NCBI GenBank assembly: GCA_965208675.1
Contig: OZ242351.1
Coordinates: 2,208,001 to 2,272,000 of the forward strand
Length of the DNA: 64,000 nucleotides
DNA from: Candidatus Poribacteria bacterium
GTDB taxonomy: Bacteria > Poribacteria > WGA-4E > PCPOR2b
Direction: 5' to 3'
The translations under genes and the position numbers were made by a program. The first letter of the stretch is position 1; every line of letters begins with the position of its first letter. Under the pieces are notes generated by a model. That model was not told the origin of the DNA, did no database searches, and saw nothing but the letters and a program-made list of their open reading frames with translations. Below are positions 1 through 64,000 of this stretch, piece by piece.

Positions 1-563
1 TTATGCCTAGCCCATTCCACTGCAAGCAGCTTCGTGATTTGCATCAATCCGCCTTTGGATGCGGCGTACGCCGTGATTGTAGGCAGGCCAATCGCGGAGG
101 CTAACGACAGATTATTGATAATTTTTCCCGCGTTCTGCTGAATCATGACTTTTCCGCAAGCCTGCGTAAGAAAGAAAGTTCCTTTGAGGTTCACATCTGT
201 AACCGTATCCCAGTCAGCTTCGGTGTATTCTTCAGCGGGACGGCGCACGTTAATGCCTGCATTGTTTACGAGAACGTCAATCCTACCGAATTGATCCATT
301 GTCCGCTCAACTATTCGACCGATATCATCGAAATTGCCGACATCAGCTCGAATCGGTATCACCTGACGACCGCTCTCATTCGCTATGCGTCCAGCAATCG
401 ACTGAAGCGGCTCTAATCTCCTGCCAACAATTAGGAGATTCGAACCCGCCCCGGCGAGACCCTCCGCCATTGCTAATCCGATTCCGCGGCTCGCGCCAGT
501 AACAATGCTGACTTTATCGTCGAGCCGAAACTTGTCGATTGTTCTGATTGCGGATGATTGCAA
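1..563 (-). CDS. SDR family oxidoreductase (gluconate 5-dehydrogenase/KduD-like), runs off the window start
   Basis: Manual reverse translation gives TGASRGIG (Rossmann), VNNAG and YAASKGG (YxxxK). Probable TTG start at 563 after GAAAGG. Not in the ORF track. Confidence 0.85.
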   Translation of the reverse strand, partial: MQSSAIRTIDKFRLDDKVSIVTGASRGIGLAMAEGLAGAGSNLLIVGRRLEPLQSIAGRIANESGRQVIPIRADVGNFDDIGRIVERTMDQFGRIDVLVNNAGINVRRPAEEYTEADWDTVTDVNLKGTFFLTQACGKVMIQQNAGKIINNLSLASAIGLPTITAYAASKGGLMQITKLLAVEWARH

Positions 564-770
564 GATGCGCCTTTCTTGTAAAGTAACGTCCTGTGCTATG
601 ACAGATTATATCACCTTATAGGGATGGGGGCAAACGAAAAGGGCTGAAATCACTTTACGTAGGTTCATCCGTGTGCTACAATAAAACACCGCTGTTTTCG
701 CCGTAAAAACTGCGCATTAACAGCAATCAACCTGATCTCCCGCTAGCGCGAAAGGACGTAATTCGAACCC

Positions 771-1379
771 ATGAAAATCGCCGTCTTAGTCTCTGGCAGC
801 GGCAGCAATCTACAAGTATTGATTGATCAACTGCACAGAGATACCACGTGTGATATTGAGATTTCCGTCGTGATTAGCGATAAACGAACTGCTTACGCGC
901 TCACCCGTGCGAGGCAAGCGAACATCCCCACCCATGTTGTAAAGTTACGAGATTTCCCAAATCGCAATGCGTTCGATGCAGAGATTTCAAGAGTTATTGA
1001 CAAGTACGAAGCAGAGCTGATTGTCTTAGCAGGTTTTATGAAGGTGCTTCAGCCGCAGTTTGTGCAAAAGTACCGCAACTGCATCATCAATATCCATCCA
1101 TCGCTGCTGCCAGCCTTCCCGGGCGCACATCCGTTACCCGATGCCCTGGCTTATGGCGTCAAAGTCAGCGGGGCGACCGTGCATTTTGTTGATGAGGGGC
1201 TTGATACCGGTCCTATCATCGCCCAAGTTTCGGTTCCTGTATACGACAGTGATAACGAGGAAAGCCTGCACGCACGAATTCAGATTGAAGAGTATAAAAT
1301 TTACCCGCAAGTGGTGAAATTATGTGCGGAAGGCAAGCTCGAAATCTCCGGTCGAAAGGTCACGGTGAAAGAAACCTAG
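771..1379 (+). CDS. purN: Phosphoribosylglycinamide formyltransferase
   Basis: SGSGSNLQ, LAGFM, INIHPSLLPAFPG, GATVHFVDEGLDTGPII motifs. Confidence 0.97.
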   Translation: MKIAVLVSGSGSNLQVLIDQLHRDTTCDIEISVVISDKRTAYALTRARQANIPTHVVKLRDFPNRNAFDAEISRVIDKYEAELIVLAGFMKVLQPQFVQKYRNCIINIHPSLLPAFPGAHPLPDALAYGVKVSGATVHFVDEGLDTGPIIAQVSVPVYDSDNEESLHARIQIEEYKIYPQVVKLCAEGKLEISGRKVTVKET

Positions 1380-1380
1380 G

Positions 1381-2289
1381 ATGATAGCAGTTTCGACAAT
1401 GTGGAATGCGACCAATCAACCCGATGGTGCGGCGATGCTTGATGAACTTAAAGCCCTCGGATTTGATGCTATCGAACTGAGCCGACACCTAACAAGGGAG
1501 CAACTCGAACAGCTCAAACCGCATCTGAATCAGATGAAGCCGTGTTCCATCCATAATTTTTGTCCAGTTCTGCCCTATATCCCGCAAGCTGAAGCGGAAA
1601 ATGATCCGGTTCAGTTATCAAGTCTGGATGTGGACGAACGGCAGGAAGCATTGAAGTGGACTACCGAAACAATGGAACTCGCTGTCGATCTTGAGATTCC
1701 GATTGTCGTGCTTCATCTGGGAGAGGTGGACACCCATGATCGGTCTTACCTGATGAGGGATCTGTACGAATACGGGGAACGGGAATTTGAGGCATTTGGC
1801 CGCAAAGTCGAAGAGGCAACCGACTGGCGCAAACGCAAGCAAGCCAAACATCAGGATGCTGCGCTGTTCAGCCTCGACGCCTTAAATGAACTTGCGCTGC
1901 GGATGGACCTCCATCTGGCAGTTGAGAATCGACCGCACTATTATCAAATCCCAAATTTTGATGAGATGGGGATGTTGTTGGAGAAGTTCGAAGGAAGCAA
2001 CATGCGGTATTGGCATGATGTCGGACATGCGGCGCTGCAAGAACGCATTGGGCTCTGTTGGTCGCATCGTTGGCTGGCGGCGTACAAAGACCATCTCATC
2101 GGTGCCAACCTACACGAGCTCAAAGACCTCGAAGCCCACTATCCTCCCGGCTTCGGAGATCTCGAATTCAATGAGATTATGGCGCAGATTCCATCGGATG
2201 TCCTCAAAGTGATCGAAGTCCGGCACGGTCAAGCGGAGGAACTCAAGGAAGCGAGGGAGTTGTGCCAGTCGCTCGTGCAGGAAGGGTGA
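1381..2289 (+). CDS. Sugar phosphate isomerase/epimerase (xylose isomerase-like TIM barrel)
   Basis: SIHNF, LAVENR, WHDVGH, NLHE metal-ligand pattern; starts 1 nt after purN. Confidence 0.8.
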   Translation: MIAVSTMWNATNQPDGAAMLDELKALGFDAIELSRHLTREQLEQLKPHLNQMKPCSIHNFCPVLPYIPQAEAENDPVQLSSLDVDERQEALKWTTETMELAVDLEIPIVVLHLGEVDTHDRSYLMRDLYEYGEREFEAFGRKVEEATDWRKRKQAKHQDAALFSLDALNELALRMDLHLAVENRPHYYQIPNFDEMGMLLEKFEGSNMRYWHDVGHAALQERIGLCWSHRWLAAYKDHLIGANLHELKDLEAHYPPGFGDLEFNEIMAQIPSDVLKVIEVRHGQAEELKEARELCQSLVQEG

Positions 2290-2304
2290 GGCGTAGCCCA
2301 ACCG

Positions 2305-3258
2305 CTAGAACCCCTGATTTCGATTAAATGTGCCCAACATGGGTTCCCCGTTTATCCACCGAGACAAATTTTCCAAAAATTGATCCCAAGTCCGTTCCAG
2401 CCGCACCGGGGATGCGCCCGCGCAGTGCGGTGTGATAACGACGTTTTCCATTCCCCAGAGCGGGTTGTCCGGCGGCAGCGGCTCCTCGGGCACGACATCC
2501 AACCCTGCGCCGGCAATCCAGCCTTCCTGCAGTGCCTCAATTAACCCATCCATGTCCATAATCTGCCCGCGTGTGACGTTAATCAGATATGCTGTCCGTT
2601 TCATCTGCCGTAATGTTTCGCGGTTGAACAACCCTCTCGTCTCCTCAGTCAGCGGCAACCCAATCATCACGACATCGGATTCCCCGAGCAACTTAGGCAG
2701 CTGATCGAGTCCCCAAACCTCCTCTATGAAGTCCGGCGCGGGGACATCAACAACGATGTCAATGGCGAGGACACCCATCCCGAAGGCGTGGGCACGCACC
2801 GCCGCCTCTCTCCCGGTTCCGCCGAATCCGACGACGCCCATGACTTTCCCGTACAACTCCTGGCTTTCATACGGGTAGCCATCCCACTTACGGTGATGCG
2901 CGGCGGGCGCAATGCCGCGAGTCAAGGCAAGCAATAGTCCAAAAGCGTGTTCTGCAAGCGGAATCCCGACGAAGCCTTTGCCCGAGGTGAGCACAACTTC
3001 GCTCTCGACGAATTCAGGGAACAAGAACATATCCACACCGGCGCTGTAGGTCTGCACCCATTTCAATTTTCGCGCCTTCAAGAATAAATCCCGATCGAAG
3101 TTGGGAAAGAGAATCTCGGCATCTTCAACTTCCCGGAGTGACTCCTCTCGCGAGGTGGTGAGCGTTACTTCTATCTTTTGCTCTGGATGTGAGAGCGCGA
3201 ACTGCTGGAGGCGATCCACTAGGTCACGGTTCTGAACTCCTTCGACTAAAATTTTCAT
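2305..3258 (-). CDS. D-2-hydroxyacid dehydrogenase
   Basis: GVVGFGGTG, LINVTRG, GAGLDV, ITPHCAG. Start moved to MKILVEG (3258), which follows an AAGGAG RBS. Confidence 0.9.
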   Translation of the reverse strand: MKILVEGVQNRDLVDRLQQFALSHPEQKIEVTLTTSREESLREVEDAEILFPNFDRDLFLKARKLKWVQTYSAGVDMFLFPEFVESEVVLTSGKGFVGIPLAEHAFGLLLALTRGIAPAAHHRKWDGYPYESQELYGKVMGVVGFGGTGREAAVRAHAFGMGVLAIDIVVDVPAPDFIEEVWGLDQLPKLLGESDVVMIGLPLTEETRGLFNRETLRQMKRTAYLINVTRGQIMDMDGLIEALQEGWIAGAGLDVVPEEPLPPDNPLWGMENVVITPHCAGASPVRLERTWDQFLENLSRWINGEPMLGTFNRNQGF

Positions 3259-3386
3259 TGCGGTCTCCTTCACGGTTTTTGTCAACGCCGCATTATAACA
3301 GAGATACCGATACGGCTCAACGGAAAACCGTATCACTTCGAGATCGTCCTTGAATCTCAACCACGAAATTGCTATAATTTCACACA

Positions 3387-3547
3387 TGGAAGACTTCTGG
3401 GTACCCTGCGTGAATCGCCACGCAAGCTACGGTCATCGGGAATTTGCCGAGTTTACGGACGTTTACGAGAATGAGTCGGACTTTGGAGCCAAGATCGAAG
3501 CCGAGTTTGACAAAATGATTAATGCCCACGTATTTCACGGGGATTAG
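3387..3547 (+). pseudogene. C-terminal remnant of a type III restriction endonuclease Res subunit (BPTD_3080-like)
   Basis: MEDFWVPCVNRHASYGHREFAEFTDVYENESDFGAKIEAEFDKMI resembles my recollection of the Res C-terminus (WVPGVN..G.YGRWAFAEF..VY); no upstream body. Confidence 0.55.
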
Positions 3548-3667
3548 TGGGAGCAAGTTGGAATGTCCAATGTGAAGCCTCGCTTTCTTACTGAATCACG
3601 CACTTTACAGATATGCGAAATTAAAATGTCAGATGACATCCTATGACGACGATTGGTACGCTAAACT

Positions 3668-4429
3668 ATGGACTTTCGCCTTGAAGCCGCTAAATACTAC
3701 GATTTACAACCCTTTCCGGATGACGTGCAATTTTATGAAAACTTGATATCTTCCAATACTGTTGATGTGCTTGAACTAGGTTGTGGAACTGGGCGTGTCC
3801 TGTCGCGTCTGGCAAACCGGTGTAGATATATTCATGGTATCGATCAGTCTGAAACCATGCTCGCAATTTGTCACCAATAGCTACAGGAGGCAGGGATTCC
3901 AAGGAAGAAGGCGTACGCTGAAATCGGCGACATTACAGACTTTTGTTTTGGACGTACCTTCGATTTCATCATTGCTCCGTTCCGTGCAATCCAAAACCTT
4001 GAGACTGATGATCAGGTGAATGGACTCTTTAACTGTATTGATAAACACCTAGCACCGCATGGGAACTGTATTCTAAATGCCTTTCACCCATGGCCCCTTG
4101 AGAAATTACGCCATATTTTGACCGCGAGAGAGGAAAAGATTAATTGGGAGGCGACACCTGGTGAGGTCCAGATTACCTGTCATTATAGATTTCGCCACAT
4201 TGATTTTGAGAAACAAGTGCTATATCCTGAATTAATATACCGGAGCTACAAAGACAATACGCTCGACAACGAAACCAACCTCAAAATTATCATGAGATTC
4301 TACTACCCTCGGCAGTTCGAGGATTTGATTGTTAGCCGCGGATTCAAGATTCTCAATCGCTGGGGCGGATATGCCGATGAACCTTACGGGAGTGGACCTG
4401 AACTGGTAATTGAGTTTGGTTTTAGTTAG
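3668..4429 (+). pseudogene. Class I SAM-dependent methyltransferase interrupted by one in-frame TAG (3878-3880)
   Basis: VLELGCGTGR motif I. The frame continues open past the TAG (LQEAG...GDITDFCFGRTFDFIIAPF) into ORF 4016..4429. Confidence 0.8.
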
Positions 4430-4608
4430 GGTATGATTCACCCGCATTTGCCGTCGTACCGTAGACCGATGTATGATATAATTTCCTGATCGGAAAACGG
4501 ACGGCGAAATGAATCCTTTTGGGAATTGCTTCGAGGGGTTTCTGGGGGACATTCCCGCTTTCCGCAAGTTTTATTGATGTTTACATTAACGCGTTCAGGA
4601 GGAGAAAT

Positions 4609-6843
4609 TTGAGATTTGGTGTGCGATTATGTGCGTTGGCTTTCGCGGCGTTGATGTGTATACCCATCGCTGCTGACGCCGATGAGGAAGATGACGAAAT
4701 TATTATGCTGGAAGAGATAATGGTTACTGCCCGCAAACGCGAGCAGCGGTCTTTTGAGGTGCCGCTCTCGGTTTCGACGCTGCGGGGCGAAAAAGCCGAC
4801 GCCTTGCGCTCATCCGGACTGGACATACGTTACCTGTCGAACCGCACACCCAGTTTGCAGATGGAATCCTCGTTTGGGCGTGTCTTTCCGCGCTTTTATA
4901 TCCGCGGCCTAGGAAATACGGACTTTGACCTTAACGCGTCGCAGCCGGTTTCTGTCCTCTATGACGGTGTTGTCCTCGAAAATGCACTGTTGAAAGGATT
5001 TCCCGCCTTTGATTTGGAGCGAATAGAGGTATTGCGGGGTCCGCAGGGCACGTTGTTCGGACGCAACACCCCCGCCGGCGCTGTCAAGTTTGAATCGGCA
5101 CGTCCCACGCAGGAATTTGAGGGATACGGCCGGTTTAGTTACGGCCGGTTCAGCAGTAGTAATTTTGAGGCTGCGGTGTCCGGCGCACTCATCCCATCTG
5201 TGCTTTCCACGCGGATTTCACTGCTTGACCAGCGGCGGGATGACTGGATAGAAAACGGGCATACGGATGAAGACAACGCTCTAGGCGGGCATCGTGACTT
5301 AGCAGGCCGGATACAGTTATTATGGACTCCCACACCGGAACTGAAAACTTGGATCAAGGTCCGCCTTCGCGATTTGGACGGCACAGCGCGACTGTTCCGC
5401 GCCAATACCTTGGTGCAGGGGCAAGGCGATCTCGTGGACGATTTTACCCGCGGCCGCATCGCGCACGACGGTCGTAATGAGCAAAATCTGAATACACAAG
5501 GTTTGGCAGCGGAAGTCCGCTACAACATGGGGAACTTCCAACTAGTTTCACTGACAGGGTTGGAGCGGTTGACCATGTTTGCGCGCGGAGACATTGACGG
5601 CGGGTACGGCGCCGTTTTCAGTCCGCCGAGCGGTCCCGGTGAAATTCCCTTTCCTTCCGAAACTGCGTCCGGTATTCCCCAGCTCCGCCAGTTTAGCCAA
5701 GAGGTCCGCCTAGTGAGTATAGCGCCGTACCGCCTCGCCTATCAGTTGGGGCTGTATTATTTCCGCGAGTTTGTGGAGATGGAAGATTTCAATTATAACA
5801 CCTTGACTGGCGGAACCGATGATGGGATGGTGCGACAAGAGCAGGAAGTGACTGCGCGGGCGGCATTTGCGGCGATGACGTACCAATGGAACAAAGACTT
5901 GGAATTGGGCGCCGGTGTACGATTATCTAATGATTTGAAGGACTATACCGCATGGCGAGACACTTCCCCAGCCGTTACGGAGGCAGGTCCCATAGGTCCT
6001 ATCCACCGGAATCCGCAAGACACAGTGTGGAGCGGAGATTTGAGTCTGCGCTACCGGGTCTCGCCTAGCGTGCAGACGTATTTGCGCACTGCACGAGGAT
6101 TTCGTGCGCCGAGCATTCAGGGACGCTTATTGTTTGGCAATGAGGTCACGGTAGCGGATACGGAGACGATTCTCTCCTTCGAAGGAGGCACGAAATTACG
6201 CCTGTGGGAACAGCGGATGCACCTGAATATGGCTGCATTCCATTACTTTATGCAAGATCAGCAACTGACTGCAGTTGGCGGAGAGGCTAATTTCAACCGG
6301 TTGGTGAATGCTGACAGCACTATCGGCCGGGGCGTTGAGGCGGAATTGACCCTTGCACCGATTACAGCGCTTGAAGTTACAGCGGGCCTCAGCTACAATC
6401 ATACGCGAATTGACGATCCGCACTTAGCGATACAGGGCTGCGGAGCTCCCTGTATTATGTTGGATCCGCCCGGTTCCGCCGACGGAACTTACTCCATTAA
6501 CGGCAACAGCCTGCCGCAGGCGCCGGGCTGGATTGCAGATGTGGCGCTGCGCTACGCCCTCGCACTTCCAGGAGGTGCGCACCTCATCGCGTCTACGGAC
6601 TGGGCATACCGCAGCCGCGTGCGGTTCTTTCTTTACGAATCTGTGGAATTTGGCGACGATTGGCTCTTGGACGGAGGTCTCCGCCTCGCTTGCCTATTGC
6701 CATTCGCCGATATGGAAGTGGCATTCGTGGGGCGCAACATCCTCAACGACACGTCACCAACCGGCGGGATTGATTTTAACAATCTGACCAGCTACGTCAA
6801 TGAACCCCGGTTTTGGGGACTGGAAGTGGTGCGGCGATTTTGA
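4609..6843 (+). CDS. TonB-dependent receptor
   Basis: TTG start after AGGAGGAG, signal peptide, TonB box LEEIMVTARKRE, plug motif RIEVLRGPQGTLFGRNTPAG, C-terminal Phe. Confidence 0.93.
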   Translation: MRFGVRLCALAFAALMCIPIAADADEEDDEIIMLEEIMVTARKREQRSFEVPLSVSTLRGEKADALRSSGLDIRYLSNRTPSLQMESSFGRVFPRFYIRGLGNTDFDLNASQPVSVLYDGVVLENALLKGFPAFDLERIEVLRGPQGTLFGRNTPAGAVKFESARPTQEFEGYGRFSYGRFSSSNFEAAVSGALIPSVLSTRISLLDQRRDDWIENGHTDEDNALGGHRDLAGRIQLLWTPTPELKTWIKVRLRDLDGTARLFRANTLVQGQGDLVDDFTRGRIAHDGRNEQNLNTQGLAAEVRYNMGNFQLVSLTGLERLTMFARGDIDGGYGAVFSPPSGPGEIPFPSETASGIPQLRQFSQEVRLVSIAPYRLAYQLGLYYFREFVEMEDFNYNTLTGGTDDGMVRQEQEVTARAAFAAMTYQWNKDLELGAGVRLSNDLKDYTAWRDTSPAVTEAGPIGPIHRNPQDTVWSGDLSLRYRVSPSVQTYLRTARGFRAPSIQGRLLFGNEVTVADTETILSFEGGTKLRLWEQRMHLNMAAFHYFMQDQQLTAVGGEANFNRLVNADSTIGRGVEAELTLAPITALEVTAGLSYNHTRIDDPHLAIQGCGAPCIMLDPPGSADGTYSINGNSLPQAPGWIADVALRYALALPGGAHLIASTDWAYRSRVRFFLYESVEFGDDWLLDGGLRLACLLPFADMEVAFVGRNILNDTSPTGGIDFNNLTSYVNEPRFWGLEVVRRF

Positions 6844-6967
6844 CCAAAGTACAGGCAATCCTTCAACACTGTGATTATTGGGCATGAAACTGAAAATATG
6901 ACTGGCAAATCTCGTTATAGTCATTTCGGTTCATGTTTATGCAAGGAGTGATCGACTGATTGATAAT

Positions 6968-6990
6968 CGAGGCTAGGAAGCCTCTCCCAC
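6968..6990. repeat. REP-like palindrome (gaggctaggaagcctctcccac)
   Basis: gaggct/agcctc inverted repeat ending in tctcccac; a related end occurs at about 57111-57209. Confidence 0.5.
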
Positions 6991-7064
6991 AAACCAATTG
7001 GTAAGCGCATAATTTTTAGTCGTAATGGCTATAGCACAGCTTTGACAAATTTCTTGGTGGACAA

Positions 7065-7356
7065 ATGAACAGAGATGAAGTTTTGAAGGTACTCCGGGCG
7101 CACAAAGCGATACTTGCGAAACGCTTTGGCGTAACAAACCTTGCCTTATTCGGCTCAGCCGCGCGTAACGAGATGTCCTCCGACAGCGACATAGACATCT
7201 TGGTTCGTTTCGACCGGCCGGGGACCTCAAAAGCCTACTTCGGCGTGCAATTTTACTTGGAGGACCTGCTGGGGCATCCCAGTCGATCTGGTCACTGACA
7301 AAGCGTTGCGGGTTGAGCTACGCCCTCATGTTGAGCAGGAGGCGATTGATGTGTAG
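7065..7356 (+). pseudogene. MNT (minimal nucleotidyltransferase) antitoxin, frameshifted, no HEPN partner
   Basis: LFGSAARNE...DSDIDILV motif. The C-terminus PVDLVTDKALRVELRPHVEQEAIDV* lies in the +1 frame after catccc at about 7280. Confidence 0.8.
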
Positions 7357-7480
7357 GTTCGGCCAGAAAACTCACGGCGGACGTTCTTTCTTTTAGCACA
7401 CAATCGTATTCACGATGGGAAATCTTTTCGTAGATTAGAAATCAGCATCAAATGAATTTTCCGGACACGAAATGTAAAAC

Positions 7481-7682
7481 ATGACCGACAAATTGCGTTA
7501 CCTGCTCACAGGTGAGCAACAAATAGATTTGTGGTGCACAGATGCAAAACAAATTCGTTTGTTGGACAAAAAACGGGAAATATGTCCGACAAATTGCGAT
7601 ACCTGCTCATGTATGAGCAGCAAATCACTTTATTGCTAACAGATGCACAATAAATTCGTTTGTCGAACAAAAATCGGGAAAA
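7481..7682 (+). repeat. Two 101-bp tandem direct repeats with conserved internal hairpins (candidate structured RNA or operator array)
   Basis: 7481-7581 vs 7582-7682 align without gaps at about 80% identity by manual count. Confidence 0.85.
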
Positions 7683-7873
7683 ATGTTAAAATATTCCGCT
7701 TTTAAACTAACCGCTGACCTCTCTGTCCGATCGATTAATCCTTCGCGCTTCGTTGGGTTGATTTCTTATCCGGGAGAATCTGAACGCATGTAAATATAAT
7801 TTTAAATGTATAAAACCACTAGCCACTGACCACTGGTCACTGGGAATTGTTTCTTAATAAGGAGAGTTTCTTA

Positions 7874-10360
7874 ATGAAAATAACCCTGAAGTTAGTAATC
7901 ATCTTACTAGCCGTATCTTCAATAACGGCGTCTGCTCAAGATTTCTCGCAATGGGATTTACCGGAAGGTGCTAAACAACGCCTCGGCAAGGGATGGATAC
8001 GAGATATTCAGTATTCTCCTACTCGTCCGCATCTCGCGGTTGCAGGTTCAATCGGGATTTGGATATATGACACAACGACCAACCGCGAGATTGATTTGCT
8101 GACCGGGCACACCCGGACGGTCAATGCGATAGCGTATGCTCCGAATGGCAACTTGATAGCGAGTGGGAGCAGCGACGACTCCATCCGGATCTGGGATGCG
8201 GTGACGGGCGAGGAAATCAGAACGATATGGGGACATGAAGATGCTATCTGGAGTTTGGCTTTTAGCGTCGACGGCGCCACACTTGCCAGCGGGAGCAACG
8301 ACAAGACAATTCGAATATGGGAAGTTGGCACGGGCGAGGAACTTGGAAAGCTGACCGGACATACCGATTGGGTGAATAGTGTGGCTTTCAGTCCGACACA
8401 CAATGTCCTCGCCAGCGGAAGCTGGGATCATACCGTCCGTTTGTGGGATTTGGACACAGGCGAGGAAATCCGAACCTTCCCGCCGCATTCATCTTTGGTG
8501 CGGTCTGTGGCTTTCAGCCCCGATGGGAACATGCTCGCCAGTTCGGATTTTGACGCCATAATCCGTTTGTGGGATGTTGAAGCTGGAACAGAAATCAGAA
8601 CATTCAGGGGCCACACTTCGGATGTTTTCGACATCACCTTCTCGTTGGATGGCAAGACGCTCGCGAGCGCTAGCGAGGACGACACCATCCGCCTGTGGGA
8701 TATCGAAACCGGCGCAGAACGAAAGAGAATTACCGGACATACGGCTGATGTTTACAGCATTGTATACAGTCACGACGGCGGGACGCTAGCCAGCGGCGGG
8801 TATGACGCTACCATTAAATTCTGGGATGCCGAGACCGGAGACGAGATTAGCAGCATCACCGGACACACAGATCTTGTTTTGAGCGTGGTTTTTACGCCTG
8901 ACGGCCGCACGCTTGTTGGAAGAAGTTGGGACAAAACCGTCCGCCTCTGGAACACTGATACGGGTCAGCTTGATAACGTGCTGGTAGGGCATACGGATGA
9001 TGTAGATGTTGTGGTTTTCAGCCCTGACGGCAGCAAAATTGCCAGCGGCAGCCAAGATGACACCGTACGTGTATGGGATGCGAACTCCGGAGAACTTCTG
9101 AGAACGCTGGTTGGACACTGGGCTTACCTGATTAGTTTAGCCTTCAGTCCCGACGGGAGTATACTGGCAAGCGGCAGCGAGGACGATGTTGTTCGATTAT
9201 GGCATACGGCCACTGGTCTGCGGTTGGATTTTCTTTACGGCCACGCGGCTGGCGTTGAGAGCATTGCTTTTCATCCCTCTGGCGAGATTCTCGCCAGCGG
9301 CAGCCGCGACGACTCAATTCGTATATGGGATGTCCCCTCCGGTAGAACACAGATAGCAATTAGGGAACATGAAGGCGATGTACTTAGCGTCGACTTCAAT
9401 TTTGACGGTTCATTGCTCGCCAGCGGCAGCCAAGACCGAACCATCAGGCTGTGGGATCCTACAACGGGCGATGCGATTCGGACGCTAAACGGGCACGAGA
9501 GCGGCGTCCGAACCCTTAAGTTTAGCCCTGATGGACGCACGATTGCCAGCGGGAGCCGAGATAACACCGTTCGGGTGTGGAACGCCGCTTCGGGCGAACT
9601 AATGAACACGTTTGCCGGACATACGGCTGGTGTTAGGAGCGTTGCTTTTAGCCCTGACGGCAGCATAATCGCCAGTGGAGGATGGGATGGCACGGTGTTG
9701 ATTTGGGACGCGCCGATACTGCCTCCGGAGGTTATCGAAGAGCCGCTGAACGCGGATTTAGACGGAGATGGGATGGTCGATATTGCCGACCTTGTGCTGG
9801 TCGCTTCTGCCTTTGGCGAATCAGGGGAGAATCTGACAGCCGATGTGAATGGAGACGGGGAAGTTGATATAGCCGACCTAGTAGCGGTCGCTGGCGCTTT
9901 CGGGACGGAGATTGCCGCATCACCGGCGCGTCCTGAAATCGCGGCGGTGCTGAACGAAGCGGACGTAAGGGAGTGGCTTATACAAGCTCAGCAGTTACGG
10001 CTATCTGATTCGAAATCGCGGAGAGGCATTCTCTTCTTGGAACAACTCCTCTTAGCGTTTCGCCCAACAGAAACGGCGTTGTTGCCGAACTATCCTAATC
10101 CGTTCAATCCGGAAACGTGGATTCCGTATCACCTTGCGGAAGACGCCGGTGTGCAGGTTACAATCTATGACGCCAACGGCAAGTTAGTCAGGCGTATCGA
10201 TCTGGGACATCAACCTGCGGGCTACTACACCGATCAACGCCTTGCAGTATATTGGGATGGCCAAAATCAGCGGGGCGAGGCTGTAGCAAGCGGTGTGTAT
10301 TTCTACACCTTGTCCACCGCGGGTTATGTGGAAACGAGGAAAATGACGATACAGAAATAG
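7874..10360 (+). CDS. Secreted WD40-repeat protein with dockerin-like domain and C-terminal FlgD-Ig/T9SS-like sorting domain
   Basis: Signal peptide, about 14 GH...WD repeats, paired DLDGDGMVDIADL/DVNGDGEVDIADL, LLPNYPNPFNPETWIPY; ATG at 7874 after AAGGAG. Confidence 0.9.
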   Translation: MKITLKLVIILLAVSSITASAQDFSQWDLPEGAKQRLGKGWIRDIQYSPTRPHLAVAGSIGIWIYDTTTNREIDLLTGHTRTVNAIAYAPNGNLIASGSSDDSIRIWDAVTGEEIRTIWGHEDAIWSLAFSVDGATLASGSNDKTIRIWEVGTGEELGKLTGHTDWVNSVAFSPTHNVLASGSWDHTVRLWDLDTGEEIRTFPPHSSLVRSVAFSPDGNMLASSDFDAIIRLWDVEAGTEIRTFRGHTSDVFDITFSLDGKTLASASEDDTIRLWDIETGAERKRITGHTADVYSIVYSHDGGTLASGGYDATIKFWDAETGDEISSITGHTDLVLSVVFTPDGRTLVGRSWDKTVRLWNTDTGQLDNVLVGHTDDVDVVVFSPDGSKIASGSQDDTVRVWDANSGELLRTLVGHWAYLISLAFSPDGSILASGSEDDVVRLWHTATGLRLDFLYGHAAGVESIAFHPSGEILASGSRDDSIRIWDVPSGRTQIAIREHEGDVLSVDFNFDGSLLASGSQDRTIRLWDPTTGDAIRTLNGHESGVRTLKFSPDGRTIASGSRDNTVRVWNAASGELMNTFAGHTAGVRSVAFSPDGSIIASGGWDGTVLIWDAPILPPEVIEEPLNADLDGDGMVDIADLVLVASAFGESGENLTADVNGDGEVDIADLVAVAGAFGTEIAASPARPEIAAVLNEADVREWLIQAQQLRLSDSKSRRGILFLEQLLLAFRPTETALLPNYPNPFNPETWIPYHLAEDAGVQVTIYDANGKLVRRIDLGHQPAGYYTDQRLAVYWDGQNQRGEAVASGVYFYTLSTAGYVETRKMTIQK

Positions 10361-10428
10361 GCGTAAGTATGCAAACCTTCACACGCAAATATACGCAACA
10401 CACGATACCATTTATGGAGAATTCTAGC

Positions 10429-13182
10429 ATGAAAATAGTTTCGACGATATTTTTCCTTTTCTTTGCAATTTCACTGCACTGCCTTGCACAAGACCCTTCA
10501 CAGTGGGATTTGCCTGAAGACGCCAGAGAGCGCGTCGGCAAAGGTTGGATTACGGAAATTCAGTATTCGCCCGACGGCTCCCGTCTGGCAGTAGCGAGTT
10601 CTATCGGCATTTGGATCTATGACACCGAGACATTTAAAGAGGTTTCGTTGCTTTCCGCGCACACGGAGGAGGTCACCGCACTGGCATATTCCATTGATGG
10701 CAGAATACTCGCCAGCGGGAGTTGGGATAGGACCATACGGTTGTGGGATCCTGAAACTGGTGAGGTGCTGCAAACCCTCGAAGGGCATTGGAGTGGAATC
10801 CGCAGCATAGACATTAACTCGGATGTGACCACGCTTGTCAGCGCGAGTTACGACCGGACCGTCCGGCTTTGGGATATTGAGACTGGCGACGAGATTCGAA
10901 TTCTCTGGGGGCATCGAGATCGCGTCAATACCGTTGCATTCAGTCCGGATGGCACTATGCTCGCCACCGGGAGTTGGGACCAAACTGCGCGTTTGTGGGA
11001 TGCCGCCACAGGTGAACAACTCCAAATCATCACCGCACACAGGTCGCTGGTTCAAGCCGTAGCGTTCAGTCCGGACGGGGAGACGCTTGCCACCGGAGAT
11101 TACAACGGTGAGATTCACCTCTGGGACATTGCCACAGAGACGCAGACTGCGGTCCTCACCGATCATACCTCGCTTATCTTCGATCTCGCCTTTTCTCCGC
11201 TAGACGGAGGCACGTTGGCAAGTGCAAGCGAAGACGACACCATCCGCCTTTGGGACACCGAGGCTGGCACGCTTAAGAAGACGATTACCGAGCATACCGC
11301 CGATGTCGTCAGAATTGTATTCAGTCCTGACGGCAGTACAATAGCCAGCGGGGCGTGGGATGCGACTGTCCGTTTTTGGAACGCGGAGACTGGTTCGCAC
11401 CTCAATACCATCACGGGCCACGCCGATGTGGTCTTGAACGTTAGTTTCAGACCGGACGGCCGTGCGCTTATTGGGCGAAGTTGGGACTCTACCATTCGGT
11501 TATGGAACACTGAAACGGGAAAACTTGATCATATCTTGTTTGGACATACCGACGATGTAGGGATCGTTGTTTTCAGTCCGGATGGGCACACACTGGCTAG
11601 CGGCAGCGAAGACCATACTGTCCGCTTATGGGATGTTGAAACCGGGGCGCACTTGAAAACACTTGTCGGTCACAGAGCCTATCTGATTAGCCTTGCCTTC
11701 AACGCCGATGGAACAATGCTTGCCAGCGGCAGCGAAGACGATGATATCCGCTTGTGGGATGTGGCAACCGGAGCGCGGCTGAGAACACTCGCCGGACATA
11801 CGACAGGGGTGGAGGGACTGGCTTTTAGTCCCGATGGCCACACGCTCGCGAGCGCAAGCCGAGACAATTCTGTCCGTTTATGGGATGTCGAAACCGGCAA
11901 GGAATTGCATAAGCTGGAAGGGCACCGCGGTGATGCGATTACCGTTGCTTTCAGTCCTGACGGAAACACGGTTGCGAGCGGCGGTTGGGACGCTGTCATC
12001 CGTTTGTGGGACGTTTCGACCGGGGAGTTGCGGGAATCCGTCGAGTCGTTTCACACCGGCATTAAGAGCATAACCTACAGTCCGGATGGTGAAAAGATTG
12101 CTACAGGAAGTTGGGATAATACGGTTCGCCTTTGGGACACTAAAACGCTTGCACGTATCAAGACATTACATGGACACAAATCATTCGTCTATAGCGTCGC
12201 ATTCAACGGGGACGGCAGCGTAATTGGCAGCGGCGGGGTTGACGGTACGCTATTGCTGTGGGAGATGCCGCCGTTACCGCCAATCTTTGTCAAGACGCTA
12301 GCACAGGGATTGAACATGATTTCTCTGCCGCTAATGCCTGAGGACCCGATTTCTGCGCGCGCGCTCGCTCAGATGGCGAATGCCACCGCAGTCATTCGAT
12401 TCGACAGAGAGACCCAGGGCTTCATAGCTTTCACGGATGATGAGCGCGGGTCGGGCTTCCCGATTGAAGGCGGAGAGGCTTATATCGTCAACACGCCGGA
12501 TGGCGGCTCTGTGGCATTCTCCGGTGAGGCGTGGGAGAACGAATCCGCGGCCGCACCTGGGGCCAATCAATTTAGAGAAGCTTGGGCATTTATCGTGGCT
12601 AGCGATTTGAAAAATGCCGAGGCTGATACCAATTATGCTGTAATTGCCGAGAATCTGCGTACCGGTGTTGTTGTAACTGACGAAATCGCCCCTAACAAAA
12701 CACGCGTTGCTGCCGTTTGGGCCGATCTCAATCGGAATAGTGTGGTGCAAGCAGGCGATAGGTTGGACATTACAGTGATTGATGACGGCGGGAACATCGT
12801 TTCGGGTCCGCATCATCACACAGTCAACATTGCCGACATCCGAAGGGCTTACAAGCGGGTGTCGCTGGTTGTTGGTGACATACGTCCAGAGCAGACACTC
12901 CTAGCACAGAATTTTCCCAATCCATTCAACCCTGAGACGTGGTTGCCTTACCAGCTCAGCCAATCCGGTTTTGCCGCCATACAGATATATGATGCGTCTG
13001 GGCGTCTCATACGGACGCTTGACCTTGGAATTAAACCGGCGGGATACTACATGACACGATCCAAAGCCGCATACTGGGATGGCCGCAACAGTTCCGGTGA
13101 ACGTGTTGCCTCTGGAAGTTACTTCTACACGCTCGAAACGGACGAATTTTCCGCGACGCGTAAGATGTTGATAGCCAAATAG
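10429..13182 (+). CDS. Secreted WD40-repeat protein (paralog) with accessory domain and FlgD-Ig C-terminus
   Basis: Start MKIVSTIF after GGAGA, about 14 WD repeats, LAQNFPNPFNPETWLPY. Confidence 0.9.
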   Translation: MKIVSTIFFLFFAISLHCLAQDPSQWDLPEDARERVGKGWITEIQYSPDGSRLAVASSIGIWIYDTETFKEVSLLSAHTEEVTALAYSIDGRILASGSWDRTIRLWDPETGEVLQTLEGHWSGIRSIDINSDVTTLVSASYDRTVRLWDIETGDEIRILWGHRDRVNTVAFSPDGTMLATGSWDQTARLWDAATGEQLQIITAHRSLVQAVAFSPDGETLATGDYNGEIHLWDIATETQTAVLTDHTSLIFDLAFSPLDGGTLASASEDDTIRLWDTEAGTLKKTITEHTADVVRIVFSPDGSTIASGAWDATVRFWNAETGSHLNTITGHADVVLNVSFRPDGRALIGRSWDSTIRLWNTETGKLDHILFGHTDDVGIVVFSPDGHTLASGSEDHTVRLWDVETGAHLKTLVGHRAYLISLAFNADGTMLASGSEDDDIRLWDVATGARLRTLAGHTTGVEGLAFSPDGHTLASASRDNSVRLWDVETGKELHKLEGHRGDAITVAFSPDGNTVASGGWDAVIRLWDVSTGELRESVESFHTGIKSITYSPDGEKIATGSWDNTVRLWDTKTLARIKTLHGHKSFVYSVAFNGDGSVIGSGGVDGTLLLWEMPPLPPIFVKTLAQGLNMISLPLMPEDPISARALAQMANATAVIRFDRETQGFIAFTDDERGSGFPIEGGEAYIVNTPDGGSVAFSGEAWENESAAAPGANQFREAWAFIVASDLKNAEADTNYAVIAENLRTGVVVTDEIAPNKTRVAAVWADLNRNSVVQAGDRLDITVIDDGGNIVSGPHHHTVNIADIRRAYKRVSLVVGDIRPEQTLLAQNFPNPFNPETWLPYQLSQSGFAAIQIYDASGRLIRTLDLGIKPAGYYMTRSKAAYWDGRNSSGERVASGSYFYTLETDEFSATRKMLIAK

Positions 13183-13428
13183 TATCAAGTGACCAGATGA
13201 TTGTCGCCTACGCTGTCTTTGATACAAGCAGTGCGACACTTAGGCTGTATCGCGTCGCGGTTTTAATTTGAGCTCCATGAGTCGATTGTAATTGATGACA
13301 ATGCCGTCTCCTTATCGCTTAGCTCATGGGGTCATTTGATACATAACTAAAAACTAAAATTACGGCAGTCATCTGTACGGATGGTTGAGCCAATTCACTT
13401 TATCTTCAAAGTAGGAGATTCTTAAGAA

Positions 13429-13929
13429 ATGCCAACTCCAAGTGCACCTATGCCGGGCATGACTTGGCTATACTTTGTGTTAATTACAGTCTTTTCTTGG
13501 GGGCTTTACGGTGTTTTGCTTCATACGGGCCAGATGTCTATGGGCGACCCGGTCCATGGGCGTTACAAATCATTTCTCTTCGTCGGGAGCGCTTATTTAC
13601 TGATTGCGGTTCTGGCGCCGACGGTCATGTTAATCGCCAATGGCGCATCATGGAGTTTTCCGGTAAAAGGTATTCTCTGGTCAACCCTTGCGGGAGTCGT
13701 CGGGGCAGTGGGGGCATTCTGCGTTCTATTGGCGTTTGGGGCGAAGGGTATACCAAGCGTAGTCATGTCTATCATTTTTGCCGGCGCGCCGATTGTCAAT
13801 GCGATTGCTGCGATGGTGATGCACCCGCCCGCCGGCGGTTTAAGTTCGCTGCGTTGGCCCTTTGTTCTAGGCATCCTTTTGGCAGCGCTCGGCGGCTGCC
13901 TCGTGACCCTTTTTAGACCCGGATCGTAG
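13429..13929 (+). CDS. Small integral membrane protein, DMT/EamA-like
   Basis: Five hydrophobic helices; GVVGAVGAFC and IIFAGAPIVNA. Confidence 0.7.
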   Translation: MPTPSAPMPGMTWLYFVLITVFSWGLYGVLLHTGQMSMGDPVHGRYKSFLFVGSAYLLIAVLAPTVMLIANGASWSFPVKGILWSTLAGVVGAVGAFCVLLAFGAKGIPSVVMSIIFAGAPIVNAIAAMVMHPPAGGLSSLRWPFVLGILLAALGGCLVTLFRPGS

Positions 13930-14286
13930 GGTATCAATTGACCGAATGGGAAACAAAAAAGTATCACCGACAGGGTACTGACCACAATAGTCGCTGAAAG
14001 CTATCGCAGCCGCTATTCGGTCTTGCGAACCTGCCTTCTCCCGTCAGAACTTTCGCCTTGGACATTCAAAGGTTCGTAGTAGGGATCAATTGAGCGTATA
14101 GCGAAGGCGATAGAAATTCCTCATTGTTGCCCGTTTCCACACAGAACAAAATGTCAGGTCAAGGACATGAACGACCTGCCAGGCGCGCAATAAATTTCGT
14201 TACTACAAACTGAACTGCGTAAGCCCTTCAGTTTGTTGATCACATCAGATACTTACTTTGGTTCTTAAAGGTTTTTGGAGAGTACC

Positions 14287-15549
14287 ATGTTAGGACTCAT
14301 CACCCTATTGTTGGAAAACTCGGGCATAGATGCCGCGATAGCGGAAATTCTGGCGAGAGGTGTGGTCATTGCGCTTATAATCGTAATTAGTGTGCTTACC
14401 AACTTTCTTGTTAAACGGCCGATTCTGGCTTTTCTGACCAATCTGATTGCCCGCACACAAACGACATGGGATGACACATTTGTTGAGAAAAAAGTGCTTA
14501 ATCAACTGGCGCATCTCGCGCCTGCGATGGTGATTTACGTTACGGCGCCGCTAGCATTAGAGGGATATGGAAATGCAATAAGGTTTGTTACCGCTACAGT
14601 GCAAATCTATATGATTCTTGTCGGCATCCTAGTCATCAATGCGTTTCTCAATGCTGTTCTTGATATTTACCGATCCTTCGACGTTGCGAGAGAAATCCCT
14701 ATCAAGGGTTTTATCCAGGTTGCAAAGATAGTTATCTATTTAGTGGGCGGTATTTTAATTGTTTGCATTTTAATGGATAAAACACCGCTCGTTTTCCTCA
14801 GCGGACTCGGTGCGTTGACCGCCATACTGTTGCTAATTTTCAGAGACGCCATTCTTGGGTTCGTCGCAGGTATACAATTGATTACCAACAAGATGTTATC
14901 GCGGGGGGATTGGATTGAAATGCCCAAGTACGGCGCAGACGGCGATGTGCTGGATGTTGCCTTAACAACGGTCAAAGTTCAAAATTGGGATAAAACAATC
15001 ACGACGATTCCGACTTATGCACTGATTAGCAATTCTTTCAAGAACTGGCGGGGCATGCAAGAATCCGGCGGGCGCCGCATCAAACGGTCAATTTATGTTG
15101 ATGTAAATACGATTAAACTGTGCACTGAGGAGATGCTGGGACGATTTTCCAAAATACAGTACATTTCGGAGTATATCGAAAGGAAAAAGGAAGAGGTCGC
15201 TGCGTACAACACGGAATCACACGTAGATGAGACAAGCGTTGTGAACGGGAGACGGCTATCCAACATTGGGACATTTCGCGCCTATGTCGTCTCCTATTTG
15301 AAAAACCACCCGATGATTAATCAAGACATGACCTTTCTTGTCCGCCAGTTGGCACCCACAGAACACGGTCTGCCGCTCGAAATCTACGTATTCTGCAAAG
15401 ATATAGTCTGGGCGAACTACGAAGCGATTCAGGCAGACATTTTCGATCACATCCTGGCGGTTGTGCCTGAATTTGATTTGAGAGTCTTTCAACATCCATC
15501 GGGAAGCGATTTCAGTAAATTCGGGAGCAAAAATGAAGCCCGATCGTAA
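14287..15549 (+). CDS. Mechanosensitive channel, MscS family (YbdG/MscM-like)
   Basis: GDWIEMPKYGADGDV, NWDKTITTIPTYALIS, FKNWRGMQESGGRRIKR. Confidence 0.92.
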   Translation: MLGLITLLLENSGIDAAIAEILARGVVIALIIVISVLTNFLVKRPILAFLTNLIARTQTTWDDTFVEKKVLNQLAHLAPAMVIYVTAPLALEGYGNAIRFVTATVQIYMILVGILVINAFLNAVLDIYRSFDVAREIPIKGFIQVAKIVIYLVGGILIVCILMDKTPLVFLSGLGALTAILLLIFRDAILGFVAGIQLITNKMLSRGDWIEMPKYGADGDVLDVALTTVKVQNWDKTITTIPTYALISNSFKNWRGMQESGGRRIKRSIYVDVNTIKLCTEEMLGRFSKIQYISEYIERKKEEVAAYNTESHVDETSVVNGRRLSNIGTFRAYVVSYLKNHPMINQDMTFLVRQLAPTEHGLPLEIYVFCKDIVWANYEAIQADIFDHILAVVPEFDLRVFQHPSGSDFSKFGSKNEARS

Positions 15550-15567
15550 CGCACTGGAGCACGACCT

Positions 15568-16002
15568 ATGCCACACGAATACCACACAAAACGGCGAGTA
15601 GAATTTTCTGACACGGACATGGCTGGCATTGTCCACTTTTCGCGGTTTTTTGTCTTTATGGAGTCTGCCGAGCATCAATTCTTACGTTCTTTGGGAACCA
15701 GCGTTACCACGGAATGGAATGGAGACATTATCAGTTGGCCGAGGTTAGCAGCTTCATGCGAATACCTCAACCCCGCGAATTTTGAAGATGAACTGAAAAT
15801 CCATCTCACGGTTCGGAGAAAGGGGACCAAATCCCTCACCTACCTGTTCGTTTTTACGAAGGGCGATGTGGACATCGCTCGGGGCAAATTGTCCGTTGTG
15901 TGCTGTATCTGCAACCCAGGCGAAAGGGTGCGCGCCATCCCGATACCGGACTATATCGCCGACCAAATTGAAGAAGCGCCGCGCACCGAATTGGACGGTT
16001 GA
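15568..16002 (+). CDS. Acyl-CoA thioesterase (4HBT/YbgC hotdog fold)
   Basis: RVEFSDTDMAGIVHFSRFF. Confidence 0.9.
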   Translation: MPHEYHTKRRVEFSDTDMAGIVHFSRFFVFMESAEHQFLRSLGTSVTTEWNGDIISWPRLAASCEYLNPANFEDELKIHLTVRRKGTKSLTYLFVFTKGDVDIARGKLSVVCCICNPGERVRAIPIPDYIADQIEEAPRTELDG

Positions 16003-16038
16003 CACTCAACTAAGGATGCAACAACGAAATCCTGAATT

Positions 16039-16728
16039 ATGATGACATCGGACTCAACCTCACTCAAAGTCTCAGAAGTTTATAAGAACTTCGGGCATGA
16101 ATCGCGTGAGGTCGAGGTGCTTCGCGGCGTTTCGCTTGAGATGGGCGGCGGCGAATCCCTTGCAATAACCGGCCCCTCCGGCTCCGGGAAAAGTACGTTA
16201 CTGCACCTGATTGGTACGTTGGACAGACCGTCATCGGGAATTATAAAAATCAACGATAAAGACCCGTTTGCGCTGCCTGAACCGCAACTCGCCAAATTTC
16301 GGAACCGGGTGATTGGCTTCGTCTTTCAAGACCACCATCTGTTGCCGCAGTATTCGGTTTTGGAAAATGTACTCATTCCTACCATGGCTTTTAAGCGATC
16401 GAACGGCGGTGCCGAAGCGCGAGCGAAAGTGCTGCTAGAAAGCGTTGGACTTACTCACCGACTGAGCCATCGCCCCGCTGAACTCTCCGGCGGTGAATGT
16501 CAGCGCGTCGCTGTGGCACGCGCGCTTATAAATCGTCCGAGCCTTCTTCTCTGCGATGAACCCACGGGAAATCTTGACCGTGCTACGGCTGACACGGTCT
16601 CGTCGCTTTTATTTGAACTACACGAGGTTGAGCAAAATATCCTGATTGTCGTAACACACAGCCTTGAACTTTCAACTCGACTTGGGCGCTGTCTCGAACT
16701 GGAGGAAGGCACTTGCGTCGAAGTTTAA
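16039..16728 (+). CDS. ABC transporter ATP-binding protein (LolD/MacB-like)
   Basis: GPSGSGKST, LSGGE, LLLCDEPTGNLD. Confidence 0.95.
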   Translation: MMTSDSTSLKVSEVYKNFGHESREVEVLRGVSLEMGGGESLAITGPSGSGKSTLLHLIGTLDRPSSGIIKINDKDPFALPEPQLAKFRNRVIGFVFQDHHLLPQYSVLENVLIPTMAFKRSNGGAEARAKVLLESVGLTHRLSHRPAELSGGECQRVAVARALINRPSLLLCDEPTGNLDRATADTVSSLLFELHEVEQNILIVVTHSLELSTRLGRCLELEEGTCVEV

Positions 16729-19700
16729 TCCATTTCTGGCGAATCCACCTCGCTGTGTTGATGGGTACGGCAGTAGCGACAGCAGTCCTCACCGGTGCGC
16801 TTCTCGTCGGCGATTCCGTTCGCGGCAGCTTGCGCGACTTAACGTTGGATCGATTAGGCGGAATTGATTATGCGTTGGTAACAGAACAATTCTTTCGAGC
16901 AGCGTTGGCGGCGGATTTATTGAATCAGCCGGTACTTACGGAGCAATTTGAAGACACGGCACCTGCGATTCTTCTCGGTGGGACCGCAGTTAACGCCGAC
17001 ACCCGCGCCCGTGCGTCTCGCGTCCAAATTCAGGGAATCGACGAACGATTTTTGAACCTGTGGACGAAAGGCGAAGCAGCTAACCTAGGCGGATTTCTGG
17101 AAAAACAGCCAGGACAATCATTCCCATCAGTCATCATTAACCGGTCGCTGCAGAAGGAATTAAACGTCCAAGTCGGATCGCCCCTCTTAGTCTCATTTGA
17201 AAGGCAGAGCGATATCCATCGCGAGTTTTTACTTGGCCGCCGCGGTTCTTCCGATGTCGTGCAGACCCTCCGGCTCACCATTACGAACATCATCCCCAAT
17301 CAAGGCCTCGGCAGATTCAGCCTAGATTCCAACCAAACCTTACCGTTTAATGCCTATGTCCACCTGCCCACATTACAAAAAGCGATTGGGCAAGCGGATT
17401 CCGCAAACACAGTGTTCATCTCTCAGTCTTCCCATTCGCCGGACCTCACAACCGACCTCCTAAAGTCCCTACATAGGGGGCTGCATCAGGTTTTGAAACT
17501 CGAAGACCTTGGCTTGACGCTGCGCCGGGGAAACGGCTATTTCGCACTCGAAAGTAAACAGTTCCTTCTCAAACCGTATGTCATAGAGGCCGCGAACACG
17601 GTTGCATCCGAGCGGATTAACCAGGCAAATAGAACGGGCGATAGTCTTAAGATTCTCCCAATTCTGACCTATTTGGCAAATTCAATTTCAACTGACGCAC
17701 GGCGAATTCCTTATTCGACGGTTACGGCGTTAAATCCGGAACACGCTGAGTCACTCCAATTGGCTGACGGCTCACCTGCACCCGCACTTGCCGAAGATGA
17801 AATATTTATCAATGAGTGGGCTGCCGCAGATTTAACCGCAATGGTCGGAGACCAGATCAGCGTGACCTATTACGCTATGGGGCCGCGGGAAGAGTTACTA
17901 ACGCGGCACGCCCAATTCCGTTTGAAAGGAATTCTTGCTTTGGACGGTTTGGCGGCGGATCGGGGATTGACCCCAAATTTTCCGGGCGTCCACGACGCCG
18001 ATGACATGTCTGACTGGAACGCCCCATTTCCAATCAATCTGAGCCAAATACGTTCCAAAGATGAACTCTACTGGGATTTATTCCGCGCAACCCCCAAGGC
18101 GTTTGTTTCAGAAGAGGCGGGGCAGCGGTTGTGGCGAAGCCGATTTGGAAGTTTGACCGGAGTCTGGATTTTCCCGGCGTACCGCGGCGATGTCAAGCGT
18201 ACTAGAGCAGAATTTCAAGAGGAATTATTGGAAAAGATTCAGCCCGCCCAGGTCGGTTTGGTGTTCCAGCCGGTGAAAGCGCAAGGTTTAAAGGCTGCCG
18301 CGGGCACCACGGACTTCAGCATGCTTTTTATCGGGTTTAGTCTGTTTCTCATAGTATCCGCAGTGCTCTTGGTGGGTTTGCTATTTAGGCTGGGAGTTGA
18401 GGGACGCACGGGTGAGATAGGGTTGCTGTTGTCTTCGGGCTACGCAGTGTCCATCATCCGTTGGCGTTTTATAAAAGAGGGCTGCTTGCTTGCGGGAATC
18501 GGCGGTGTGATCGGTCTCGGCGGCGGCGTCATTTACGCATGGCTCTTGATGGTTGGCCTGCGAAGCTGGTGGCTGACGGCGGTCGGCACGCCTTTTTTGG
18601 CACTTCACATCAACCCGTTGAGTTTTGTGCTTGGTTACTTAATCGGTATCTTTGCGGTTCTATTTTCAATCTGCTGGACGGTAAGAAAATTCGGCAAACT
18701 ACCAGTTCGCGCGCTGCTTGCCGGCGATACAATTTTAGAGGACAAGACCGCCGGGCGAATCGCACCGATTCTCGCCTTCGGCGGCTTGGGGCTCGCAGCA
18801 AGTTTAATCATATTTGCCGTAGTTTCCGGAAGGACATCGTCCGCGCCGCTATTTTTCGGAAGCGGCGCACTCTTACTTGCTGCCGGGCTGGCTTTATTCT
18901 CAATGCGGCTCCGAACTCCATCTAACGCTCTTTCCCGCAGCCAAAAGCTGAGAATTGTGCGGATGGGCGTACGAGACAGCGCGCGCCACAAGGGGCGGAG
19001 TATGCTCTGTGCAGCGCTGGTTGGGTGCGCATGCTTTGTGATTGTTGCCACCGGCGCCAATCGCCACAGCGGCACACGCCACGGGTTGATGCTGCAGAAA
19101 GAGTCGGGATCGGGTGGATTCGCGCTGACTGCGGAATCAGATGTCCCGCTGCATCACAACTTAAACACGGAGGAAGGACGATTTGAACTGGGGTTCTCAG
19201 ACACCGACGCTGACATCGTAAATATGGCGCAGGTAATCCAGTTGCGGCTCTTGCCAGGGGAGGATGTCAGTTGTTTGAACCTGTATAAACCTCGAAAACC
19301 TCGCATCTTGGGCGTTCCCGCCGAGTTAATCGAACGCGGCGGGTTTCAGTTCCAGGGGGCGTTGGCAACAACGCCTGAAGCCAGTGTGAATCCGTGGCGC
19401 GCGCTTGAGGTTGAGGCTGAATCCGGCGTAATTCCAGCCATCGGTGATTACAACTCTGTCCTCTGGATTTTGCATCTCGGACTTGGCGAGGATTTGATTA
19501 TGCAGAACGAATTTGGGGAATCGATAACACTTCGTTTGGTAGGGCTATTGCGAAGCAGTATCTTTCAGAGCGAGCTGTTAATTTCTGAAGCCAATTTCAA
19601 GAAACACTTCCCCAGCCAAAGCGGATATTCGTATTTCTTAATCCAGCCGCCTTCAGGCAATAGTGCCGTATCAGAGGGTAGCGGAGCACCTGAAGCAATT

Positions 19701-20174
19701 GCACAAATCATGGAGGACACGTTGAGCGATTACGGTTTTGATGTTACTTCAACGACGGAAAAATTAGCCAACTATCGTGCTGTTGAAAACACATACCTCT
19801 CGACTTTCCAGACACTCGGCGGGCTTGGGCTGCTTCTTGGGACATTGGGGTTAGCGGTTATTCTATTGCGGAACGTCATCGAACGACGGGGCGAACTGGC
19901 GACCTTGCGTGCGTTCGGCATTCGCCGATTAACCCTATCCATAATGCTTCTCGCGGAAAATGGATTTCTGCTTGCGGTCAGCATACTAATCGGCAGTATT
20001 TCCGCGATTGCGGCGGTATCTCCGCACGTTGTCAGTCCTGCCGGCGCACATATTCCTTGGCTTTCGCTCGCAAGCACGCTGATTGCGGTTTTTCTCGTTG
20101 GAATCACCGCTAGCGCCGTATCAGTTTTCTACGCCCTGCGATCGCCCCTGCTACCCGTACTTAAAGCGGAGTAG
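16713..20174 (+). CDS. FtsX/MacB-like ABC permease (duplicated, large periplasmic domains)
   Basis: TAVLTGALLVGDSVRGSL N-terminus, two FtsX-like TM bundles (ERRGELATLRAFG); overlaps the ATPase gene. Confidence 0.88.
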   Translation: MRRSLIHFWRIHLAVLMGTAVATAVLTGALLVGDSVRGSLRDLTLDRLGGIDYALVTEQFFRAALAADLLNQPVLTEQFEDTAPAILLGGTAVNADTRARASRVQIQGIDERFLNLWTKGEAANLGGFLEKQPGQSFPSVIINRSLQKELNVQVGSPLLVSFERQSDIHREFLLGRRGSSDVVQTLRLTITNIIPNQGLGRFSLDSNQTLPFNAYVHLPTLQKAIGQADSANTVFISQSSHSPDLTTDLLKSLHRGLHQVLKLEDLGLTLRRGNGYFALESKQFLLKPYVIEAANTVASERINQANRTGDSLKILPILTYLANSISTDARRIPYSTVTALNPEHAESLQLADGSPAPALAEDEIFINEWAAADLTAMVGDQISVTYYAMGPREELLTRHAQFRLKGILALDGLAADRGLTPNFPGVHDADDMSDWNAPFPINLSQIRSKDELYWDLFRATPKAFVSEEAGQRLWRSRFGSLTGVWIFPAYRGDVKRTRAEFQEELLEKIQPAQVGLVFQPVKAQGLKAAAGTTDFSMLFIGFSLFLIVSAVLLVGLLFRLGVEGRTGEIGLLLSSGYAVSIIRWRFIKEGCLLAGIGGVIGLGGGVIYAWLLMVGLRSWWLTAVGTPFLALHINPLSFVLGYLIGIFAVLFSICWTVRKFGKLPVRALLAGDTILEDKTAGRIAPILAFGGLGLAASLIIFAVVSGRTSSAPLFFGSGALLLAAGLALFSMRLRTPSNALSRSQKLRIVRMGVRDSARHKGRSMLCAALVGCACFVIVATGANRHSGTRHGLMLQKESGSGGFALTAESDVPLHHNLNTEEGRFELGFSDTDADIVNMAQVIQLRLLPGEDVSCLNLYKPRKPRILGVPAELIERGGFQFQGALATTPEASVNPWRALEVEAESGVIPAIGDYNSVLWILHLGLGEDLIMQNEFGESITLRLVGLLRSSIFQSELLISEANFKKHFPSQSGYSYFLIQPPSGNSAVSEGSGAPEAIAQIMEDTLSDYGFDVTSTTEKLANYRAVENTYLSTFQTLGGLGLLLGTLGLAVILLRNVIERRGELATLRAFGIRRLTLSIMLLAENGFLLAVSILIGSISAIAAVSPHVVSPAGAHIPWLSLASTLIAVFLVGITASAVSVFYALRSPLLPVLKAE

Positions 20175-20245
20175 ATGAGAAAAAACGAGCTAAACGCTGA
20201 GCGGCGGGAACGGTTTCGAGATTAATCGCAAAGTCCTAAAACCCT

Positions 20246-20511
20246 TGTAGGTTGGGTTGAGCGGAATTGACGAAGAGATGTAGGTGCATCGCGTGCGTTT
20301 TGTGGTTTGAAGGCATTAGGAATTTTGTTTGGGATAGCGTAACCCAACGCTTTTTGTTAATCGAGATGAGTCCAGTTTATCGGAGCCGGATCCAAGTTGG
20401 AAAAAGCGTTGGGTTACGCTTTATTAATTTTGGGAATTGCGTGGTTTCACATTCGTGGCGTTATTATTCCTTAGTTATGTATTTTATATATCCCGCTCAA
20501 CCCAACCTACA
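20246..20511. mobile_element. REPIN/MITE-like element with nested inverted repeats
   Basis: Outer IR tgtaggttgggttgagcgg (20246-20264) / ccgctcaacccaacctaca (20493-20511); inner perfect 20-bp IR at 20336-20355 / 20401-20420. Confidence 0.8.
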
Positions 20512-20648
20512 GAAGCTACGGAAGCTGCCTGTGCTTAAAGCGGAGTAGATGAGGAATAGCGAGCGCGAAGGCTGAGCGGCGAGAACCGCTTCGAGATCAA
20601 CCGCTAAATCCTCAAAGCGCCGATGATTTGATGGGTGCGAATTTTCGC

Positions 20649-20677
20649 TTGACAATAAGTTGATTTTAGCGTACTAT
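20649..20677 (+). promoter_or_regulatory. Sigma70-type promoter for the porin-SBP operon
   Basis: TTGACA-N17-TACTAT. Confidence 0.65.
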
Positions 20678-20869
20678 GAAATCCTCTCTATTTGAGCAAC
20701 GCGGCAGGTAATGAAACTGGTGTACACTACCCGATATGGTAACCGAGACGCAACGTTTGCTGCCCCTACCCACGAATTTCACACCAAATCGTTTCGTCCC
20801 AATAACAGTGAAACCAATAACACCTCTCCCACTTCGTTTCTGCGCCAAGGGACTCAAAAGGAGATTAGA

Positions 20870-22096
20870 ATGCAAATACACTTAAGGCGGCATTTGCGGC
20901 TTATCACATTTGCCGCATTGTTAATGGGTTCTACAGTTGTATTTGCTGATCAGACAAAAAAAGGATCGGACATTCATTTTTACGGGTTTCTGCGTATGGA
21001 TGCCGCCTACGATTCTTCACGGTTGAACGACACACAAGTTCCAGCTTACGTTCTCTCTGAAGACCCCAAAGCGCTCGCAGCCAACGGCGTAAAAGCGGCG
21101 CCTAAGAACCAAGACGAATTCACGCTCTACACCCGCATGACCCGCCTCGGCTTTAACCTGAAAGGCGCGAAGGTCAAGGGGATGGGAGCCCCAAAACTCA
21201 CCGGACGCATGGAGGTTGATTTCTATGGTCCGGCGTCGGATTCGCGAAACATGTTTCGCATGCGCCACGCTTGGTTGAAACTTCAATGGGGCGATTTTTC
21301 TGTGCTTGCCGGACAGACTGTTGACCTAATATCGCCGCTCTACCCGATCGCGAATGACGATATGATACTGTGGGGCGCCGGCAACCTCGCAGACCGACGA
21401 CCTCAAGCGCGTTTACAATACGCTATGCCCATTGGCGAATCACGCCTGTTTCTGCAGGGGGCGGCAGGGCTGACCAGCGCGATTGACCGGAAAGACCTCG
21501 ACGGAAACGGCGTGCCCGACGGGGAGGTTTCCGGGCGTCCGACGTTACAGGGACGCGCCGCCTATCGAATGCCGGTCTGGAATACAGACAGTCCTCTAGA
21601 AGTTGGCCTCTGGGCGCACCAAGCGTGGGAAGAACTGGACTCGCCAATTGCCGACGGCGGCGATACAGAATTCCAGAGCAATGTGGTTGGCGTTGATGTA
21701 AAACTGCCGATTTACCAAGACCGCCTTGCGTTGAGCGCCGAAGGTTGGACCGGCAAGAACCTGAGCGACGTTCGGGGAGGTATCTTCCAGGGAATCAACC
21801 CTGAAACCAACGCGGAAATCAACGCGATGGGCGGATTCGCTCAATTGAGTGTGACCATCATTAAGAAGCAGAACTACAAAAACGTCATTTTCTTGGGGGC
21901 ATCGGTCGACAACCCTGAAGACGAAGATCTTAGCAACGGCGGTCGTAGTCTGAACCGTGTCTTTTTCATCGTACAACAGTCGAGTTTCGGGCCCGTGGTA
22001 ATTAACTTGGAGTACCTCAACTGGACTACCGAGTATAAGGGATTCGCAGACGGTACGAGTGACCGGATCAGATTATATGCCGCATACAAGTTTTAA
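20870..22096 (+). CDS. Outer-membrane porin, DcaP-like
   Basis: Signal peptide, FYGFLRMDAAYD, TRLGF, RMRHAW, LAGQT, terminal YKF; ATG at 20870 after AAGGAG. Confidence 0.75.
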   Translation: MQIHLRRHLRLITFAALLMGSTVVFADQTKKGSDIHFYGFLRMDAAYDSSRLNDTQVPAYVLSEDPKALAANGVKAAPKNQDEFTLYTRMTRLGFNLKGAKVKGMGAPKLTGRMEVDFYGPASDSRNMFRMRHAWLKLQWGDFSVLAGQTVDLISPLYPIANDDMILWGAGNLADRRPQARLQYAMPIGESRLFLQGAAGLTSAIDRKDLDGNGVPDGEVSGRPTLQGRAAYRMPVWNTDSPLEVGLWAHQAWEELDSPIADGGDTEFQSNVVGVDVKLPIYQDRLALSAEGWTGKNLSDVRGGIFQGINPETNAEINAMGGFAQLSVTIIKKQNYKNVIFLGASVDNPEDEDLSNGGRSLNRVFFIVQQSSFGPVVINLEYLNWTTEYKGFADGTSDRIRLYAAYKF

Positions 22097-22177
22097 TCGT
22101 TGATGGTCCGCAGAAAAGTTCATTTTTGCGGGCTATCAGGTGTTTTCAAAATTCATAACACAAGAAGGGATTATCAG

Positions 22178-23056
22178 ATGGTATTTTTATTCAAATCGTT
22201 TCAGAAAATAGGAACAATGCTGCTATTAACTATGCTTTGCACTTTCACGGCGTGGGGCGCGGATTTGACCTTCACCGCCATTCCGGACCAGGACACAACG
22301 CGTCTGCAGAAGCGTTTCGGCAAGATTGCCGAGTACTTATCGGAAGAGTTGGGGATTACGGTAAAATACGTACCCGTGAAATCCTACAGCGCTTCGGTTC
22401 AAGCGTTCAAGAACAACGAGGTTCAATTGGCTTGGTTCGGCGGGTTGTCAGGTGTAAAAGCCCGCATCGCAGTTCCGGATTCCGTCGCCATCGCGCAAGG
22501 GGCGGAGGATCCCGACTTCATCTCCTATTTCATCGCCAATACGAGTACAGGATTATCGTTCTCGGAGGCATTCCCGAAAGCCATCCAGGACAAGACATTC
22601 ACATTCGGCTCCATGGGCTCAACATCTGGCCGCCTCATGCCGGAGTATTTTATCCGAGAGGCGTATGGGATGGCGCCCCGGGAAATTTTCAAGCGAGTCG
22701 GGTTCAGCGGAGACCACTCCAAAACCTTAGCTCTGGTTCAAGCCGGCAGCTATGAAGTCGGTGCGATGAATTACAAGGTCTGGCGGAAGGAGGTCGATGC
22801 AGGCAAAGTTGACCCGAACAAGGTGCAGGTGATTTGGCGTACTCCGGGTTACCCCGACTACAACTGGACGATTCGGGGTGATGTCGAGGAAACTTACGGC
22901 AAAGGATTCATCAAGAAAGTTCAGCAAGCCCTACTCGACATCACAGACCCTGCCATACTTGATGCATTTCCGAGATCCAGCTTCATCCCTGCCGATAATT
23001 CGATGTACAAGACTATCCTCGACACTGCTATTGAAGTAGGAATTATTAGAAAATAG
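22178..23056 (+). CDS. PhnD-like substrate-binding protein ('putative selenate' ABC subfamily)
   Basis: FTAIPDQD, LAWFGGLSGVKAR, FTFGSMGSTSGRLMP, GFSGDHSKT, YPDYNWTIRGD. Confidence 0.85.
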   Translation: MVFLFKSFQKIGTMLLLTMLCTFTAWGADLTFTAIPDQDTTRLQKRFGKIAEYLSEELGITVKYVPVKSYSASVQAFKNNEVQLAWFGGLSGVKARIAVPDSVAIAQGAEDPDFISYFIANTSTGLSFSEAFPKAIQDKTFTFGSMGSTSGRLMPEYFIREAYGMAPREIFKRVGFSGDHSKTLALVQAGSYEVGAMNYKVWRKEVDAGKVDPNKVQVIWRTPGYPDYNWTIRGDVEETYGKGFIKKVQQALLDITDPAILDAFPRSSFIPADNSMYKTILDTAIEVGIIRK

Positions 23057-23160
23057 TTGGAACCGTTTTGCCAATTTTCAGCAATCCGGCTATGTAAATC
23101 TCAGATTCACGCGTAGGTTGGGTTGAACAGCAAAAAGTAAATCGCTCTGAAGGCTTCCGT

Positions 23161-23426
23161 CAGAAGCCCCCGAAAGCCACCAGCGAATCGTGCAAACTAG
23201 CAGTAAAGAACACGATTTAATTGTTGACTTTTTCTCCCATTCTGGAACAGTGCTAATTGCCGGAGAGCTTTCTAGCCGTAGAGTTTACACTTTTGACATT
23301 GACCCAATCTTCGCGGAAATCGCGTTCAGCTGTCTAGCGAATTACCGAAAAACAGGCAAAACTGGCTAGCAGTGTCATAATCCTTTTCCGGTAATCGAAT
23401 CGGATTTACCGGATTTATCCCAATAA
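23161..23426 (+). pseudogene. C-terminal remnant of an N4/N6 DNA methyltransferase
   Basis: QKP (frameshift) QRIVQTSSKEHDLIVDFFSHSGTVLIAGELSSRRVYTFDIDPIFAEI...NYRKTGKTG*QCHNPF; SAM-binding motif I; not in the ORF track. Confidence 0.75.
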
Positions 23427-23454
23427 CCTTCAACCATAGAATGAATTATAAAAA

Positions 23455-26448
23455 ATGGAAACTACTCGGATTCCAGAAGTAAACTTGCGTCCCGGCGATC
23501 AACTGCACGGCTTCGAAGTAAAAGCCGTCACGCCGATTGACGAGTTGCGGGCGGTGAACATTGTATTGACACATCAGCATAGCGGTGCCCGCCTGCTGCA
23601 TCTCTACACAAACGACACTGAAAACCTTTTCTCTATTAATTTCCCAACGCCGCCATCGGACGATACTGGCGTACCTCATATCCTTGAACACGCGGTTTTG
23701 GCAGGGTCACACAGATTTCCGGTTAAAGAACCCTTTTTTGAAATGGTTAAAATGAGCATGGCAACCTTTATTAACGCCATGACAAGCGCCGATTTTACCT
23801 GCTATCCGGTATCAAGCAACGTAAAAAAGGATCTCTTCAACTTAGCAGAGGTCTATTTTGACGCGGTCTTTCATCCGTTATTGACGGAAAGTACTTTCAA
23901 GCGTGAAGGACATCACCTTGCGCCTGTCGATCCCGATGTCCCCGCAGGAGATTTAAAGATAACAGGTATTGTGTATAATGAAATGAAAGGGGCATTCTCA
24001 GATCCAGAAGCTAGGTTATACCGATCGGTGATGTGCAAGCTCCTTCCTGATACGCTCTACGCCTACGAATCGGGCGGCGATCCAGATGCCATTCCGGATT
24101 TGACATACGAGCAGCTCAAAGGGTTTCATGAAACCTATTATCACCCAAGCAACGGCTATTTTGTCCTCTACGGCGACATTCCAACGGGCGAGTATCTTGC
24201 CTTCCTTGCGGATAAGTTAGATAACATCCCGAAAAACGATGGCAGTGATGCCATGCATCCATTGCGGCCGGAGGTCACGCACCAACCGAAGTGGAATGCC
24301 CCGCGGGTTGTAACGGATTGCTATCCTGTCGGGGCGGATGAGCCGCTTACGGAAAAGACGTATCTCATGCTCAGTTGGATTATCGGAGATGCGACGAACC
24401 CAGAAGAGGTTGTCTTGAGTCGAATCTTGAGTCTCATTTTGCTCGGCAATGAAGCGGCACCGCTCCGTAAGGCGATTATTGATTCCAAACTCGGTGCCGA
24501 CATTATATTTTCCGGAGCCAGTTCTATTGGACCCGCAGCCACTTTTGACGTCGCGCTCAAGGGGAGTGAAGCGGATCGGGTTGAAGCGTTTACGCAACTG
24601 GTCAACGACACGCTTACACAGATTGCAGATTCAGAAATTGCTAGCGAAAAGGTGGAAGCAGCATTTCAACAAGCGACCTATCACTATCAAGAGGTCGCGT
24701 CAATGTTCCCGCTCAATATCTACTTCCGTGCCATCCAAGGCTGGATATACGAAAAAGAGCCCGATACCTTCCTGAAGATGGGGCAATGCCTCGCTGATAT
24801 GCACGAACGGTGGCTGGAAAATCCATCAATTTTCAACCAATTAATCCGAGAAAGACTTATCGATAACCCGCACCGTCTGGCAAATATACTATCCCCGGAT
24901 CGGGACATGCAGGCGAAAACGGACGCTGAACTCGTTGAACGGATGAAGGAGACGCGGGCACAGTTGACTGATGACGAAGTCCAGCGAATAGCCGATGATG
25001 CCGCCGAGCTTGAACGCCTTAATGGCATCCCAAATTCGCCCGAATCACTCGCAAACCTGCCGCAACTCCAAGTCAGTGATCTCCCTGAAAAACCGAAACA
25101 TATTCCTACAACGATTGAAACTGTGAGCGGTCAGTACCTGCTCCGCAACGATGTTTTTGCTAACGGTGTTAACTACCTCGTGTTGAACTTCGATCTGCAA
25201 GGATTGCCGGAGCAACTCTGGACTCATCTACCCAGATATGCTGATGCTATTGGCAAACTCGGCGCTGCTGATATGAGCTATGAAGAGATGGCACAGCGGA
25301 CATCTTCAGTCACCGGCGGTATTGGATGCGCACCGTGGTTTTCTACAAACGCTCTCGACCCAAATCGTTCCATGCAGGGTATGTCCTTTCACCTTAAAGC
25401 ACTTGATAACAAAATGGATGCGGCGCTGGATGTCCTGCACGATTTACTTTTCGCTGTGAATCCACGCGATACGGAACGTCTCCGAGATGTCATGATTCAA
25501 GCGGTTGCGAATTATCAGACAGATATGATCCATGACGGCTCAAGTACAGCGATTCATCACGCTTCACGCGGACTCTCATCGAACGCTCATCTTGCTGAAA
25601 CCATCTATGGCCTGCCGCAACTCCGCAATAGCGAAACGTTGCTTGACAGTTTTGACGAACTTAGCACCGGACTTATGCGGCATATAGAAGGGATTCGCGA
25701 TTTCCTGTTAACACGCGGACGGGTAACCGCAAGTTTCACCGGTGCCGATCCTGCGTTTGAAACAACGCGAACCAAACTCAGTGGGTGGCTTGACGCGATG
25801 CGGGATGAACCTGTTACTTTGGGATCAGTTGCGTTCCAGCCGTTTGGAACGCCGCCGCGAGAAGGATTAGCCGGCCCCATTCAGATTGCGCACTGTGCCC
25901 ACGTGATGCCGGCACCGCACTATTCGCATCCGGATTCAGCGTTGTTGACGATCGGTGCCCATCTCATTCGGCTGGATTACATACTGAGCGAGATCCGGTT
26001 TAAAGGCAATGCTTACGGGGCAAGGTTTACCTATAGTCCGTATGATTCGTTGCTGTGCCAATCTTCATACCGAGATCCACACGTCGCACGTACGGTCAAT
26101 GTCTTCGATCAAACCGTTGACTATGTTAAACAGGTGGAATGGACACAGATTGACATAGACCGAGCGATTATCGCTACGGCGAAAGACGGCGAGAAACCGA
26201 TTCGTCCTAGCCAAGCTACAAGCGACGCACTGAGGCAACATCTTGTTGGGCAAACACGCGAAATGCGAGAGGAACGCTACGCACAACTCCGGCGTGCCAC
26301 CCCTGCTGAGGTGAAACGTGCATTGCTTCAACTCTTGGAGGGAAACGGAGATAAGGCTGCGCTGTGCGTCGTTTCGAGCCGTGAGAAACTGGAAGTTGCG
26401 AACAACGAATTGGCGCAACCTCTCGTTATTGAAGACATTTTAACCTAA
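23455..26448 (+). CDS. M16C metallopeptidase (presequence protease PreP-like)
   Basis: TGVPHILEH (HxxEH), TFINAMT, GIVYNEMKG, SGGDPDAIPDLTYE, IRFKGNAYG, SYRDP. Confidence 0.95.
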   Translation: METTRIPEVNLRPGDQLHGFEVKAVTPIDELRAVNIVLTHQHSGARLLHLYTNDTENLFSINFPTPPSDDTGVPHILEHAVLAGSHRFPVKEPFFEMVKMSMATFINAMTSADFTCYPVSSNVKKDLFNLAEVYFDAVFHPLLTESTFKREGHHLAPVDPDVPAGDLKITGIVYNEMKGAFSDPEARLYRSVMCKLLPDTLYAYESGGDPDAIPDLTYEQLKGFHETYYHPSNGYFVLYGDIPTGEYLAFLADKLDNIPKNDGSDAMHPLRPEVTHQPKWNAPRVVTDCYPVGADEPLTEKTYLMLSWIIGDATNPEEVVLSRILSLILLGNEAAPLRKAIIDSKLGADIIFSGASSIGPAATFDVALKGSEADRVEAFTQLVNDTLTQIADSEIASEKVEAAFQQATYHYQEVASMFPLNIYFRAIQGWIYEKEPDTFLKMGQCLADMHERWLENPSIFNQLIRERLIDNPHRLANILSPDRDMQAKTDAELVERMKETRAQLTDDEVQRIADDAAELERLNGIPNSPESLANLPQLQVSDLPEKPKHIPTTIETVSGQYLLRNDVFANGVNYLVLNFDLQGLPEQLWTHLPRYADAIGKLGAADMSYEEMAQRTSSVTGGIGCAPWFSTNALDPNRSMQGMSFHLKALDNKMDAALDVLHDLLFAVNPRDTERLRDVMIQAVANYQTDMIHDGSSTAIHHASRGLSSNAHLAETIYGLPQLRNSETLLDSFDELSTGLMRHIEGIRDFLLTRGRVTASFTGADPAFETTRTKLSGWLDAMRDEPVTLGSVAFQPFGTPPREGLAGPIQIAHCAHVMPAPHYSHPDSALLTIGAHLIRLDYILSEIRFKGNAYGARFTYSPYDSLLCQSSYRDPHVARTVNVFDQTVDYVKQVEWTQIDIDRAIIATAKDGEKPIRPSQATSDALRQHLVGQTREMREERYAQLRRATPAEVKRALLQLLEGNGDKAALCVVSSREKLEVANNELAQPLVIEDILT

Positions 26449-26478
26449 CTTGTTTATGGGTGCATACCTTCGCTTGGT

Positions 26479-26508
26479 CGGCGCGGTTCAAAACCGCGCC
26501 GCCTTTTT
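26479..26508 (+). terminator. Intrinsic terminator-like hairpin
   Basis: cggcgcggtt-caa-aaccgcgccg followed by a T-run, downstream of the peptidase. Confidence 0.6.
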
Positions 26509-26801
26509 ATTTGGAAATGAATGGAATTGAATCGGACTTTGAATATGAGCCATGCAAAATTACGCGTTTACCTTGAACGCCTATTTCATCGGTTGGAACG
26601 GGGAAACCAAGGATTGTTGCGGGTTCGGTTGGAGGGGCCGTAGCGGTAGCATTGACAAAGGCGTGGTTACCAAAGTGCAGTAAGTCGGGTTGAAGGATAA
26701 AGGGCGAATTGACGTGAGCTATCAATTTTCCGGGTTCGTTCTGACAATGCATACAGATTTGAAATGTTGACAGTCGGAATATATGCCAAAAGGCAACTCA
26801 T

Positions 26802-28958
26802 ATGAACGAATTTCTTAAGCTATTGCTCCCATGGTGGGGGTCTATCAACTGGATTGCGGACGGTTTTATTTCCGTCATTGTGTCATACGCTTTCGTATCG
26901 GTTGTATGGTTTTGGGTGAAAACCTCCTTTCGATGCAGGTTAATTGATGATTTGACGAACGAAGCACGCAAACACGACAGACCTGTTCAACCATCAATTA
27001 AACAGGAATTAAAAAGCAAGTTTGATCGCAACAAGGAACTCACAGACGCCTGGCGGGAGTTTGAGGATTCACTCATAACACGAAATCATAATGAAAATCA
27101 GATGGTATATAAAACAGACGAAGCATCGCTGTTTTTCAGCGAGGAACGTCTGTTGGATCAACATTTGAACCTTCGATTCTGGAATAGTGTACCCGCTTTA
27201 CTGGTGGGATTGGGGATTCTTGGCACATTTGTTGGCTTAGTCTGGGGGTTGATACCGTTTTCCGGGATTAACTTTGAGGAGACTAGCCAAATTCAGGTAG
27301 CGATTAAAAAACTTCTATCGGGTGTATCTACGGCATTTGTAACCTCCGTTTGGGGTATGCTAACCTCGCTCGCGTTCAACGGATTGGAAAAATGGCGTAT
27401 CAGCCGCGTAAGTCAATCAATTGCGAATCTGCAACGCGAACTAGATCGCCTATTCACACTGACAACACAAGAAGAAATCTCGTTTCGACAAGAGGACGAA
27501 CTCGCTCAACAGACACAGGCGTTAAAGTCATTTTCAACAGATTTGGCGAACGATATTAAAAGTGCGATGGCGGAGGGTAGACAACAGATACTCACTGAAC
27601 TTCAAAACGCTCCTGAAGCATTTAGCAATGCGATGGTGGAGCAACTTTCACCGAGCTTAGGTAAATTGAACAGTGCAGTCGAAGAATTGCGTGAGCAAAA
27701 AGAAGAATCTTCTATGGATGCTATCGGACAACTCATAGAGCAATTTCATGAATCCCTGTCCACATCAACAGTGACACAAATGGAAGAACTTGCGAAGACG
27801 GTTGGCAGTGCGAGTCAAAGTCTGATGAATTTGCCCGCCCAAATGACACAGATGATGGGCGAAATGCTCAACGCATTACAGGGAACGATTAATATACAGC
27901 AAGAGAGCTTGACTGAATCAACTAGCAGTATGAATGTGCAGATGAAGCAAGTCGCTTCTGACATAAGCAATCTATTGAAATCGGTGGCAAACCGCGCGGA
28001 CGAGCAATTAGGACAACGGGCGGCAGATATAGAGACGGCTTCTAATCAGAGCATTGGAACACTCCAAAGTACGATTGTTCAACTGCAACATTCGATTGCT
28101 TCTATTGCCTCACAAACCGCCGCAGAGTCTGAAGCAATGACGAATCGGATGCGCGAACTAATGGAATTCGCGGCTAATCGAACAGATGAGCAATTGAGCC
28201 AACGAATGGCTGTTATCGAAACAGTTTCTAATCAAAGTGTTCAAACGCTCGAAGACATTATTTCCAAATTGCAGCAAGCAATTACCTCTACTACTTCACA
28301 AGCAGCAACAGACTACGCAGCAATGGCAAATCAGATGCATGAACGCTTTGAACAGACGGTTACTCGACTTGGTGAAAGCGTCGTAGATGTTGAACACAGT
28401 GTCCGCAGGCTTTTGCAACAACAAAGCCATCAGACAGAGGCAGTTAATGAACAACTCAGTGGCTTGCAGGAGATACTGGCAAGAGGGCGGGAAATGTTGC
28501 AAGGGATGAACGCGAGTGTAACCGGCATCCGCCAGTTAATTGAGGCGACGCAAGCGTTTTCAAGGCAACTGACCGGCGGAGCGGACAGGCTGGAGCAGGC
28601 TGGACAAAAACTGACACTAGCAAGTGACGCATTCAACCAAGAAAACGAAAAATATCTCGCGGCAAACCGTGAAACGACGGGACGAATCCAAGCTGCAGTT
28701 GGGCATCTCAACGACTCTGTGCAACGCTTCCAAACGGTCGACAATGGCTTGCGAGGCATTTTTGCAGAAATTGAGAAAGGGTTGAATACGTACGCCACAA
28801 CCTCCCGCGAATCTATCAATCAATATCTTAGCGATTTCTCCGATCAGTTGGCTCAAGCATCAAGAGCCCTCTCTGGCAGTGTTGAAGCACTGACAGACAT
28901 CGTTGAAGACGTGACCGACATGAATGAGCGAATGGCGCGTCGAGGTGGTAGCAGATAA
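26802..28958 (+). CDS. zorA: Zorya ZorA (MotA/ExbB-like TM domain plus long helical tail)
   Basis: VPALLVGLGILGTFVGL, LLSGVSTAFVTSVWG, and a tail of about 500 aa of coiled-coil character; precedes a MotB-like gene. Confidence 0.92.
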   Translation: MNEFLKLLLPWWGSINWIADGFISVIVSYAFVSVVWFWVKTSFRCRLIDDLTNEARKHDRPVQPSIKQELKSKFDRNKELTDAWREFEDSLITRNHNENQMVYKTDEASLFFSEERLLDQHLNLRFWNSVPALLVGLGILGTFVGLVWGLIPFSGINFEETSQIQVAIKKLLSGVSTAFVTSVWGMLTSLAFNGLEKWRISRVSQSIANLQRELDRLFTLTTQEEISFRQEDELAQQTQALKSFSTDLANDIKSAMAEGRQQILTELQNAPEAFSNAMVEQLSPSLGKLNSAVEELREQKEESSMDAIGQLIEQFHESLSTSTVTQMEELAKTVGSASQSLMNLPAQMTQMMGEMLNALQGTINIQQESLTESTSSMNVQMKQVASDISNLLKSVANRADEQLGQRAADIETASNQSIGTLQSTIVQLQHSIASIASQTAAESEAMTNRMRELMEFAANRTDEQLSQRMAVIETVSNQSVQTLEDIISKLQQAITSTTSQAATDYAAMANQMHERFEQTVTRLGESVVDVEHSVRRLLQQQSHQTEAVNEQLSGLQEILARGREMLQGMNASVTGIRQLIEATQAFSRQLTGGADRLEQAGQKLTLASDAFNQENEKYLAANRETTGRIQAAVGHLNDSVQRFQTVDNGLRGIFAEIEKGLNTYATTSRESINQYLSDFSDQLAQASRALSGSVEALTDIVEDVTDMNERMARRGGSR

Positions 28959-29734
28959 TGCGAAGAACACATCCCAAATCTAAAACACTCATAGATGAAA
29001 ACCCGTTCGGTCTTTCATTGGGAGATTTGATGGCAGGGCTGCTGCTTATCTTCGTGCTTCTGCTCTCTTTCGTTATGCTGCGGCTCGAAAACCTGATGGC
29101 AGAAAAACGACATCAATTAGAACAACTCGACGACCGGGAGCGGGTTAAGAGATTGCTTATCAGCCGTCTCCTTAAAGAACTTTCTGATTTTGATGTCGAA
29201 GTCGATCCGGACACAGGGGTAATTCGCATTATGGAAGGTATCTTATTTGATTTTGGCAAAGATGAACTGAAGCAGGAGGGTAAAGCATTTCTTCGTCAGT
29301 TTATTCCCAAATATGTTTCGGTCCTGCTTTCCGAGCCTAATGTTAGTGAGCATATCGCACAGGTGATTATCGAAGGACACACTGACAATGTCGGCAGTTG
29401 GGAACTCAATCTTGAATTGAGCCTACGCAGGGCGAACAGTGTGGCGGCGTATCTATTTGCGGACGAGTTCGGCACATTTCGTCATGCAGATGCGTTAAAA
29501 AAATTATTGTCCGCAAACGGACGGAGTTTTGCTCAACCAATTGTGACTGAAGGCACCGAGGCAGCGCGTGCCCAAAACCGAGGACATACCCTGAGGGACT
29601 GGGTGGACACGTATAATGAAACCGAAGAAGCACGTGCTCAAAACCGCCGTGTTGAATTTCAATTTCGATTGAGGGATTGGGATCTGGTCTTGCCCAAAGC
29701 TAAGAAATTATTGGAGGTAGAGACTGGGTTATAA
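28958..29734 (+). CDS. zorB: Zorya ZorB (MotB-like, OmpA peptidoglycan-binding domain)
   Basis: TM segment SLGDLMAGLLLIF with the conserved Asp; IEGHTD, NLELSLRRA, NRRVEF; TAATG coupling to zorA. Confidence 0.92.
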   Translation: MRRTHPKSKTLIDENPFGLSLGDLMAGLLLIFVLLLSFVMLRLENLMAEKRHQLEQLDDRERVKRLLISRLLKELSDFDVEVDPDTGVIRIMEGILFDFGKDELKQEGKAFLRQFIPKYVSVLLSEPNVSEHIAQVIIEGHTDNVGSWELNLELSLRRANSVAAYLFADEFGTFRHADALKKLLSANGRSFAQPIVTEGTEAARAQNRGHTLRDWVDTYNETEEARAQNRRVEFQFRLRDWDLVLPKAKKLLEVETGL

Positions 29735-29767
29735 TCTCATCGAAAAAGAAGACCGAAGGAGGTTAGC

Positions 29768-31165
29768 TTGAAATCCACCAGTGAAATAGTCGGTTTTGTT
29801 GGCTTTGACGCGAACGCATTTGCCCGCCGTGCGCCACAGTCAATTAAAATTAGACAACAGACGCATGACATTCTGAACGAAATTATGCGGAAGCACGGTG
29901 GTGCCGAGCATCAGCCGCCCAATAGAGAGGATCTCCGCCAAATTTATCGCCTCTTTTTCACCGCCAGCCGCACTGGGAGACTCCGTACAGAATTTGACAC
30001 ACTTAAACGTACCCGACAACTGGCATGGGCGTTGACTTATTCCGAAGGTAAATTATCTCGTATTGTGGACACTTCCCAACTTAACGACGCGCTACAACTG
30101 ATAGAAAACCGTTTTCGCGTCAGCACACTACCGGGCATTTTCAATGCGCTGCTAAAAGCGTGGGACTCACCGAACGCGGAGATGTTACGCGCCTTTGTTA
30201 AAAAGCATCTAACGGTATACAACGGATCCCGAAAATTCGTTCAGAAACTAAAAGCAAATATGGATTGGTACTGCGAAGAGAACAGCGCAACCCAGCTTGC
30301 GCTGAACTTGGTACGTTCAAAGGTGAAGCTGTCGGATGTTTGGTCAGTCCTCGAATTGCCCGATCATGCGCGCAGCTATCCTTACTTCGGTGCGGTAGCT
30401 GAGGCGTATGTTGCACTCAACCGCCCCGCTGGTCGAGAGGCTGTGGCAGATGTCATCGAATTTGTTGCGAAGCACAACAGCGATAAAACGAGCCGCACCG
30501 TTTTGTCCAAACTCATTGAGGGTTTTGGATATGATGTGTCTGAACACTTGCGGCAACCTGTACAATCCTACGTTCTGCGAGAATGGGGTGACCCACGAAT
30601 TGCAGGCGGGGATGTGCGTTGGCGCAATGTCGCCGATGAGGTAAAACAGATTTTTACGAGATGGATTACAAAGGAAGACCTCCGTTTCTTCTTCGATGTT
30701 GTCGCCAAAGCCTGCGACGATCGCAAATTTGCCTATCGAAAAGCCTTTTGGTTGGCGTATCTTGAACGTATTTCCTTTTGTCGTCCGGTATTGCGTCAAA
30801 ACGCTGAATATCTATTTAGAAATGATCCTCAAACCCTTGAATACTACCAAGAAAGACGGCCTGCCACATTGACAGGCGGTAGTAGCTGGCATCACGCTTT
30901 CATCATTAGGATGGGCAATTACACCTTTGTCGAGTTTAGCACAGACGGAGCGTGCTATATCTATGACAATTCTAAGCTACCATTTCGTTTGGACGACTCG
31001 GAGTATACGATGGATACTTGGCGCGAAAATACCTTACGTAATCAGTCGTTGGCAAAATTCCGTGTGATTCACTCGTATTCAGAAAACTACTCTTGGCAAA
31101 ACGAATTAGCATCTTGGATAAACAGAGAGCTTGGGTTTAAGCCGTTGCGAAGCTATCAGTTGTAA
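29768..31165 (+). CDS. zorC: Zorya ZorC (EH-signature domain protein)
   Basis: WGDPR, RKAFWLAY, FVEFSTDGACYIY and a downstream His; lies between zorB and an SNF2 gene. Confidence 0.85.
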   Translation: MKSTSEIVGFVGFDANAFARRAPQSIKIRQQTHDILNEIMRKHGGAEHQPPNREDLRQIYRLFFTASRTGRLRTEFDTLKRTRQLAWALTYSEGKLSRIVDTSQLNDALQLIENRFRVSTLPGIFNALLKAWDSPNAEMLRAFVKKHLTVYNGSRKFVQKLKANMDWYCEENSATQLALNLVRSKVKLSDVWSVLELPDHARSYPYFGAVAEAYVALNRPAGREAVADVIEFVAKHNSDKTSRTVLSKLIEGFGYDVSEHLRQPVQSYVLREWGDPRIAGGDVRWRNVADEVKQIFTRWITKEDLRFFFDVVAKACDDRKFAYRKAFWLAYLERISFCRPVLRQNAEYLFRNDPQTLEYYQERRPATLTGGSSWHHAFIIRMGNYTFVEFSTDGACYIYDNSKLPFRLDDSEYTMDTWRENTLRNQSLAKFRVIHSYSENYSWQNELASWINRELGFKPLRSYQL

Positions 31166-31172
31166 GGTAATT

Positions 31173-34100
31173 ATGATGTTAAACTCATTCCGAAAAGCCA
31201 AATCTCAATCGCCACAATTCAACTGGCAGGAGACACCGACGGGCATTGAATTCTCTCCTCCATTGGATCATTCTTCACCGTCCGAATACGCAGCCAACCT
31301 GCCGCCGGAGGCACACCACGCGCAGGCTCAATGGTTGTTGCTCAAAGAGCTGCTTGATAACGGTCAGGCGGAACCATCGGAAATGGGGATTCGTATCCCG
31401 TCCGAGGAAGTATGTTGTTTGGATTCCGTCGAACAGAGCCTGCTCGGGTTGCCAGATCTATATCCGTTTGATCTTGAAATTCGCTCGCTCGGAACGCTCA
31501 ACGAACCGGAGTTTCGGTACAATTATCAATTCCTGAAACCGGATCGAAAGCCTTTACATCCTAACCGGATTGGTTGCATATTGCGTTTAACGGAGGAATG
31601 GGCGTATCTTCTCACATATGAACAGTTCGTTCTTTTGGAAGGGCTTGATGCATTCAACGGACGAGTAGCAGCGGACAAAAGTTTTCAATCCAATCTCCTC
31701 GAATTTGCAAACATAAAAGGGCTTGCGACGCAGACGGGGACTGAACTAGAACGGTATCTAAATCAAGAAGAAGTGGTCGCACCAAAAACCGTACGCTTAC
31801 GTCTGCGCGAGTCAGGTGATGCTGTTGAGATTATCCCTGACGTAGCCGGGGTTGACAGCACAGAATTTGAAGACGTTTTTGACAAATTTTCGACCCCGGA
31901 GACCACGTACAATCTACCTCAACCTGACGGCGGCCGAACCCGCGTTCTCTTCCAAGAAGAACAGCGAGCGGCTTTGCAAACTGTTAAGCGGTACCGTCGT
32001 GTATCCCGCGAACAACTCGCGGAAATTGCCGAAGCACCACAGACATATTTCGATCCCGAAGTTGTCGAACTCGATTCGACAGATGAATCTCCTTCTTTCA
32101 GTGAGCGCGTCCGTGAAATCGGCATCTATCAACCGAGGACCTATCCGTTCGTTTCACCGTACAACAGCCAGTGGATCCCCGGTATTTTGGTTGATGATGG
32201 AACAGAATCACAAACGAAAGTTCAGATCAACACTGATACGGAGTTCGATGAACTTCGGCAAGTGATTAGTGAGGCAAAACAGGCAAATCAAACCCATCTG
32301 ACATGGGAAGGAAAAAAACTTCCAGTTTCTGATGTTGAGCAACATCTCCCATTTATCGAAAAACAACTCAAACATCGGACGAAGCCATCGCGTACATCGG
32401 ATGAAAAATCCGAGACTGTTATCTTAATAATTGAGGAGAACATAGACGACCCCGATTACGTTGCAGCATCTGATTCTTCAATCGAGGAACCGTTTCGGCA
32501 TCTGCTTGAACTCCCGCCCAACCTGAAACAGGAATTCAAACTCCTGCCGCATCAAGAAGAAGGCCTAGCATGGGCACAGCAACTGTGGGAGAAAGAATAT
32601 CCCGGTGGATTGCTCGCCGATGACATGGGCCTTGGCAAAACGTTACAGGTGCTCTGTTTTTTGGAATGGCATCACACGAAATTTCGCATGCAAGAATCAC
32701 AACACAAACCGTACCTGATTGTGGCACCAATCGCGCTTTTGGAAAATTGGGCAGCGGAATATCCCAAGTTTTTTGCCAATGGTGAACTAGATTTCGTTAC
32801 ATTGTACGGAAAAGATTTACAAACATTCAAGTCGGAGATGACCGACACAACCGTGTGCCCTATTCCAGAAATCGAAGGCAAAAAACATCCCCAACAATTA
32901 CACAGACGACGCGGTAATCTTGATGTCAAACGCCTCGGAGCCGCCGATCTGGTGTTAACAACGTATGAAACGGTCCGTGACTTCCAACTGGATTTAGGCT
33001 TGATTTCGTGGGCAACTGTTATCATTGATGAGGCACAACGAATCAAAACGCCCGGAACACTCGTGACAAACGCCTTGAAAGCACTCAAAACTGATTTTCG
33101 ACTTGCATTGACAGGCACACCCGTTGAAAATTCATTGATGGATTTATGGTGTATCACAGATTTCGTTGCACCGGGTTATCTTGATAGCGCGAAAAATTTT
33201 AACCGTAACTTTTGTCTTCCCCTTGAGCGCCCTGAAACAGACATTCGTGCGCTTGGCGAGCAGGTTCGCGAGCGCATTGGTGTTCACCTAAAACGACGAT
33301 TAAAATCTGACATTCTGAATGATCTCCCAGAAAAACATATACACGTCGAAGCATGCCAAGAAAAGATGCCGTCTGAGCAAGTGACACGCTATCAGGCTGC
33401 ACTTCAGTCGTCGCACGAGCCCGAATTAGCAGGTGCACAATCACGCAACGGAATCTTGCAAGTGCTACATCAGTTACGTGACATTTCCGACCATCCGTTG
33501 TTAGCTGATTCCCAATGGGGACAACTTCCCCTTCTCACGTTAATCGAACAATCGGCAAAACTTATCGTGACGGTAAAAATCCTTGAAAAAATTGCTAACG
33601 CAGACGAAAAGGTGATTCTATTTGCTGAACGGCGAAAGACCCAGCATCTTTTAGCGCATGTCGTTCGAGAAAAGTACCGTTTGGAGAACGTATCTATCGT
33701 CAACGGCAGTACCCCAGGCAGCACACAAAGAGCGGGTTCGATGAAGATGAGCCGTCAACAAGCCGTTGATCGTTTCCAGGCTAGCCTGGGTTTCAACACT
33801 ATTATCATGTCTCCGCTCGCAGCAGGTGTTGGTCTCAACATCACCGAAGCGAACCATGTCATTCACTATAGCCGCTGGTGGAATCCCGCTAAAGAAGATC
33901 AAGCAAGTGACCGGGTCTACCGTATTGGACAAACGCGGCCCGTGCACATCTACCTGCCGATGGCAACCCATCCCGAGTTTCAGACGTTCGACGTTATCCT
34001 GCACGAACTTCTGGAACGCAAACGCCAGCTTTCACAGGGCACGCTCTTCCCTACGGAACGGGCCGAAGTAACTCCTCTAGACTTGTTAACCCGTCTGCAG

Positions 34101-34565
34101 GCAGTTCAACCTGAACAGGAGAATAATTCTTCGTTGACATTAGAAGATGTTGATAGACTTGAACCCAAATTATTCGAGGTTTTTGTTGCCGCCGTTTTTC
34201 ATGTGCTGGGGTACCACGCCGAATTAACACCCGATTCAGGCGACAAAGGCGCGGATGTCATTGTTCACCCGCGTCAAGGAGACTCATGTGGACTCTTGAT
34301 ACAAGTCAAACAACGTCGAGAAGGCGAAAAACCTGGAGGTGATGGCGTGGATGAAATTCTCGCAGCGAAACCGTTTTATGAGGAAAAATACGACACAACC
34401 TTTCAACCGATAATCATCACGAATCGGGAATTCACTAAGGAAGCACATCAACGCGGTAAGGTAAATCAGGTAGACATGTACGAACGCAAATGGTTGATGC
34501 AGAGTTTAGAACAACATCCAGTGACATGGCAGGAAGTTAATCATTGTCAATTACAGACCTGTTAA
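31173..34565 (+). CDS. zorD: Zorya ZorD: SWI2/SNF2 helicase with C-terminal Mrr-like nuclease
   Basis: LLADDMGLGKT, DEAQ, LTGTPVEN, GVGLNITEANHV, WWNPA, QASDRVYRIGQ; nuclease motif DKGADV...IQVK. Confidence 0.92.
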   Translation: MMLNSFRKAKSQSPQFNWQETPTGIEFSPPLDHSSPSEYAANLPPEAHHAQAQWLLLKELLDNGQAEPSEMGIRIPSEEVCCLDSVEQSLLGLPDLYPFDLEIRSLGTLNEPEFRYNYQFLKPDRKPLHPNRIGCILRLTEEWAYLLTYEQFVLLEGLDAFNGRVAADKSFQSNLLEFANIKGLATQTGTELERYLNQEEVVAPKTVRLRLRESGDAVEIIPDVAGVDSTEFEDVFDKFSTPETTYNLPQPDGGRTRVLFQEEQRAALQTVKRYRRVSREQLAEIAEAPQTYFDPEVVELDSTDESPSFSERVREIGIYQPRTYPFVSPYNSQWIPGILVDDGTESQTKVQINTDTEFDELRQVISEAKQANQTHLTWEGKKLPVSDVEQHLPFIEKQLKHRTKPSRTSDEKSETVILIIEENIDDPDYVAASDSSIEEPFRHLLELPPNLKQEFKLLPHQEEGLAWAQQLWEKEYPGGLLADDMGLGKTLQVLCFLEWHHTKFRMQESQHKPYLIVAPIALLENWAAEYPKFFANGELDFVTLYGKDLQTFKSEMTDTTVCPIPEIEGKKHPQQLHRRRGNLDVKRLGAADLVLTTYETVRDFQLDLGLISWATVIIDEAQRIKTPGTLVTNALKALKTDFRLALTGTPVENSLMDLWCITDFVAPGYLDSAKNFNRNFCLPLERPETDIRALGEQVRERIGVHLKRRLKSDILNDLPEKHIHVEACQEKMPSEQVTRYQAALQSSHEPELAGAQSRNGILQVLHQLRDISDHPLLADSQWGQLPLLTLIEQSAKLIVTVKILEKIANADEKVILFAERRKTQHLLAHVVREKYRLENVSIVNGSTPGSTQRAGSMKMSRQQAVDRFQASLGFNTIIMSPLAAGVGLNITEANHVIHYSRWWNPAKEDQASDRVYRIGQTRPVHIYLPMATHPEFQTFDVILHELLERKRQLSQGTLFPTERAEVTPLDLLTRLQAVQPEQENNSSLTLEDVDRLEPKLFEVFVAAVFHVLGYHAELTPDSGDKGADVIVHPRQGDSCGLLIQVKQRREGEKPGGDGVDEILAAKPFYEEKYDTTFQPIIITNREFTKEAHQRGKVNQVDMYERKWLMQSLEQHPVTWQEVNHCQLQTC

Positions 34566-34702
34566 GGTGTCCCAGTTATTGCGATAAACAGCATATTTCA
34601 CACAACAACCGACATAGACAACAAAATCAAAAAACTGTTTTAGTCGATCGTAGCAATCCGTAATTTTATGATTCACGACTCATTCGTAAAGGAGGTTTCC
34701 CG

Positions 34703-34915
34703 ATGACAGCACGACTTGAACAAGCTTTCACAGAAGTCTCAAAACTATCCCCAAAGGAGCAAGATGCGCTGGCAGATTGGTTGCTTGCTGAGCTTGAATC
34801 CGAAAGGCGGTGGGATAAACGATTTGCAGATTCTCAAGACGTATTATCCAAGCTAGCTTCTGAAGCACTTGCCGAACATCGCAAGGGTCAAACTCAAGAA
34901 TTAGATTCAGATTAA
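34703..34915 (+). CDS. Putative type II TA antitoxin
   Basis: 70-aa acidic protein (EQDALADWLLAELESERRWD) with strong RBS, directly upstream of a toxin-like gene. Confidence 0.7.
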   Translation: MTARLEQAFTEVSKLSPKEQDALADWLLAELESERRWDKRFADSQDVLSKLASEALAEHRKGQTQELDSD

Positions 34916-34917
34916 AC

Positions 34918-35181
34918 ATGAATTCAAAAACGACAAAACGGTTTCGTCAGATGCTTGCAAAATTACCAAGCGACATTCGACACCAGGCGAGGAAAGCCTA
35001 CTCGCTTTTCAGGGAGAATCCAAACCATCCAAGCCTTCGGTTCAAAAAGATACATACCACTGAACCGATTTATTCCGCTCGTATCAATATGAACTATCGG
35101 GTGGTTGGAGTCGTTGATGAGGGAGTGATTGTTTGGTTCTGGATTGGAACACACGCTGAATATGATAAACTGATTCAGTAG
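34918..35181 (+). CDS. RelE/ParE-like toxin
   Basis: NPNHPSLRFKKI, YSARI, YRVVG, WFWIGTHAEYDKL. Confidence 0.8.
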   Translation: MNSKTTKRFRQMLAKLPSDIRHQARKAYSLFRENPNHPSLRFKKIHTTEPIYSARINMNYRVVGVVDEGVIVWFWIGTHAEYDKLIQ

Positions 35182-35253
35182 TCACCGAATCCGCCGTTTA
35201 TAAGCAAATCTTCGTACCATCAAAAGTCTCATGAATGGAAGAGGGCTGACAAA

Positions 35254-36207
35254 ATGAACGAATTTGGTGAATTGAAAAAAGTACCATTGCGTGAAATATG
35301 GTCGCATGAGGCACACGACTTCACGCCGTGGCTGGAATCAAATATTGAAGCGTTGGGAGTTGCACTTGGACTAGAGCTCGAGCTAACCGGTAGAGAAGAA
35401 TCGGTTGGTGATTTTTCTCTAGATCTTCTCGCTAAAGACTTGAATAGCTCGCGAACGGTCGTTATTGAGAACCAACTATCCCAAACCGATCATGATCATC
35501 TCGGCAAGCTCCTCACGTATGCCGCTGGATTTGACGATTCAATCGTCATTTGGATTTCCGATGAGGTTCGGGATGAACACCGTCAAGCATTGGAATGGTT
35601 AAATCAAAGAACGGATATAGATACGCAGTTTTTTGCGGTCGTGGTAGAAGTTTTGAAAATCGACAATTCAAAACCTGCCTTCGACTTCAATCTAGTTGTT
35701 TTTCCCAATGAATGGCAGAAGGCCAAGCGACAGGAAACAGCAACTAGCCTATCACCGAAAGCGGAGCAGTATCAAGCGTATTTTCAAGAACTTATCAATG
35801 AACTAAGGGAACGTCATGATTTTACACGTGCACATAGTGTCCTCTCGCGTAATTTTTTTCGTTTTTCCTCCGGCATCAAAGAGATTCGTTATCTTGCGTC
35901 GTTTGTAAAGGGAGGTAAGGTATGTGCCGCCATTGATATCATGGGACCAGATCAAGAAAAAAACAAAAAACTCTTTGATGCGCTTGAAAAGCGAAAAACA
36001 GATTTCACGCCCAAGTTTGGGGATAAACTTGACTGGGATCGCGCCGACGATAATAAAAGTTCAAAAATTGCAGTATATTGTGATGGTTACATTGAGTCGT
36101 CTGACAGTGAATTAGAAGAAATCAGAGAATGGCACATTGAAAATCTGTTAAAATTAAAAGAGGTGTTTACGCCGGAGATAGAGCGGGCGTTGGAAGAAAT
36201 AGAGTAG
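35254..36207 (+). CDS. DUF4268-containing protein with N-terminal NucS-like PD-(D/E)xK nuclease domain
   Basis: EAHDFTPWL, DLLAKD..VVIENQL..TDHDHLGKLLTYAAG. Confidence 0.8.
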   Translation: MNEFGELKKVPLREIWSHEAHDFTPWLESNIEALGVALGLELELTGREESVGDFSLDLLAKDLNSSRTVVIENQLSQTDHDHLGKLLTYAAGFDDSIVIWISDEVRDEHRQALEWLNQRTDIDTQFFAVVVEVLKIDNSKPAFDFNLVVFPNEWQKAKRQETATSLSPKAEQYQAYFQELINELRERHDFTRAHSVLSRNFFRFSSGIKEIRYLASFVKGGKVCAAIDIMGPDQEKNKKLFDALEKRKTDFTPKFGDKLDWDRADDNKSSKIAVYCDGYIESSDSELEEIREWHIENLLKLKEVFTPEIERALEEIE

Positions 36208-36376
36208 ACATGGGTGCCACATTTGCGAGTCTCAGATTGGCGGAGTATCGGATTGAGTGTGTCGCTAGGCTTGAAATAATCTGAGACTTGTGTTAATATT
36301 TTAGCTTGATGGAGACGACGCTGTTTTAGGCTGGTTCCGCTGCGAAGCGTTGGATTTCATCTCAGATTATCTTTGT

Positions 36377-36399
36377 GCGGCGTGAATAGTCACGCCTAC
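36377..36399. repeat. REP-like palindrome gcggcgtga-N4-tcacgcc(tac)
   Basis: Second copy at 38052-38073. Confidence 0.55.
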
Positions 36400-36497
36400 C
36401 AACTGTTGTCCCATTCTCACACCTACCGCGCATGGAATGCTATCACTAAAAACTTGTACCACTTCATTTCACTCAACCCAAGGAGGAGGTAATCGAA

Positions 36498-37295
36498 ATG
36501 AAAGTTACATTGGCGTTTTTGTCCATGGTGTTCGGTCTCGTTGTTTTTGGATTGATGCTAACTGCGGAAAGCGATGCAAAGATTGAATCCGTTGGCGCTT
36601 GGCTTTTGGATGAAGCTGAAGGAAATACGGTTGAGGACGTTTCCGGCAAGGGCATCAACGGAGAAATCCAGGGCGGCTATAAATACGTTCAGGGCCAGTT
36701 CGGCGAAGCGTTGGAGTTTAATGGACAGGACACGCTTGTACTGTTCGAGAACGACGATCCGAATCAGGCATTCATTCTCCACCGTGACTATGATGTTTCA
36801 TTTGTATTCTGGCTCCAACCTCTTGACGACAACCATAGATCCATTTTCTGGACAAGAGGTAATGCCGCCGATTCAGATAGATTTAATTTCTATTCAGGCC
36901 CTGGGGAAACGCTTGGGTTCGACTACAGGGAAGTGGATGGTGCGGTGATACACCTGATCAGCCAAGAGATAGCGCTTCCCCTAAAGGAATGGTCCCATCT
37001 TGCTGTCGTAAGAGCAGGTGACAATTATAAGGTATACAGAAACGGGGTGGAAGTCGCGCATAAGACAGATTCCAATCCAAAATTGCCCGAAGCTACAAGC
37101 TGGATGATGTCGGGCAGACCGAATTTTACTTTTTTCGGGCTCATGGACGAAGTCGCGTTCTTCGACTTCGCTTTGAGTGAAGCCGATATTTCCAATGTTA
37201 TGAATAATGGACTCGTAGAATTTTCCGTGGAAGTTTCTGTACAACCATCAGACAAACTCGCGGCGGCTTGGGCACGGTTAAAGACCCGGAGATAA
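36498..37295 (+). CDS. Secreted LamG/concanavalin A-like domain protein
   Basis: Signal peptide, GQFGEALEFNG, WSHLAVV, YRNG, GLMDEVAFFD; C-terminal VQPSDKLAAAWARLK. Confidence 0.85.
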   Translation: MKVTLAFLSMVFGLVVFGLMLTAESDAKIESVGAWLLDEAEGNTVEDVSGKGINGEIQGGYKYVQGQFGEALEFNGQDTLVLFENDDPNQAFILHRDYDVSFVFWLQPLDDNHRSIFWTRGNAADSDRFNFYSGPGETLGFDYREVDGAVIHLISQEIALPLKEWSHLAVVRAGDNYKVYRNGVEVAHKTDSNPKLPEATSWMMSGRPNFTFFGLMDEVAFFDFALSEADISNVMNNGLVEFSVEVSVQPSDKLAAAWARLKTRR

Positions 37296-37387
37296 CGCGG
37301 CTTCCGAGATTTAGTCTAAGCAGCGTGTGGCTTGCGGATAGATTTATGGTCTCGGGTTTATTGACATTTGCGAAGCTGTCTGTAATC

Positions 37388-37512
37388 GTAGGGGATTAAC
37401 CGAGTGAATAGCGAGGGCGATAGTGTTTATCAGGATGCCTCGCCCATTGACCTACAGGACTCCGATATCGTCTTTGATGTGTGAACAAAGGGTTGGGAGA
37501 CCCAACCCCTAC
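37388..37512. repeat. GTAG/CTAC REP-like element
   Basis: gtagggg at the 5' end and gggttgggagacccaacccctac at the 3' end. Confidence 0.55.
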
Positions 37513-37561
37513 GAAGGAACGTGTGTCTCTGCACACCTCTCGATTATCTTGTTGCAGTGAA

Positions 37562-37771
37562 ATGTCAACAGCACCTCGTGTAAAAGAACTGCAATCAGCC
37601 GTTTCCCAACTTTCGGCGGAAGAACTTGCCCGTTTCAGGGCATGGTTTGATGAATTCGATGCCGAAGTTTGGGATGGGCAGTTTGACGAAGATGTGGAAT
37701 CAGGAAAGTTAGACCGCCATGCAAACCGTGCAATTGCGGATTTTCGGACTGGGAAGTGCAAACGAATTTGA
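37562..37771 (+). CDS. Putative TA antitoxin
   Basis: VSQLSAEELARFRAWFDEFDAEVWDGQFDEDVESGKLD; overlaps a toxin remnant. Confidence 0.65.
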   Translation: MSTAPRVKELQSAVSQLSAEELARFRAWFDEFDAEVWDGQFDEDVESGKLDRHANRAIADFRTGKCKRI

Positions 37772-37930
37772 ATCACTTCGCGGCACCCTCAACCTGCGAG
37801 CGTTATCGAGAACTCTTGCAAATACTCAAGGCCAAGTAGATGAAAATTTCAGTCCGATAAAGGGAGATTCGAGACAACCATCCTTACATCTAAAGAGAGC
37901 CGGAGGGTTTTGGTGCACTAAGGTGCAGAA
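37768..37930 (+). pseudogene. Decayed RelE/ParE-like toxin
   Basis: MNHFAAPS..ERYREL (frameshift) DENFSPIKGDSRQPSLHLKRAGGFW, then lost; same PSLxxK motif as the toxin at 34918. Confidence 0.6.
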
Positions 37931-38123
37931 AGCGTTTGTTGCGATGCTTGAAATAAACCGGGACTTGTGTTAAGATTTCAGGTTGAGGGGGAGTTGCTAA
38001 TTTCGGCGGGTTTGGCCGCGGAGTTTTGGGTTTCATCTCAAATCATCTTGAGCGGCGTGAAAGGTCACGCCGCGCCGAATGTAACGTGTTACACATATCA
38101 ATCCGTTGTCGAAGAGGAGAAGT

Positions 38124-39173
38124 ATGAAACAAATTTGCCGCGTCTCGAGAAATTACCCCTTTTGGGCATTAGGACTACTTTTTATCTGTAGTTGCGACTT
38201 GGTTCAAGAACTTATCATCTCGGAACCATCAAGCGGAATGGATCCTGGATCAATTCATGTGACCATGGTGTATCCAAGCGATTGCGTTGGGGATTCATCA
38301 TATTGTGATAGTTTCCATATTGGGGTTAGGAAGGCGGAGGCGGAACTTGGAATAAGCCTGACCGAGTTAGACGGCATGGAGAGCGATCCGGCAGCAACAG
38401 AGATGGTTTTGAGAGAAGCCGCACAGAATTCAGCCCTCGTTTTAGCGGCAGGTTACCAGATGGGCCCGCCGCTCGCGCGCGCGGCAGCCGAATTTCCTGA
38501 TGTCAAATTTGCGATTTTTGATGTTGTGCTTGACGTTCCGAACGTAGCCTCGATTAACTATAAGGCGAACGAAGGTTCATTTCTGGTTGGTGCGATTGCA
38601 GCTTTAAAGTCAGAGAGCGGAAAAATTGGATATATCGGCGGCGCGGATGTTCCGTTATTACACGAATTTGAAGCCGGTTACGCCGCCGGGATTCGCGCTG
38701 TCAATCCGGATGCAGAGGTTGCCATTGAATATATCAGCGAGAACGAAGCGGGTTTCGGCCAGCCGGACAGAGCGAAAGAGATAGCGCTGGCACAATATGA
38801 GAGCGGCGTCGATGTTATATACGTCGCTGCCGGCGGATCGGGTCAAGGTGTGCTTGAAGCCGCCCAAGAGCAGAGGAAATTTATCATTTGGGTTGACTCT
38901 AACGGAAATCATCTCGCGCCCGGAATCGTCTTGACGAGTATGGTCAAAGAGCTTTCGGCTTCTGTGGAGCGAGTGATCGGTGAAACCGCTGACGGCAATT
39001 TTATGGCAGGTGTCCGATATCTCGGACTTGAAGATGGCGGTGTCAGCTATGCTCTTGATGAATATAATCAGTCGTTGCTGTCAGATGAGATTTTACAGAC
39101 CGTTGAATCATTGAAGGCGCAAATTATCGCCGGCGACATTGATGTTCCGAATGAAGTCTCACTTCCCCGTTGA
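38124..39173 (+). CDS. BMP family ABC substrate-binding lipoprotein (nucleoside-binding type)
   Basis: Lipoprotein-like signal, NEGSFLVGAIAA, KIGYIGG, FEAGY, DVIYVAAGGSGQG, IWVD. Confidence 0.88.
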   Translation: MKQICRVSRNYPFWALGLLFICSCDLVQELIISEPSSGMDPGSIHVTMVYPSDCVGDSSYCDSFHIGVRKAEAELGISLTELDGMESDPAATEMVLREAAQNSALVLAAGYQMGPPLARAAAEFPDVKFAIFDVVLDVPNVASINYKANEGSFLVGAIAALKSESGKIGYIGGADVPLLHEFEAGYAAGIRAVNPDAEVAIEYISENEAGFGQPDRAKEIALAQYESGVDVIYVAAGGSGQGVLEAAQEQRKFIIWVDSNGNHLAPGIVLTSMVKELSASVERVIGETADGNFMAGVRYLGLEDGGVSYALDEYNQSLLSDEILQTVESLKAQIIAGDIDVPNEVSLPR

Positions 39174-39338
39174 CGGGACACGCCGTCGCATTAGTAACGG
39201 GTTTTTACGCCGATGGCACAATGTGTACGTGTCATTCTGCCCGATTTAAGTTTGGTAAGTATCTCCGACACTGAGTTACAGTTCCATCTGATTTTCCACG
39301 AATATAGAAAATCGCTACGATCAGTACGGATTGGCGAA

Positions 39339-39956
39339 ATGAACTTCTTCAATCAGGAACGAAAACTCTTTGGCGATTGGCTCGAACCCGAAGCCCCGAA
39401 TCTTAGCGCACCAATTGCGACCTCGGAGGAACAGCCGCCTGAAGACAATGAATCTCACGCAGCGGACAACGCGAAACAGGGCACGCTCATCTTTACTAAT
39501 CGAGCGTGTCTTTTTTCGCAAGAGGAGTTGAATTCCTTTTTCAACCAGATCTCAGGGCAGATTCGCGGCGAGAAGAAACGCGGGCGAATACCGACAGCGG
39601 ATGAAATTCGCGGTCGCTATGAGCAGGGACGTTGTGTCATGGGTGCCGCTGATAGTCAAGTGTGGGGATATACGTGTATCGTACCAATCACGGAAGAGAT
39701 TGATGTTCTTGAAACAACGATTCAGCGTGATTTCCAAAATACCCAACCCACGAAACAGTTAGTCGACCTCCTGTCGCAGGGGTTGCTGCACCCAGAGAAA
39801 AACGCCTTCGCGCTCTCGTGGACATCTTATACCAAACGACTTTACGGTAAGTTGGGCTGGTTACCTTGTAATATTAAAATGCTGGATTCCGGTACGAAAG
39901 AAGCACTTAAAACATACGATGACGTCGTCGACCAATACAACATTTTCATACCTTGA
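39339..39956 (+). CDS. Hypothetical protein with a degenerate GNAT-like C-terminal domain
   Basis: VWGYTCI, RDFQNTQPTKQLV and LYGKLGW echo GNAT motifs; start uncertain. Confidence 0.45.
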   Translation: MNFFNQERKLFGDWLEPEAPNLSAPIATSEEQPPEDNESHAADNAKQGTLIFTNRACLFSQEELNSFFNQISGQIRGEKKRGRIPTADEIRGRYEQGRCVMGAADSQVWGYTCIVPITEEIDVLETTIQRDFQNTQPTKQLVDLLSQGLLHPEKNAFALSWTSYTKRLYGKLGWLPCNIKMLDSGTKEALKTYDDVVDQYNIFIP

Positions 39957-40022
39957 TATGAATACTAGAGACGCGTTATGATGAGGGTTATCACTTCAGT
40001 CTTTATTTCCCATTCCTAGCAC

Positions 40023-40709
40023 ATGAAATCATCCCCCGGTAACCCGCTGTTTAGTTTGGTCGCGGAAAGTGTAGCCTACCAAGACACTGTTGCGCTAAAG
40101 AATATCACGCTGCAAATCGACAGGGGCGAAAAGGTCGCGCTAGTAGGTCCGAGCGGCGCCGGCAAAACCACATTACTTCGTACACTCTACGAAAGCGTCG
40201 AGGGTCAGCCTTCATTCGTTCATCAACACTATTCCCTTGTGCCGCAACTCTCCGCATTTCACAACGTCTATATTGGACGGCTCGATCGATATTCCACAGC
40301 ATACAACCTCTTGAACCTGATAAAACCGCAGAAAAAATCTTTGCAAGAGATTGTTCCTATCCTGCGCGAGTTGGGCATGGATGAGAAGACTTTTGATAAG
40401 GCTGGTGCGTTGTCTGGAGGACAAAAACAGCGGGTCGCTGTCGCCCGCGCGATTTACCGGGGCGAGGATATCCTGTTGGCGGATGAGCCGGTGTCTTCCG
40501 TGGACCCGCATCAGGCAGGCACGGTGATGGAACTCATTATGCAGAATGCAGAAACCGTTGTGGTGTCGCTGCACGCCGTGGAATTCGCCCTGAAGTTCTC
40601 ACAGCGGATGGTCGGGCTTCGCGGCGGAGAGGTTCAATTCGATCTGCCAGCCGAGGCGGTGACCCAGATGATGCTTACGGAACTGTATCGCAATGAGAAT
40701 GCCCATTGA
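40023..40709 (+). CDS. PhnC-like ABC ATP-binding protein
   Basis: GPSGAGKTT, LSAFHNVYIGRL, LSGGQKQR, LADEPVSSVDP. Confidence 0.9.
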   Translation: MKSSPGNPLFSLVAESVAYQDTVALKNITLQIDRGEKVALVGPSGAGKTTLLRTLYESVEGQPSFVHQHYSLVPQLSAFHNVYIGRLDRYSTAYNLLNLIKPQKKSLQEIVPILRELGMDEKTFDKAGALSGGQKQRVAVARAIYRGEDILLADEPVSSVDPHQAGTVMELIMQNAETVVVSLHAVEFALKFSQRMVGLRGGEVQFDLPAEAVTQMMLTELYRNENAH

Positions 40710-40741
40710 ATTCATGACGTTTCAAAGGGAATACTGCCGCC

Positions 40742-42232
40742 ATGTTGAGAACCAGCCTTGTCTTCTTCGCCATAGCGTTGATTGCTGTCCTACTGGCAGA
40801 CCTTGAAATCTCCACACTTCACCCCTGGACCGAACTGGGCCAACTTGCTTGGGGGGCAATCACTCCGGATATTCCTGCCCTGTGGGGTTTTAAATCTGCA
40901 GTGCTCAACACAGTAATCTTTGCTGTCTGCGGTACGTTTCTTGCGGTTGTGCTCGGCATCGGATTAGCCTTCGTTTTTCGTTTTATGGCTGTCAGGTTGT
41001 TCTGCGCTTTCATCCGCGCCATTCACGAGATATTCTGGGCATTTATCTTTCTGCCTATTGTTGGCTTAAATTCAACCTGCGGCGTGCTCGCCATTGCGAT
41101 TCCTTATGCGGGCATCTTTGCCAAGGTATATGCGGAGATTATTCAGGAATCGGATCGGGGCCCGCTTGAAGGCGTTCCTAAAGGGGCTGCGGGTTTGAGC
41201 CGTTTTGTTTACGGTATTCTCCCGGTCATCTATGCCGACACCAAACACTACACCAGCTACCGTTTCGAGTGCGCCCTGCGTTCTAGCGCTATTCTCGGAT
41301 TCATCGGACTGCCGACGCTCGGATTCCATCTTGAGACTGCGTTTCGAGAAGGTTTGTACTCGGAGGCGTGGGCACTGCTCTACGCCTTCTACATCTTGAT
41401 TGCCTCGCTCAGGTACTGGGTCAAGCCGCGTCTTGCCGCACTTTACATTGCAACGTCGTTCGTGTTGTTGTCGAAGACAATCAACGTGTCATGGGAGAAC
41501 ATCGTCCGCTTTTTCACCTATGACATCCTGCCGTGGCCAATGCGCCGGGATGGTATCCACGACGGATCACACGACGTTTCGTTTGTGTGGGAATCAATTC
41601 CTGGCTGGGCGCACAAAATTTTCGTTCAGGAGGCTTGGGAAGGAATAGGGAACACCGTAATATTGACCCAAATTGTGTTGGTTGGGACAGGCGTATTTGC
41701 GCTATTGAGTTTTCCATTCGCGTGCCGGCACTTCTCGGGGAAAATCGTCAATCGGATCTCGCACTTCGGGCTGGTTGTCATCCGCACGACTCCGGAGTAC
41801 ATGCTCGCGTATATCCTTGTACAGCTCTGGGGACCGTCAATGCTCCCGGCTGTTTGGGCGATTCTTCTGCACAACGGAGCAATTCTTGCGTTCCTGACTA
41901 GCAACAACGCCGATTTGGTCTCTCCCAGAATAGATACGCCCCATAGACGGATAGACCGGTATTTGTTCGAATTCTTGCCGCGCGTATACGGCCAATTCCT
42001 CGCGTTCCTGTTTTACCGATGGGAGGTGATGATGCGGGAGTCCGCCATTCTTGGGATTCTCGGCATATACACGCTTGGATTCTACATTGAGAGCGCAATT
42101 TCCGATGATCAGATTGATAAAGTAGTTCTGCTGATACTCATCACGGCGCTGCTCAACATGGGTATCGATTCCGTGTCACAGTTTGTACGTCGGCGCCTTA
42201 AGATTTCTACGAAACTAGTCACGTCTTCGTAA
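40742..42232 (+). CDS. PhnE/PtxC-like ABC permease with two fused domains
   Basis: IRAIHEIFWA...YRFECALRSSAILG and IRTTPEY...YRWEVMMRESAILG. Confidence 0.88.
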   Translation: MLRTSLVFFAIALIAVLLADLEISTLHPWTELGQLAWGAITPDIPALWGFKSAVLNTVIFAVCGTFLAVVLGIGLAFVFRFMAVRLFCAFIRAIHEIFWAFIFLPIVGLNSTCGVLAIAIPYAGIFAKVYAEIIQESDRGPLEGVPKGAAGLSRFVYGILPVIYADTKHYTSYRFECALRSSAILGFIGLPTLGFHLETAFREGLYSEAWALLYAFYILIASLRYWVKPRLAALYIATSFVLLSKTINVSWENIVRFFTYDILPWPMRRDGIHDGSHDVSFVWESIPGWAHKIFVQEAWEGIGNTVILTQIVLVGTGVFALLSFPFACRHFSGKIVNRISHFGLVVIRTTPEYMLAYILVQLWGPSMLPAVWAILLHNGAILAFLTSNNADLVSPRIDTPHRRIDRYLFEFLPRVYGQFLAFLFYRWEVMMRESAILGILGIYTLGFYIESAISDDQIDKVVLLILITALLNMGIDSVSQFVRRRLKISTKLVTSS

Positions 42233-42411
42233 GAGGACTACCTACGGCTTGTCAATAACAACGAACCATTTCGCATTAATTTTCGTTATCGTGTTCGATG
42301 GTAACGATTTCCCTGTTACAGGATTTCAGATATTCTTCGCGGTATTTCACAATAATGGTGTACATCGCATAACCACTTAACTGGCTTACAATGAAAGGAG
42401 AATCGACTTAA

Positions 42412-43104
42412 ATGACTGAGAAGGAAGTGCTCGAAGAACTAGAGTCGCTCGGCACAGCGCAGAACCGAAAAATCTATAAACGCCACGGCGCCGATGAGAC
42501 GGTCTACGGCGTCAGTTTTGCAAATTTGAGGAAGATGCACAAACGGATTAAGGTCGACCATGCGTTGGCGTTAAAGCTCTGGGAAACGGGCCAGCTTGAA
42601 GCCCGCCTCATCGCCTCCATGATTGCTGACCCAAAGTTGACGGATGAGGCTCTGCTTGACGCTTGGGCGAGAGACTTGAACAGTGGTATGGTAGCCGGTG
42701 AATTCGTAGAACACGTCAGCAAAACACCATTTACCCGCGCCAAAATGAAGCAGTGGTGTGACTCGGAGGGGGAATGGACTGGGCGTGCAGGCTGGCAACT
42801 TCTTGCCCATCTTGCAATGAAAGACGAAGAATTGTCCGACGAATATTTTGAAAACTATCTTCACATCATCGGGGAAGAAATTCACTTGCGGAAAAACATG
42901 GTGAGGGACGCCATGAATTCAACGCTCATCGCCATTGGGATTCGCAACAGCAAATTGGAGAAACAGGCGCTTGCAGTTGCTGCGAAAATCGGGAAGGTAG
43001 ATGTCGATCACGGGGAAACGAGTTGCAAGACGCCTGACGCCGCCGAATACATCCGTAAAACCCTCAATCGCAGGCGGCAGAAGAAGAAGAAATCAGCAGC
43101 TTAA
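42412..43104 (+). CDS. DNA alkylation repair protein (AlkD-like HEAT repeat)
   Basis: YGVSFANLR..IKVDHALALKLWETG..EAR, MNSTLIAIG, VDHGETSCKTPDA. Confidence 0.85.
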   Translation: MTEKEVLEELESLGTAQNRKIYKRHGADETVYGVSFANLRKMHKRIKVDHALALKLWETGQLEARLIASMIADPKLTDEALLDAWARDLNSGMVAGEFVEHVSKTPFTRAKMKQWCDSEGEWTGRAGWQLLAHLAMKDEELSDEYFENYLHIIGEEIHLRKNMVRDAMNSTLIAIGIRNSKLEKQALAVAAKIGKVDVDHGETSCKTPDAAEYIRKTLNRRRQKKKKSAA

Positions 43105-43419
43105 CCGCTGTTTAAGACGGCTCAAAATTGGAATAATGGAGCGGCACACAAAACGAATGTGCGGTATGAACCGTTTGCATTTACGGATTTGCGCCGTGCC
43201 AAATGCGTGGATTCTATCATTTCGTGGAGTCAACGCCCTCCGATTTGAAAATGTGCCACCCAAATACAGTGCTTGCCGGCTGAAAAACACGCTAAAATGA
43301 TTAATTTCATTGCGCCATGAGACATCACCAAGGATTCATGGCTCGTTTTTATATTTTGACTACATTTTATGATATTTTAAATGATTGTGGTGAATATGTA
43401 TGAATATTTGCATTATGAC

Positions 43420-43448
43420 TTGACATACATTTATAACTATGTTATATT
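43420..43448 (+). promoter_or_regulatory. Sigma70-type promoter with extended -10
   Basis: TTGACA-N17-TATATT, preceded by TG. Confidence 0.55.
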
Positions 43449-43541
43449 CTATTTGCAGCAACCGATTGATTCAATCATCACATCAACCTCTAGGATGAAA
43501 TTTATCTTGCGAATGATACCGGAAAAATGCACATACAGTTA

Positions 43542-43617
43542 TTTGCCGTCCCTTTTGGGATTGGAAGGCAATAAAATTAAGGGCGCACCCTTACGATCGC
43601 AGGTGTCGGACGGCAAA
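43542..43617 (+). ncRNA. Candidate structured 5' leader (three-way junction)
   Basis: Perfect 10-bp closing stem tttgccgtcc/ggacggcaaa enclosing two hairpins; 30 nt upstream of ATG 43648. Confidence 0.4.
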
Positions 43618-43647
43618 ACAAAAAATGAAGAATTAGAGGAGTTCTAA

Positions 43648-43884
43648 ATGACAGAGATGATCTTGATGCTAGTAATTGTATTTGGAAGTATTATGGTTAC
43701 AACGCTTGGCTGTGTCTGGATGGGCACGTCTTACTCTTCAAAGAAACGGGGTTATATAACGGGCGCGTCCGAACGCGAGATAAAGCAACTACATGAACAA
43801 GTGGTGCAAATTCAGCAAGATGTCAGGTTTCTACAAAAAGAGGTGAAATCGCTCATCAAGATCGCAAAAGGCATTATAGAGTAA
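43648..43884 (+). CDS. Small single-pass membrane protein with C-terminal coiled coil
   Basis: RBS GAGGAG, N-terminal TM, heptad IKQLHEQVVQIQQDVRFLQKEV. Confidence 0.7.
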   Translation: MTEMILMLVIVFGSIMVTTLGCVWMGTSYSSKKRGYITGASEREIKQLHEQVVQIQQDVRFLQKEVKSLIKIAKGIIE

Positions 43885-43898
43885 GGGAGGGATGTTGA

Positions 43899-44240
43899 AT
43901 GGCACTAGTGCTTCTACTACTTTTTCTAGGGTTGATGCTCTTTTTCCTCATCAAATTTTCAGTGATTATTGCGGCGATGGCAGCGATAGTTTTGGGGAGC
44001 ATAACGGTTACGGTGCTTGCAATTGTCTGGTTGGCAACATCGCGTTCGCTTAAAAGAGCGGGAAAATTCCCGTACAGCGGACAAATGACCTATCAACAAA
44101 TACAAGCAGATTTAAGTCAGATTTCTGAGGATTTGAACGGCATTCGCTGGCAGTTGCAAGACATCGCCCCGCGATTGCATGATATGGAATTTTTGAAGTA
44201 TGCGCGGCGAGAGGACACTGATCAAGGTACTCCTCAATAG
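43899..44240 (+). CDS. Small membrane protein with coiled coil, paralog of the upstream gene
   Basis: IVLGSITVTVLAIVWLATS vs IVFGSIMVTTLGCVWMGTS; RBS GGGAGG. Confidence 0.7.
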   Translation: MALVLLLLFLGLMLFFLIKFSVIIAAMAAIVLGSITVTVLAIVWLATSRSLKRAGKFPYSGQMTYQQIQADLSQISEDLNGIRWQLQDIAPRLHDMEFLKYARREDTDQGTPQ

Positions 44241-44400
44241 ACATGTCTACTGGGGTTGTAGATTTCTGATTGCCTAGAAACTGCGGCAAACAACAATCAC
44301 TAAAAACTTAACTAAAATCGTGGTAGGGATTTGCACAACAAAGGTGGACTATTGGATAAACCCACACAATAAATCGGAATCCGCACGAACAGATTTGCCG

Positions 44401-44586
44401 CTAAGATTGGCGTTTTTCTAGCGTCCTTCCGACAAAGAATATGAGTATGCCTAAAACCAACGAACCCATCTCGGCGCCCATCGCTTTGCCTTCGCTTAGT
44501 CCATGTGGATTGACACAACCAATATACAAACCTGCCCCGAGTAATGCCATGCCGATTAGTTCTAGCGTTTTGCCGAGATAAAACAC
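44401..44586 (-). CDS. Small two-TM membrane protein
   Basis: GTG start after GGAGG; MFYLGKTLELIGM...LIFFVGRTLEKR. Confidence 0.6.
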   Translation of the reverse strand: MFYLGKTLELIGMALLGAGLYIGCVNPHGLSEGKAMGAEMGSLVLGILIFFVGRTLEKRQS

Positions 44587-44639
44587 GGTGCCTCCGGGGA
44601 CAAATGAAACATCAAGAATCGGCAATCTCATGCACGGGT

Positions 44640-45350
44640 TTAGTAAAGACTTTTGATGCTGCCCCACTGCATAGCCTTCAGGTTGGCGTCTAGCTTTAGC
44701 TTGGAAGTGAACACCAAATCCGCGAGTGTGTTATCTTCAGTGGACGCGATTGGCGCCCAGCGAATTTTATGATTCAGACGCCCGCCGTCCACGTCGTTAT
44801 ATAAGATGCCAAATCCGATCGCATCATCCTTTTTCGGGGACTGCCCTAAGTTAACACTCAATTCGCAGGATTGTCCATCATCACCCCAAGCTACCATAAT
44901 GATGGGTGAGTTAGGGTCCGGGTTGTGCTCACCAGCACGAAGTGTATGATGAAAAAGGTTGCTTTGGTACCCTGTATGATCTATATCAAGATATATTTCT
45001 AGATGGTCTTGGCGAGAGAGTTTTTCCTCGTGGGTTTCGACTAGATCGTCAGTCAACTTGATTGCGATGTAAAGGAAACTATTACGCCACACAGCGACAA
45101 AGGTGCCTGTGAAGTCATCTGAGTGCTGGTTCCAGCGTTTATTTTCAATCGTATCCCACTCCAAATTTCCTAATTCTGCTGCTTCCCAGGCTGGGTCGTC
45201 GAGGAACCCATCGACCAAAGGAGCAACCTCTGCTAAATTGGCTCTATATTGAAAAGGAAATCCGGTGTCTGGATCGACGATATGGGCAAAGCCGCTACTC
45301 GCTATAGTAAGCATGAGCAAAACCGTGAAATGCTGTTTCCAATTTCTCAT
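44640..45350 (-). CDS. Secreted CBM9-like (DOMON) sugar-binding protein
   Basis: Signal peptide, VDGFLDDPAW, LYIAIKLTDD, DHLEIYLD, GFGILYNDVD; ends QWGSIKSLY. Confidence 0.7.
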   Translation of the reverse strand: MRNWKQHFTVLLMLTIASSGFAHIVDPDTGFPFQYRANLAEVAPLVDGFLDDPAWEAAELGNLEWDTIENKRWNQHSDDFTGTFVAVWRNSFLYIAIKLTDDLVETHEEKLSRQDHLEIYLDIDHTGYQSNLFHHTLRAGEHNPDPNSPIIMVAWGDDGQSCELSVNLGQSPKKDDAIGFGILYNDVDGGRLNHKIRWAPIASTEDNTLADLVFTSKLKLDANLKAMQWGSIKSLY

Positions 45351-45634
45351 ACCTTCTTCCCTTTCTCTGCAATCAAATTGGAGATTCAATAAGTTTAGTA
45401 TACTGTCAAATGAGTGGGCTGTCAAGGCAAAATAAATCGATTTATTTTAGGCGAGGCTGGATCGCACACGGGCCATACGTGCGCGCTTTATTCCTTCTCG
45501 AATCTTACCGCGCCGAAGGAAACACGCCTTCTTCAAATTGTCCGGTGCATTGCCGGCACATGTAGTGTAAAATCGGTAATCGTTATTATGAATATCCTGA
45601 ATCAAAGGCGCGTTGAATTTAGATTATTACAATC

Positions 45635-47281
45635 TCAAATTGCATGGGCGATATTTCCCAATCGTTCAGTAAGCAGCGCGTTTTCGCCATAGTCTATTGG
45701 AACGACGACGAGGCACGGCCGATCAGCGGTAAATGCCTGCTCTAAAGCAGGGGCGACGTCACGCGCATTCTCCACTTGGATTCCTTTCCAGTCGAAAGCT
45801 TCAGCCAACTTAACGAAGTCGGGATTGTCGAAGGACAAATCTGTATTATGATCGAATTCGTTCCGCTGTTTCCATTCAATAAGTCCATATCCGCGGTCTT
45901 CCCAAATCATCACGACGATATTGGTCCCAATTCGCCTTGCAGTTTCTAAATCTTGTACATTCATAAGAAATCCGCCGTCGCCGCAAATTGCCAGCACACG
46001 TTTGTCTGGATTAACCAACTTTGCGGCAATGGCTCCCGGCAAGGCAAATCCCATGGAGCAGAAGCCGTTGGAGATTAAGCAGGTATTTGGTTCGTCACAG
46101 TGATAATAGCGGGCAATCCACATCTTGTGCGCACCGACATCGCTCAAAAGTATATCTGTAGCGCCCAGCACTTTTCGCACATCCCAAAGCACTTTTTGCG
46201 GACGGATACTGCCTTGTGTGTCATCATCCTTGTGTTCAGCGAAATCGGTCAGCATTGCGTCTCGAATCGGTTTGTATTCATTCACCTCATAGCGAATCGG
46301 CTGCTGTTTGATACGCTCATTGAGCATCCAAAGGGTGTGCCCAAGGTCGCCAACAACCTCTACATCTATACGATAATTTTCATCCACTTCGGCTGGAAGA
46401 AAGTCGATATGGACGATTCGTTTATCTGCCTTTGGGTTCCAAAGCCGCGGGTGGTATTCTACCAAATCGTATCCGAGTGTGATGACGAGGTCAGCGGCAT
46501 CTATGGCTAAAGCCACGACATCCTTAGCTTGTAACCCTATTGTAAAGAGGTAGTTCGGCGCGTGGCGAGAGATGCACCCTTTGCCCATGAATGTGCTGAT
46601 TACGCCGATGCCTGTTGCGTCAGCGAATTGGCGCAGTTGCGTGCTTGCTCGTTTGCGAATGGTGCCGTTACCTGCAAGGATTACCGGATTTTTCGCACTA
46701 CGAATTAAATCCATCGCCTGATTCACAATCTTGTCATCTGGCACTGGGCGGCGCATCCGCTTACTGGGGATAGGTTGGTTTTCAACGGGTAACTTGGCGA
46801 TATCTTCGGCAAGTTCAATATGGCACGCCCCGGGTTTTTCGGTCATTGCCACCTTGAACGCTTTGCGGACAACTTCCGGAATGTTCCCAGGGTGAATTAT
46901 CGGCATTGCCCACTTCGTGACGGGCTTAAACATCCCGACGACATCCATGTTTTGGTGGCTCTCTTTGTGCTGCCTTCGGCTGTCAGCCTGCCCCGTAATA
47001 ACGACAAGCGGGGCGCGGTCCATGTTGGCATCAGCCACGCCCGTTATAAGATTTGAAGCGCCGGGCCCCAACGTGCCGAGACAGACAGCCGCCTGACCGG
47101 TCAGTCTTCCGTGCACGTCTGCCATGAAGGCGGCGGCTTGTTCGTGCCGCGTAAGGATGAACTCAATGGGTGAATGCTCTAGCGACATCATAAACTCGGC
47201 ATTTTCTTCACCCGGCACCCCGAATATATACTTAACGCCCTCGGCTTCGAGGCACTGTATAAACAGATCAGCAGCTTTCAT
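45635..47281 (-). CDS. Acetolactate synthase large subunit-like ThDP enzyme
   Basis: FGVPGEEN, TRHEQAAAFMA, TLGPGASN, GDGGFLMN; no small subunit adjacent. Confidence 0.93.
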   Translation of the reverse strand: MKAADLFIQCLEAEGVKYIFGVPGEENAEFMMSLEHSPIEFILTRHEQAAAFMADVHGRLTGQAAVCLGTLGPGASNLITGVADANMDRAPLVVITGQADSRRQHKESHQNMDVVGMFKPVTKWAMPIIHPGNIPEVVRKAFKVAMTEKPGACHIELAEDIAKLPVENQPIPSKRMRRPVPDDKIVNQAMDLIRSAKNPVILAGNGTIRKRASTQLRQFADATGIGVISTFMGKGCISRHAPNYLFTIGLQAKDVVALAIDAADLVITLGYDLVEYHPRLWNPKADKRIVHIDFLPAEVDENYRIDVEVVGDLGHTLWMLNERIKQQPIRYEVNEYKPIRDAMLTDFAEHKDDDTQGSIRPQKVLWDVRKVLGATDILLSDVGAHKMWIARYYHCDEPNTCLISNGFCSMGFALPGAIAAKLVNPDKRVLAICGDGGFLMNVQDLETARRIGTNIVVMIWEDRGYGLIEWKQRNEFDHNTDLSFDNPDFVKLAEAFDWKGIQVENARDVAPALEQAFTADRPCLVVVPIDYGENALLTERLGNIAHAI

Positions 47282-47498
47282 ATTGGTAACTCCTCCTAGT
47301 TCATTGTCGAAAAGCGAATACGTCGTCCGTTAATATTTGAAGATAATTCCAATTATTCACGCCTCCCCAATATTCGTTGATTCGTGTGAGCATTTTTATG
47401 ATGGATATTATATAATATAATCCTAATATTGCGTACAAATTCACGCTTCTAGCGTAACAAATACGATGCAGAAGCCGAATTTCGGGAGGGGGCAGAGC

Positions 47499-48605
47499 TT
47501 GAGTGTCAGCCATGCGGATGTTATAATTATTGGCGGTGGTGTCATCGGTTGTGCAGTTGCTTATAACCTCGCCAAATCTCAGGTAAAGCCGCTTGTAATC
47601 GATAAAGCCGGCGGAGTGGGCCGGGAAGCTTCACGGGCGGGTGCAGGCATATTGGCTTCCCATGCTTCAACCCAAGAACCGTATGCGGAATTGTGCCGTG
47701 CAAGCCTCGCGCTTTATCCGCCGTTGGCAGAAGAGTTAAAAGCCGAGACACAGATTGACATTGAGTTTATCCAATCCGGCTCAATCGCCGTATATTCGAC
47801 TGACGCTGAAAAAAATGGCTTGATAAGTCTGGCAAAACGGCGCATCGAGCGCGGCTTTTCTGCTGAAGTGTTGACTGCCGCACAGGTGTTGGAACTCGAA
47901 CCCGCCGTCTCAAGAGAAGTGATTGGCGGGGTTCGCTTCCCCCACGATTCGCAGGTCAGAAGTGTCAAACTCTCCAAAGCGCTCGCGAACGGGGCAGCAC
48001 AACTGGGGGCGCAGTTTTTGTTCGGCAACCCAGTCACCGCAATTTTACGGAAGGCAGAACGCGCCGTTGGAGTTGAGGTAAACGGCGAGGCGCACTACGG
48101 CGAAACAATCGTAATTGCCGCGGGGTGCTGGTCGGGAAAGATGGCTGCGTTCCTCGACTACTCCCTGCCGATCGAGCCAGTACGCGGGCAAATGGTGTTG
48201 ACTGAAACCATGCCGCCGCTCTTTCGGCACATCATTGACGGATACGGCGTTTACCTCGTCCCTCGATCAGATGGGAAAATCCTGATTGGCGCCACGGTTG
48301 AATTTGCCGGATTCGACAACCGAACAACGTTGGGAGGCATACACGGGCTGATTAAAGCCGGTACCACATTGATGCCAGCGCTCGCCGAAAAGCCGTTCGT
48401 ACAAGCATGGTCTGGATTGCGCCCATATTCAAGGGGAGGACCTTATATTGGGAAACTGCCCGGGTACGAAAACGTAATCGTCGCATCAGGACATTACAAA
48501 AATGGCATTCTCCTCGCGCCGATTACGGGAAAATTAATCGGTGAACTTATAACAACAGGGCGTCCTTCAATGTCGCTTGAGCCTTTTCGCCTCGGTAAAA
48601 CGTGA
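47499..48605 (+). CDS. thiO: Glycine oxidase ThiO (DAAO family)
   Basis: IIGGGVIG, ASRAGAGIL, PVRGQ, YLVPRSDG, WSGLRP, GHYKNGILLAPITG; start uncertain (47466 or 47499). Confidence 0.8.
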   Translation: MSVSHADVIIIGGGVIGCAVAYNLAKSQVKPLVIDKAGGVGREASRAGAGILASHASTQEPYAELCRASLALYPPLAEELKAETQIDIEFIQSGSIAVYSTDAEKNGLISLAKRRIERGFSAEVLTAAQVLELEPAVSREVIGGVRFPHDSQVRSVKLSKALANGAAQLGAQFLFGNPVTAILRKAERAVGVEVNGEAHYGETIVIAAGCWSGKMAAFLDYSLPIEPVRGQMVLTETMPPLFRHIIDGYGVYLVPRSDGKILIGATVEFAGFDNRTTLGGIHGLIKAGTTLMPALAEKPFVQAWSGLRPYSRGGPYIGKLPGYENVIVASGHYKNGILLAPITGKLIGELITTGRPSMSLEPFRLGKT

Positions 48606-48750
48606 AAGATATGTCAATAATCTAAAGTAGCGTCCTGGCGGGAAAGGTTGAGCTGTTCTATTTCGCCGATCATCACGACTAAAAAATGAGGCAATAAACC
48701 GGGGTAGATTTTCTCATCGTACCGCATCGATTTAGAAAGTCTCTCTAAGT

Positions 48751-49794
48751 GTGAACATGATACAACACAAGGCTCCGTTAACAGTAGCAGCGTTTGAAAT
48801 TGCCGCAATCCTGTTGCTTCTGTCTTCTGTGACACCAATCTCCATTGGCTGTGATGACAACAAAGCGCCAGATAAAATCGGCGTCAGCGTGCCAACGGCG
48901 AAAACACCGGTTAATGTGCTCATGAAAAAGGCGATGATTGAGCATGAACAGGAGTACGGGGTCGAGATATTTTGGAATGAGGTGCGGCATGAAGGGCCGC
49001 AACAGGATGCCGTCGTATTGGAAAGGCGTCAGATTAAAGACATGTTTGAAGCCGGGATTCAGGCACTAATCTTGAATACCGTCGACGGGAGTGCCGCATA
49101 TCCAATTTTATTAGAGGCGCGCCGCTGGGGTGTGCCTGTTATATCCTTAGATAAGATGTTGGTCAGTATGCCGGTGCGAGGCCATATCGCCGTGAATGAG
49201 GTGAGGCTGGGAGAAGAAGCTGCGAAATACGCCGTTTCGCAGATTGGGCATAAGGGAAACGTCCTACTTTTGGAAGGTTCTGCCGGATCTGAATCTCTGC
49301 GGAACATCGCAATAGGGGTATACCGAGTTTTAGACAAATATCCTGAGGCGATTCATGTTTTTGCAAGACCATCCGCCCTCACTGCGGAGGCAGCATTCGA
49401 TTATACCAATCAGATGCTGAAGAACTACGCGGGAAATATCCAAGCAATTATTGCAGTTGACAGCACACTGGCAGTCGGTGCAGTTCGCGGTGTTCAGTTG
49501 CACGAGCTTGTAGATAGAATAATCACTATCGGGGTTGGGGCGGGAAAGGAAGCGTGTCGCCAAATCATGTCCAAACAACACGACGCAGAAGTCGATCTGA
49601 TGCCTTATGAACGAGGACTTACCGCGTTCAAAGCTGCTATCAATGCCTTGAGGAATCAATCATTCGTGTATGATACCGAATTGCCCAATGGTGAGACTTT
49701 AACCAAAACGAAATTTGGTCCTGTTCGCCTCATCACCTCTGCGAATTTTGGCGTACTCAAGCAGATGTGGCCAGATTTGTTCATCCCAAAATGA
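48751..49794 (+). CDS. Sugar ABC-type periplasmic binding protein (class I, RbsB-like)
   Basis: KIGVSVP, GIQALIL, GVPVISLD, GNVLLLEG, IQAIIA. Confidence 0.75.
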   Translation: MNMIQHKAPLTVAAFEIAAILLLLSSVTPISIGCDDNKAPDKIGVSVPTAKTPVNVLMKKAMIEHEQEYGVEIFWNEVRHEGPQQDAVVLERRQIKDMFEAGIQALILNTVDGSAAYPILLEARRWGVPVISLDKMLVSMPVRGHIAVNEVRLGEEAAKYAVSQIGHKGNVLLLEGSAGSESLRNIAIGVYRVLDKYPEAIHVFARPSALTAEAAFDYTNQMLKNYAGNIQAIIAVDSTLAVGAVRGVQLHELVDRIITIGVGAGKEACRQIMSKQHDAEVDLMPYERGLTAFKAAINALRNQSFVYDTELPNGETLTKTKFGPVRLITSANFGVLKQMWPDLFIPK

Positions 49795-49831
49795 GCGAAC
49801 ACGTTGACAGATTAGGGTAGAGAATCCTATA

Positions 49832-50374
49832 ATGCCTAAACTAGCCACGGTATTAACTTTCGGCTTTATCTTTTACGGTTCCGTAGCGGCAAACACAACG
49901 GAGACTAACAAACCGCTTGAGGTCGGCGGCAAAGCACCAGAATTTGTGCTGCAAGACGCAGCTGATCGAACACATTCGTTGAAAAAGCTGCGCGGTAAGG
50001 TGGTCGTTATAATCCTCGGAAATCGTAAGATACAAAAAGAAGATGACAAATGGGCTTTTGCTATTCAGAAGGATTATCAAGAAAACAGCCGTATCGCAAC
50101 GTTTATCATCGCTGATATGCGGAGCGTCCCGCGGTTCGTACCGAAAGCGCTCATTAAGCGGCAACTCAAGAAAAACAAACCGCCCGTAACACTGTTGCTC
50201 GATTGGAAAGGCGAGACCCATAAAGCCTACCGGACGCAAAAAGAGATGCCGAACCTGTATGTTGTAAATCCTGACGGTAAGATAGCATTTCACATCAAAT
50301 CGAATTTCAGTGACGAGAAATTCGAAAAACTGAAAGCTGTCACTGAGAAAGAAATTGCCAAAATTAAGTCATGA
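49832..50374 (+). CDS. Secreted redoxin/AhpC-TSA-like fold protein lacking catalytic Cys
   Basis: LEVGGKAPEFVLQD, LRGKVVV, LLLDW, PNLYVVNPDGKI. Confidence 0.7.
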   Translation: MPKLATVLTFGFIFYGSVAANTTETNKPLEVGGKAPEFVLQDAADRTHSLKKLRGKVVVIILGNRKIQKEDDKWAFAIQKDYQENSRIATFIIADMRSVPRFVPKALIKRQLKKNKPPVTLLLDWKGETHKAYRTQKEMPNLYVVNPDGKIAFHIKSNFSDEKFEKLKAVTEKEIAKIKS

Positions 50375-50385
50375 AAGGAAATTGT

Positions 50386-50928
50386 ATGACAACAAAGGCG
50401 TTATCATCAGAAAGCCCCTTGGTCAGCATTGTCATGGGAAGCGATTCAGATCTTGCGTGCATGGCTGAGGCTGCAAAGATTCTAGAAGAATTTGAAGTTC
50501 CGTTTGAGATTACGGTTTCGTCAGCCCACAGATCGCCGGAACGGACGATTGAGTATACCGTAGATGCTCCCGATCGAGGAATTCATGTGATTATCGCGGG
50601 CGCAGGACGTGCCGCCCATCTTGCCGGCGTCATTGCAGCACATACAACGCTTCCGGTGATTGGCGTTCCGGTGGATGGAGGGCCGCTTAACGGGGTTGAT
50701 GCGCTCTACGCAACCGTACAGATGCCGCCCGGCATTCCGGTGGCAACGGTTGCAATCGGATCTAGCGGTGCGCGAAACGCGGGCATACTCGCCGTCCAGA
50801 TTCTCGCACTAAAATTCCCGGAACTTGACGATAAACTCAAAGCCTACAAAGCCAAACTTAGCGAAGGTGTGGCAAAGAAAGCCGCGCGGTTATCGGAAGT
50901 CGGGTATCGTGAGTATTTAACAAAATAA
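50386..50928 (+). CDS. purE: N5-CAIR mutase
   Basis: MGSDSD, SAHRSP, IIAGAGRAAHLAG, VQMPPGIPVATV. Confidence 0.97.
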   Translation: MTTKALSSESPLVSIVMGSDSDLACMAEAAKILEEFEVPFEITVSSAHRSPERTIEYTVDAPDRGIHVIIAGAGRAAHLAGVIAAHTTLPVIGVPVDGGPLNGVDALYATVQMPPGIPVATVAIGSSGARNAGILAVQILALKFPELDDKLKAYKAKLSEGVAKKAARLSEVGYREYLTK

Positions 50929-50988
50929 CATTCATGCGCATTTCGTTATTTTTCAGGTTTTTTCAAATTCTGAATCAATTCATCAAAC

Positions 50989-51411
50989 ATGGCTGAATCC
51001 TTTCGCACGCATAGTCCGGAAGAAACACAAGCAATCGGGGTACGCGTAGGGCAAAACCTCAAACCCGGCGACATTGTTGCCCTCATTGGAGACCTCGGGG
51101 CGGGCAAAACTTGCCTGACGCAAGGCATTGCGCGCGGTGCGAAAATAGATCCGAACCAGATTGTCAACAGCCCGTCCTACACCCTGATTAACGAATATGA
51201 AGGTGAGATCCCAATTTACCATATAGACCTTTATCGACTTCAGCGGCGGGAAGAGATACTGGATCTGGGTTTAGAGGTATATTTTGAGGGAAACGGCATC
51301 TGTATTATTGAATGGGCGGATCGAATGCTCGACATGCTTCCTGAGGGTTACATGGAGATTAAACTCAAATGGGAAGATGAGTTTGTACGTACAATCGAAT
51401 TTAACCCTTAA
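50989..51411 (+). CDS. tsaE: tRNA t6A biosynthesis ATPase
   Basis: GDLGAGKT, SPSYTLINEY, HIDLYRL, IEWAD. Confidence 0.96.
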   Translation: MAESFRTHSPEETQAIGVRVGQNLKPGDIVALIGDLGAGKTCLTQGIARGAKIDPNQIVNSPSYTLINEYEGEIPIYHIDLYRLQRREEILDLGLEVYFEGNGICIIEWADRMLDMLPEGYMEIKLKWEDEFVRTIEFNP

Positions 51412-51538
51412 AACCCGGTTTTAACCAATGGCGGTTAAAGCGAAAACACGGCGAGCATACAGCGATAGAACAAAACGATTCCCCGGTCCAACTCAATAAC
51501 GAAAAAAGGAGCGGCGCATTTGCGCGCCTCACGTTCCC

Positions 51539-52927
51539 GTGGCAAAGCGACCCAACATCGTGCTCATGGGGGTCGATTCCTTGCGTGCCGATCGCATGAG
51601 CTGTTACGGCTATCAGCATTGCACCACACCGCATATCGATCGATTCGCCCAAAGCGGAACGCTCTTTGAGCAAACTTACAGTCCACATATTCCTACAACT
51701 AGCGCCTATGCGTCCATGCTCACCGGCATGGATTGTTTCAGTACGCAGGTCGTTGCGCTGCGGCATAAAGGGCCGCTAAGACCGGAAGTCAAAACCTTGG
51801 CGGAGATACTTCGCGGCGCAGGCTATAACACGACGTGCGTAGGTTTCGAGGGCAACCCAAGCTCACGCGGTTTTGACAAATACTTGGACTACGCAGCCTG
51901 GGGCAGTTGGGCGGAAGGGCGCAGCCCGAAAGCGCAAAACCTCAACAGCGCGGCAATTCCGGAACTAGATCGATTGATTAACTTGGGTGACCCATTTTTC
52001 TTATTCCTTCGCCACATGGATCCGCACGCCCCCTATTTGCCGCCCGAACCGTACGAGCGCATGTTCTACCACGGGGACGAATTCGACCCGCACAATAAAT
52101 CCATGAATCCTGTGATGGATTTTAAGCCGTTCTGCGATTTTTTCGCCAGTTGGATGCCGCCCGGCATAACGGATAAAGATTACGTCATCGCCCAATATGA
52201 CGGAGCAATCGCTTACATGGACGCCTGTCTTCAGACAATTTTTACAGCCCTAAAAGCCCGCGGCATCCTGGACGAAACCGTAGTCGTCATCAACGGCGAT
52301 CACGGTGAAACGCTCTACGACCATGAATGCTGGTTCGATCATCACGGCCTCTACGATCCCACCTTGCATGTGCCGCTAATTATCCGATACCCGAGCAAGA
52401 TTCCCGCCGGCGCGCGCGTAAGCGGTTATAATCAGCACAAAGACTTGGCGCCTACCATTCTCGAACTAGCAGAAATCGAGACCGAGATTGAATTTGACGG
52501 GGTGAGCCTAATTCCGATGATTAACGGTGCAGTTTTTTCTTACGAAAGTGAATTCTACATCACCGAATGCACCTGGATGCGGAAGCACGGTTGGCGCACG
52601 CCAGAATGGAAGTTAATTCACGCCCTTGAGCCTGACTTCCATTTTAAGCCGATGGTAGAACTCTATAACCTCATTGAGGACCCTCAAGAAAATGACAATC
52701 TTGCGGAAGCAAATCCAGACATCGTTGCTAAATTAGAGACGCGGATGCAAAGCTGGATTGAGAAACGTCAACGTGAAACTGGCATGGAAAACCCCATGAT
52801 GACGCAAGGAGATTGGCACGGGCATGAGGGAATAGGTCCTTTCAAGACCTCCCAACAAGCTTATGATACCCTTCATATCGGCAATCCGGGGCAAGCTGCA
52901 CGAATGCAGGCGGAAGCCAGAAAATGA
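51539..52927 (+). CDS. Sulfatase-like hydrolase (alkaline phosphatase superfamily)
   Basis: PNIVLMGVDSLRAD, TPHIDRFA, DPHAPY, GDHGE, LHVPLIIRYP. Confidence 0.88.
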   Translation: MAKRPNIVLMGVDSLRADRMSCYGYQHCTTPHIDRFAQSGTLFEQTYSPHIPTTSAYASMLTGMDCFSTQVVALRHKGPLRPEVKTLAEILRGAGYNTTCVGFEGNPSSRGFDKYLDYAAWGSWAEGRSPKAQNLNSAAIPELDRLINLGDPFFLFLRHMDPHAPYLPPEPYERMFYHGDEFDPHNKSMNPVMDFKPFCDFFASWMPPGITDKDYVIAQYDGAIAYMDACLQTIFTALKARGILDETVVVINGDHGETLYDHECWFDHHGLYDPTLHVPLIIRYPSKIPAGARVSGYNQHKDLAPTILELAEIETEIEFDGVSLIPMINGAVFSYESEFYITECTWMRKHGWRTPEWKLIHALEPDFHFKPMVELYNLIEDPQENDNLAEANPDIVAKLETRMQSWIEKRQRETGMENPMMTQGDWHGHEGIGPFKTSQQAYDTLHIGNPGQAARMQAEARK

Positions 52928-52933
52928 AAACTA

Positions 52934-53070
52934 TAGGACTTACCCACTTTCTCTTACAGTCCCCCGGATAAGGGATCAAGCGAACGAATAGTGAGTGCGA
53001 TAGTCTTAGGGAGGTTAAAATGACCTTTTCAAAAAAATATACCCCGTCTGATCAATCTGCGTAAGTCCTA
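52934..53070. repeat. MITE/REP-like element with terminal inverted repeats
   Basis: taggacttac ... gtaagtccta. Confidence 0.6.
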
Positions 53071-53189
53071 AACTATTTTTATGCGCGCGAACCAATGATT
53101 ATGTTTTATAACCGCGGTGTTGTTTAACAATGTTAAAACCTGGTATTTGAACTTGCATAACTGCTCCAACTATACGGAGGGAAAAACAG

Positions 53190-53375
53190 ATGCCCATCTA
53201 TGAATATCAATGTGTAGCATGCGCGTCCAAATTTGAAGCCCTGCAACGCATCAATGCGGATTATCAAGATTTAGTTTGTCCCATATGCGGCGCACCTGAA
53301 CCGACCAAGGTCTTCTCACGCTTTGCATCTTTGGGCGTCGAGAAAGGCGGTGCATGTGAGACAGGCTCTACATGA
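53190..53375 (+). CDS. FmdB-family zinc ribbon protein (possible UGA readthrough to 53399)
   Basis: MPIYEYQCVAC...CPICG; RBS GGAGG. Confidence 0.88.
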   Translation: MPIYEYQCVACASKFEALQRINADYQDLVCPICGAPEPTKVFSRFASLGVEKGGACETGST

Positions 53376-53472
53376 GCGCTGCCTGGACCGGACAGTTAGT
53401 CCAAACAAGATAGGGCTTATGTAGTTGAAGACTTTTGTGTCACGTAATGGTGCTTCATTCGCTGTAATTCAT

Positions 53473-53497
53473 AGGGACTAACGATTGTTAGTCCCTA
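53473..53497. repeat. REP-like hairpin
   Basis: tagggactaac-gatt-gttagtcccta(c). Confidence 0.55.
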
Positions 53498-53789
53498 CAT
53501 ACGCCTATATCCCTTTCCATAGACAGGCCAGTCGAGAACACAGATCCGGGAAGATGAGAACTAAATCCCCTTAATCAAAAGTTGACAAAATATTCGGATT
53601 TCAGGATTGTGGTAATATGCAGCCTGACTGATGGATGTTTGTTTGAATTCCGCTTCTTCCGTGACAAACTCTTCAGGGGTAACGCAGATGCAAAACAGAA
53701 ATGCCGATAGAGCTGTGTCTCCACAGCTGAATATCACACAAAGTTAATACCTAATTATCCCCGTCGCAGGTCGCAGGCAGATTCCCGAT

Positions 53790-54145
53790 TTTCCGGTTTG
53801 TAAGCTTAAACCGAAAAGCCATTCGCGCTTTTAATCCTATTGTAGTCTCACATCCCCACCTATATCCCCACTTGTTCACAAGAGCGAATCCCGATATTCC
53901 TTAGGACTTGCCCAAGATGCATCTGAAAAGCGGGAGATTTTACCGCCGCGCGCAAGACGTTGATACGGAAGCACATAAACGTTTGTCAGACATAAGTGGA
54001 AGATGGAAACCTGAAAGACAACACCATTCCAACACTCCCAAAAGGGATGGAGATTGCTTTGACTATGTTTGCGGTTTTTCTTGCGTGATGCGAGTTTTTC
54101 ATCCACACGACAGAACCAATGTGTGATAAAATTCTTTGCGGTCAT
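53790..54145 (-). pseudogene. Degenerate IS982-like transposase remnant
   Basis: MTAKNFITHWFCRVDEKL...KHSQSNLHP resembles IS982-type N-termini (FI..LFCRVDD...KHSQA.L.PSE); downstream sequence decays and the end is approximate. Confidence 0.5.
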
Positions 54146-54340
54146 GAGTCTAGATTTCCGTCCGTTAATCAAGAATTGTTTAATCCAAAAAGACCAACGT
54201 TAAAATCGAGGAAAACGCCACATGACCTCAATCTAACAATGTTCGAATCAAAGCCACGGTGCTTTGTTACGGCTATTGATTTCAAACTAGCACCAACGGT
54301 TATTTTTGATTTTTAGAGAAAAAACTTTAAAGGAGAAATT

Positions 54341-57013
54341 TTGCTTTTGCACACTCAGACTAAAACCAGTTTTTTGCTATACACCATTACGTTATTTGTA
54401 TGTCTCAATACCTTTTTCTCAAATAACGCCGATGCACAATCCGATAATGGCTCAACTCCCGGCTCCCCTGAATTCACCTATACTTATGAAAGTATCGATG
54501 TTCCCGGTGTAGATTTTTTAGCGTTGACGGCGAGTAGCGACTTTGAGGATTACGCCGGTTACACACGGAGTGCTGACGGTGAAAAAACAGTCGCCTTTAC
54601 GCTCATTGACGGTGTTTATACGACTTATGATTTCCCCGGTTCGCAGAACACTTATTTCTATGCGCTCGGCAATAATGGAGTAGCTGCGGGGCACTACGAG
54701 GATAGCGACGGTCTGCACCATGGTGTCGTCTTGGAAAATGGCGAGTTGCGGCAATACGATTTTCCGGGCGCTGTCCAGACGGAGATATATGGGTTCAGTG
54801 ACGCGACGGGTGTCCTGACGGGTAATTTTATAGACGATTCCGGCGTTCGTCGTGGATTTTCAGGGGACATAATCGTTGAAGCGCCTGATGCGACGGCAAC
54901 GTACGCCGATTTTGTGAACGCGAGTGGCGCTATCACGGGAAGTTACATTGGCCCTGATGGTCTATATTATCCATACGTGCGCACCCCGAATGGCACATTT
55001 GTAATGCACGACTATCTGGACTCATCTACATTGGAGTACTTTTTTGTGCACGGCCTCACTGATACAAGGATTATCGTTGCGCGGGCTAGAGCAATAGGCG
55101 ATATTCCGCGCTCCTATGTGGGCACATCCCAGCAAGGATTGTCTGAATTACAGTTTCCGGGTAGTGTAAGCACCGAGGGTTGGAATATCAATCAAGATGG
55201 GTCTGTCGTTGGGTATTACGACTCGGGGGATGGTGGTAGACACGGATTCATCGCCAGACCGCCTGAATTCAACTTTACCTATGAGAGTATTGATGTTCCC
55301 GGTGTCGATTTTTTAGCGTTGACGGCGAGTAGCGACTTTGAGGATTACGCCGGCTACACGCGGACCACCGATGGTGAAAAAGAGGTTGCCTTTACGCTCT
55401 CCGATGGTGTTTTTACAACGTATGATTTCCCTGACTCGCAAGGAACCTATTTCTATGCGCTCGGCAACAATGGGGTAGCTGCCGGGCACTACCAAGATAG
55501 CGATGGTCTGTACCACGGTGTCATCCTAGAAAATGGCGAACTGCGGCGATACGATTTTCCGGGCGCTGTGCAAACGGAGATATACGGGTTCAGTGATGCG
55601 ACGGGTGTCCTGACGGGTAATTTTATAGACGATTCCGGCGTTCGTCGTGGATTTTCAGGGGACATAATCGTTGAAGCGCCGGGTGCCATAGCAACATACG
55701 CCGATTTTGTGAACTCACAAGGCCTCATCGTAGGCAGCTTCGTGGACGCTGACGGTCTATTTCACGCATACGCCCTCACTTTGAGTGGCAGGTTTGTAAT
55801 TCTTGACTATCTTGACCCGTCAAATCTGGAATACTTTTTTCTGCACGGTATTAATGATGGCGCGGGTAGGGGTGTATTTGTGAGCGCCCGATCCAAATCT
55901 GTGGATGATATTCCACGCTCCTATGTCGGCTCATATCTGTACGGGCTACATGAATTGTGGTTTCCGGGAAGCGTTAGCACGGAAGGCTGGAACATCAATC
56001 AGGATGGCTCTGTCGTCGGGCACTATGACTCGGCAGATGGGCGCAGGCACGGGTTCATCGCCAAACTCAATACGAAGGCAGAGAGCGACAATTTTAGCAA
56101 CACCTACGATGTCACACTAGTTAAGGGGTTGAACATGATCTCCGTGCCATTGGCGCCGCCAACGCCGATGAGCGCCAAGTCGCTCGCAGGACTGACAGGA
56201 GCGACGACCGTCATCACGCTTGATGCCGCAAACCAGCGTTTCATCGCATGGACGCCAAGTGCACCCGATGACGGTTTTCCGATCGAAGGCGGAGGCGGCT
56301 ACATCGTCAATGTGCCGGAAACTCGCCAATTTGCATTCGCCGGAGCACCTTGGACAAATCAGGCCGAGGCGGCTGCCGCGCCGCCTTTCATATCTGTGGA
56401 TGCACCCCAAGAACGGGAAGCGTGGGCGTTCGTTGTTAGCGGTCACTTGGACGGTAAACCGGCGTTTGACGACTATCAAGTATTCGTCCGCAACCTGAGA
56501 ACAGATAGTACCATAAGCACGCCCGTGCGAGGTGATTACTTCGCTGCTGCTACAGCCGACATGTCGCGCCAAAGCGTTGTCCAAATCGGAGATGAGATTG
56601 AAGTCTATGCCATCGGTCCGGACGGCAACGTTGAATCACCGACCCTCACTTACAAAGTGACTCTTGAGCACCTAGCAGACGCCGTTATGTCCGTCAGTCT
56701 TGACAGTATCGGTAAACCGAAATTGACTCAGTTGTTGCAGAACTACCCGAATCCGTTCAACCCGGAGACGTGGATTCCATATCAACTCTCGGAAGACAGT
56801 CCGGTATCCTTGTCCATCTATGACGCGACAGGCGCACTGGTTCGCACGCTGTCACTCGGCATGCAATCTGCTGGTTTCTACAACAGCCGTGGACGTGCGG
56901 CATATTGGGATGGCCGCAGTACTAACGGGGAGTTAGTCGCTAGCGGTACCTACTTCTATCACTTGTCTACCCCATCATTCCATCAAACACGTCGACTCGT
57001 CATCATAAAGTAA
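54341..57013 (+). CDS. Secreted protein with two 265-aa beta-rich repeat domains, an accessory domain and FlgD-Ig C-terminus
   Basis: Signal peptide, repeated YDFPG/GINxxG units, LLQNYPNPFNPETWIPY. Confidence 0.85.
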   Translation: MLLHTQTKTSFLLYTITLFVCLNTFFSNNADAQSDNGSTPGSPEFTYTYESIDVPGVDFLALTASSDFEDYAGYTRSADGEKTVAFTLIDGVYTTYDFPGSQNTYFYALGNNGVAAGHYEDSDGLHHGVVLENGELRQYDFPGAVQTEIYGFSDATGVLTGNFIDDSGVRRGFSGDIIVEAPDATATYADFVNASGAITGSYIGPDGLYYPYVRTPNGTFVMHDYLDSSTLEYFFVHGLTDTRIIVARARAIGDIPRSYVGTSQQGLSELQFPGSVSTEGWNINQDGSVVGYYDSGDGGRHGFIARPPEFNFTYESIDVPGVDFLALTASSDFEDYAGYTRTTDGEKEVAFTLSDGVFTTYDFPDSQGTYFYALGNNGVAAGHYQDSDGLYHGVILENGELRRYDFPGAVQTEIYGFSDATGVLTGNFIDDSGVRRGFSGDIIVEAPGAIATYADFVNSQGLIVGSFVDADGLFHAYALTLSGRFVILDYLDPSNLEYFFLHGINDGAGRGVFVSARSKSVDDIPRSYVGSYLYGLHELWFPGSVSTEGWNINQDGSVVGHYDSADGRRHGFIAKLNTKAESDNFSNTYDVTLVKGLNMISVPLAPPTPMSAKSLAGLTGATTVITLDAANQRFIAWTPSAPDDGFPIEGGGGYIVNVPETRQFAFAGAPWTNQAEAAAAPPFISVDAPQEREAWAFVVSGHLDGKPAFDDYQVFVRNLRTDSTISTPVRGDYFAAATADMSRQSVVQIGDEIEVYAIGPDGNVESPTLTYKVTLEHLADAVMSVSLDSIGKPKLTQLLQNYPNPFNPETWIPYQLSEDSPVSLSIYDATGALVRTLSLGMQSAGFYNSRGRAAYWDGRSTNGELVASGTYFYHLSTPSFHQTRRLVIIK

Positions 57014-57236
57014 CATGCGATCTACAGTGGCACACGTTAGTTGCGATCTTTTCGGCATGATCCATCGAATTGTGCCGATGCCCGCATAAACTTTACGTAT
57101 GAATATAGGAGTGGGAGAACGTTGACTACGATGGTATGTAAAATAGCCAACGTCCATCTTTTCTTTTTTGCGAGATTGAGGCATAATCGGAGGTGAATGC
57201 CTCTCCCACTTCCTTCCTATTTGATCGGCTTAAGAG

Positions 57237-57443
57237 TTAATCCACTACTGGTATCGAATCCAATAGTTTCTTCAATCCTTCAATGCTTTCCAGTGTTTTC
57301 ATTGCGTTATCAAATGAGCTATTATCAGCATCGAAACTAGTGTGACGCAGTGTCTTGATGACTTCTCCGATTATTGTTCCTGAATCCAAAACCTTATCAA
57401 TTACTTCGTTCTTAACATCTTCCGTGAATTGTGTAGTGGGCAT
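57237..57443 (-). CDS. Small hypothetical helical protein
   Basis: ATG after GGAGG; 68 aa. Confidence 0.5.
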   Translation of the reverse strand: MPTTQFTEDVKNEVIDKVLDSGTIIGEVIKTLRHTSFDADNSSFDNAMKTLESIEGLKKLLDSIPVVD

Positions 57444-57758
57444 GACATCCTCCGTTGAATTAGTTTTCTGTTTACGTGCGAACACATGAGTGAGTGCAGG
57501 TCAGAAGGCGCCAACAACCATGCTTTGACGTCCATCTCCCCCAAGTTTGAGAATTGCATAGGAGCATAAAGCAAATTCAATTCCATCGTCCATATCTTAA
57601 CATGAAATATATTCCTGCCTCAAATATTTTCGCCTTTACTTCCTACAAATTTTAAGTTGCCAAACGCGCGATTGGTTTGCGATAAATCCACGACCTACAG
57701 AACGTTGACCTATCCACTGCGTAACGCCAATTAATTTCGAATATCGCTTAAAATTCAG

Positions 57759-57800
57759 ACAGCATATTGCATATTTTTTGAGCAATATGCTGTTTTTTTT
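57759..57800 (+). terminator. 12-bp inverted repeat followed by a T-run
   Basis: acagcatattgc / gcaatatgctgt then TTTTTTT. Confidence 0.5.
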
Positions 57801-57957
57801 GTTTGGGCTGATTGATTACCAATTTTTCCAATACAGATTGCCGCTGGTAAAACCATGCTGAAAAGTGCTGTGTACCCTTTAAATTTCAGTGTTTACATCA
57901 ATTGGAGCAGAATGATATAATTCAATAACTATGGTTAGTTAAAGACCGAAATTGGTT

Positions 57958-57974
57958 TTGGCATGTCTCTTGCT
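57958..57974 (+). promoter_or_regulatory. Sigma54 (-24/-12) promoter for porin-urtABCD
   Basis: TTGGCATGTCTCTTGCT: GG-N10-GC with flanking consensus. Confidence 0.75.
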
Positions 57975-58169
57975 TCTATGTTGAGAAATTGAGTTTTAAA
58001 ACAGGTTGCATTACCTGTTTTTCAATTTTCCTTAAAATCTTTGTTAAAACCTGTGACGCTTTGGCAATTTCCGTTATGTATGTTTTTGGTATTAGAGTTT
58101 AAGGTAGGGTGAAACAGGTTTACAAGGTAATAAGGTAATGTTTTCTATCACAAAATTGGAGATTTTTTC

Positions 58170-59111
58170 ATGAAAAAATTTGCATTAACCACACTGTTTT
58201 TTGTCGTTCTCGCGTTCACTGCCGGTAATCTCTACGCTGAAATAAAATTGACGGACAACTTGTCGTTGTCAGGTTTTTTGGATATGTCAACCGTAATAGG
58301 CAGCCATGACGATCACACCGACGCAAGTCTGTCATTTGATCAGTTCGAGTTGGATTTCCATCTCGACTACGGCTCAGTTACCGGGCGCATTGATGTTGAC
58401 AGCACAGCCGCGGAACAAGGGCTTAAATTGGAACAGGGGTTCGTGACATACACGCTTCCCGAAGATGTTGTATCCGGCGTTAGCATCACCGCTGGTAGAT
58501 TTCTCAGTTCGTTTGGCTTTGAAGCCGCAGAGCCGACGGGGCTCTATCAGTATTCCTTTTCCGAGGGAATTCCTTATCCTAGGTATCAGAACGGCGTCGC
58601 AGTCAATGTCAGCCCCGTAAAAGAGGTCGGCATTTACGTCGCGCTCTTGTCCGGTGTCTGGGATGTGAACGATACGGATGTGAAAGACCCGGGTGTCGAG
58701 ACACAACTTTCGTTGATGCCTACCGAGCAGATTACGGCGAAGGTCGGCTATGCGATGGATATGTTGGAAGACTATTCACAAACGGAACTCAACGCTTGGG
58801 CGCAATTTACCCAGGGACCGTTGACCCTAGCCGGGGAAATTGACCTGTTGGGCAACTGGGGCGCCGATGGTAATAACGGCATGCACTTTTTGGGGATGGC
58901 AAATATCTCGCTGGAAGATGCGATTTCAGCGCCGGTTGCAGTTACCCTCCGTTTTAGCGGCATCAACTTAGATGATTCGGACAGCTCTACGGAGTTTACG
59001 TTCAGTCCATCGTATGCAGCGACGGACAACTGGTTGCTGCTCGCCGAGTTCAAACAGCGAATTGACGCGGAAGAGACAATCATCGCAGCCGAATCCCTTT
59101 TCACGTTCTAA
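58170..59111 (+). CDS. Outer-membrane beta-barrel porin
   Basis: Signal peptide, LSGFLDMS, FDQFELD, LEQGFVTY, GRFLSSFGFEAAEP, terminal FTF. Confidence 0.8.
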   Translation: MKKFALTTLFFVVLAFTAGNLYAEIKLTDNLSLSGFLDMSTVIGSHDDHTDASLSFDQFELDFHLDYGSVTGRIDVDSTAAEQGLKLEQGFVTYTLPEDVVSGVSITAGRFLSSFGFEAAEPTGLYQYSFSEGIPYPRYQNGVAVNVSPVKEVGIYVALLSGVWDVNDTDVKDPGVETQLSLMPTEQITAKVGYAMDMLEDYSQTELNAWAQFTQGPLTLAGEIDLLGNWGADGNNGMHFLGMANISLEDAISAPVAVTLRFSGINLDDSDSSTEFTFSPSYAATDNWLLLAEFKQRIDAEETIIAAESLFTF

Positions 59112-59156
59112 ATGAAAATCACTTAGAAGCAAAAAAACTTAAGGAGATCATTAGTT

Positions 59157-60452
59157 ATGTTTCGGTCTAAACCAAAATTGTGCAGTATCGCCTCGATAAG
59201 TTTTCTAATCATAGTTGTGGGAATGTTTAGTACCACGCAGGTAAACGCCGGGGATGGTGAAGTAAAAATCGGAATACTGCACTCGTTGAGTGGCACAATG
59301 GCAATCTCAGAGACCTCTCTCAAAGACGTCGTTCTGATGGCGGTTGAAGAGATTAATGCAAGCGGTGGCGTGATGGGTAAGGAGATAAAACCGGTCGTCG
59401 TTGATCCCGCCAGCGACTGGGACCTGTTCGCTGAAAAAGCCAAGGATTTAATCGTTAAAGAGGAAGTCGCGGTCGTCTTTGGCTGCTGGACCTCTGTGAG
59501 CCGAAAGTCTGTCCTTCCTGTTTTTGAGGAAAATAACTCTCTGCTGTTCTACCCGGTACAATATGAAGGTGAGGAGCAGTCGCTCAACGTCTTCTACACC
59601 GCCGCGACCCCGAACCAGCAGTTGGTTCCTGCCGCAGAATACATGATGGAAGAAATCGGTGCCAAAAAATTCTATCTTCTTGGAACCGACTATGTGTTTC
59701 CACGCACGGCAAACAAGGTGCTGAAAGCATTCTTAAAGACGAAGGGTGTTCCCAATGAGAATATCGTCGAGGAGTACACCCCGTTTCACCACCAGGACTA
59801 CCAAACAATCGTAGGGAAGATTAAGACGTTCGCCGCTGGCGGCGACGCATGCGTATTGTCCACCATTAACGGTGACAGCAACGTGCCTTTCTACAAGGAG
59901 TTCGCCAACCAAGGGTTGACTTCCGACGATTGCCCCATCATGGCATTCTCCGTTGCGGAAGATGAGTTGCGAGCGATGGATGTACCGCCTCTCGTTGGAC
60001 ATCTCGCCACCTGGAATTATTTCCAGAGCATAAACACACCCGAAAACAAGAAATTCGTCAAGGACTTCAAGGCGTTCTGTGAGCAGAATAATCTGCCCGG
60101 CGGCTCGGACCGGGTCACAGATGACCCTATCGAAGCCGCTTACTTCGGCGTATACGTGTGGAAAGCTGCCGTTGAAAAGGCGAAGTCCTTCGATGTTGAT
60201 AAGGTCCGAGCGGCTGTCTACGGTTTGGAATTTGACGCACCCGGCGGTAAGAAGATGATGCACGCAACCAACCAGCATACGCTCAAGCCGGTATACGTTG
60301 GCGAAATTAAGAAGAACGGCCAGTTCAAGATTGTTTATAAGTCGGATGGATTGGTTTCGCCCGATTCCTACAGCAAATACCTACACCCAGACGGTAATTT
60401 CCCGGCACCGACTGGCGGTCCAAAGGCTGCTGTCGAAACATCCGAAGAATAA
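59157..60452 (+). CDS. urtA: Urea ABC transporter substrate-binding protein
   Basis: GILHSLSGTMAISE, FGCWTSVSRKSVLP, FYPVQYEGEE, GTDYVFPRTAN. Confidence 0.95.
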   Translation: MFRSKPKLCSIASISFLIIVVGMFSTTQVNAGDGEVKIGILHSLSGTMAISETSLKDVVLMAVEEINASGGVMGKEIKPVVVDPASDWDLFAEKAKDLIVKEEVAVVFGCWTSVSRKSVLPVFEENNSLLFYPVQYEGEEQSLNVFYTAATPNQQLVPAAEYMMEEIGAKKFYLLGTDYVFPRTANKVLKAFLKTKGVPNENIVEEYTPFHHQDYQTIVGKIKTFAAGGDACVLSTINGDSNVPFYKEFANQGLTSDDCPIMAFSVAEDELRAMDVPPLVGHLATWNYFQSINTPENKKFVKDFKAFCEQNNLPGGSDRVTDDPIEAAYFGVYVWKAAVEKAKSFDVDKVRAAVYGLEFDAPGGKKMMHATNQHTLKPVYVGEIKKNGQFKIVYKSDGLVSPDSYSKYLHPDGNFPAPTGGPKAAVETSEE

Positions 60453-60466
60453 CCAAGTTTGTGCCC

Positions 60467-60559
60467 CGCCGTTAGATAATAGCTCGCTTGGCTGTAATCT
60501 AGCGGCGTTTTCTTGAAGAGTTCGGAAAGCGTAAGGCGTCCTTTGACGCTTTACGCTTT
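60467..60559 (+). terminator. Two intercistronic hairpins between urtA and urtB
   Basis: cgccgttagat/atctagcggcg followed by T-rich tract; 15-bp stem aaagcgtaaggcgtc/gacgctttacgcttt. Confidence 0.5.
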
Positions 60560-60640
60560 GTGAATTTCATTTTACGATTTGAACCTTTGCTAATTCAAAA
60601 TCCTCCCCTTTCCCGCGTAAGCCATCTGAGGTGCACCCCC

Positions 60641-62371
60641 ATGCCGAAAGTGCGTATTCTCTTCAGCATCCTCGCAATCTCCTTTTCGCTGCAAGTCCTC
60701 ATTGATTCTAACCTCTGTTCAGCTCGTGCGGACGATGGATTCATCCGGTCTGAAATCCACGAACTCAGCAGCGAAAACACCGCAACCCGCAAAGATGCTG
60801 TCATCGCGCTGGCAAAAACTGGTGACATGCGTGTGGAGGCAATTCTCCAATCGTATAAATTGAGCGAACTATACGTTTGGAATGATGCAGTCGTTCTCTG
60901 CAAAGAGATTATCAATGACGAGGATTTCAACGAATTCTGCCGTGTCTCAGACGTGTTGACCGGCGAACCAATTCTGGACGCAAACGGCGAACCGCACGAA
61001 ATCCCGGTGGAGGAACTTGAGGAGATTAGTCCCTCAAGAGCAGAACGCAAACTCGCAAATAGCGCTAAATTTCTTCTCCGGCTGTCATCTCCAGACCGTG
61101 AAATCCGGATGTCGGGCGCAAAGAAATGCGGTGACCCGCCGGGCATTATCGCATCGGTACGCCAACTCCGAGAGATGTCGAAGAACGACCCGGTCAAAAA
61201 AATTCGCTATATCGCCAAAGAAAGCCTGCTTCTCATCCGCTTAAATCAAACCTCCGTAGCGTCGGATTCGCGTGCACACCTTGAAGTTGCGCGTGAATTG
61301 GGAAACATAAAAAGTATGCGCGGGCGGCCGCAGTTGCAAAAACTTTTCGATGAGCTGGAAAAAGACGCCAACGAAGCCAATCCGGTGCATGAAGACGCTA
61401 GGAAAACTTACAAATTCTCGATTGACCAGATTGACGGCTATCAAGGTTTCGTGGGCGGGGTCGGCAACATATTTCGTGGGCTATCGCTCGGATCTGTTCT
61501 CATCCTCATGGCACTTGGACTTGCGATTACCTTCGGTCTGATGGGCGTCATCAATATGGCGCACGGCGAATTGATGATGATTGGGGCTTACGCGACCTTT
61601 GAGATGCAAAAATTTTTCGGCCATACACCTGACAACCCCTCAGACCTGTATTATATCGCCGCATTACCTGCCGCTTTCCTCACAGCGGCCTTCGTCGGTT
61701 ATCTCATTGAGGTGTCGGTTGTCCGTTACCTGTACCGACGTCCATTGGAATCACTGCTCGCAACATGGGGGATTGGGCTTATCTTGATCCAACTTGTGCG
61801 CATTCGTTACGGAGATAATATTGGGGTTAACGCCCCGACTTGGGCGCGCGGCGGTATCGAAATTGTGCAAGATCTCGTCCTCCCTTACAGCCGTTGCTTC
61901 ATCATTGTCTTGTGCGGCATGTGCGTTCTGCTAATCTATTACCTCATGAACTACACGAAGCTGGGTTTGCGGATGCGAGCGACGATGCAAAATCGGAATA
62001 TGGCAAGGAGCGTTGGCGTGAACACGCAGCGTGTAGACCGGTATACGTTTGCTTTCGGCGCCGGAATTGCAGGAGTCGCAGGCTGTGCTTGGACGCTTAT
62101 CGGCGGCGTCACGCCGGATATGGGACAGACCAACTTCATCATTGATTCATTTCTCGTCGTCGTCACCGGCGGTGTGGGCGAACTAATCGGCGTAATCTGC
62201 GCGGGATTGGGTATTGGCGTGCTGACGAAAGTGGTTGAGCCGACGCAAATTGGGTCTTTCGTTGTCGGCGCGATTTGGGCAAAAATCCTGCTATTGGTTG
62301 TCATTGTCGCATTTATCCAATTTAAGCCCGCAGGCCTGTTTGCGCCTAAAGGTAGGCTCAGTGATGTTTAA
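60641..62371 (+). CDS. urtB: Urea ABC permease with N-terminal HEAT-like domain
   Basis: GLAITFGLMGVINMAHGE, RPLESLLATWG, IDSFLVVVTGG. Confidence 0.92.
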   Translation: MPKVRILFSILAISFSLQVLIDSNLCSARADDGFIRSEIHELSSENTATRKDAVIALAKTGDMRVEAILQSYKLSELYVWNDAVVLCKEIINDEDFNEFCRVSDVLTGEPILDANGEPHEIPVEELEEISPSRAERKLANSAKFLLRLSSPDREIRMSGAKKCGDPPGIIASVRQLREMSKNDPVKKIRYIAKESLLLIRLNQTSVASDSRAHLEVARELGNIKSMRGRPQLQKLFDELEKDANEANPVHEDARKTYKFSIDQIDGYQGFVGGVGNIFRGLSLGSVLILMALGLAITFGLMGVINMAHGELMMIGAYATFEMQKFFGHTPDNPSDLYYIAALPAAFLTAAFVGYLIEVSVVRYLYRRPLESLLATWGIGLILIQLVRIRYGDNIGVNAPTWARGGIEIVQDLVLPYSRCFIIVLCGMCVLLIYYLMNYTKLGLRMRATMQNRNMARSVGVNTQRVDRYTFAFGAGIAGVAGCAWTLIGGVTPDMGQTNFIIDSFLVVVTGGVGELIGVICAGLGIGVLTKVVEPTQIGSFVVGAIWAKILLLVVIVAFIQFKPAGLFAPKGRLSDV

Positions 62372-63599
62372 AAGAACTGTAACCGCCGAGTCAAGCAATG
62401 GAGGCGATGCGGCGAGGCCTCAGTCTTTCCGGACAAATGGATTGGGATTAAAGAGCCAAAATTCACAAGTTGCGGCAACTGGCGGCTGGCCAATTTTTGT
62501 CCAACGGCATGTCCCGTGGGCATTACTTTTTGTCGGGTTAGTCATGATCCCGCTGTCATATTACACTGGGCTTATTACCATCGGGACAGTTAACATGCTC
62601 GGCCGGTACATGGCATTTGCAATTGTCGCGGTGGGACTCGATCTAATCTGGGGTTATACCGGTATCCTTAGTCTCTGCCAGTCCTTCTTTTTCGCACTGG
62701 GCGGATACGCGATGGGGATGTATTTGGCGCACCACGGCGGTCCGGAGGGAATCATAGACGCCAACAACTGGAAAATTCCCGCCTGCTTGTACGTCGTATA
62801 TCCGTACAAAGTCGGCGAAGCGCCGGGTGATGCGCTGGTTCCATGGTTCTGGAAACCCTTCTATACACTGCCAGTCACAACACTTCTCGGGTTGCTCATT
62901 CCTGGCTTAGCCGCTCTAGTAATCGGCTATGTCGGGTTTCGGAGCCGGGTTCGCGGCGTCTATTTCGCCATTTTGACACAGGCAATTACGGTGGCGGGGT
63001 GGTTAGTGTTCTGCATGAACAATATGAAACTGTGCGGGACTAACGGATTGACACGGTTTGACCGAATCGCGGGCTTCAAGTTAGCCAACCCTAATGTCAA
63101 GGTGAGCTTGTATATCCTCACGCTGCTTTCGTTAGTTGGCGTTTACGTCCTTTGCCGATACGTCGTGAAATCGCGGCTGGGACGTGTGCTCATCGCCATT
63201 CGTGATGACGAAACTACGCTGCGTTTTTCTGGCTATAAACCCTACATTTATAAGCTCTTCGCTTTTGTCCTAGCAGGCATGATTGCCGGGCTGGGCGGGA
63301 TGCTTTACGCGCCGCAGATGGGCATTTTTACGCCGACGAACATGGAGGCGAGTGCGTCGATTTTGGTTGTTGTCTGGGTCGCAGTTGGCGGGCGCGGCGC
63401 CCTTTCCGGAGCAATTCTTGGGGCGTTAGCCGTAAATCTTCTTTACAACTTTTTTACCTCTGAGAAGGACTTCTTCCTGTTTGTCTGGAAACCAGAATTT
63501 TGGCAGTTTATTTTAGGTGGTCTGTTCATAGGAGTCGTTCTGCTGTTCCCCGGCGGTTTAATCGATCTGTGGCGGCGCTTGGTGCGTGCTGCGAGATGA
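62364..63599 (+). CDS. urtC: Urea ABC permease
   Basis: LDLIWGYTGILSL, FRSRVRGVYFAILTQA, WVAVGGRG. Confidence 0.92.
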   Translation: MFKRTVTAESSNGGDAARPQSFRTNGLGLKSQNSQVAATGGWPIFVQRHVPWALLFVGLVMIPLSYYTGLITIGTVNMLGRYMAFAIVAVGLDLIWGYTGILSLCQSFFFALGGYAMGMYLAHHGGPEGIIDANNWKIPACLYVVYPYKVGEAPGDALVPWFWKPFYTLPVTTLLGLLIPGLAALVIGYVGFRSRVRGVYFAILTQAITVAGWLVFCMNNMKLCGTNGLTRFDRIAGFKLANPNVKVSLYILTLLSLVGVYVLCRYVVKSRLGRVLIAIRDDETTLRFSGYKPYIYKLFAFVLAGMIAGLGGMLYAPQMGIFTPTNMEASASILVVVWVAVGGRGALSGAILGALAVNLLYNFFTSEKDFFLFVWKPEFWQFILGGLFIGVVLLFPGGLIDLWRRLVRAAR

Positions 63600-63605
63600 T
63601 TGAGA

Positions 63606-63673
63606 GCGGGCAACCACGAGCGTTGCACCTACAAGGGTAACCTCAATGTAGGGGCGGGTCGTGTACATGCCCA
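63606..63673. repeat. Pair of REP-like palindromes between urtC and urtD
   Basis: gggcaaccacgagcgttgcacctac and gtaggggcgggtcgtgtacatgccc. Confidence 0.5.
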
Positions 63674-63733
63674 TTATGCTTGCAACGGAGATAGGTTCAA
63701 TTTGTCTAATTCCAAACAGAACCTAGTTTTATT

Positions 63734-64000
63734 ATGGACCAAGCCCAACGAATCGCCGAATATAAAGAGTACAGTCCTCGAGCCAGTCGATTGTCAGAGG
63801 AGAAATTTCTGCTCTTTCTGGAAGATATAACCGCAGTCTTTGACGGTTTCAAAGCGTTAGATATACAGGCGTTGGGAATTGAACATAACGAACTCCGCGT
63901 TATCATCGGTCCCAACGGCGCGGGTAAAACAACGCTCTGCGATGTCGTAAGCGGCAAAACCCGTCCGACGACTGGATATGTCTTTTTCGATGGCACCGAT
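63734..64000 (+). CDS. urtD: Urea ABC ATP-binding protein (partial, runs off the window end)
   Basis: FDGFKALD, ELRVIIGPNGAGKTT, SGKTRP. Confidence 0.9.
   Translation, partial: MDQAQRIAEYKEYSPRASRLSEEKFLLFLEDITAVFDGFKALDIQALGIEHNELRVIIGPNGAGKTTLCDVVSGKTRPTTGYVFFDGTD

Follow-up and report, generated by a model that had tools for sequence, protein, structure and literature searches.

The intergenic array described here resembles two known kinds of palindromic repeat. In Neisseria, NIME arrays, which span a few hundred to a few thousand bp, likewise consist of short dyads and linkers between genes and next to surface-protein genes, and the genes that they flank are gained or lost between strains (PMC3898611, in the sections available to us). 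Indeed, the present locus of Candidatus Poribacteria likewise has a mosaic array between genes, with surface-protein genes next to it and genes gained or lost between its pieces. The Poribacteria dyads are built as 11-4-11, however, and are unrelated in sequence to the 20-bp, 6-8-6 dyad of dRS3; the dRS3 pattern ATTCCC(N8)GGGAAT, as given in the same sections, does not describe the 26-bp consensus TGnnCAACAAATnnGTTTGTTGnnCA obtained from 19 aligned copies, which is a different 26-mer. Also, RS elements of 30–160 bp are the linkers of NIMEs according to that source, whereas our linkers are 4 or 14 nt; NIMEs are present in hundreds of copies per genome as against apparently few, and no phage integrase is linked to the array. 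BIME-2 arrays of REP elements are similar to our array in their regular, alternating palindromic units, tandem modules of strain-variable length, and compensated palindromes (PMC2817692, as far as its accessible portion goes), and regularly spaced palindromic tandem modules that vary between strains were found here as well. The array is nonetheless AT-rich rather than GC-rich, no RAYT was seen in the window (i.e., the whole stretch of 64,000 nt analysed in this study), and there is no sign of more than 100 copies. In terms of GTAG-type ends, furthermore, the window array contains no GTAG/CTAC, and the array of a relative contains two in 887 bp against 25 dyads; a true GTAG-ended REP-like doublet adjoins the latter array but is a different element. 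By analogy, we regard the array as working like dRS3/NIME or BIME-2 while belonging to neither family. The array is intergenic and mosaic and appears restricted to a lineage, and its kind, namely the mosaic palindromic intergenic array, is already known. No prior description of this particular family was found in the literature searched, which covers main texts and under-represents subscription journals, and the array seems to be a repeat family not described before, as opposed to a riboswitch.

The F-plasmid sopC and the family of repeats in EBV oriP are homogeneous, lie on episomes beside the gene of the protein, and segregate DNA. The present array is similar in having tandem dyads at a fixed period that would load a dimeric protein but differs in being mosaic, in lying on a chromosome and in having no partner gene within the window. 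Tn3 res sites are also dyads of half-sites starting with TGTC, and one of our arm classes agrees with the site III motif at 7 of 9 bases; in the part of 10.1101/2021.12.07.471667 at hand, however, res is composed of three subsites, which differ in their spacers, with a resolvase gene beside them, whereas we found 7–25 equivalent dyads, other arm classes without a match, and no resolvase in the window. In TIGR arrays, short motifs alternate as well, the boundaries being CA...TG and the flanks palindromic (10.64898/2026.09.09.750476, in excerpt). Nonetheless, pairs of box C and box D separated by 9 nt numbered zero on either strand of either array, and those existing at a spacer of 10–11 lie on conserved repeat sequence; the linkers are conserved rather than unique, there are no paired 9-nt spacer intervals, and no Nop-domain Tas gene was seen among the window ORFs or the cargo genes of the relative. 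PARCEL elements are tandem repeats with dyad symmetry but are in-frame coding repeats of 25 codons (PMC2996958, partial text), in contrast to our frame-cycling 70–72-bp units between genes. CRISPR arrays have near-identical repeats with unique spacers between them and are accompanied by cas genes; such an identity is contradicted by linkers of 4 or 14 nt that are conserved and by the lack of any cas family in the window.

The features of the locus in the window are as follows.

4519–6843, plus strand: TonB-dependent receptor forming the left flank (Pfam).
6865–6920, plus strand: degenerate unit of the array, comprising an arm, a 14-nt linker, a second arm and a core (E 2.7e-6 by nhmmer, with 255 kb searched).
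7065–7356, plus strand: MNT antitoxin-type nucleotidyltransferase, frameshifted (Pfam NTP_transf_2, E 4e-12; two frames translated).
7442–7669, no strand assigned: array of seven 26/27-bp dyads (PWM and parse; nhmmer E 2e-14 to 0.01 for pieces).
7442–7467, no strand assigned: first dyad, a probable hybrid and candidate deletion junction (comparison of arms and core with the relative).
7482–7508, no strand assigned: 27-bp dyad with a 5-nt core and a degenerate right arm, which is the left half of the first hairpin proposed earlier.
7513–7538, no strand assigned: 26-bp dyad (29/30 identical to position 5068 of the relative).
7543–7568, no strand assigned: 26-bp dyad, followed by a 14-nt linker at 7569–7582 (dyad parse).
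7558–7593, no strand assigned: 36-bp module of arm, 14-nt linker and arm; no other sub-unit of the family is as complementary or as consistently co-inherited.
7583–7609, no strand assigned: 27-bp dyad, second copy of the type with a 5-nt core (dyad parse).
7614–7669, no strand assigned: final pair of dyads, orthologous to the pair that ends the relative's array (70/73 identical over 7614–7686).
7670–7710, plus strand: final 14-nt linker, then a degenerate dyad that closes the array and has a T-rich end, common to the window and the relative.
7795–7800, plus strand: TATAAT hexamer, located after the array and before the WD40 gene, without a matching -35 and not called by the promoter scan.
7815–7842, plus strand: heptamer-type tandem repeat, separate from the array and 60 nt before the WD40 start (TRF).
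7874–10360, plus strand: WD40 protein forming the right flank, with a C-terminus like dockerin, FlgD-Ig and a Por secretion tail (Pfam).
10252–13182, plus strand: ORF limits of a second WD40 paralogue; its true start is probably later, and no array stands in front of it.

The seven dyads start at 7442, 7482, 7513, 7543, 7583, 7614 and 7644, giving steps of 40, 31, 30, 40, 31 and 30 bp, and a period of 101 in the window is the sum of 31, 30 and 40. The degenerate unit at 6865–6920 is located between the stop codon of the TonB receptor and the MNT gene, upstream of the latter, in both genomes. When the 64 kb was scanned by nhmmer with a profile of 11 units from the relative, nothing was significant besides the array and this unit; dyad-like sites at 7039 (8.4 bits) and 44332 (15.9 bits; nhmmer E 2.3) were rejected as being within background. 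Promoter and terminator scans gave results at or below shuffle levels, with no terminator or full promoter match in 6800–7950. Also, a family scan of 60 non-overlapping ORFs (at least 70 aa), kept out of 174, revealed no recombinase, transposase, RAYT, Cas, Nop, ParB or transcription-factor family in the window.

A sequence-only reading of this locus had described a tandem of two 101-bp copies with three hairpins. Indeed, the copies at 7481–7581 and 7582–7682 align without gaps and differ at 21 of 101 positions as had been noted, which is borne out by TRF (period 101, 2.1 copies, 79%) and self-BLAST of the window (E 2e-21); the distance from the repeat to the ATG of the WD40 gene at 7874, given earlier as about 190 nt, was measured to be 188 nt. 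Neither 101 bp as the unit nor 7481–7686 as the extent can be maintained, however, since the repeat runs farther upstream and is built of 30/31/40-bp subunits; 7420–7480 is identical at 34 of 61 positions to the second part of the 101-nt unit, a value reached by none of 20000 shuffles. The TGCTCA-N4-TGAGCA dyad is seen in both copies, and the compensatory pair in the middle stem is real (G-C to A-T at unit positions 51/70). The first and second of the proposed hairpins each correspond to two facing arms of neighbouring dyads, a right arm and then a left arm, with the 4-nt linker between them, and the third to one arm and the A-rich start of the long linker. This third hairpin, TTTGT-N3-ACAAA, fared less well and is not conserved: in the MFE structure of either copy that arm pairs with the 5' end of the unit, and the perfect motif was found at only 1 of 14 internal homologous positions, a count leaving out two terminal dyads that both carry it. 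The supposed ccg/cgg closure is absent from the single-copy MFEs and from the two-copy consensus fold. The differences, described as lying in loops and linkers, cluster modestly (p 0.013, 0.047, 0.12 and 0.66 in windows of 30, 14, 4 and 10 nt, respectively), and five changes hit the left arm of the middle stem. Two copies had been judged as weak evidence of covariation; a random-mutation null with 21 substitutions and a joint fold gave p values of 0.02, 0.09, 0.24 and 0.34 depending on the strand and the assumed ancestor, which do not establish selection on structure. Each copy alone folds into a three-way junction, but the z score against shuffles was -3.9 (plus) and -1.5 (minus) for copy 1, and -2.0 (plus) and -4.1 (minus) for copy 2; the better strand therefore differs between the copies. 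A coding reading was also discarded: each unit opens with ATG, yet the frames cycle and stops occur, and third positions account for 7 of the 20 differences within codons 1–33. The fallback proposal of a duplicated cassette of dyad sites was close to reality, while the dyads are other ones (26 bp, of one family) and its operator function was not borne out. The 101-nt copy is thus very probably not the functional unit, and the pattern of two 101-bp copies is, to judge from the sequence, the shrunken remains of a longer, length-variable palindrome array.

Such a longer array was found at the orthologous locus in a relative (L009; Ca. Poribacteria OZ242326.1), which is the sole locus with the array among 20 matched by one exact-pattern scan of GTDB with an 18-base pattern; the other 19 have the pattern alone in common, mostly inside coding-looking sequence. 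Positions 4298–7549 and 7519–12143 of the window are aligned to L009 at 92% and 91%, respectively, and between these blocks L009 has about 2 kb of extra sequence. Its features are as follows.

L009 3147–3280: four-dyad upstream piece, the rest of it lying within the extra ~2 kb.
L009 3332–3431: REP-like inverted doublet with GTAG ends, its 28-nt arms separated by 44 nt, located shortly before the Fic gene.
L009 3510–4622: 370-aa Fic gene, SoFic-like (PADLOC SoFic E 2.5e-103; PDB E 2e-38).
L009 4676–5545: main array of 25 dyads, about 890 bp (dyad parse).

The order in L009 is therefore receptor, array piece, MNT, array piece, REP doublet, SoFic, main array and WD40; namely, array pieces bracket the MNT gene in both genomes and the SoFic gene in L009. 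The MNT gene is damaged in different ways, by a frameshift in the window and by an early in-frame stop in L009 (2771–3061), and no HEPN partner was seen in either. The SoFic segment of 2 kb is absent from the window, as is any copy of the GTAG-ended doublet, and the window array lacks one 41-bp dyad in the alignment. While dyads 2–7 of the window have their best matches in downstream dyads of L009, the first dyad (7442–7467) looks like a hybrid of the two L009 pieces: its left arm and core are those of the dyad that opens the upstream piece, and its right arm is of the class seen in the downstream array. The simplest reading of the window would be that a deletion joined the two pieces, although the junction is ambiguous, with the region of the first dyad identical at 29/40 positions to L009 4956 and 5166 and at 28/40 to L009 3147. 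The change may have been a loss of SoFic in the window or a gain in L009, its direction resting on two genomes. A search for WD40 homologues was useless for synteny, the best matches listed being 31–53% identical.

The building block of the array is an 11-bp arm (consensus TG-nn-C-R-ACAAA), which alternates in orientation to form 26/27-bp dyads with a core of 4–5 bp, the 27-bp form having the 5-nt core. In the main array of L009, linkers of 4 and 14 nt alternate strictly at all of 24 junctions while the sequence drifts; steps of 30/31 and 40/41 bp make up a basic repeat of 70–72 bp with higher-order lags of 142 and 212, and the mosaic sums of steps in the family include 70, 72, 101, 142 and 212. 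The phasing of dyad centres is best at 10.0–10.1 bp. Arm classes switch at 13 of 25 cores and 6 of 12 short linkers but at none of 12 long linkers, which implies that the arm-linker-arm module is inherited whole. The R/Y variation over cores is even between the strands (at position 6, eight G-T versus eight A-C), matching the expectation for half-sites drifting independently.

The arms truly covary, most strongly over the 14-nt linker, and some role of a hairpin may persist. Across this linker, 88% of cells are paired, changes on both sides were found in 5 of 11 pairs (15 rows), and the covariation score, with 15 both-side changes, was reached by none of 500 shuffles; across the core, 81% of cells are paired and both-side changes occur in 4 of 11, with counts not above shuffles (19 rows). 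These rows share descent, so that the counts represent non-independent events and are inflated. Wobble pairs number 28 on the plus and 52 on the minus strand in all, and at short linkers 15 on the minus versus 3 on the plus (p 0.008, one of three tests); also, the fold of the L009 array has -302 kcal/mol on the minus and -271 kcal/mol on the plus strand. This bias toward the minus strand could come from the A-rich composition of the plus strand. No predicted RNA fold shared between units was found on either strand, and the arms choose different partners in ensemble folds. Template switching is described to perfect inverted repeats in bacteria (PMC5941160, in the available part), and covariation of the arms is hence possible without selection on RNA.

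Rfam gave no match in the window at gathering score, in agreement with the earlier statement that no known family was recognised; by E-value, the best was E 7.6 in 7350–7880 and, in L009 3000–5800, E 0.07 from unrelated miRNA models far below cut-off. BLASTN found no match to the window region in plasmids and phages, nor to the longer L009 array in plasmids, phages and E. coli genomes. Searches were also made with a 105-aa ORF of L009 and with an alignment of its matches. The 11 phmmer matches comprised itself, five array translations and five that were set aside, of which P0123, P0124, P0128 and P0130 gave nothing against the arrays in tblastn at E 1e-3, and P0132 had a weak match (E 5e-6) but repeats off the array motif. 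In all, ten unnamed ORFs, located on contigs of eight different lengths, were matched to the array by tblastn; their periods are 210, 180, 186 and 72 nt, each of which is a sum of array steps. These ORFs are taken as spurious translations of related arrays, i.e., mistakes of gene callers. The copy number and mosaic order vary, from seven dyads in the window to 4 + 25 in the relative and periods of 70, 72 and 180 bp elsewhere. The family recurs, its arrangement varying, but looks rare. As a separate observation, translations of heptamer-type repeats similar to that at 7815–7842 come after the array in P0127, P0131 and P0136.

We favour, with a probability of about 0.47, the reading that this is a mosaic DNA array in which sites for a dimeric protein are roughly in phase, and that small genes of defence type are gained and lost between its pieces. 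From the structure, length polymorphism and cargo difference observed in the two genomes, we infer a protein, its binding and a recombination route. The dyads would be tandem sites that face roughly the same side of the DNA helix and are bound by a homodimeric protein whose gene lies elsewhere; phased sites of a dimer would explain why arm positions are invariant and spacer lengths fixed. The array might grow by tandem duplication and be shuffled via crossovers at cores and short linkers, its arms being homogenised locally through template switching, and recombination between directly repeated pieces would delete or exchange the small defence-type genes lying between them. One such deletion may have left the pattern of two 101-bp copies in the window. 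This reading is supported by the longer array and extra cargo at the orthologous locus, and also by the fixed linkers at 24/24 junctions, the phasing of dyad centres at 10.0–10.1 bp, the pattern of class switches, the even R/Y variation over cores, the lack of a shared fold, the unit at 6865–6920 and the ten ORFs. Counting against it is that no binding protein, recombinase or transposase is present among window ORFs of at least 70 aa. Simple protein binding, furthermore, would not predict the both-side changes of arms, for which either hairpin selection or template switching is needed, and the minus-strand excess of wobble pairs and the lower minus-strand energy favour some single-strand role. 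The period of relaxed B-DNA is 10.5 bp, from which about 10.0–10.3 bp in the array drifts, and this speaks against phased sites. With one locus in 64 kb and one in the GTDB scan, the array is not visibly abundant, unlike NIMEs and BIMEs.

Alternatively, the array might be a neutral, self-propagating palindromic minisatellite, in which a relic or chance palindrome was amplified by slippage, snap-back synthesis and unequal crossover, the loss of genes being a by-product. Runs of same-class arms and the higher-order repeats of 70, 142 and 212 bp fit local duplication and template switching, and the narrow distribution, the absence of a partner gene in the window and the damage to the adjoining MNT gene in both genomes are in its favour. 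We nonetheless consider a minisatellite unlikely, given that the 4/14-nt linkers and arm positions are invariant among units that differ at many other positions, and that the degenerate T-rich 3' end recurs in the upstream piece of L009 and in 4 of the 10 unnamed ORFs.

Less probable still is an undescribed recombination system in Poribacteria, a platform on which array pieces serve as sites for a trans-acting site-specific recombinase that inserts and excises small defence genes, as do attC or dif sites in integrons. The 11-4-11 dyads would then be interchangeable crossover sites with exchange at the core, perhaps as bottom-strand hairpins, and the cargo would be anti-phage or toxin-antitoxin genes (MNT and SoFic) without the sequence features of integrons. 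Three pieces in the same orientation do alternate with the MNT and SoFic genes in L009; class switches are concentrated at cores, where the first dyad of the window looks hybrid, and the minus-strand wobble bias and the 7/9 agreement with res site III would be consistent with such sites. Cargo does not separate most dyads, however, and homologous recombination suffices for the single deletion. The core boxes of attC are RYYYAAC and GTTRRRY, and these are too few, being 0 and 1 in the window array and 3 and 2 in the L009 array, respectively; neither a recombinase nor, in particular, an integron integrase was seen among the window ORFs. Also, the closest plasmid homologue of Fic (52%; the one examined of 118 matches) has no array.

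Slightly less probable again is a multi-hairpin RNA, with an 11-bp stem and a purine-rich loop of 14 nt, acting as a 3'-UTR stabiliser for the gene upstream, as a protein sponge or as a repeat antitoxin RNA. The paired cells and both-side changes over the 14-nt linker would be expected of such an RNA; every piece is located 20–90 nt past a stop codon on the same strand, and a T-rich end follows the last stem-loop. The plus strand folds worse, however, the partners of arms vary in ensemble folds and are often not across the 14-nt linker, the covariation counts are inflated by shared descent, and there is no Rfam match. In type III toxin-antitoxin systems, a direct-repeat RNA array is positioned upstream of the gene of its cognate endoribonuclease, whereas the genes downstream of our pieces are MNT, Fic and WD40.

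An operator or enhancer array for a neighbour gene, bound by a SoFic-like protein or a regulator of the WD40 operon, is very improbable. Dimeric SoFic binds its own promoter DNA, preferring the first 100 bp before its start (10.64898/2026.07.09.737422, in the portion available), and the Fic of L009 is SoFic-like. The L009 piece, however, ends about 230 bp before the Fic start with the main array behind the gene, the window keeps its array without Fic, and the copy number of the array differs fourfold ahead of the same WD40 gene; a Fic-linked operator was also set aside on the closest plasmid homologue mentioned above. Least probable is the lead idea of the sequence-only reading, a tandem riboswitch or cis-acting 101-nt RNA controlling the WD40 genes, which is largely refuted: the three-way junction of each lone copy and the distance to the ATG favour it, but the 101-nt unit is no conserved module, being absent from L009 where a 41-bp dyad interrupts, pairing over the 14-nt linker replaces one closing stem in the two-copy context, partners of arms vary, there is neither a terminator nor an Rfam match, and TATAAT lies downstream of the array.

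A 101-nt riboswitch lead is hence removed and replaced by a repeat family of unusual regularity, which, in the two genomes compared, marks a site of turnover of defence-type genes. If a dedicated protein binds or recombines the array, this uncultured phylum would offer a cassette system or a DNA-binding specificity that is new; otherwise, the array would still be a VNTR for strain typing and would illustrate clearly how the covariation of RNA can be mimicked by arrays of palindromes.

Elsewhere in the window, a complete Zorya type I-like operon was noticed at 26802–34565, where ZorA1, ZorB1, ZorC1 and ZorD1 are the best PADLOC matches, followed by a ParE-like ORF (34918–35178) and a PDC-S11/DUF4268 gene (35254–36207). 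Nested inverted repeats at 20150–20616 (22-nt arms at 20246/20490 and perfect 20-nt arms at 20336/20401) sit between two 92-bp direct copies, 81% identical, that include the end of an ABC permease gene; the arrangement resembles the insertion of a REP doublet accompanied by duplication of a flank. At 3668–4429, the N-terminus of a methyltransferase in a 70-aa ORF precedes two short ORFs in other frames, which is probably a broken gene. An intergenic sequence of 140 bp occurs twice (36257–36396 and 37934–38071; 77% identity), both copies being upstream of genes for secreted or periplasmic proteins and having no Rfam match at gathering score. Also, an 890-aa secreted protein with a FlgD-Ig C-terminus carries an internal tandem duplication of about 795 bp (79%) at 54467–56066.
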